A stretch of 30,306 bases of DNA. It comes from Macrostomum lignano. Taxonomy: Eukaryota. This document shows positions 1 to 30,306 of this stretch, piece after piece. Positions within the stretch are counted from its first letter, which is position 1; every line of letters starts with the position of its first letter. Both the position numbers and the translations under genes were made by a program. The stretch is taken from positions 1 to 30,306 of the forward strand of contig NIVC01003850.1 in the NCBI GenBank assembly GCA_002269645.1, read 5' to 3'. A model generated the notes under the pieces. It searched no databases. It saw only the letters and a list, made by a program, of their open reading frames with translations, and had not been told where the DNA came from.

Positions 1-2
1 CT

Positions 3-327
3 ACTACTACTAATAGTAATAAGACTTCTACTACGGTTACTACAGCTACTGCTAAGAGTAGCAGTCATAATAATTCTACTATTATTGTGCCAGTCTATCA
101 GACTAAAACTATGACAGCTACAGTTGTTACTGCGGCTGCTATGACGACGGTTGCTAAGAAAGATGAACAGGAGGAGATTAAGCCAATTGAGCCAATTGAG
201 CCAATAGTAGACGAGATCGGCGACCATCAGAAGACTCCGATGGCGAGGATGAGCAGCAGTACGAAGTGACCTACGTTGATGCGAATGAATTCGAAATGGC
301 GACGACATTGCCCAGTGTAGTAAGGAG
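3..327 (+). CDS. Probable upstream exon of gene 1 (Thr-rich then acidic linker); both edges uncertain
   Basis: The frame from base 3 is open to ...DEIGDHQ. The -1 frame from 230 reads EDSDGEDEQQYEVTYVDANEFEMATTLPSVV. Candidate donors are GTAAGG at 320 (phase 0, fits the acceptor at 693) and at 328. Confidence 0.45.
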
Positions 328-426
328 GTAAGGAATGAGCGAGTTGCAGTGCTTGAGGTGTGGGTTTGCACTCCTTTAAATGATGCTCTTTTCAATAGTG
401 TAGTGCGGATGAATTTAAGAGTAGGG

Positions 427-547
427 CTGAAGGATATCTAAGAGTGAGACCTGAAGGATATCCAAGGGTGAGGCCTGAAGATATCTAACGGTGAGGCCTG
501 AAGGGTATCGAAGGGTGATTTCTGAGATCTAAGAGTGAGACCTGAAG
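427..547. repeat. Short degenerate ~24-bp tandem repeat (CTGAAGGATATCTAAGAGTGAGAC)
   Basis: CTGAAG recurs at 427, 451, 475, 498. Confidence 0.75.
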
Positions 548-692
548 CATTTCTATCTGTTTTCAAAAAACCGGCTAGATAAACTATCGATTTCTCGTCT
601 AGATAGCTGGATTAATGTAGAGGCTTCAATAAATAGATCTAGTGACTTCAATATCTAAATTAAACGATAATCCAATCCTAAAACTACTGCAG

Positions 693-866
693 GAGATGCT
701 GAAGCTCATTGGAGACCTGCGCCAAACTGTGCAGCAGCAAGAGGAGGAGATGGAGGAGCGGGAGATGCGCATTAGACGCGAGCTCATTGCCGAACGGGAC
801 CGGCTGATGAGCGAGGTGGAGGAGCGATTTGAGCAGCAGCTTCAGGAGCAGAAGGAGCTGCAAGAG
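693..866 (+). CDS. Gene 1 exon, KIF20-like stalk start (58 codons)
   Basis: ctgcag|GAG ATG ... CAA GAG|gtacgt, phase 0/0. Confidence 0.8.
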
Positions 867-3800
867 GTACGTTGTGATATAACTGAGCAATGCTATTCCA
901 AGATTCTTCAATTATTTTGTAGTTTCAAAATCTGCCATTTTGTAGTTTCAGAATCTGCCATTTTGTAGTTTCAGAATCTGCCATTTTGTAGTTTCAGTAT
1001 CTGCCATTTTGTAGATTCAGAATCTGCCATTTTGTAGTTTCAGAATCTGCCATTTTGTAGTTTCAGAATCTGCCATTTTGTAGTTTCAGAATCTGCCATT
1101 TTGTAGTTTCAGAATCTGCCATTTTGTAGTTTCAGAATCTGCCATTTTGTAGTTTCAGAATCTGCCATTTTGTAGTTTCAGAATCTGCCATTTTGTAGTT
1201 TCAGAATCTGCCATTTTGTAGTTTCAGAATCTGCCATTTTGTAGTTTCAGAATCTGCCGTTTTGTAGTTTCAGTATCTGCCATTTTGTAGATTCAGAATC
1301 TGCCATTTTGTAGATTCAGAATCTGCCATTTTTGTAGCTAAAATCTGCCATTTTGTAGTTAAATCTGCCATTTTGTAGTTAAATCTGCCATTTTGTAGAT
1401 TCAAAATCTGCCATTTTGTAGATTCAAAATCTGCCATTTTGTAGATTCAAAATCTGCCATTTTGTAGTTAAATCTGCCATTTTGTAGATTCAAAATCTGC
1501 CATTTTGTAGTTAAATCTGCCATTTTGTAGATTCAAAATCTGCCATTTTGTAGTTAAATCTGCCATTTTGTAGTTAAATCTGCCATTTTGTAGTTAAATC
1601 TGCCATTTCGTGTTAAAATCTGCCATTTCTATTCCTTTTCCTAGAGTCTAGCGATTGAATTCTTAAAATTTGCCTCTGACATTGATTTATAACTACTAAA
1701 CCATTCCCCATTGACCCTTGCAGGAGCGCCACGACACCCGCCTGCGCGAGTACCTGGACACTTCCCAGCGGATCAGCGACAACCTGAAGAAGCGCATGGT
1801 TGAGGCTCACAAACGCAAGCTGGCCGAACTGCAAGCAAAAATCGATAGATTAGAAGAGCAACTTGGCGAGGCCAGGTCGGAGGCTGAGCAGCAAGATGAG
1901 CAGTTGGAAAATTTGAATAATAAAGTTGAGAAATTGGAGATGGAGCTGGCCGCTGCTCAGAGCGTCTCCACTAAAGAGGCCATCGAAGCCGAAGTAAACA
2001 TTCGAGTCAGGAGAATCGGCGATATGCACAGGCGGCTAGCGGAGTCTGCAGATATCAGCAGCCTGGCCAGGTCGCACCCGCCTCCGCCCACCAATCAGCA
2101 CCGGTCTGCAATGCGGGCCACTCTGCTTAAGAACGACTCGTTTCTGGTTCACGAGCTGGAGGCTGAACTGGTTGAAGAGCAGGAGAACCGAGAGCGACAG
2201 GTAGGCGCCATGACTGCCACGCTGGCCTGCTCACAGGAGATGCTGGATGGACTCAGGATGGAGCGAGAATTGCTGGCTGAGGAGTTGAAGACTGCACGGC
2301 TGACTGTTGAGGAGCAGGTGAGGGGAACTGGCTTGAGAATAGAGTTGAATTGGAGATTGAGTGTGAGATTAGATGGTAGATACACAGATGCAGAGACCAG
2401 ATAGGGAGATAGGAGAGGAGAGAGTCGATACGGGGGATATAGAAGGGAAATGCGAGAGCGGTTTGGGCGAAGGGAGATATGAGATGGGAGAAGGAAGATA
2501 GGAGAGGAGAGAAGGGAGATAGGAGAGGGGAGAAGGGAGATAGGAGAAGGGAGATATGAGATGGGAAAGGGAGATAGGAGATGGTAGAGGGGAGAGCGGA
2601 GATGGGAGAGGAGGAGAAGGTAGACACGAGGAACAGTCAAAGCATATGAATGACTCTCTCTGAAAATGCACCACTTGCACCCAGGCGGAAACCATCAGCC
2701 AGTTAAGGAGTCGCATCGAAGCCCTCGGGCATGCCGAACAAGGATCAGAGCCCGCTGCTAAATCTGCCGATGCCATAGACAATGAAGCTTATACTGCTAA
2801 GAACATTGAATCCGATCAAAGCTGCTGCCAAATGGCTAACGAGCATTTGAAAGAGGCTGCTAAGGCTGATGTTGATCTAGAGGAAAGAGTTGAATGCGTG
2901 AGTGATCACTACCGTGTTGCTTAGATATTTGGTTTTCGTATTAATATTCTTATGCATTGACGATGTTCATGAGAAGTGCTCAGTGGCTGGGAGATAGAAT
3001 TGGGTAGATACCGTAGCTAAATGCTTAATACATAATTAAGACTCGTGGAAGAGATGTAGAAAGGGTGATCTAGTCCAATAAGCAATAGTTTGTTAAAGAA
3101 GAATACGCTTTCTTCTTTGAAGAATCTCCGTTTCAAATTTCTATTCTTTAATCATTTGCCAGCTCGTCCAGAAACTCCGCGAAGAAATGGCCGATTCCAA
3201 GGCTAAGGACGCCAAACTAGAAGAGATGAATGAGCAAGTTCTACGAATTAGCTCGCAGGCTGAGGCCCAGTTGCAGCAGGTATGATACTTATACTAACGA
3301 TATACTACTTATGGCAGTATTATAGGGCTTTGGCTGCTGCCAGCCTCCCAGATCCCCAGTTGCTGGACCACCAGCCTCCCAGATCCTCAGTTGCTGGGCC
3401 AGCCTCCCAGATCCTCAGTTGCTGGGCCACCAGCCTCCCAGATCCTCAGTTGCTGGACCACCAGCCTCCCAGATCCTCAGTTGCTGGGCCAACAGCCTCC
3501 CAGATCCTCAGTTGCTGGGCCAGCCTCCCAGATCCTCAGTTGCTGGGCCAGCCTCCCAGATCCTCAGTTGCTGGGCCAGCCTCCCAGATCCTCAATTGCT
3601 GGGCCAACAGCCTCCCAGATCCTCAATTGCTGGGCTACCAGCCTCCCAGATCCTCAGTTGCTGGGCTACCAGCCTCCCAGATCCTCAATTGCTGGGCCAA
3701 CAGCCTCCCAGATCCTCAATTGCTGGGCTACCAGCCTCCCAGATCCTCAGTTGCAGGGCCACCAGCCTCCCAGATCCTCAATTGCTGGGCCAACAGCCTC

Positions 3801-6800
3801 CCAGATCCCCAGTTGCTGGGCCACCAGCCTCCCAGATCCCCAGTTGCTGGGCCACCAGCCTCCCAGATCCTCAGTTGCTGGGCCAGCCTCCCAGATCCCC
3901 AGTTGCAGGGCCACCAGCCTCCCAGATCCTCAATTGCTGGGCCAACAGCCTCCCAGATCCCCAGTTGCTGGCCACCAGCCTCCCAGATCCCCAGTTGCTG
4001 GGCCACCAGCCTCCCAGATCCTCAGTTGCTGGGCCATCAGCCTCCCAGATCCTCAGTTGCTGGGCCAGCCTCCCAGATCCCCAGTTGCTGGGCCACCAGC
4101 CTCCCAGATCCCCAGTTGCTGGGCCACCAGCCTCCCAGATCCCCAGTTGCTGGGCCACTAGCCTCCCAGATCCTCAGTTGCTGGGCCAGCCTCCCAGATC
4201 CCCAGTTGCTGGGCCACCAGCCTCCCAGATCCCCAGTTGCTGGGCCACCAGCCTCCCAGATGCTTAACTTTCATTACTAACATTAGGCTCAAGTAAAATG
4301 CTTTTTCGTCTCTGAACGCCTGCTTCAGCTCAATCAACAGCTGCTGGAGCTGAAAGACCAGCTGGAATCTTCTCAGAGCGGAGTTGATGCCTCTAGCAAA
4401 TCATCAGATTTAGTGAGCTCATTTTTTCAATTACTGATCAATAAAATGATTTATATACAGAAACTCTAGGCAACACCCATTAGTTGATATTTTTAGCAAA
4501 CCTGAAAATTGCTGAAATATAAGGATTTTCAAAAAACCCGAAAATTAGCCGAAAATTTAAGGATTTTCAACAGAACCGACAAATTGCCAAATACGAAAAC
4601 TTGATAAGCGAATAGAAGTGGTTAGCAAATTAGTGCTATTGAAGTATTACAAATATATTATTAGCCTCAGTAAAATAATTGAGCCATTTTGAACATTCAT
4701 TTCAGCTAAATCAGCAGCTAGCCCAACTCCAGTCGCAATTGGCAGAAAAGTCACGTGACAGTGATAAGCTCTCTATCGAACTGAATGAGACGGTGAGCAA
4801 GCGTGTGGGAGTTGGGGCTCTTCTCTTATTTTTTATCAACTTATTGTTTTTCATTGAAGGTTGAGAAGCTCCGCCAGTCTGAAGCGAAGTTGGAGTCCAT
4901 TTCGGCGGAGTCCTCAGCAAAGGATGAGCAGCTGCTGGAGCTTCAGCGTCGGCTGGATGAAGCTGAGTCGGAAGCTGAGAATCAGCTTAAGCAGGTGAGT
5001 TTAAGAAAATGAGCTTTAGACAGGGTGTCAGATGGGAGACAGGGTGTCAGATATGGGAACAGGGTGTCAAATAGGAAACAGGGTGTCAGATATAAGATCA
5101 GGTGTCAGATATGGGAACAGGGTGTCAGATGGGAGACAGGGTGTCAGATGTTAAACAGGGTGTCAGATGTTAAACAGGGTGTCAGATGTTAAACAGGGTG
5201 TCAGATGTTAAACAGGGTGTCAGATGTTAAACAGGGTGTCAGAAGGGAGACAGGGTGTCAGATGTTAAACAGGGTGTCAGATGTTAAACAGGGTGTCAGA
5301 TGTTAAACAGGGTGTCAGATGTTAAACAGGGTGTCAGATGTTAAACAGGGTGTCAGATGGGAAACAGGGTGTCAGATGCGAAACAGTGTGTCAGATATCG
5401 GAACAGGGTGTCAGATATGGGATCAGGTGTCAGATATAGGATCATGGTGTCAGGTATTGGATCAGGTGTCAGATATGGTATCAGGTGTCAGATTTGGGAT
5501 CATGGTGTCAGATATGGGATCAGGTGTCAGATGTGGGAACAGGCTGTCAGATATGGGATCAGGTGTCAGATATAGGATCAGGTGTCAGATGTGGGAACAG
5601 GGTGTCAGATGCAGATGCAATTTTGAACATTCATTTCAGCTAAATCAGCAGCTAGCCCAACTCCAGTCGCAATTGGCAGAAAAGTCACGTGACAGTGATA
5701 AGCTCTCTATCGAACTGAATGAGACGGTAAGCAAGCGTGTGGGAGTTGGGGCTCTTCTCTTATTTTTTATCAACTTATTGTTTTTCATTGAAGGTTGAGA
5801 AGCTCCGCCAGTCTGAAGCGAAGTTGGAGTCCATTTCGGCGGAGTCCTCAGCAAAGGATGAGCAGCTGCTGGAGCTTCAGCGACGGCTGGATGAAGCTGA
5901 GTCGGAAGCTGAGAATCAGCTTAAGCAGGTGAGTTGAAGAAAATTAGCTTTAGGCAGGGTGTCAGATGGAAAACAGGGTGTCAGATGGAAAACAGGGTGT
6001 CAGATATTCAGACAGTGTGTCAGATGGGAGACAGGGTGTCAGATAAAAAAAGGTGTCAGATATAGGATCTGGTGTCAAATATGGGAACAGGGTGTCAGAT
6101 GGAAAACAGGGTGTCAGATGCAATTTTGAACATTCATTTCAGCTAAATCAGCAGCTAGCCCAACTCCAGTCGCAATTGGCAGAAAAGTCACGTGACAGTG
6201 ATAAGCTCTCTATCGAACTGAATGAGACGGTAAGCAAGCGTGTGGGAGTTGGGACTCGTCTCTTATTTTTTATCAACTTATTGTTTTTCATTGAAGGTTG
6301 AGAAGCTCCGCCAGTCTGAAGCGAAGTTGGAGTCCATTTCGGCGGAGTCCTCAGCAAAGGATGAGCAGCTGCTGGAGCTTCGGCGTCGGCTGGATGAAGC
6401 TGAGTCTGAAGCTGAGAATCAGCTTAAGCAGGTGAGCTTAAGAAAATGAGCTTTAGACGGGGTGTCAGATGGGAGACAGTGTGTCAGATATGCAGACAGG
6501 GTGTCAGATAAAAAAGGTGTCAGATATAGGATCTGGTGTCAGATATGGGAACAGGGTGTCAGATGGGAAACAGGGTGTCAGATGGGAAACAGGGTGTCAG
6601 ATGGGAAACAGGGTGTCAGATGGGAGACAGGGTGTCAGATATGGGAACAGGGTGTCAAATGGGAAACAGGGTGTCAGATATAAGATCAGGTGTCAGATAT
6701 GGGAACAGGGTGTCAGATGTTAAACAGGGTGTCAGATGTTAAACAGGGTGTCTGATGTTAAACAGGGTGCCAGATGTTAAACAGGGTGTCAGATGTTAAA

Positions 6801-9800
6801 CAGGGTGTCAGATGTTAAACAGGGTGTCAGATGGGAAACAGGGTGTCAGATGCGAAACAGTGTGTCAGATATCGGAACAGGGTGTCAGATATGGGATCAG
6901 GTGTCAGATATAGGATCATGGTGTCAGGTATTGGATCAGGTGTCAGATATAGGATCAGGTGTCAGATATGGTATCAGGTGTCAGATTTGGGATCATGGTG
7001 TCAGATATGGGATCAGGTGTCAGATGTGGGAACAGGCTGTCAGATATGGGATCAGGTGTCAGATATAGGATCAGGTGTCAGATGTGGGAACAGGGTGTCA
7101 GATGCAGATGCAATTTTGAACATTCATTTCAGCTAAATCAGCAGCTAGCCCAACTCCAGTCGCAATTGGCAGAAAAGTCACGTGACAGTGATAAGCTCTC
7201 TATCGAACTGAATGAGACGGTAAGCAAGCGTGTGGAGTTGGGGCTCTTCTCTTATTTTTTATCAACTTATTGTTTTTCATTGAAGGTTGAGAAGCTCCGC
7301 CAGTCTGAAGCGAAGTTGGAGTCCATTTCGGCGGAGTCCTCAGCAAAGGATGAGCAGCTGCTGGAGCTTCAGCGTCGGCTGGATGAAGCTGAGTCGGAAG
7401 CTGAGGATCAGCTTAAGCAGGTGAGTTTAAGATAATGAGCTTTAGGCAGGGTGTCAGATGGAAAACAGAGTGTCAGATAAAGGAACAGGGTGTCAGATAT
7501 AAGATCAGGTGTCAGATATGGGAACAGGGTGTCAGATAGGAGACAGGGTGTCAGATGTTAAACAGGGTGTCAGATGTTAAACAGGGTGTCAGATGGGAAA
7601 CAGGGTGTCAGATGGGAGACAGGGTGTCAGATGTTAAACAGGGTGTCAGATGTGGGATCAGGTGTCAGATATGGGAACAGGGTGTCAGATATGGGAACTG
7701 GTGTCAGATATAGGATCAGGTGTCAGATATGGTATCAGGTGTCAGATTTGGGATCATGGTGTCAGATATGGGATCAGGTGTCAGATGTGAGAACAGGCTG
7801 TCAGATATGGGATCAGGTGTCAGATGGGAAACAGGGTGTCAGATGGGAGACAGGGTGTCAGATGGAAAACAGGGTGTCAGATAAAGGAACAGGGTGTCAG
7901 ATAAAGGAACAGGGTGTCAGATGGGAAACAGGGTGTCAGATAAAGGAACAGGGTGTCAGATGGGAAACAGGGTGTCAGATGAGAAACAGGCTGTCAGATA
8001 TGGGATCAGGTGTCAGATGGGAAACAGGGTGTCAGATGGGAGACAGGGTGTCAGATGGAAAACAGGGTGTCAGATGGAAAACAGGGTGTCAGATAAAGGA
8101 ACAGGGTGTCAGATAAAGGAACAGGGTGTCAGATGGGAAACAGGGTGTCAGATAAAGGAACAGGGTGTCAGATGGGAAACAGGGTGTCAGATGAGAAACA
8201 GGCTGTCAGATATGGGATCAGGTGTCAGATGGGAAACAGGGTGTCAGATGGGAGACAGGGTGTCAGATGGAAAACAGGGTGTCAGATAAAGGAACAGGGT
8301 GTCAGATAAAAGAACAGGGTGTCAGATGGGAAACAGGGTGTCAGATGAGAAACAGGGTGTCAGATTTGGGATCAGGTGTCAGATATGGGAACAGGGTGTC
8401 AGATATGGGATCATGGTGTCAGATGGAAAACAGGGTGTCAGATAAAGGAACAGGGTGTCAGATGGGAAACAGGGTGTCAGATAAAGGAACAGGGTGTCAG
8501 ATAAAGGAACAGGGTGTCAGATGGGAAACAGGGTGTCAGATGAGAAACAGGCTGTCAGATATGGGATCAGGTGTCAGATGGGAAACAGGGTGTCAGATGG
8601 GAGACAGGGTGTCAGATGGAAAACAGGGTGTCAGATAAAGGAACAGGGTGTCAGATAAAAGAACAGGGTGTCAGATGGGAAACAGGGTGTCAGATGAGAA
8701 ACAGGGTGTCAGATGTGGGATCAGGTGTCAGATATGGGAACAGGGTGTCAGATGTGGGATCAGGTGTCAGATGTGGGATCAGGTGTCTGATATTGGATCA
8801 GGTGTCAGATATGGGAACAGGGTGTCAGATGTGGGATCATGGTGTCAGATGGGAAACAGGGTGTCAGATGTGGGATCATGGTGTCAGATGGGAAACAGGG
8901 TGTCAGATGTGGGATCATGGTGTCAGATGGGAAACAGGGTGTCAGATGTGGGATCATGGTGTCAGATGGGAAACAGGGTGTCAGATGTGGGATCATGGTG
9001 TCAGATGGGAAACAGGGTGTCAGATGGGAGACAGGGTGTCAGATGGGAAACAGGGTGTCAGATGTGGGATCATGGTGTCAGATGGGAAACAGGGTGTCAG
9101 ATGTGGGATCATGGTGTCAGATGAAAAACAGGGTGTCAGATGTGGGATCATGGTGTCAGATGGGAAACAGGGTGTCAGATGTGGGATCATGGGGTCAGAT
9201 GGGAAACAGGGTGTCAGATGTGGGATCATGGTGTCAGATGGGAAACAGGGTGTCAGATGTGGGATCATGGTGTCAGATGGGAAACAGGGTGTCAGATGTG
9301 GGATCATGGTGTCAGATGGGAAACAGGGTGTCAGATGTGGGATCATGGTGTCAGATGGGAAACAGGGTGTCAGATGTGGGATCATGGTGTCAGATGGGAA
9401 ACAGGGTGTCAGATGTGGGATCATGGTGTCAGATGGGAAACAGGGTGTCAGATGTGGGATCAGGTGTCAGATATGGGAACAGGGTGTCAGATGTGGGATC
9501 AGGTGTCAGATATGGGAACAGGGTGTCAGATATGGGATCATGGTGTCAGATGTGGGATCAGGTGTCTGATATTGGATCAGGTGTCAGATATGGGTACAGG
9601 GTGTCAGATATAGGATCTGGTGTCAGATATGAAAACAGGGTGTCAGATGGGAAACAGGGTGTCAGATGAGAAACAGGGTGTCAGATGTGGGATCAGGTGT
9701 CAGATATGGGAACAGGGTGTCAGATGTGGGATCATGGTGTCAGATGGGAAACAGGGTGAGACATATGAAATATTAAAAAATTAAAAAAACCTGAAAATTA

Positions 9801-11528
9801 CCAATGAGGATTTTCAACGATTCAGAAAAGTTTCCGAAATGTAAGTATCCTAAACAAACCTGAAAAATTGCTGAACTCTGAGGATTTTCGGGAAACCCGA
9901 AAAATTGCTGAAATCTTAGGATTTTCAAGAAACCCGAAAAATTGCTGAACTCTGAGGATTTTCAACAAACACAAAAAATTGCTGCAAATCTGAGGATTTT
10001 AACAAACCCGAAAAATTGCTGCAAATCTGAGGATTTTAACAAACCCGAAAAATTGCTGCAAATCTGAGAATTTTAACAAACCCGAAAAATTGCTGCAAAT
10101 CTGAGGATTTTAACAAACCCGAAAAATTGCCGAAATAGGTGGATTTTCAACAGACCCCAAAATTTGCCGAAATATAAGGATTTTCAACACACCCGAAAAA
10201 TTGCCAAAAAGGAGGATTTTCAAGAAACCTGAAAAATTACCAAATACGAAAACTTGATAAGCGAATAGAAGTGGTTAGCAAATTAGTGCTATTAAAGTAT
10301 TACAAATATATTATTAGCCTCAGTAAAATAATTGAGCCATTTTGAACATTCATTTCAGCTAAATCAGCAGCTAGCCCAACTCCAGTCGCAATTGGCAGAA
10401 AAGTCACGTGACAGTGATAAGCTCTCTATCGAACTGAATGAGACGGTAAGCAAGCGTGTGGGAGTTGGGACTCGTCTCTTATTTTTTATCAACCTATTGT
10501 TTTTCATTGAAGGTTGAGAAGCTCCGCCAGTCTGAAGCGAAGTTGGAGTCCATTTCGGCGGAGTCCTCAGCAAAGGATGAGCAGCTGCTGGAGCTTCGGC
10601 GTCGGCTGGATGAAGCTGAGTCTGAAGCTGAGAATCAGCTTAAGCAGGTGAGCTTAAGAAAATGAGCTTTAGACGGGGTGTCAGATGGGAGACAGGGTGT
10701 CAGATATGCAGACAGTGTGTCAGATGGGAGACAGGGTGTCAGATGGGAGACAGGGTGTCAGATAAAAAAAGGTGTCAGATATAGGATCTGGTGTCAGATA
10801 TGGGAACAGGGTGTCAGATGGGAAACAGGGTGTCAGATGTTAAACAGGGTGTCAGATATGGAAACAGGGTGTCAGATGGGAAACAGGGTGTCAGATGGGA
10901 AACAGGGTGTCAGATGCGAAACAGGGTGTCAGATGCGAAACAGTGTGTCAGATATCGGAACAGGGTGTCAGATATCGGAACAGGGTGTCAGATGGGAGAC
11001 AGGGTGTCAGATGTTAAACAGGGTGTCAGATGGGAGACAGGGTGTCAGATGTTAAACAAAGTGTCAGATGGGAAACAGGGTGTCTGATGAAAAACAGGGT
11101 GTCAGATGGGAAACAGGGTGTCAGATGGGAAACAGGGTGTCAGATGAAAAACAGGGTGTCAGATGGGAAACAGGGTGTCAGATGGGAAACGGTGTTAGAT
11201 GGGAAACGGGGTGTCAGATGGGAAACAGGGTGTCAGATGGGTAACAGGGTGTCAGATGGGAAACGGTGTTAGATGGGAAACAGGGTGTCAGATGGGAAAC
11301 AGGGTGTCAGATGGGAAACAGAGTGTCCGATATGGGAACAGGGTGTCACATATGGGAACAGGGTGTCCGATATGGGAACATGGTGTCAGATGGGAACAGG
11401 GTGTCCGATATGGGAACATGGTGTCACATATGGGAAACAGTGTGTCACATCTGGGAACATATGGTAACTTATCCCAAAAAAGTCTGATAATAGCTCGTAT
11501 TAACTAACTCGAGCGTCTTCGTCTTCTT

Positions 11529-11585
<57 letters not shown>

Positions 11586-14500
11586 ATCGGCCTTTTCTGT
11601 TTTAGTACATTTTTTTTAAATGACTGTATTTTTGTTTTGGCCTGTCCATCCTAGTTTCTTTTCTGTCTGACTTTCATTTAACTTGTCTTAGTAGGCTTGT
11701 ACATGCTTGTTCCGGAAAAATGATTTATGATTTCGTTTTCCGCTCGCTATCTTCTGTTTATAGAATTTATGTTTTTTTGTAATTTTTGCAGGTTCGCTCT
11801 TAGCAGAAATGAAATCCCATGTTTAATTTATACTTGTTAAACTTATTAAATTTATTCGCATATATTTCCACAATTCTAGCTCCGAGATGAGCTAGTTGCT
11901 GGGCAAGTCAAGCTCGATGCAAAGGAAACTGAGCTGAATGAACTGCGGCAGCAAATTGCAAACAAAGAAGCCGAAAATGCTGAGAAAATTCATTCGGTGA
12001 GTGCTCTGTAGTCCCACCCCTGTACCACACAGCTAGTCCCACCCCTGTACCACACAGCTAGTCCCACCCCTGTACCACACAGCTAGTCCCACCCCTGTAC
12101 CACACAGCTAGTCCCACCCCTGTACCACACAGCTAGTCCCACCCCTGTACCACACAGCTAGTCCCACCCCTGTATCACACAGCTAGTCCCACCCCTGTAC
12201 CACACAGCTAGTCCCACCCCTGTACCACACAGCTAGTCCCACCCCTGTATCACACAGCTAGTCCCAGCCCTGTACCACACAGCTAGTCCCAGCCCTGTAC
12301 CACACAGCTAGTCCCACCCCTGTACCACACAGCTAGTCCCACCCCTGTACCACACAGCTAGTCCCATCCCTGTACAAACAGCTAGTCCCACCCCTGTACC
12401 ACACAGCTAGTCCCACCCCTGTACCACACAGCTAGTCCCACCCCTGTACCACACAGCTAGTCCCATCCCTGTACCACAGCTAGTCTCACCTCTGTACAAA
12501 CAGCTAGTCCCACCCCTGTACAAACAGCTAGTCCCAACCCTGTACAAACAGCTAGTCCCACCCCTGTATCACACAGCTAGTCCCACCCCTGTACCACACA
12601 GCTAGTCCCACCCCTGTACCACACAGCTAGTCCCATCCCTGTACAAACAGCTAGTCCCACCTCTGTACCACACAGCTAGTCCCATCCCTGTACAAACAGC
12701 TAGTCCCATCCCTGTACAAACAGCTAGTCCCACCTCTGTACCACACAGCTAGTCCCATCCCTGTACAAACAGCTAGTCCCACCTCTGTACCACACAGCTA
12801 GTCTCACCTCTGTACAAACAGCTAGTCCCACCCCTGTACAAACAGCTAGTCCCAACCCTGTACAAACAGCTAGTCCCACCCCTGTACAAACAGCTAGTCC
12901 CATCCCTGTACAAACAGCTAGTCCCACCCCTGTACAAACGGCTAGTCCCAACCCTGTACAAACAGCTAGTCCCACCCTTGTACAAACAGCTAGTCCCATC
13001 CCTGTACAAACAGCCAGTAAGCATTTTTTTGTACTGTTTCTCCTAAGCTCTATAATAGTCCATGCTTTGATCTCAACAGCTGGAGCAACAACTGGAGCTT
13101 GAATCAGTTGCATCTATTGAAAAAGATCAGTTACTGATTGATTTAAAGCAGCGCCTCTCCGTGAACAATACGGACTCTGAAGAAAGGATAACGTTGGTAA
13201 ATAAAAAAATCACAACTAAATTTGTAGACTAGTTCGCATTTTGTCTACTGTAAGTAAAAACATACGAAAACTAAATTATTTTATTACAGCTCCAAGAGCA
13301 ACTATCAGCGGATACAGATACTATTCAAGCCAAACAAAATCAGATTAATGAGCTGAAAGAGCAGTTAGCTCAACGTTCGAAAGAAACTAGCCAGCTCATC
13401 CAGGCTGTGAGTCTTATTATGTACATTTCATAGCCTTGATTTGTGCCCTGAGGGTTGGCCATCAAGCTGGGCGTTAATTGCACGAGCAGAGCCAAGCCGA
13501 GATTCCGATTTTAAGCCCCAAAAATTAATGTGACTGCACTTGAAATCGAGCCTAAGCTGCTGGCACCGGGGTTTGTAGCCTAGTGATTAGAGCGTCGGAC
13601 TGACGACCTGAAGGTCGGGGGTTCGATTCCACTTGGAACAATTTGTGTCCTTGAGCAGCTTAACTCTGCATTGCTTCAGTTCACCCAGCTGTAAAATGGG
13701 TTGCCAGCATTCGCTGGAGGTAATTGAGGGTGTGTGTGGCGACCCCCCCCCCCTCAATCTTAGACGCAATAATTAAGACTCAACAACTCCAACTCACTCT
13801 TCATAGTCGGAGAACCGTGCAACCGCTGCCGAGGCAGAAGCTGAGGTTGCGAGACGCAACGTAGCGGACTTGCAGGGCCGTTTAGAAGTGCTCAAACGCG
13901 ACCTGGAGGATGAGAAGGACGCGTATAGGCGCAAATTAGAAGAGCGCCGGCTTGAAAGTCGGCGAAATCTTGAAGCGGCCGAGAATAACAGGCTGGCCGA
14001 ACGAGCCAAGGCCCAACGGGAGTTGGAGGCCGAGATGGCTAAGGTGGCCAGCCTTCATTTGGATAACGCTAAGCTCCAGGATAAAATCGAGCAGCTCCAG
14101 TTGCCGCCGCCGCCGCCGCCGCCGCGTTTGTCGTCAAGAGCTTCGACTTGCTCGACGACATCCGCCACTGTGAAAGCGGGTACTAAACGGCAGCGGGTTA
14201 GGGTGAGTTCCCTTTGGTTTTTTTTAATTTAAAAATTCAAAAATTTGAACTTTAGGGAGTTTTAGTTCTTTGTTTCTTCGAAAAGAGATTTATTAATCTG
14301 CGTTCCTTAGAAATGAGATTTATAGATCTGCGTTTCTTGGAAATGCGATTTATTGATCTGCATTTTTTAGAAATGAGATTTATTGATCTGCGTTTCTATC
14401 TGCGTTTCTTAGAAATGAGATTTATAGATTTGCGTTTCTTAGAAATGCGATTTATTGATCTGCATTTCTTAGAAATGAGATTTATAGATCTGCGTTTCTT

Positions 14501-16946
14501 AGAAATGAGATTTATAGATCTGCGTTTCCTAGAAATAAGATTTATTGATCTGCGTTTCTTAGAAATGAGATTTATTGATCTGCGTTTCTTAGAAATGAGA
14601 TTTATTGATCTGCGTTTCTTAGAAAAGAGATTTATTCATCTGCGTTTCTTAGAAATGAGATTTATCGATCTGCGTTTCTTAGAAATGCGATTTATTGATC
14701 TGCGTTTCTTAGAAATAAGTTTTTTATCTGCATTTCTTAGAAATTATATTTATTAATCTGCGTTTCTTAGAAATGCGATTTATCGATCTGCGTTTCTTAG
14801 AAATTAGATTATTAATCTGCGTTTCTTAGAAATGATATTTATTGATCTGCGTTTCTTAGAAATGAGATTCATTAATCTGCGTTCCTTAAAAATTAGATTT
14901 ATTAATCAGCGTTTCTTAGAAATGAGATTTATTGATCTGCGTTTCTTAGAAATGCGATTTATTGATCTGCATTTCGATTTATTGATCTGCGTTTCTTAGA
15001 AATGCGATTTATTGATCAGCGTTTCTTAGATATGAGTTATTAATCTCTGTTTTTGAAATGGAATTAATTGATTTTCATTCTTAGAAAATGAACTTAACGG
15101 ATCCGTGTTTCTTGGAAATTAGAATTTAATGACGTTTTTAGGAATGAACTTGTGGATCTGTATTCATTGGATTCATTCTGTATTCATTGGATGTGCTATT
15201 TATTTATCAGTATTTTCTTCAGTATTAAATATTTGTTAAGACCATGCTTGTGTTTCTTGTAAACAAATTGTATTTAATAAATACATTTGTGTCTAGAAAG
15301 ACAACAGCTTTAATATATTTATGACGGACAATCTGAAACTCTTTTTTTCAGCCTTCTCGATTAACAAGAGATATGATTTTCTCCTCTGAGGAGGACGACA
15401 GCACTGGGGAAATGGACTCGGTGTCGGAGATGTCAACCCCACAGATGTCGACCACGCCGACAACTGGGGATACGGCTGGTAGCTCCGCGCGGCTTTTGCG
15501 CAGCCAAACTGCCGCCAGGACTGCGTATGATGGGTTTGTGGTCTATTGGGTTGCTTTTAGTGTGTCTTTTAGATTCTTTACGTTGGGTTCAGATTCCTCA
15601 GTTTGGGGATTCAGATTCTTCAGGTAGGGTTCAGATTTCTCAGGTTGGGTTCAGATTTCTCAGGTGGGGTTCAGATTCCTCAGGTAGGGTTCAGCTTCCT
15701 CCGGTTGGGGTTCAGATTTCTCAGGTTGGGTTCAGATTCCTCAGATAGGGTTCAGATTCCTCAGATAGGGTTCAGATTTCTCAGTTTGGGGGTTCAGATT
15801 CCTCAGGTAGGGTTCAGATTCCTCAGATAGAGTTCAGATTCCTCAGGTAGAGTTCAGATTCCTCAGGTAGAGTTCAGATTCCTCAGGTAGAGTTCAGATT
15901 CCTCAGGTAGAGTTCAGATTCCTCAGGTAGAGTTTAGATTCCTCAGGTAGAGTTCAGATTCCTCAGGTAGGGTTCAGATTCCTCAGGTAGAGTTCAGATT
16001 CCTCAGGTAGGGTTCAGATTCCTCAGGTAGAGTTCAGATTCCTCAGGTAGGGTTCAGATTCCTCAGGTAGAGTTCAGATTCCTCAGGTAGAGTTCAGATT
16101 CCTCAGGTAGAGTTCAGATTCCTCAGGTAGAGTTCAGATTCCTCAGGTAGAGTTCAGATTCCTCAGGTAGAGTTCAGATTCCTCAGGTAGAGTTCAGATT
16201 CCTCAGGTAGAGTTCAGATTCCTCAGGTAGAGTTCAGATTTCTCAGGTAGAGTTCAGATTCCTCAGGTAGAGTTCAGATTCCTCAGGTAGAGTTTAGATT
16301 CCTCAGGTAGAGTTCAGATTCCTCAGGTAGGGTTCAGATTCCTCAGGTAGAGTTCAGATTCCTCAGGTAGGGTTCAGATTCCTCAGGTAGAGTTCAGATT
16401 CCTCAGGTAGGGTTCAGATTCCTCAGGTAGAGTTCAGATTCCTCAGGTAGGGTTCAGATTCCTCAGGTAGGGTTCAGATTCCTCAGGTAGGGTTCAGATT
16501 CCTCAGGTAGAGTTCAGATTCCTCAGGTAGAGTTCAGATTCCTCAGGTAGAGTTCAGATTCCTCAGGTAGGGTTCAGTTTCCTCAGGTAGGTTATCTATC
16601 TAACACCTCTCGCAGATCCTCTGTGCCCAGTTCTGCACTAACATCCCCGACGGAGCTGACGTCGGCGCCCCAGGCGTCGCAACAGCGGCAGTCGGAGGCC
16701 GCAGCTGCGCCTCAGGTCCCGGCCACAGTTCCTAAGAGGCCAGTCGCTCGGCTTCTTTACGACGAGAGTGCCTACAGGGACTCGTCGCTAATAGAACCTG
16801 TCGAGGGCGTGACGCCGCCGCCTCAGGTGCTGGTGTCCAGCACTTCCAGGCGGGGCACCGCCCGGCTGCCTTCTGGTGCTGCCGCTCTTCTCGCGAGCAG
16901 CAGGGGCGGACGCGGCGGCAGAGGCGGCAGGAAGAAAAAGAATTAA
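693..16946 (+). CDS. KIF20: Gene 1, spliced CDS, 5'-partial: kinesin-6 (KIF20A/B-like) coiled-coil stalk and tail, 1180 aa from 693 to the stop. Exons: 693-866, 1724-2317, 2685-2897, 3163-3279, 4329-4412, 4706-4792, 4860-4994, 5640-5726, 5794-5928, 6143-6229, 6297-6431, 7133-7219, 7286-7420, 10359-10445, 10513-10647, 11880-11996, 13080-13196, 13290-13406, 13807-14202, 15352-15524, 16616-16946
   Basis: All exons are AG/GT-flanked and join in frame without stops (3543 nt). EMLKLIGDLRQTVQQQEEEMEEREMRIRRELIAERDRLMSEVEERFEQQLQEQKELQEERHDTRL aligns ungapped with the KIF20A post-motor segment as I recall it (ELLQVVEAMK...LEMHLRDEICNEMVEQMQQREQWCSEHLDTQKELLEEMYEEKL). No motor domain lies in the window, so the family call comes from memory and needs BLAST. 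Confidence 0.65.
915..1629. repeat. Intronic minisatellite, 23-bp ATCTGCCATTTTGTAGTTTCAGA with a 20-bp variant in the 3' part
   Basis: Direct inspection. Confidence 0.95.
1724..2317 (+). CDS. Gene 1 exon, coiled coil (198 codons)
   Basis: cccttgcag|GAG ... GAG CAG|gtgagg; E/K/L/Q/R-rich heptads. Confidence 0.85.
2400..2625. repeat. Purine-rich low-complexity tract (GGAGAAGGGAGATA-like)
   Basis: Direct inspection; intronic. Confidence 0.8.
2685..2897 (+). CDS. Gene 1 exon (71 codons, AETISQLRSRIEALG...DLEERVEC)
   Basis: gcacccag|GCG ... GAA TGC|gtgagt; open frame missed by the ORF track. Confidence 0.8.
3163..3279 (+). CDS. Gene 1 exon, 39-codon module
   Basis: tttgccag|CTC ... CAG CAG|gtatga; LVQKLREEMADSKAKDAKLEEMNEQVLRISSQAEAQLQQ. 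Confidence 0.85.
3338..4262 (+). repeat. Intronic minisatellite, ~27-31-bp CCAGCCTCCCAGATCCTCAGTTGCTGGG(CCA)
   Basis: Direct inspection; reverse complement at 24052-24527. Confidence 0.95.
4329..4412 (+). CDS. Gene 1 exon (28 codons)
   Basis: tgcttcag|CTC ... GAT TTA|gtgagc; LNQQLLELKDQLESSQSGVDASSKSSDL. Confidence 0.8.
4497..4590. repeat. Short array of ~37-bp AAACCCGAAAAATTGCTGAAAT..GGATTTTC units
   Basis: Same family as 9780-10240. Confidence 0.7.
4706..4994 (+). CDS. Gene 1 duplicated exon pair, copy 1 (A 4706-4792, B 4860-4994)
   Basis: A = LNQQLAQLQSQLAEKSRDSDKLSIELNET, B = VEKLRQSEAKLESISAESSAKDEQLLELQRRLDEAESEAENQLKQ; 67-bp GT-AG intron. Confidence 0.85.
5640..5928 (+). CDS. Gene 1 duplicated exon pair, copy 2 (A 5640-5726, B 5794-5928)
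   Basis: Same peptide as copy 1; splice sites intact. Confidence 0.75.
6143..6431 (+). CDS. Gene 1 duplicated exon pair, copy 3 (A 6143-6229, B 6297-6431)
   Basis: Q>R change (CAG>CGG) in B; splice sites intact. Confidence 0.75.
7133..7420 (+). CDS. Gene 1 duplicated exon pair, copy 4 (A 7133-7219, B 7286-7420)
   Basis: N>D change in B; 66-bp internal intron; splice sites intact. Confidence 0.75.
9780..10240. repeat. ~37-bp minisatellite AAACCCGAAAAATTGCTGCAAATCTGAGGATTTTAAC
   Basis: Direct inspection. Confidence 0.9.
10359..10647 (+). CDS. Gene 1 duplicated exon pair, copy 5 (A 10359-10445, B 10513-10647)
   Basis: Shares the copy-3 variants; upstream flank shared with copy 1. Confidence 0.8.
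11529..11584. repeat. (TCTG)14 microsatellite
   Basis: Direct inspection. Confidence 0.95.
11880..11996 (+). CDS. Gene 1 exon, 39-codon module
   Basis: aattctag|CTC ... CAT TCG|gtgagt; LRDELVAGQVKLDAKETELNELRQQIANKEAENAEKIHS. Confidence 0.85.
12009..13016. repeat. 24-25-bp minisatellite GTCCCACCCCTGTACCACACAGCTA
   Basis: Direct inspection. Confidence 0.95.
13080..13196 (+). CDS. Gene 1 exon, 39-codon module
   Basis: ctcaacag|CTG ... ACG TTG|gtaaat; LEQQLELESVASIEKDQLLIDLKQRLSVNNTDSEERITL. Confidence 0.85.
13290..13406 (+). CDS. Gene 1 exon, 39-codon module
   Basis: tattacag|CTC ... CAG GCT|gtgagt; LQEQLSADTDTIQAKQNQINELKEQLAQRSKETSQLIQA. Confidence 0.85.
13442..13566 (+). repeat. Dispersed repeat fragment, copy 1
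   Basis: AATTGCACGAGCAGAGCCAAGCCGAGATTCC core matches the reverse complement of 28791-28910. Confidence 0.8.
13568..13753 (+). mobile_element. tRNA-derived SINE with CORE-like central domain, copy 1
   Basis: A box TAGCCTAGTGATTAG, B box GGTTCGATTCC, then TGTGTCCTTGAGCAGCTTAACTCT...CAGTTCACCCAGCTGTAAAATGGG, which resembles the MIR/CORE domain; second copy at 27857. Confidence 0.8.
13807..14202 (+). CDS. Gene 1 exon, end of coiled coil plus poly-Pro (132 codons)
   Basis: cttcatag|TCG ... GTT AGG|gtgagt. Confidence 0.85.
14285..15050. repeat. 30-bp minisatellite AGAAATGAGATTTATTGATCTGCGTTTCTT
   Basis: Direct inspection. Confidence 0.95.
15352..15524 (+). CDS. Gene 1 exon, acidic Ser/Thr-rich tail
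   Basis: ttttttcag|CCT ... ACT GC|gtatga (phase 2); a second in-frame donor GG|gtttgt at 15534 is possible. Confidence 0.75.
15585..16590. repeat. 20-bp minisatellite (A/G)GTTCAGATTCCTCAGGTAG
   Basis: Direct inspection. Confidence 0.95.
16616..16946 (+). CDS. Gene 1 last coding exon, ending RGGRGGRGGRKKKN*
   Basis: ctctcgcag|A TCC TCT GTG ... AAT TAA; phase 2 matches the upstream donor. Confidence 0.8.
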
Positions 16947-16984
16947 CGAAATACATGTAATATCGGACTAAATGAAAATTTGAT

Positions 16985-18260
16985 TTGATAACTGGGTTTT
17001 GATAACTGAATAAGGGATTTGATGACTGTGTCAGGGGTTTGATAACTGGGTCAATGATTTGATAACTGGGTCAGGGATTTTGATAACTGGGTCAGTGATT
17101 TGGTATCTGAGTCAGTGATTTGATAACTGGGTCAATGATTTGATAACTGGGTCAGGGATTTTGATAACTGGGTCAGTGATTTGGTATCTGAGTCAGTGAT
17201 TTGATAACTGGGTCAGTGATTTGGTATCTGAGTCAGTGATTTGATAACTGGGTCAGTGATTTGGTATCTGAGTCAGTGATTTGATAACTGGGTCAGTGAT
17301 TTGGTATCTGAGTCAGTGATTTGATAACTGGGTCAGTGATTTGGTATCTGAGTCAGTGATTTGATAACTGGGTCAGTGATTTGGTATCTGAGTCAGTGAT
17401 TTGATAACTGGGTCAGTGATTTGGTATCTGAGTCAGTGATTTGATAACTGGGTCAGTGATTTGGTATCTGAGTCAGTGATTTGATAACTGGGTCAGTGAT
17501 TTGGTATCTGAGTCAGTGATTTGATAACTGGGTCAGTGATTTGGTATCTGAGTCAGTGATTTGATATCTGGGTCAGTGATTTGGTATCTGAGTCAGTGAT
17601 TTGATAACTGGGTCAGTGATTTGGTATCTGAGTCAGTGATTTGGTATCTGAGTCAGTGATTTGATAACTGGGTCAGTGATTTGGTATCTGAGTCAGTGAT
17701 TTGATATCTGGGTCAGTGATTTGGTATCTGAGTCAGTGATTTGATAACTGGGTCAGTGATTTGGTATCTGAGTCAGTGATTTGGTATCTGAGTCAGTGAT
17801 TTGATAACTGGGTCAGTGATTTGGTATCTGAGTCAGTGGTTTGATAGCTGGGTCAGTGATTTGGTATTTGAGTCAGTGATTTGATAACTGGGTCAGTGGT
17901 TTGGTATCTGAGTCAGTGATTTGATATTTGAGTCAGTGATTTGATAACTGGGTCAGTGATTTGGTATCTGAGTCAGTGATTTGATAACTGGGTCAGTGAT
18001 TTGGTATCTGAGTCAGTGATTTGATAACTGGGTCAGTGATTTGGTATCTGAGTCAGTGATTTGATAACTGGGTCAGTGATTTGGTATCTGAGTCAGTGAT
18101 TTGATAACTGGGTCAGTGATTTGGTATCTGAGTCAGTGATTTGATAACTGGGTCAGTGATTTGGTATCTGAGTCAGTGATTTGATAACTGGGTCAGTGAT
18201 TTGGTATCTGAGTCAGTGATTTGATAACTGGGTCAGTGATTTGGTATCTGAGTCAGTGAT
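16985..18260. repeat. 20-bp satellite organised as 40-bp dimers (GGGTCAGTGATTTGGTATCT / GAGTCAGTGATTTGATAACT)
   Basis: Direct inspection. Confidence 0.95.
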
Positions 18261-18764
18261 TTTGTGTAAAAAACAGTTAAATGAGCGCAGTGAATTGCAA
18301 TTATTCTATTTGTATTATATTCAACCTGTACTGTATATTGACAAGTTTATTTTTTATAATCCTTTATACGCGAATCTGTTATTGCTAGCTTTAAAAACGT
18401 ATGCCAAGATTTTGTGCCATGCTGCAAGTTTAGTTTCGTATATGACGGGGTAAAAATTTGAAATTTCTATGGTTAAAAGTCACCCTGACTGGAGACTGCC
18501 TTAGAAACAGACTAGTAGCGATAAAATTAGCTTTCCAAGTCAGTCAAGCTTGAGGCAGAACTCTATAGACAAAAACTTGATTCTATTATTATTTTAGTCT
18601 GTGGCCTAACCTTCAGCTATGTACATAGTCTGTCTTATCTAGACTGCAAGTCCATCTGTCTATGGCTAAGAATTTTGTGTGACGTGAATTTTGGTTAGGT
18701 GTGTACAAGAAATTTTACTCCAAACAAACTTAGTAGTAAATCGATTGCATTTCATTAGTTTATA

Positions 18765-19108
18765 ACGGGTGTCCCAAAAAAGGGGTGGCACTTTGTGCGC
18801 TCACTGTGAGTGAGCGGTTAGGCCTATAGCACAGTTAACAGGTCCACAGTAAACATTTGTAAGTTTTTCCCACAGGCATTTGGTTGCGAAAAATTGCTCC
18901 AGAGGCGAGTTATTGAGCACAGAAGTGTACGCTAGCTTTTCTGCCAAGCTTTGCCATACACAGCTGCCATAGACAATCTTTCGCAACCAAATGTTTGTGG
19001 GAGGAACTTACAAATGTTTACTGCGGACCTGTTAAATTACTGTGCTATAGGCCTAACTGCTCACTCACAGTGAGCGCACAGAGTGTTGCCTTTTTTTGGG
19101 ACACCCGT
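18765..19108. mobile_element. Non-autonomous foldback DNA transposon (MITE, Tc1/mariner-like termini)
   Basis: ~130-bp inverted arms (18765-18896 / 18974-19108) beginning ACGGGTGTCCCAAAAA, 77-bp spacer, TA on both flanks, no ORF. Confidence 0.85.
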
Positions 19109-19434
19109 TATTTTGTATTAAATTTATTAATTATTTTTGCTACCTTAGAAATAAGTCAATTTAGCTTTTAATTATCATTGCTTGTAGAATTAAAACAATC
19201 TTTAACATCCCATATTATAATTATAATTGCATTTTTTGTTTTAAAACGTGTTCGAAAAAGAAAATCTGTAGTTTTTTGTTTGTTATTTTCGGTTTAATTA
19301 TTTCATTTCACCATTCGATTGCCTTGCATATTGAATTTAGACTGAAAGAGATACACGTAAGAATGTGTGAGACATATGCTAGATTGTTTCAGATATACGT
19401 TATCCTAAGGTGAAATATAGTGTAAACTAGGATG

Positions 19435-22310
19435 AGATTAAGAGGTTAGACTAGGGTAGGGTAGGGGGTTAGACTAGGGTGAGATAGAGGTTAGACTACG
19501 GTGAGATAGAGGTTAGACTAGGGTGAGAGGTTAGACTAGGGTGAGATAGAAGGGAGATTGAAATGAGATAGTAGTTAGACTAGTTTGAGATATAGGTTAG
19601 ACTAGGGTGAGATAGAGGTTAGACTAGGGTGAGATAGAGGTTAGACTAGGGTGAGATGCAGGTTAAACTAGGGTGAGATAGAGGGGAGAATGGAAGGAGA
19701 TAGTAGTTAGACTAGGGTGAGATAGAGGTTAGACTAGGGTGAGATGCAGGTTGAACTAGGGTGAGATAGAGGGGAGAATGGAAGGAGATAGTAGTTAGAC
19801 TAGGGTGAGATAGAGGTTAGACTAGGGTGAGATAGAGGTTAGACTAGGGTGAGATGCAGGTTAAACTAGGGTGAGATAGAGGGGAGAATGGAAGGAGATA
19901 GTAGTTAGACTAGGGTGAGATAGAGGTTAGACTAGGGTGAGATGCAGGTTGAACTAGGGTGAGATAGAGGGGAGAATGGAAGGAGATAGTAGTTAGACTA
20001 GGGTGAGATAGAGGTTAGACTAGGGTGAGATAGAGGTTAGACTAGGGTGAGATGCAGGTTAAACTAGGGTGAGATAGAGGGGAGAATGGAAGGAGATAGT
20101 AGTTAGACTAGGGTGAGATAGAGGTTAGACTACGGTCAGATGAGTTTAGACTAGGGTGAGATAGAGGGGAGAATGGAAGGAGATAGTAGTTAGACTAGGG
20201 TGAGATAGAGGGGAGAATGGAAGGAGATAGTAGTTAGACTAGGGTGAGATAGAGGGGAGAATGGAAGGAGATAGTAGTTAGACTAGGGTGAGATAGAGGT
20301 TAGACTAGGGTGAGATGCAGGTTAAACTAGGGTGAGATAGAGGGGAGAATGGAAGGAGATAGTAGTTAGACTAGGGTGAGATAGAGGTTAGACTACGGTC
20401 AGATGAGTTTAGACTAGGGTGAGATAGAGGGGAGAATGGAATGAGATAGTAGTTAGACTAGGGTGAGATAGAGGTTAGACTACGGTCAGATGAGTTTAGA
20501 CTAGGGTGAGATAGAGGTTAGACTAGGGTGAGATAGAGGGGAGAATGGAATGAGATAGTAGTTAGACTAGGGTGAGATAGAGGTTAGACTAGGGTGAGAT
20601 AGAGGGGAGAATGGAATGAGATAGTAGTTAGACTAGGGTGAGATAGAGGTTAGACTAGGGTGAGTTAGAGGGAGAATGGAATGAGATAGTAGTTAGACTA
20701 GGGTGAGATAGAGGTTAGACTAGGGTGAGATAGAGGGGAGAATGGAAGGAGATAGTAGTTAGACTAGGGTGAGATAGAGGTTAGACTAGGGTGAGATAGA
20801 GGGGAGAATGGAATGAGATAGTAGTTAGACTAGGGTGAGATAGAGGTTAGACTAGGGTGAGATGCAGGTTAAACTAGGGTGAGATAGAGGGGAGAATGGA
20901 AGAAGATAGTAGTTAGACTAGGGTGAGATAGAGGTTAGACTACGGTCAGATGAGTTTAGACTAGGGTGAGATAGAGGTTAGACTACGGTCAGATGAGTTT
21001 AGACTAGGGTGAGATAGAGGGGAGAATGGAATGAGATAGTAGTCAGACTAGAGTGAGATAGAGGTTAGACTAGGGTGAGATGCAGGTTGAACTAGGGTGA
21101 GATAGAGGGGAGAATGGAAGGAGATAGTAGTTAGACTAGGGTGAGATAGAGGTTAGACTAGGGTGAGATAGAGGTTAGACTAGGGTGAGATGCAGGTTAA
21201 ACTAGGGTGAGATAGAGGGGAGAATGGAAGGAGATAGTAGTTAGACTAGGGTGAGATAGAGGTTAGACTAGGGTGAGATGCAGGTTGAACTAGGGTGAGA
21301 TAGAGGGGAGAATGGAAGGAGATAGTAGTTAGACTAGGGTGAGATAGAGGTTAGACTAGGGTGAGATAGAGGTTAGACTAGGGTGAGATGCAGGTTAAAC
21401 TAGGGTGAGATAGAGGGGAGAATGGAAGGAGATAGTAGTTAGACTAGGGTGAGATAGAGGTTAGACTACGGTCAGATGAGTTTAGACTAGGGTGAGATAG
21501 AGGGGAGAATGGAAGGAGATAGTAGTTAGACTAGGGTGAGATAGAGGGGAGAATGGAAGGAGATAGTAGTTAGACTAGGGTGAGATAGAGGGGAGAATGG
21601 AAGGAGATAGTAGTTAGACTAGGGTGAGATAGAGGTTAGACTAGGGTGAGATGCAGGTTAAACTAGGGTGAGATAGAGGGAGAATGGAAGGAGATAGTAG
21701 TTAGACTAGGGTGAGATAGAGGTTAGACTACGGTCAGATGAGTTTAGACTAGGGTGAGATAGAGGTTAGACTAGGGTGAGATAGAGGGGAGAATGGAATG
21801 AGATAGTAGTTAGACTAGGGTGAGATAGAGGTTAGACTAGGGTGAGATAGAGGGAGAATGGAATGAGATAGTAGTTAGACTAGGGTGAGATAGAGGTTAG
21901 ACTAGGGTGAGTTAGAGGGGAGAATGGAATGAGATAGTAGTTAGACTAGGGTGAGATAGAGGTTAGACTAGGGTGAGATAGAGGGGAGAATGGAAGGAGA
22001 TAGTAGTTAGACTAGGGTGAGATAGAGGTTAGACTAGGGTGAGATAGAGGGGAGAATGGAATGAGATAGTAGTTAGACTAGGGTGAGATAGAGGTTAGAC
22101 TAGGGTGAGATGCAGGTTAAACTAGGGTGAGATAGAGGGGAGAATGGAAGAAGATAGTAGTTAGACTAGGGTGAGATAGAGGTTAGACTACGGTCAGATG
22201 AGTTTAGACTAGGGTGAGATAGAGGGGAGAATGGAATGAGATAGTAGTCAGACTAGAGTGAGATAGAGGTTAGACTAGGGTGAGATAGAGGTTAGACTAG
22301 GATGAGATGG
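19435..22310. repeat. Purine-rich intergenic satellite, 22-bp base unit GACTAGGGTGAGATAGAGGTTA plus longer variant units
   Basis: Direct inspection; ~1.2-kb higher-order duplication. Confidence 0.95.
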
Positions 22311-22907
22311 AGGTGGTGTTTTCACTTCTTATTAAGTATATGACTAGCAGTCTAATCACTAGTAGAGGACATATTTTGCTTGCTCGATTAAAACTGCTGA
22401 CCTAATCATAGGATTTTTCGATTCAATAAAAAATCACTTTGGCATTGTCAATAATTTTTTGTGAATCGGTTTTGACTGACTTGCTATTTTGATTGTTGCA
22501 TGCTGTAGTCAGAGCGAAGAATAAAACAACAGGTGAAATTCTGATTTGGATCGAATGCACCTCTCGACTTGGATATCAGAACATAAAAATCAACCGAAAA
22601 ATCTTGTCAACTAGAAATAAATAATTTATTGGCAAAGGCAGGTGTCTTTTAAACACTACTGATTGAAAATTGGGTTGATCAGTAGTATAATCATAAATCA
22701 TGATTTGAGCTATCTGCTTGGCTCAGCATAAACAGTCGGGGGGGGGGTTGCAGATTGCAAAATTTCTGTATAAATTTGTTGGCCCCAGGAATCCAGATTT
22801 GCCTCTTGAGTTGTGCTAGCAAAGTTGTCTTTGGATCAGTGTTTCACCTTGACAACTTGGAATTTGGATAGCGACAAATATAGCTCTTCATTCTGTGCGA
22901 ATTGAAG

Positions 22908-22986
22908 ATGGCTGCTGGACAAGTGCCGCTTCTAGCTGCTCTTGTTTGCCTTGCAGCTCTGAGTGCCCCTGCGTTGGCTCATAGTG
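22908..22986 (+). CDS. Gene 2 exon 1, signal peptide MAAGQVPLLAALVCLAALSAPALA|HS
   Basis: aagATGG start context, hydrophobic core, A-L-A cleavage motif, G|gtgagt phase 1. Confidence 0.85.
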
Positions 22987-25900
22987 GTGAGTTTCTTTAT
23001 TGTTGTTGGCGTTGAGCGGGATGCGTTACAGGTGGATGCAGGTATAGATACAGGCTTTTAAGGTATTTCTTGATGGATTGGACATTGAGGGGTAATTATA
23101 ATTGGTAGATTAGGGTTGACATTGAGGTAATTTTTATTGGTAGATTGTGGTAGACATTGTGGTTAAATTATAATTGGTAGATTAGGGTAGACATTGGGGT
23201 TAAATTATAACTGGTAGATTAGGGTAGACATTGGGAGGTAATTTTTATTGGTAGATCAGGGTAGACATTGGGAGGTAATTTTATTGGTAGATCAGGTAGA
23301 CATTGAGGGGTAATTTTCATTGGTAGATCAGGGTAGACATAGAGGGGTAATTAAAATTGGTAGATCATGGTAGACATTGAGGGGTAAAATTGGTAGATCA
23401 GGGTATAAATTGAGAGGTAATTAAAATTGGTAGATTGGGGTAGACATTGAGAGGTAATTTTAATTCGTAGATCAGGGTTGGCATTGAGAGGAAATTATAA
23501 TTGGCAGATCAAGGTAGACATTGAGAGGTAATTAAACTTCGTATATTATGGTAGACATTCAGAGATAAGTATGACTGGTAGTTAAAGGTACACATTGTTG
23601 AGAGGTAATAATTGGTAGATTAGGGTAGAAATTGAGGGTACTCATAACTGGTACATGTAGATTAGGGTAGACATTATGGGAGATGGAAGCAGGTGTAGAT
23701 ATGCTCAAATCAAAGCCATTTGTTTTCCTTTAACTCAATAGACTGTTACGCCAGCGTCGGCGGCGCCAGAGGCCATATTTATCAGTTCGATGGCGGCAGG
23801 GTGACTGCTGACCCCGCCCTCGGAGGCTGCCTTAAACGGGATCTGCTGTTGACGAGATCCGTTGCCGACAAGGATGCTTCATCGCTGTGCGAGCTGGAGA
23901 TTCTGGCCAGCTTCAAAGCTGTCAGCGGTCCGAGCAGCGGCCTGTCCCGGTTGAGTGCCGTCACCGTTAAAGTCGATGGGAAGGTCTATCGACTGCTGGC
24001 TGGGCGGAAACTCACCGTGAGTTTGGCTGGTGTTTGATTATTGTTTGGTTTGGATCTGGGAGGCTGGCCCAGCAACTGAGGATCTGGGAGGCTGGCCCAG
24101 CAACTGAGGATCTGGGAGGCTGGCCCAGCAATTGAGGATCTGGGAGGCTGGCTTAGCAACTGAGGATCTGGGAGGCTGGCCCAGCAACTGAGGATCTGGG
24201 AGGCTGGCCCAGCACTGAGGATCTGGGAGGCTGGCTTAGCAACTGAGGATCTGGGAGGCTGGCCCAGCAACTGAGGATCTGGGAGGCTGGCCCAGCACTG
24301 AGGATCTGGGAGGCTGGCTTAGCAACTGAGGATCTGGGAGGCTGGCCCAGCAACTGAGGAGGCTGGCCCAGCACTGAGGATCTGGGAGGCTAGCTTAGCA
24401 ACTGAGGATCTGGGAGGCTAGCTTAGCAACTGAGGATCTGGAAGGCTGACCCAGCACCTGAGGATCTGGGAGGCTGGCTTAGCAACTGAGGATTTGGGTG
24501 GCTGGCCCAGCAACTGAGCATCTGGGAATTCTAAAAGCTTCCTGAACTCTAGACATGTTATGCTAGATATTCACACCCATCAGAGCCAACCCTCAAGGCG
24601 TAGAGAGTGTACATTCCTGACGATCAGAAACCGTGTACACCCCGTGGGAGCATGTGTAAGACTCTGGTTGCCCAAGGCCAAACCGATATTTCGCACAACC
24701 ATCGCAGGTGAACGGCCAGCTGAAGTCGGTGCCCCACGGGCCGGACAAAGGTGTGAGGATTTTCTTCTCCGGCGAAGACCTGGTGCTGGCGCACAAGCGC
24801 TGCAACTTCTGGGTCGGCTTCGACGGAGACTGGACCGCCACCTACTGGCTGAGCGGCAAGTACCGCGGCAAGCTGGAGGGTCTGGCCGGCGACTGCGACG
24901 GACACGGCAAGGACGAAGTCGGCAGCTGGCTGTCCGAGGCTGGCTGCCGTCCGGTCAAGCGGAAGCTCGATGCCTGAGCTCGGCCGCCAAGCGGGAGGCT
25001 GTGCACCGGTGCAGTCGGGTGATTAACGGCAAGGACGGCTGCTTGAATCGAGAAGTACTGCGGCCGTGCATCGCAGACGCCTGCTCGGCTAAGGGGCTCT
25101 CAGAAAGAAGATTCTGTGCGCCAGCTTCTACCTGCAATCGAGACGCTGCGCCAGGCACCACAAGCCGCTGTCTTGGAGGCATCGAAGCGGATGTCGTAAG
25201 CTGTGTTTATAACTAATAAGTTGATGCGCAATTCACCTACTATGAGTAGCATCAATTAGCAATACTTTTATTCTTGTTTAAAAAGGAAAAGTGTAGGAGC
25301 GGCTTTTTACAGGTGAAATCAGAGATAAGGTGGATATGGTTGGCGGCCCTCTCTCCTCACAGGTGAAATCAGAGATAAGGTGGGTGGTTGGCGGCCCTCT
25401 CTCCTCACAGGTGAAATCAGAGATAAGGTGGGTGGTTGGCGGCCCTCTCCTCACAGGTGAAATCAGAGATAAGGTGGAGATGGTTGGCGGCCCTCATCTC
25501 AGGTGAAATCAGAGATAAGGTGGGTGAGTGGCGGCCCTCTCTCCTCACAGGTGAAATCAGAGATAAGGTGGAGATGGTTGGCGGCCCTCATCTCAGGTGA
25601 AATCAGAGATAAGGTGGGGGTGGGTGGCGGCCCTCTCTCCTCACAGGTGAAATCAGAGATAAGGTGGGGGTGGGTGGCGGCCCTCATCGCAGGTGAAATC
25701 AGAGATAAGGTGCCGTGGCCTCTGATTAAATTATAGATCAAACGCATGGCTAATCGACCTAAAATATTCAACCAAATCAGCCTCCTCAACAACAACCTTC
25801 AGCAATAAAGTGCGGCCCGAACGAGCACTTCACCAGCAGGGCCAGCCCATGTCCTGCCACATGCGGCAGTCATTTCTTCGGCACACCTAAGAAATGCTTT

Positions 25901-28900
25901 CACCTGCCCAGCGCCGAAGGCTGTCGCTGCAAGCGAGGCTTCGTCCTGGACAGCAGCAACCGCTGCGTGCCGCCCAAGGAGTGCGAGTGCCTGAACAAAC
26001 TGTGCTTGGACAGAATGCCTCGGAAAAAGTGTCTGAAGTGGCGAGCTCGCGGCCGGTGCAAGAGGTATCCGGAGGTGATGGCGCGATTCTGCCGGCTGAC
26101 CTGCGGCCACTGCGAGACAAGATGCGGGGAGAATCAGTTTAGCGACAAATTGTGCAAAAATATTTTGCGGCAAGGGAAATGCAGCAAGCCGCTGTACAAG
26201 GCTGTCTGCGCGGCCACTTGCGGCCGCAATAAGTGTCGTGAGTTGCTTTTTTACGGCTCGTTCGTTTTGAAATTTTCTAATGATTTCTGGATTACGTTTA
26301 GGTGTAGAACGTGTCAGTTGGCGCCAAAATAAAGTAAGATAGCTCAAATTAAAAGTTAGTTGACGCCAAAAAGAGCGTTAAGATGGCGCCAAAATGGAGA
26401 TTCAGTTAGCGCCAAAATAGAGTATCAGTTTGGGCGCCAAAATAGAGTGTCAGTTTAGGCGCCAAAATAGAGTGTCAGTTTAGGCGCCAAAATAGAGGGT
26501 CAGTCTGGGCGCCAAAATAGAATGTCAGTTTAGGCGCCAAAATAGAGGGTCAGTCTGGGCGCCAAAATAGAATGTCAGTTTAGGCGCCAAAATAGAATGT
26601 CATTTTGGGCGCCAAAATAGAATGTCAGTTTAGGCGCCAAAATAGAGGGTCAGTTTAGGCGCCAAAATAGAGGGTCAGTCTGGGCGCCAAAATAGAATGT
26701 CAGTTTAGGCGCCAAAATAGAGGGTCAGTCTGGGCGCCAAAATAGAATGCCAGATAACGGAGTCAGTTAGCGCCAAAATAGAGAAGCTATCAACAATTGT
26801 TTTCTTCAATTTGTTCAAATCTTTAACATTTGAGTTGAAGCTTAAAGCCGCTCGCTAACTTTCTATTCAGGCTGCCCAAACAAGCGCCGGATCGAGTCCA
26901 AGTGCTCCACGCGGTACAAAAATCGAATAATAAAATCGATTCGTTATCTGCCCGGTCCGCACGGCAAGTGCATCAAGAGCACTGTAGTCCGCTACGAACC
27001 GTGCGGGGGTGAGTTCGTGTTCTATGGACACCTTTTTTACATAGAAAAAAAACTGAGGATTGCTGATCGGCTTTGTGAATGGCTGGTGAATGGGCTTTCC
27101 AGGGGCTTTAGCACCAAGGGGCTTTAGCACCAAGGGGCTTTAGCACCAAGGGGCTTTAGCACCAGGGGCTTTAGCACCAAGGGGCTTTAGCACCAAGGGG
27201 CTTTAGCACCAAGGGGCTTTAGCACCAAGGGCTTTAGCACCAAGGGGCTTTAGCACCAAGGGCTTTAGCACCAAGGGCTTTAGCACCAAGGGCTTTAGCA
27301 CCAAGGGGCTTTAGCACCAAGGGGCTTTAGCACCAAGGGGCTTTAGCACCAAGGGGCTTTAGCACCAAAGGGCGCCAGCACCAACGGGCGCCAGCACCAA
27401 GGGGCGCCAGCACCAAGGGCGCCAGCACCAAGGGGCGCCAGCACCAAAGGGCGCCAGCACCAAGGTGATAAGTTACGTTTTAAGTAGCTGCAATCAACCC
27501 ATTCATTTGCAGCCTGTCCCAGCATAGCCAAGACCAAGCTGCAGCCGTGCAATTACTGCAAAGGCGTGCGAACAGGCAAGCGCACTATGCAATACGAGAG
27601 ACCCACGGTAAGCACCGCTGCCTGCGTCGAGTCACTCGAGTCAGCAAGAAGTGTCCCTGCCCTCCCTCTGGCCAGCTGAAGGTTGTCAGCAGCAGCAAAT
27701 GCGTGAAACACACCGAACTGGTCCGCGTCACCAAGGTGTTCAAAGCCGCCGAGAAGTGCACCAAGTGCAAGCGAATAACCCGACGACAAGTTGTAAAGAA
27801 AATTAGTGAGCTTATAATTATAACAATTTTGTTTTTTTAAGCATTAGATTAAGGCAGGGGTTGTAGCCTAGTTGTCAGAGCGTCAGACTCGCGACTTGAA
27901 GGTCGGGGGTTCGATTCCCGATCGCACTGGAACAGTTTGTGTCCTTGAGCAACTTAACTCTGCATTGCTTCAGTTCACCCAGCTGTAAAATGGGTGCCAG
28001 CATTAGCTGGGTAATTGAGGGTGTGCGGTGACCCCGCCGTTAGCAACCTGCAGATGTGCCGCGCATTAGCTGCGGCTGAGCTGTCGGTTGCATATGCGGC
28101 CCAATTAGCGAGGTTACAGAGATTGTCTCTCTCAGAGAGTCACTCTCACCATGTGTAATTTACCTTTTAATCTATCTACGCTTCTACCTTTTTAATCACA
28201 GAATGCTCGGGCAGACGAACCGTTCTCAAGAAGTGCACGTCGGGACGCAAGCATCGCAAGAAGCTGGTGTACACTAAGCAAGCGAGAAACTGCAAATGCA
28301 TCTGGAAGCTGGCCAAGGAGCAGAACCTGCTCTGCTACTGCAGCAAGAAGCGCAGCGTGAAGCGTAGTTGCTCGAACGGCTATCGATTAAGAAAATAACT
28401 GGGTTGCGGCTCAAGAACAACAAATGCGTTCGTTGGGTGCGCCAAGTGAAACGGAAGATTAACTGCCCCAAGAGACGCCAAGCAAAGCTGATTTGCCAAC
28501 GAAAGACGTGCAAAGCGACCAAGATTTCCAGCTATTACCAGCTCAGTGGATGCAAGTGCAGTAAAAAGTTGTTAAGCGGCTGGTTGGAAAATGCTGTGAG
28601 TTTGGCAAAGATATTTCTATTCTGTCTTGCTTTGTCGACTCGACCTGTTTTTTTGCCAGACGTATGCCAAATTTAGCTCTAACATTATACTTTCTACTCA
28701 TCAGTAGACGAACTCTGACACAAAGTCTTCACTAAATAGAAAATGCGAAACGAAACGAAGTCGAAGCTAGTCTGTATCCTTGGAAATCCTGTGCACCAGC
28801 CGCCCAGGCTCGATTCCATGTGCAGTCGCATTAATTTGGGGCTAAATTGGAATCTCGGCTTGGCTCTGCTCGTGCAATTGAGGGCTTTGAGGGCCCACTC

Positions 28901-30306
28901 CCAAGGCACAGTGAAGTGTACATGCCTAACGATAAATAAAGTTATGGCCCCTGCGCATGACGGCGTACGTATCCGCGCGCTTGTGTGTGCCTGCTCAGGG
29001 GAGTCGGCAGAATTGGCAGTAATGCCTTTCACCGGTTGTGCAACAATGTCGCTCAAAGTTCTCCAGGCCTCCTGCCTCTTAAAATCTTTAATTTTCAGTT
29101 TTTAGTAGTCGTTTTTGAAAACTGCTTGAATTTTTCTTAGAAACAAAGAATTTTTCTTAGAAACATTGATTTTTTTTCTTAAAAACAACGAATTTTTCTT
29201 AGAAACATTGATTTTTTTCTTAGAAACAATGAATTTTTCTTAGAAACACTGATTTTTTCTTAAAAACAAAAAATTTTTTCACATTTTTAAAAGGTTGTCC
29301 GAAGGGCTACAAGAAAATTGTGCGAGTCGATCGCTACTGGAAGAAGCTGATCAAGGTGCAATACCTGCTTGAAGATCACAAGTGTCGCAAGAAGACAACC
29401 ACCAGAAAGTACCGGGTTGCTTGTCCACCAGCTAAAAAGGAGGCTCGATGCGACAAGGTCACCGGTGCCAAGGTGTTCAAGAAAATCTGGTACGTCCTCA
29501 AAATGGCGACTGCGTCAAGAGGCGGTCGAAACGAGTGGCGAGACTGCGTGAGTTTCGATTTGCGCTTTTTGCTAGATTTTTGACACTTTAAATCGCATTC
29601 CTATCTATAAAGCTGGTGCCAGACAGTGTAAAATACTCATTTAGTAAATATTTTAAATATTTTTGGATGGTTTCATAGATAATGATCCTGTCTAACAGGT
29701 GATGATCCTGTCTAACAGGTGATGACCCTGTCTAACAGGTGATGATCCTGTCTAACAGGTGATGATTTGTCTAACAGGTGATGATCCTGTCTAACAGGTG
29801 ATGATCCTCTCTAACAGGTGATGACCCTGTCTAACAGGTGATGATCCTGTCTAACAAGTGATGATCCTGTCTAACAGGTGATGATCCTGTCTAACAGATG
29901 ATGACCCTGTCTAACAGGTGATGATCCTGTCTAACAGGTGATGACCCTGTCTAAGAGGCTATGATCCTGTCTAACAGATGATGACCCTGTCTAACAGTCT
30001 ATGATCCTTCTAACAGGTGATGAACTTGTCTAACAGGTAATCACCATGTCTAACAGGCTATGATCATGTCTGATTGTCTGTATATCCCTGTCTGGAGCAA
30101 GTTATGTATTTTGTCTGTTTGTCTGTGCAATTTACAAGCTTTTCTGCAGACTAAACTGAATTAGAGTTCGAACTCACGCAGACTGCCTGCACGGTGTCTA
30201 CCGACACGTCGGGCCCTGCCATCGCTCTGGCGGCAAAGGCGTCTCACGCTATCGCAAAGTCCGCTACGAATATTATCGCCGAAAGAAGGGCAGCTGCAGC
30301 TGCGAG
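22908..30306 (+). CDS. Gene 2, spliced CDS, 3'-partial: secreted VWD-C8-TIL-ShK-ShK-(Cys/Lys/Arg repeat)n mucin-like protein. Exons: 22908-22986, 23742-24016, 24708-25195, 25803-26237, 26871-27008, 27513-27805, 28202-28595, 29294-29547, 30182->30306. Needs six 1-base insertions to be open (829 codons so far).
   Basis: Signal peptide, recognisable VWD/C8/TIL/ShK cysteine patterns and canonical splice sites. Intron phases only agree once the six -1 shifts are repaired. Confidence 0.8.
23085..23690. repeat. Degenerate ~38-bp minisatellite TGGTAGATTAGGGTAGACATTGAGAGGTAATTATAAT
   Basis: Direct inspection; gene 2 intron 1. Confidence 0.85.
23742..24016 (+). CDS. Gene 2 exon 2, VWD N-terminal half
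   Basis: ctcaatag|AC TGT TAC; CYASVGGARGHIYQFDG resembles the VWD motif CxxxGDPHYxTFDG; ACC|gtgagt. Confidence 0.85.
24052..24527 (-). repeat. Minisatellite GGATCTGGGAGGCTGGCCCAGCAACTGA, reverse complement of the 3338-4262 family
   Basis: Direct inspection. Confidence 0.95.
24708..25195 (+). CDS. Gene 2 exon 3, VWD C-terminal half plus C8 domain (two -1 shifts, ~24968 and ~25120)
   Basis: FWVGFDGDWTATYWLSGKYRGKLEGLAGDCDG (VWD); CLSSAAKREAVHRCSRVINGKDGCLNREVLRPCIADAC and then SWRHRSGCP (C8) lie in successive frames. Confidence 0.75.
25309..25711. repeat. 46-50-bp minisatellite CAGGTGAAATCAGAGATAAGGTGG...GGCGGCCCTCTCTCCTCA
   Basis: Nine CAGGTGAAATC occurrences. Confidence 0.95.
25803..26237 (+). 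CDS. Gene 2 exon 4, TIL domain (25811-25984) plus two ShK-like domains (26003-26113, 26123-26236)
   Basis: CGPNEHF...CPATC...GCRCKRGFVLDSSNRCVPPKEC; CLDRMPRKKCLKWRARGRCKRYPEVMARFCRLTCGHC; phase 1/1. Confidence 0.9.
26330..26780. repeat. 25-bp minisatellite GCGCCAAAATAGAGTGTCAGTTTAG
   Basis: Direct inspection; degenerate edges. Confidence 0.9.
26871..27008 (+). CDS. Gene 2 exon 5, one basic Cys repeat
   Basis: tattcag|GC TGC CCA ... TGC GGG G|gtgagt; 138 nt, phase 1/1. Confidence 0.85.
27102..27465. repeat. 15-16-bp minisatellite GGGGCTTTAGCACCAA switching to GGGCGCCAGCACCAA
   Basis: Direct inspection. Confidence 0.95.
27513..27805 (+). CDS. Gene 2 exon 6, two basic Cys repeats (-1 shift ~27599)
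   Basis: tttgcag|CC TGT CCC ... ATT A|gtgagc; 293 nt +1 = 98 codons. Confidence 0.8.
27857..28036 (+). mobile_element. tRNA-derived CORE-like SINE, copy 2 (3' tail may extend to ~28190)
   Basis: Aligns along its length with 13568-13753. Confidence 0.8.
28202..28595 (+). CDS. Gene 2 exon 7, three basic Cys repeats (-1 shifts ~28386 and ~28569)
   Basis: aatcacag|AA TGC ... TGC T|gtgagt; 394 nt +2 = 132 codons. Confidence 0.8.
28791..28910 (-). repeat. Dispersed repeat fragment, copy 2 (element may span ~28690-29090)
   Basis: Reverse complement matches 13442-13566. Confidence 0.75.
29125..29280. repeat. AT-rich ~21-22-bp tandem repeat TTTTTCTTAGAAACA(AAGAA/TTGAT)
   Basis: Direct inspection. 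Confidence 0.8.
29294..29547 (+). CDS. Gene 2 exon 8, two basic Cys repeats (-1 shift ~29502)
   Basis: tttaaaag|GT TGT CCG ... CTG C|gtgagt; 254 nt +1 = 85 codons. Confidence 0.8.
29682..30065. repeat. 20-bp minisatellite GATGATCCTGTCTAACAGGT
   Basis: Direct inspection. Confidence 0.95.
30182..30306 (+). CDS. Gene 2 exon 9, truncated by the window end
   Basis: ctcacgcag|AC TGC; CLHGVYRHVGPCHRSGGKGVSRYRKVRYEYYRRKKGSCSCE. Confidence 0.8.

Follow-up and report, generated by a model that had tools for sequence, protein, structure and literature searches.

Probable satellite-linked amplification of a stalk exon pair in a KIF20-type kinesin gene of Macrostomum lignano

The tandem exon pairs in a kinesin gene of Macrostomum lignano probably represent, at a probability of about 65%, a young amplification of two KIF20-type stalk exons by exchange or slippage between intronic satellites, in which changes of copy number are tolerated and are largely neutral by-products rather than regulated tuning of stalk length. 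They lie in contig NIVC01003850.1, of which a stretch of 30,306 nt was analysed as a whole (the window). The array is a real and fairly ordinary exon amplification, and its kind, the multi-exon coding tandem repeat, is already known. Tuning of stalk length, which the initial annotation had proposed, is a possibility and not a finding.

The five pairs of exon A (87 nt) and exon B (135 nt) described there were confirmed to the base, and their coordinates were recovered as follows.

4706..4994, + strand: pair 1, exon A 4706-4792, 67-nt intron, exon B 4860-4994
5640..5928, + strand: pair 2, exon A 5640-5726, exon B 5794-5928 (T90A, synonymous)
6143..6431, + strand: pair 3, exon A 6143-6229, exon B 6297-6431 (Q>R and one synonymous change)
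7133..7420, + strand: pair 4, exon A 7133-7219, 66-nt intron, exon B 7286-7420 (N>D)
10359..10647, + strand: pair 5, exon A 10359-10445, exon B 10513-10647 (Q>R and one synonymous change)

The five copies of exon A are identical to each other, and a chance origin of five identical 87-mers can be ruled out. Compared with copy 1, exon B carries T90A (CGT>CGA) in copy 2, A86G (Q>R) and the synonymous G111T in copies 3 and 5, and A121G (N>D) in copy 4. The differences listed earlier (Q>R, N>D and two synonymous sites) proved to be the full set, and the five pairs differ from each other at 0-2 of 222 nt. Also as described, splice sites are intact, with AG...GT around all five A and all five B copies, and the phase is 0 throughout, each A and B length being divisible by 3. 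The intron between A and B is 66-67 nt long. The introns between successive pairs measure 645, 214, 701, and 2938 nt and consist nearly entirely of the 19-nt satellite CAGGGTGTCAGATGGGAAA. No extra copy of A or B was found in the window when both strands were searched.

That the repeats belong to a motor protein was borne out by the gene models covering these exons, which carry the kinesin motor domain PF00225; the models P0001-P0005 are M. lignano kinesins with PF00225 and PF16796. The motor lies upstream of the window and was read in the contiguous DNA of contig NIVC01002474.1, whose gene model (P0001) maps to the window exons with its residues 476-1506. The best matches of the motor among solved structures were KIF20A chains (8bjs, 5nd2, 8f18; E ~3e-87), which aligned in a single stretch of the query (64-527) comprising the whole motor including the loop 6 insertion. 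Most other kinesin families aligned only from about residue 290 on, past the insertion, with a best E of 9e-53. Judged by its sequence, the gene is a KIF20-type kinesin-6. Nothing relevant on this gene or on KIF20 in Macrostomum was found in the literature. The remaining exons of the gene in the window, the boundaries of which (the start at 702 and exon x2) were set against P0001, are given below.

3..327, + strand: motor-to-stalk linker exon, residues 476-583 of the NIVC01002474.1 gene model (P0001)
702..866, + strand: stalk exon (EMLKLIGDL...KELQE), phase 0/0
1724..2317, + strand: stalk exon, 594 nt, phase 0/0
2685..2897, + strand: stalk exon, 213 nt, phase 0/0
3163..3279, + strand: stalk exon, 117 nt (39 codons), one of five such exons
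4329..4412, + strand: exon E5 (LNQQLLELKDQL...), a diverged, older paralogue of exon A
11880..11996, + strand: stalk exon x2, 117 nt (LRDELVAGQVKLD...), placed by P0001 alignment
13080..13196, + strand: stalk exon, 117 nt
13290..13406, + strand: stalk exon, 117 nt
13807..14202, + strand: final coiled-coil exon, with a poly-Pro and Ser/Thr tail at its end
15352..15524, + strand: tail exon
16616..16946, + strand: last coding exon and stop (...GRGGRGGRKKKN*)

The spliced model through all five pairs is open to the stop at 16944-16946. It had been pointed out that pairs can be skipped without a frameshift; this is true of the pairs but does not set them apart, as all stalk exons from 702 to 14202 are phase 0/0. 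The five 117-nt stalk exons are products of older rounds of exon duplication. The neighbouring gene carries a TIL/ShK exon.

The assignment of the repeats to the stalk agrees with their lack of Pro and Gly, their heptad periodicity, and a predicted continuous helix. When two pairs were modelled as a monomer by AlphaFold2, residues 21-214 formed one unbroken helix (pLDDT ~96), which runs through the B>A and B>next-exon junctions; the junction peptide of the predicted product is ...AENQLKQLNQQLAQ.... The heptad register moves by 4 per pair, that is, by a stutter. Given the heptad periodicity and the predicted continuous helix, the earlier estimate of ~11 nm of coiled coil per pair is a fair one. 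Pfam searches of the stalk yielded nothing beyond coiled-coil noise below the threshold, and an exhaustive search with the 74-residue pair, which returned three matches, detected no homologue outside M. lignano.

The suspected variation in copy number was found between gene copies: the window has five pairs, NIVC01002474.1 has seven, and NIVC01002757.1 has one A and at least 13 B exons. Over 4906 nt of unique non-coding DNA, NIVC01002474.1 has 16 mismatches to the window (99.7% identity), and 2 of 1920 nt differ in the exons. Its seven pairs make up 514 codons with no stop. By unit-specific SNPs and spacer lengths, pairs 1-5 of the window correspond to units 3-7 of this contig in the same order, the spacers being 645/626, 214/214, 701/739, and 2938/2694 nt (window/NIVC01002474.1), and the 334-nt core of pair 5 is identical to units 1, 2, and 7. 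Identity of this contig with the window itself was ruled out by its seven pairs, a retained stalk exon (x1), and different satellites. The two may represent two loci, two haplotypes, or two assemblies of one locus, and the difference of five versus seven could therefore partly be a disagreement between assemblies. The homeolog NIVC01002757.1 is more distant from the window gene (dS 0.117, dN/dS 0.075). Its exon copies were located by BLAST, and the array count is a lower bound; the single A and 13 identical B exons amount to 614 codons with no stop. The breakpoint differs from that of the window and lies inside the A-B intron, and the array contains a nested 3759-bp super-repeat in two units with 1 mismatch in 3759 bp between them. 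The single A, the 13 or more B exons, and the different breakpoint indicate that the amplification has evidently recurred as a separate event in the homeolog and that copy number varies by gene copy.

The view that the duplication is recent and tied to the satellite is upheld by the near-identity of the copies, the satellite-filled introns, and the units starting at a satellite junction. Nearly every intron of the window's kinesin gene contains satellite, and the internal units start only 20 nt 5' of exon A, at the junction of satellite and unique sequence. The satellite arrays, which are given without strand, are arranged as follows.

3340..4261: 31-nt intronic satellite, cut at its 3' edge by a 235-bp deletion (4261/4262)
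4498..4593: 37-nt satellite preceding pair 1; the same satellite precedes pair 5
5020..5611: intron from pair 1 to pair 2, filled by the 19-nt satellite
5955..6120: 19-nt satellite, pair 2 to pair 3
6460..7104: 19-nt satellite, pair 3 to pair 4
7447..9758: 19/39-nt satellite, ~119 units, between pairs 4 and 5
9805..10238: 37-nt satellite, then unique flank as before pair 1
10676..11447: 19-nt satellite following pair 5

We propose that the stalk exons, which sit between the 19-nt and 37-nt intronic satellite arrays, would be repeatedly duplicated and deleted as whole-exon blocks by unequal exchange or replication slippage between these arrays. The exon pair would in effect have been absorbed into a satellite higher-order repeat, and continued exchange and gene conversion would hold the copies near-identical. 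Because all copies keep their splice sites, phase 0, and 74 residues of uninterrupted helix, default splicing would take in all of them, and the stalk would become longer by ~11 nm per pair. The differences in copy number (5, 7, and at least 13 for B only) would then be tolerated and largely neutral, by-products of a genome that is extremely rich in satellites and highly redundant. In the M. lignano genome, tandem and simple repeats account for 15%, and 180 Mb lies in duplicated blocks of at least 95% identity (PMC5730564).

Among the 12 units, there are 4 nonsynonymous and 2 synonymous substitutions and one in-frame 12-nt deletion. The variability of exons and introns among the units was not significantly different (Fisher p = 0.08), the differences being too few. 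These substitutions look neutral, without sign of purifying selection. The window's own gene copy deviates from the others upstream of the array: in the linker exon (3..327), 1 nt is lost near 228 and 2 nt are gained near 300-302, both indels being private to the window, and the frame entering from the motor stops at TGA 267-269. An alternative GTAAGG donor 8 nt upstream might rescue this copy. The 117-nt stalk exon x1 is missing from the window with the 235-bp deletion at 4261/4262 and is kept in NIVC01002474.1 and NIVC01002757.1. The frameshifts could be consensus errors, although they are the sole indels in ~2.5 kb of unique sequence, which counts against this explanation. The window's gene copy is probably a recently disabled duplicate in a highly redundant genome.

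It is unlikely that each mRNA contains a single pair, the other copies being skipped as mutually exclusive exons or ignored and the protein not being lengthened. The B>A junction is absent from all protein-database models (6 matches in a word-indexed search and 3 in an exhaustive search, all of them M. lignano gene models), and P0001, an RNA-seq-derived NCBI model, has exactly one A+B pair on a contig with seven. Tandem duplicated exons are also often mutually exclusive (PMC9741552). However, the M. lignano annotation relied on RNA-seq assembled with StringTie/TACO and on a de novo transcriptome (PMC5730564); near-identical tandem repeats are collapsed by short-read assemblers, and little use is made of multi-mapping reads. 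At the homeolog, this annotation also breaks off within the array, P0003 stopping in the first B exon with its junction shifted. Short-read-derived gene models break inside such arrays and are unreliable at this locus. Furthermore, identical exons with identical strong splice sites provide no known basis for a choice, and the inter-pair introns (214-2938 nt) are ordinary in size. Nothing pointed to regulated skipping of pairs. It is quite improbable that the array is an artefact of assembly, produced by concatenation of haplotypes or near-identical duplicates or by an assembler loop through the satellite, with a true number of one or two pairs. This highly redundant genome is difficult to assemble, and REAPR scored only 64% of its bases as error-free (PMC5730564). 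The first and last units share a long upstream flank, as a tandem false duplication would give, the units of NIVC01002757.1 are virtually identical, as from assembler looping, and five and seven copies in contigs of 99.7% identity may reflect a disagreement between assemblies. Against these points, the five units recur in unchanged order on two separate contigs, with the same unit-specific SNPs and matching spacer lengths, and the UniProt model P0005 independently orders its B exons as Q, Q, R, as in the window. The spacers differ in length and sequence between units and so anchor the assembly. An array of ~6 kb is, in addition, expected to lie within the length of a single PacBio read, which also counts against an artefact.

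An adaptive device, in which copy number, alternative inclusion, or both would set the length of the kinesin-6 stalk over ~11-55 nm or more, is rather unlikely. Every copy is splice-competent and in frame, the helix is predicted to be continuous, the gene copies differ in pair number, and older duplicates of a 39-codon exon already make up the stalk. Two homeologs that otherwise evolve under strong purifying selection (dN/dS 0.075) have independently amplified the same exon or exons, which could mean selection rather than a mutational hotspot. There is a slim chance that these amplifications were favoured because greater or variable stalk length is of benefit, in which case M. lignano would carry a natural allelic series of a cytokinesis-type kinesin with stalks that differ by tens of nanometres. 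On the other hand, the B>A junction occurs in no gene model found, the substitutions among copies appear neutral, the window's copy is apparently frameshifted upstream, and the pair lacks a homologue outside M. lignano, with no sign of a conserved module. As satellites occupy nearly all introns, a mutational explanation suffices.

If all copies are spliced in, kinesin-6 stalks would differ by ~11 nm per unit among gene copies, which could add up to several tens of nanometres from one copy to another. This would provide a natural series in which to ask in vivo whether stalk length matters in a mitotic or cytokinetic kinesin, and transgenesis methods have been published for M. lignano (PMC5730564). 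Under the preferred reading of satellite-mediated amplification, the locus suggests how exons come to be captured by intronic satellites as parts of higher-order repeats, so that a conserved gene is remodelled in a very short evolutionary time. If the copies are unexpressed or the window copy is a pseudogene, the array would simply be another sign of a redundant genome rich in satellites.

The predicted protein shares with KIF20A (MKLP2) and KIF20B (MPP1) the order of motor (here aligned to KIF20A), long helical stalk, and basic tail, and its total length of ~1.5-1.9 thousand residues is presumably close to that of KIF20B. It differs in that the flatworm stalk has no detectable homologue outside M. 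lignano. We know of no KIF20 with tandemly amplified stalk exons. Mutually exclusive tandem duplicated exons such as SNAP25 exon 5 and those of insect Mhc (PMC9741552, PMC2581893, PMC2257972) are likewise adjacent duplicates of the same length and phase in one gene. They are, however, old and diverged functional alternatives of which exactly one is used, whereas such divergence was not found among the window copies (0-2 differences in 222 nt), which are virtually identical, so that picking one of them would give no diversity. With satellite higher-order repeats and the unequal crossing-over of minisatellites, the array shares monomers with unique inserts, nested super-repeats, concerted evolution, and copy-number change between near-identical sequences; the unique insert here consists of functional-looking exons of a conserved motor gene. 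Multi-exon coding tandem repeats are represented by the kringle IV type 2 repeats of LPA, the triplicate region of NEB, and the SRCR exons of DMBT1. As in the LPA KIV-2 type, the unit comprises complete exons (a pair in LPA as well), in near-identical, in-frame copies with intact splice sites, and the copy number varies between gene copies and would set the length of the protein. In contrast to LPA, the module here is a stretch of the coiled-coil stalk of a motor instead of a globular domain, the unit has introns that are themselves satellite arrays, and the array is known from genomic sequence.

The spliced product was used in a protein search, and all matches were from Macrostomum lignano, each with a kinesin motor domain (PF00225 and PF16796). 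The motor region of the matched models aligned with KIF20A structures (E about 3e-87) in a single stretch through the long loop-6 insertion, whereas the remaining kinesin families gave 9e-53 at best and mostly aligned only past this insertion. Since the KIF20A match spans the loop-6 insertion with an E value well ahead of the rest, the gene is, as judged from its predicted motor, a KIF20-type kinesin-6. Its portion in the window begins right behind the motor, at residue 476 of P0001 (the gene model of contig L002), and "motor stalk" in the initial annotation is thus the right term. The description of the exon array given there was exact. The exons concerned are as follows.

Exon A, 87 nt, five copies, starting at 4706, 5640, 6143, 7133 and 10359; all copies identical
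Exon B, 135 nt, five copies, starting at 4860, 5794, 6297, 7286 and 10513
117-nt stalk exons, 3163-3279, 11880-11996, 13080-13196 and 13290-13406; the fifth, x1, is in L002

All ten A and B exons are flanked by AG and GT and are in phase 0, and when all five pairs are spliced in the model the frame stays open until the stop at 16944-16946. The B copies differ by T90A (copy 2, synonymous), A86G (Q>R) with G111T (synonymous; copies 3 and 5) and A121G (N>D; copy 4), and no further differences were found among the five window copies. The A-B intron is 66-67 nt, and the introns between pairs are 645, 214, 701 and 2938 nt. The latter consist almost wholly of a 19-nt satellite, CAGGGTGTCAGATGGGAAA, which also trails the last pair, and a 37-nt satellite sits upstream of pairs 1 and 5.

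Neither Pro nor Gly occurs among the 74 residues of a pair, which follow a heptad pattern; as 74 mod 7 is 4, each unit shifts the register by 4, giving one stutter per pair. AlphaFold2, given a single sequence as a monomer (exon 4329-4412, two pairs and the next exon), predicted an unbroken helix over residues 21-214 with pLDDT of about 96, spanning the junction between exon B of one pair and exon A of the next. Given this continuous helix predicted over two pairs, the proposed increment of ~11 nm per pair is reasonable; the stalk, modelled here as a monomer, would presumably be dimeric. A search of 1.84 billion representative proteins detected no homologue of the pair beyond M. lignano. Of the stalk exons, all of which are in phase 0/0, five have a length of exactly 117 nt (39 codons); these five show weak similarity to one another and to exon B, and exon 4329-4412 is an old paralogue of exon A that has diverged from it. 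The modular make-up of the stalk thus also has an older layer, built through earlier rounds of exon duplication.

Copies of the gene were found on two other contigs of the assembly Mlig_3_7 (GCA_002269645.1), NIVC01002474.1 (L002) and NIVC01002757.1 (L001, a homeolog). L002 is nearly identical to the window: over 4906 nt of unique non-coding DNA the two show 16 mismatches, and over 1920 nt of exons, 2 differences; they may be one molecule or two. It has seven intact pairs, against five in the window. Unit-specific variants and spacer lengths match window units 1-5 one-to-one to L002 units 3-7 with the order kept (window/L002 spacers, 645/626, 214/214, 701/739 and 2938/2694 nt). The 334-nt core of L002 units 1 and 2 is identical to that of L002 unit 7 and window unit 5, and L002 unit 2 carries an in-frame 12-nt deletion. 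The first and last units of each array carry a long upstream flank of 37-nt satellite and unique DNA, and the internal units start 20 nt 5' of exon A, right at the satellite junction. This pattern of unit correspondence and flanks shows the five-unit core to be apparently older than the split between the window and L002, units having later been gained or lost, probably via unequal exchange.

L001 differs from the gene by dS of 0.117, with dN/dS of 0.075. Its array combines a single intact exon A with no fewer than 13 B exons, all identical; the B count is a lower bound, as the array extends past the sequence examined. The repeat unit comprises the A-B intron from position +5, exon B, the 19-nt satellite and then a satellite like the 37-nt one, with unit lengths of 609, 650, 591, (591, 1008, 869, 1291) twice, and 591. 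Since this breakpoint differs from that of the window and L002, the same place was amplified independently in the two homeologs. The B exon of L002 unit 5 (16142-16276) is identical to an L001 B exon (21778-21912) despite the homeolog synonymous divergence of 0.117, which suggests that constraint has preserved the ancestral state or that gene conversion has taken place between the homeologs.

It is unlikely that the core array was created during assembly, because two contigs agree on unit order, unit-specific SNPs and spacers. The precise copy numbers are uncertain, and repeats as nearly perfect as those of L001 can be miscounted by assemblers: a 3759-bp super-repeat (591, 1008, 869 and 1291 bp) occurs twice in L001 24219-31737 with one mismatch between the copies, and four 591-bp units are identical. 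Either this amplification is very recent or the assembler miscounted.

The simplest account of the array is unequal crossing-over or replication slippage mediated by the satellite, through which whole exons may have been captured into a higher-order repeat of the satellite, with concerted evolution within each array. Nearly every intron in the window has its own minisatellite, and these arrays are not of equal length in the window and L002.

Long minisatellites, kinesin introns and downstream, 914-1628, 2464-2624, 3340-4261, 12009-13018, 14272-15132, 15587-16590, 16998-18262 and 19391-22314 (periods 23, 21, 31, 25, 30, 20, 40 and 22 nt; up to about 133 units)

The satellite-mediated account fits the genome because of these intronic minisatellites and the repeat-rich, duplicated assembly: simple or tandem repeats make up 15% of the M. 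lignano genome, and, owing to the extra large chromosomes of the sequenced line, duplicated blocks with at least 95% identity account for 180 Mb of the assembly (PMC5730564). A satellite family of ~28-31 nt (CCAGCCTCCCAGATCC.CAGTTGCTGGGCCA) occurs within the kinesin gene at 3340-4261 (+) and, 20 kb away, inverted at 24052-24527 within a neighbouring gene (23700-30306, +). The product of that neighbouring gene is cysteine-rich and of secreted type, has VWD, TIL and ShK domains, and matches M. lignano UniProt "ShKT domain-containing" entries at 98-100%. A short interspersed element is present at 13569-13749 and 27857-28038 (85.6% identical); its 5' part looks tRNA-derived (GGTTCGATTCC box), ARAGORN found no tRNA in it, and an adjacent segment (13442-13563) is repeated in inverted orientation at 28796-28910.

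The window copy looks damaged. Exon 3-327, which encodes the linker between motor and stalk, has a 1-nt deletion near 228 and a 2-nt insertion near 300-302, both private to the window, L002 and L001 agreeing with each other at these sites; because of these indels, the frame incoming from the motor stops at TGA 267-269. They look like true mutations rather than scattered consensus errors, as no other indel occurs in the ~2.5 kb of unique DNA that precedes the array. Splicing at a GTAAGG donor 8 nt 5' of the annotated donor would bring back the frame past the insertion, and the deletion would have no rescue unless the Thr/Ala-rich linker were spliced out. In addition, the window has lost the whole of x1, a 117-nt phase-0 stalk exon (LEEQLELELSASMAKDKQ...), to a clean deletion of 235 bp at 4261/4262, on the 3' border of the 31-nt satellite. 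The deleted DNA corresponds to L002 12658-12892; x1 is at 21095-21211 in L001, and its splice sites are intact in both contigs, although the NCBI model P0003 of L001 leaves it out. The frame-breaking indels and the loss of x1 suggest that the window copy is a recently disabled duplicate.

Tuning of stalk length by the array, as the initial annotation had envisaged, is unsupported. The B-to-A junction is in none of the available protein models. P0001 contains one pair though its contig has seven. It derives from a genome-guided short-read transcriptome (StringTie and TACO) and a collapsed de novo assembly (PMC5730564), and is weak evidence on splicing, since the same annotation ends within the first B exon of L001 with a shifted junction. 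P0005, an ab initio UniProt model, reads B-B-B in the order Q, Q, R as in the window, and supports the genomic unit order, not splicing. Substitution counts over the 12 units of the window and L002 gave no sign of constraint on individual copies: 6 substituted sites in 222 coding nt (4 nonsynonymous, 2 synonymous) versus 8 in 112 nt of adjoining non-coding DNA (Fisher p = 0.08).

The one notable feature of the array is its independent amplification in both homeologs, and its importance would rise sharply if several pairs proved to be included in mRNA. Since the copies are identical, they do not qualify as mutually exclusive exons in the usual sense. Among known kinds, the array comes closest to the multi-exon coding tandem repeat, of which LPA kringle IV-2, with its two-exon unit, is the classic case; the kinesin array has the same structural attributes and is sited in a kinesin-6 stalk.

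Follow-up and report, generated by a model that had tools for sequence, protein, structure and literature searches.

A described protein with comparable parts is found in the same species. Mlig-ap1 of Macrostomum lignano combines a VWD-C8-TIL block with very basic Lys/Arg-rich regions and a high Cys content, and it contains a C-type lectin domain, 17 EGF modules and low-complexity Lys/Arg regions (for example SRKPRRKNRKSRKP) on both domain flanks (PMC6410801). The Lys/Arg regions provide cohesion through their charge, and attachment is blocked by heparin (PMC6410801). Assemblies of the VWD-C8-TIL type are also carried by VWF, by the gel-forming mucins MUC2, MUC5B and MUC5AC, and by FCGBP, where they are placed at the N-terminus of a secreted protein, before a long repetitive region. 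A third group of relevant proteins uses ShKT (SXC) modules as structural six-Cys units in secreted non-toxins, as exemplified by Toxocara Tc-MUC-1 to 4 and limpet P-vulgata_14 (PMC7333891). In such mucins and other secreted proteins, ShKT modules are paired with Ser/Thr mucin tracts or with protease domains; none has been reported with a VWD-C8-TIL head or with a Cys-unit repeat of the type described below.

Results

Gene model and domain order

We analysed a 30,306-nucleotide stretch of M. lignano DNA (the window; contig NIVC01003850.1 of assembly GCA_002269645.1). It covers the 5' part (~830 codons) of a gene that encodes a modular secreted protein. The gene lies on the + strand and extends from position 22908 to the window end, the reading frame being still open at 30306. 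Nine exons are present in the window, separated by GT-AG introns throughout, with exons 4 to 8 in phase 1-1 (Table 1). Exon 4b was recognised via the paralogue models P0005 and P0006 and then by its splice sites. Scans of the window with ARAGORN and Rfam returned no matches.

Six 1-nt repairs of the reading frame yielded a product of 829 amino acids free of in-frame stops. Its domains are arranged in the order signal peptide, one VWD-C8-TIL assembly, two ShKT domains and nine basic Cys units of ~43 residues. An earlier note, made from the letters of the DNA, had listed a signal peptide, VWD, C8, TIL and two ShK domains, followed by at least nine basic repeats, at 22908-30306; all of these lie on the + strand. 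Pfam matches confirm the VWD, TIL and ShK domains at the positions proposed there, and nine repeats are indeed present once the exon at 26871-27008 is counted. As judged by inspection, the signal peptide (MAAGQVPLLAALVCLAALSAPALA/HS) has a core of hydrophobic residues and a cleavage site of the A-x-A type. In the paralogue model P0007, a signal peptide likewise stands immediately before the VWD.

Table 1. Exons of the gene and frame gaps repaired in its reading frame (window coordinates)
Feature	Position	Strand	Content
Exon 1	22908..22986	+	Start codon (ATG 22908) and signal peptide; 26 codons + 1 nt, phase 1; donor G/gtgagt
Exon 2	23742..24016	+	VWD N-terminal half; GARGH at the GDPH autocleavage position
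Exon 3	24708..25195	+	VWD C-terminal half 24708-24917, then putative C8 24971-25194; two 1-nt gaps
Exon 4	25803..26237	+	Intact, 435 nt, phase 1-1; TIL 25811-25984, ShKT-1 26003-26113, ShKT-2 26123-26236
Exon 4b	26871..27008	+	Intact, 138 nt, phase 1-1; basic Cys unit 1
Exon 5	27513..27805	+	Units 2-3; one 1-nt gap at 27595
Exon 6	28202..28595	+	Units 4-6; two 1-nt gaps
Exon 7	29294..29547	+	Units 7-8; one 1-nt gap
Exon 8 (start only)	30182..30306	+	Unit 9; frame open at window end
Frame gaps 1 and 2 (exon 3)	24968/24969; G run 25093-25096	+	M. lignano models P0004 and P0001 continue through both in the repaired frame
Frame gap 3 (exon 5)	27595, TAC/GAG	+	Relatives read QY-RETHGK; P0003 and P0006 continue through
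Frame gaps 4 and 5 (exon 6)	A runs 28392-28395 and 28564-28568	+	1-nt gaps
Frame gap 6 (exon 7)	A run 29499-29502	+	1-nt gap

Frame breaks in the coding sequence

The six frame breaks fall within about 2.5 kb of coding sequence. All are 1-nt deletions, with no insertions among them; A or G runs contain four of them, and the other two adjoin a C. M. lignano became polyploid recently and carries many redundant copies, a setting in which the locus could be a decaying duplicate that carries real frameshifts and no longer makes protein. Such decay could account for six breaks in so short a coding sequence. It would also agree with the protein database searches, which returned neither an annotated GenBank protein nor a transcript-derived match for the exact locus, and with the paralogue locus in GCA_002269645.1, which shows no frame breaks where it is ≥95% identical to its protein. 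We nevertheless consider decay quite unlikely: the breaks are of a single kind and are accompanied by no in-frame stop, every splice site is intact, and all but one of 73 Cys are kept despite only 46% identity to the nearest paralogue, PAA59660.1. Moreover, the M. lignano model P0003 continues through site 3 and shows 100% identity to the window wherever the two match in frame; homeologue models continue through sites 1 and 2. Frame errors also garble the UniProt models for this group of genes, which is what an error-prone assembly would produce. The six breaks would then most likely be long-read assembly errors and the gene intact in the animal; the unbroken paralogue locus in the same assembly counts against this reading.

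The N-terminal VWD-C8-TIL assembly

The VWD was matched by Pfam PF00094 (E 1.6e-7, 32.2 bits against a cut-off of 22.9), and the TIL by PF01826 (E 1.9e-9 in the repaired protein, 3.3e-10 on exon 4 alone). The TIL directly follows the putative C8, and the C8/TIL junction (...SGC-P-IKCGPNEHF) spans the splice between exons 3 and 4. For the C8 proposed in the earlier note, the signals differ: together with the TIL, its C-terminal half gives a residue-by-residue alignment to the FCGBP C8-TIL (5e-53 overall), whereas Pfam gave no C8 match at E <= 10, even in the repaired protein. The C8 N-terminal half is shortened. Over the same C8-TIL span, matches to MUC5B, MUC2 and VWF have E values of 1e-5 to 3e-2, and the C8 region is colinear with that of the metagenomic relative P0018, which carries a precomputed Pfam C8 match.

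The comparison with VWF and mucin D assemblies drawn in that note is thus upheld by these alignments: VWD, C8 C-terminal half and TIL all align to solved structures from the VWF, MUC2/MUC5B/MUC5AC and FCGBP group. The differences are nonetheless substantial. The M. lignano protein contains a single assembly only, with GARGH in place of GDPH, GLAGDCDG in place of GLCGNxNG, and no CGLC; the relatives P0018 and P0011 retain GDPH and GDPY, respectively. Unlike gel-forming mucins, it features no glycosylated Ser/Thr/Pro-rich domain, and no N-x-S/T sequon is present in the 829 residues of the repaired product. In further contrast to VWF and the gel-forming mucins, the paralogues PAA60779.1 and PAA91016.1 continue with more units as far as the last residue, with no VWC or cystine-knot Pfam match. 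Planarian equinox was considered as a VWD lead and rejected, as it is a TSP1/EGF protein.

The ShKT pair

Two ShK domains were matched by Pfam PF01549 as two stretches (E 2.9e-8, exon 4 alone), and both terminate in C-x2-TC-x2-5-C. The ShKT fold is that of sea-anemone potassium-channel toxins, and here it occurs in a secreted, strongly cationic protein rich in disulfides. These properties would suit a defensive effector, with a polycationic Cys-rich tail that is antimicrobial or coats surfaces, an ShKT pair that blocks potassium channels of predators or prey, or both. Several features make such a role very unlikely. In an alignment to ShK toxin, ShKT-1 has Glu-Val at the position of the functional Lys-Tyr dyad, before Cys4. 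ShKT-2 differs in spacing, with eight residues between Cys3 and Cys4 where ten are expected, and reads L-Y-K. The relatives from parasitic flatworms are only mildly basic, and at least 1,500 residues of ordered, position-conserved modules are unlike known antimicrobial peptides. Finally, many non-toxic mucins and proteases contain ShKT/SXC modules (PMC7333891).

A tail of basic Cys units

The nine units in the window follow the pattern C-P-x7-9-C-x~19-C-x~10. The tail is composed of 18% Lys, 13% Arg and 9% Cys, with a pI of 10.55 and a net charge of about +28 per 100 residues. Ser, Thr and Pro contribute 6.2%, 5.2% and 3.5%, respectively (15% together), and no mucin-like Ser/Thr/Pro-rich stretch is present. 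The repetition of the units exceeds chance: an HMM of the unit from which the window had been left out scored the tail at 70.8 bits, against a maximum of -36 among 200 shuffles, and an HMM built from trematode and monogenean units only scored it at 30.8 bits, against a shuffle maximum of -2.6.

To describe the fold of the units, we rely on structure predictions with AlphaFold2, which, like the exhaustive search below, used exact pieces of the window and exact substrings of database proteins. A paralogue segment corresponding by alignment to units 7-9 of the window was predicted as all-beta at a mean pLDDT of 90.7, with three strands in each of its first two units. Prediction with a shallow alignment reached a mean pLDDT of 47 and is informative only for unit 1 (exon 4b), which is predicted as a three-stranded sheet at pLDDT 75-83. 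The tail is therefore predicted to be an ordered series of beta modules, each folded and braced by Cys. Pfam gave no family at E <= 10 on the tail, and a PDB sequence search with a 45-unit profile gave no match at E <= 10. A Foldseek search of the PDB with the high-confidence three-unit model returned only spurious beta-barrel matches (best E 0.74). TSP1 and VWC were weighed as the fold of the unit, and neither found support.

These predictions set the protein apart from Mlig-ap1, which the earlier note had cited as a Lys/Arg-rich adhesive protein. The tail is predicted to consist of folded beta modules in a conserved order rather than low-complexity sequence, and the protein additionally contains two ShKT domains. 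Pfam detected no C-type lectin, EGF, TSP1 or LDLa domain in the 829 visible residues, and by domain content identity with Mlig-ap1 or ap2 was rejected (PMC6410801).

A protein family across flatworms

Residues 6-828 of the 829-residue product are colinear with residues 17-842 of PAA59660.1 at 46% identity (844 columns, E = 0), the alignment being free of gaps at every exon junction and repair site, and the two proteins have 72 of 73 Cys in common, including all 37 in the tail. Close database matches are M. lignano models only. An exhaustive HMMER search recovered PAA59660.1 and PAA60779.1 (BOX15_Mlig029998g6 and BOX15_Mlig010738g1) as paralogues with identical domain order. Both keep almost all Cys and have a tail charge of +26 to +27 per 100 residues. 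Each is a separate paralogue, given neither a name nor a described function. Their tails run to 1,500-1,700 or more residues, another 700-850 or more beyond the stretch seen here, and the closest paralogues have 19-24 detectable units compared to nine in the window. Search by word index was less productive: the tail alone gave no matches, and the whole repaired protein retrieved only a fused mis-model, because Lys-rich words saturated the candidate list.

More distant relatives share a TIL-ShKT-ShKT core followed by Cys units in conserved order, and the order of the tail units is conserved as far as trematodes. They comprise PAA75931.1 and PAA91016.1 of M. lignano, Cichlidogyrus KAL3314390 and KAL3320252, Calicophoron CAL8088134, Dicrocoelium CAH8436902 and Paragonimus KAA3678697. 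Colinear alignments gave E 9e-86 for the VWA paralogue, 7e-39 for the monogenean, 3e-31 to 4e-46 for trematodes and 2e-41 for a metagenomic relative with VWD-C8-TIL-ShK. The two M. lignano proteins show the same order plus a VWA and extra units at the N-terminus; like the monogenean KAL3314390, they also have a VWD before the core. Monogenean relatives carry VWD plus ShK, and trematode relatives TIL-ShK-ShK-units, the trematode models having units and a dibasic site where the M. lignano protein has VWD-C8. M. lignano itself has three or more diverged groups of paralogues, and two of these are hyper-basic. The flatworm relatives, including the VWA paralogues, have far less basic tails (+4 to +15 per 100 residues; +4 to +9 in trematodes and monogeneans). 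Since the trematode and monogenean relatives are only mildly basic, the extreme charge is a feature of the Macrostomum side and does not define the family.

On sequence grounds, the gene belongs to an unnamed, undescribed protein family present across flatworms. The earlier note had found the combination of domains unfamiliar, but GenBank already holds it in the same-order paralogues PAA59660.1, PAA60779.1 and PAA75931.1/PAA91016.1, with monogenean and trematode relatives. Proteins of the same architecture have therefore been deposited, though none is described in the literature that we found. Database names are "hypothetical" or "ShKT domain-containing" only. Literature searches found no paper on the gene ids or accession numbers of the paralogues, nothing on ShK in M. 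lignano and nothing on the trematode relatives; the paralogue ids are absent from the supplements of the M. lignano expression papers searched.

Discussion

We tentatively favour a reading in which the gene is intact, its frame breaks being assembly errors, and encodes a rod-like, disulfide-braced polycation. Through the assembly at its N-terminus the protein would self-associate, and by binding polyanions it would build or cross-link a secreted matrix. After folding in the secretory pathway, the tail would form a long, stiff, disulfide-stabilised rod or a beads-on-a-string array, the surface of which would carry its net positive charge. By analogy with the D assemblies of VWF, MUC2 and FCGBP, the single N-terminal D assembly could mediate self-association; the absence of CGLC and GDPH counts against this step. 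The polycationic rod would bind polyanions such as sulfated or sialylated glycans, the glycocalyx or other acidic secretory products, and the protein could thereby build, condense or cross-link a secreted extracellular matrix. As a trait of the whole family, the mechanism is weakened by the much less basic trematode and monogenean relatives.

The same self-associating basic rod might act at another site and with other partners, as a protein of an internal matrix or lumen, for example in protonephridial tubules, in the reproductive tract or eggshell apparatus, or in the basal matrix. To our knowledge, trematodes and monogeneans have neither duo-gland adhesive organs nor rhabdites. Because the family is conserved in these parasitic classes, unit order included, its distribution argues that the ancestral role was specifically none of those put forward in the earlier note (glue, mucus, rhabdite or defence), and it speaks for an internal site. 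In line with this, the Schistosoma mansoni 'ShKT-domain protein' Smp_335600, a candidate relative, marks protonephridia (PMC11349301). The expansion of the family in M. lignano into several diverged groups, some of extreme charge, would instead fit lineage-specific co-option to a secretion, and we regard an internal role for this protein as rather unlikely. Under the matrix reading that we favour, a wider proposal is conceivable but doubtful: that the ~43-residue 'CP' unit is an undescribed class of extracellular domain, that TIL-ShKT-ShKT-unit proteins are an unrecognised matrix component of all flatworms, and that in Macrostomum the family expanded into hyper-cationic rods, which give a gland secretion (adhesive, rhabdite, mucus or cement) a second system of charge-based cohesion or packaging, independent of ap1.

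Public models of the locus are garbled or merged with the adjacent gene, and the corrected exon model, in which exons 2-4 are specific to this paralogue, is needed for probes, RNAi and proteomics. Flatworm secretions, among them glue, mucus, rhabdites, eggshell cement and the coats of tegument and tubules, are only partly known at the molecular level, and the charge-based model of cohesion in M. lignano assigns the cohesive role to one protein, Mlig-ap1. The gene defines a large, conserved and undescribed family that joins a VWD-C8-TIL head of the polymerising type to a new kind of polycationic repeat, predicted to be folded. If the protein is indeed a matrix or cohesive component, it would offer a new building block for bio-inspired wet adhesives. 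For parasitologists, it would provide a conserved secreted protein to study in flukes and monogeneans, known so far from flatworms alone.

Gene model and locus

The window sequence is eukaryotic, with short G+C-rich coding blocks between minisatellite-filled introns of 0.4–1.3 kb. We built a nine-exon model for the VWD-ShKT-basic-repeat gene (the window gene), in which every intron is GT-AG and all exons from exon 4 on are phase 1-1, as is usual for shuffled extracellular modules. Close database matches are limited to fragmentary UniProt models of Macrostomum lignano; one of these, P0003, is 100% identical across the stretches matching in frame.

Coordinates of features in the window
Feature	Position	Strand	Remark
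Window gene	22908-30306	+	nine exons
Exon 1	22908-22986	+
Exon 2	23742-24016	+
Exon 3	24708-25195	+
Exon 4	25803-26237	+
Exon 4b	26871-27008	+	recognised via database models containing it
Exon 5	27513-27805	+
Exon 6	28202-28595	+
Exon 7	29294-29547	+
Exon 8	30182-30306	+	reading frame open at window end
Frame break 1	24968/9		adjoins C
Frame break 2	25093-96		G4 run
Frame break 3	27595		adjoins C
Frame break 4	28392-95		A4 run
Frame break 5	28564-68		A5 run
Frame break 6	29499-502		A4 run
Minisatellite	23081-23653		period 37/111 bp
Minisatellite	24052-24527		period 28/83 bp
Minisatellite	25309-25712		period 46/96 bp
Minisatellite	26385-26753		period 25 bp
Minisatellite	27099-27465		period 16/63 bp
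Minisatellite	29127-29278		period 20/41 bp
Minisatellite	29682-30071		period 20 bp
SINE-like element	27857-28130		exon 5-6 intron
Coiled-coil gene	642-16946	+	exons e.g. 13858-14196, 16646-16891
Coiled-coil exon-like block, copies	4860-4967, 5794-5901, 6297-6404, 7286-7393, 10513-10620

Seven of the eight introns hold a minisatellite array, each different; the 28-bp unit of intron 2 is found again, inverted, at ~3387-4200. In the exon 5-6 intron a SINE-like element replaces the minisatellite. Its tRNA-like head (GGGGTTGTAGCCTAGTTG...GGTTCGATTCCC) is followed by ~200 nt, and it looks like a tRNA-derived SINE; ARAGORN and Rfam made no call on it.

Upstream lies a gene for a coiled-coil protein, to which the P0001 model wrongly fuses the window gene; UniProt A0A1I8JNR8 ('TRAF-type domain-containing') joins the two genes as an annotation artefact. 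One exon-like block of the coiled-coil gene (VEKLRQSEAKLESISAESSAKD...) occurs in five copies inside strongly G-skewed satellite arrays (~5-12 kb of the window); either an assembly artefact or the tandem duplication of a segment could account for this.

The exons of the window gene need six single-base additions, and at each break the frames before and after it share exactly one base. Four observations lead us to favour assembly error over decay. That explanation is only inferred for the window locus, since in GCA_002269645.1 the locus of the paralogue PAA59660.1 is unbroken in frame wherever identity to its own protein is ≥95%; the same observation speaks for a real pseudogene with genuine breaks, which we consider unlikely. 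Against a pseudogene, all six breaks are deletions, no in-frame stop occurs and all splice sites are intact. Moreover, sites 1-3 are read straight through in other M. lignano models (read-through peptides KRKLRCLSS in P0004, GALRKKILC in P0001, QYRETHGK in P0003 and P0006), and the alignment of the repaired 829-aa product with the GenBank paralogue PAA59660.1 is ungapped at every junction and repair site (46% identity, 844 columns; 72/73 cysteines common to both, 37/37 in the tail).

Architecture of the window protein

The repaired protein carries a D-assembly head (VWD-C8-TIL), a ShKT pair and then a long series of basic beta modules predicted to fold. A hydrophobic core and a cleavage site between ALA and HS, recognised by inspection, form a signal peptide that marks the protein as secreted. 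Pfam matches VWD (1.6e-7), TIL (1.9e-9) and two ShKT domains (2.9e-8), so that these elements of the earlier note, together with its "at least 9" basic repeats, are borne out. Its C8 domain fared less simply: the Pfam C8 model gives no score on the repaired protein, but residues 208-321 align with the C-terminal half of FCGBP C8 plus TIL (PDB sequence search; 5e-53 overall) and also match MUC5B, MUC2 and VWF (E 1e-5 to 3e-2). A metagenomic relative that is colinear with the window protein has a precomputed C8 match. Judged by the Pfam matches and these alignments, the head appears to be a genuine, though trimmed, D assembly. It is present in single copy, with GARGH at the GDPH position, GLAGDCDG at the GLCGNxNG position and no CGLC motif. 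When aligned to the ShK toxin, ShKT-1 lacks the Lys-Tyr dyad of that toxin.

Within the window, the tail comprises nine units, each 41-50 residues long and conforming to C-P-x7-9-C-x~19-C-x~10. It is rich in K (18%), R (13%) and C (9%), with only 3.5% D+E and 15% Ser+Thr+Pro (net charge +27.8 per 100 residues; pI 10.55). Pfam finds no family in it, and a 45-unit profile has no match among PDB sequences at E ≤ 10. It scores 70.8 bits with a unit HMM built excluding the window and 30.8 bits with one from trematode and monogenean units only, against a maximum of -2.6 bits for shuffled tails. For a 126-residue paralogue segment aligned to window units 7-9, AlphaFold2, supplied with an alignment of repeat-shifted family segments, returned an all-beta model (mean pLDDT 90.7), in which the first and second units each have three antiparallel strands and the third has one short strand beside two long ones; window unit 1 is predicted to have the three-strand pattern (pLDDT 75-83). 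Foldseek found no analogue of the segment model in the PDB (best E 0.74), and the module is without a described relative. On the strength of the all-beta model, the tail is predicted to be a string of folded, disulfide-braced modules; the "polycationic Cys-repeat tail" proposed earlier is indeed basic and Cys-rich, but not of ap1-like low complexity.

A flatworm family

A TIL-ShKT-ShKT-units profile, run exhaustively with HMMER against 1.84 billion representative proteins, retrieved relatives across flatworms. In M. lignano, PAA59660.1 and PAA60779.1 have the domain order of the window gene, with 19-24 detectable units in >1,500 residues, so the combination, unrecognised in the earlier note, recurs. 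PAA75931.1 and PAA91016.1 have a VWA at the N-terminus, followed by units with a Cys-rich stretch and after these by VWD-C8-TIL-ShKT-ShKT-units. Monogenean members are two Cichlidogyrus proteins, one with VWD at 2e-32 plus ShK, and a Protopolystoma fragment; trematode members (Calicophoron, Dicrocoelium, Paragonimus) run units, dibasic site, TIL-ShKT-ShKT-units. Further members are unlabelled metagenome, Logan and MetaClust entries.

In the trematode proteins P0009, P0010 and P0012, the place of the Macrostomum VWD-C8, right before TIL, is taken by a furin-like dibasic site (RRSRRS, RRSARS or RSRRS), which suggests either proteolytic processing or incomplete gene models. A JGI metagenome relative (3300060324, contig Ga0591109_0176197, 154-3028) lies on an intron-free 3-kb contig with the order one unit, VWD (with GDPH), C8, TIL, two ShKT and units, and a second reading frame after the stop carries additional K-rich units; the contig probably represents a transcript of an unsampled flatworm.

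The window protein is colinear with the trematode proteins over TIL, both ShKT and up to ~10 units (E 3e-31 to 4e-46); because of this alignment, we take single unit positions to be old and distinct. Members of the window-gene paralogue group carry +26 to +28 net charges per 100 residues, those of the VWA group +14 to +15 and the parasite proteins +4 to +9. All named members are labelled "hypothetical", "unnamed" or "ShKT domain-containing". The earlier note had held that an already described family member with the same architecture would overturn it; relatives are deposited, but we found no mention of the family's gene ids or accession numbers in the literature. The window gene is a further paralogue in an undescribed flatworm family.

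Relation to known proteins and possible role

In Mlig-ap1, low-complexity K/R regions flank a C-type lectin, VWD-C8-TIL and 17 EGF modules, and Mlig-ap2 combines VWD and TIL with LDLa, long 221/255-residue repeats and TSP1 (PMC6410801); Theama ap1 and ap3 are similar to these or are GRKHS low-complexity. Since none of these adhesive proteins has ShKT or the window-gene unit, and the window gene lacks lectin, EGF, TSP1 and LDLa, it belongs to neither ap1 nor ap2. The VWD-C8-TIL kinship with VWF and mucins noted earlier holds up, and the earlier interpretation as a whole is supported in part. A gel-forming mucin is ruled out as well: the window protein has no Ser/Thr/Pro-rich domain and no N-x-S/T sequon, and the VWC/cystine-knot end of such mucins is not found in its paralogues. 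ShKT in non-toxic secreted proteins is well known, as in Toxocara mucins and a limpet mucus protein (PMC7333891). The window gene encodes a putative D-assembly secreted scaffold protein.

The tail would form an extended, stiff polycation, while the head, by analogy with VWF, MUC2 and FCGBP, may bring self-association. Its binding partners would be polyanionic glycans or acidic components of secretions, and by binding them the protein may build, condense or cross-link a secreted matrix. Charge-based cohesion in Mlig-ap1 (PMC6410801) is a precedent in M. lignano. A schistosome protonephridia marker described as a "ShKT-domain protein" (PMC11349301) is a candidate relative only. Retention of the family in flukes and monogeneans speaks for an ancestral role independent of duo-gland adhesion and of rhabdites; in Macrostomum, the hyper-basic paralogues could represent a lineage-specific co-option.
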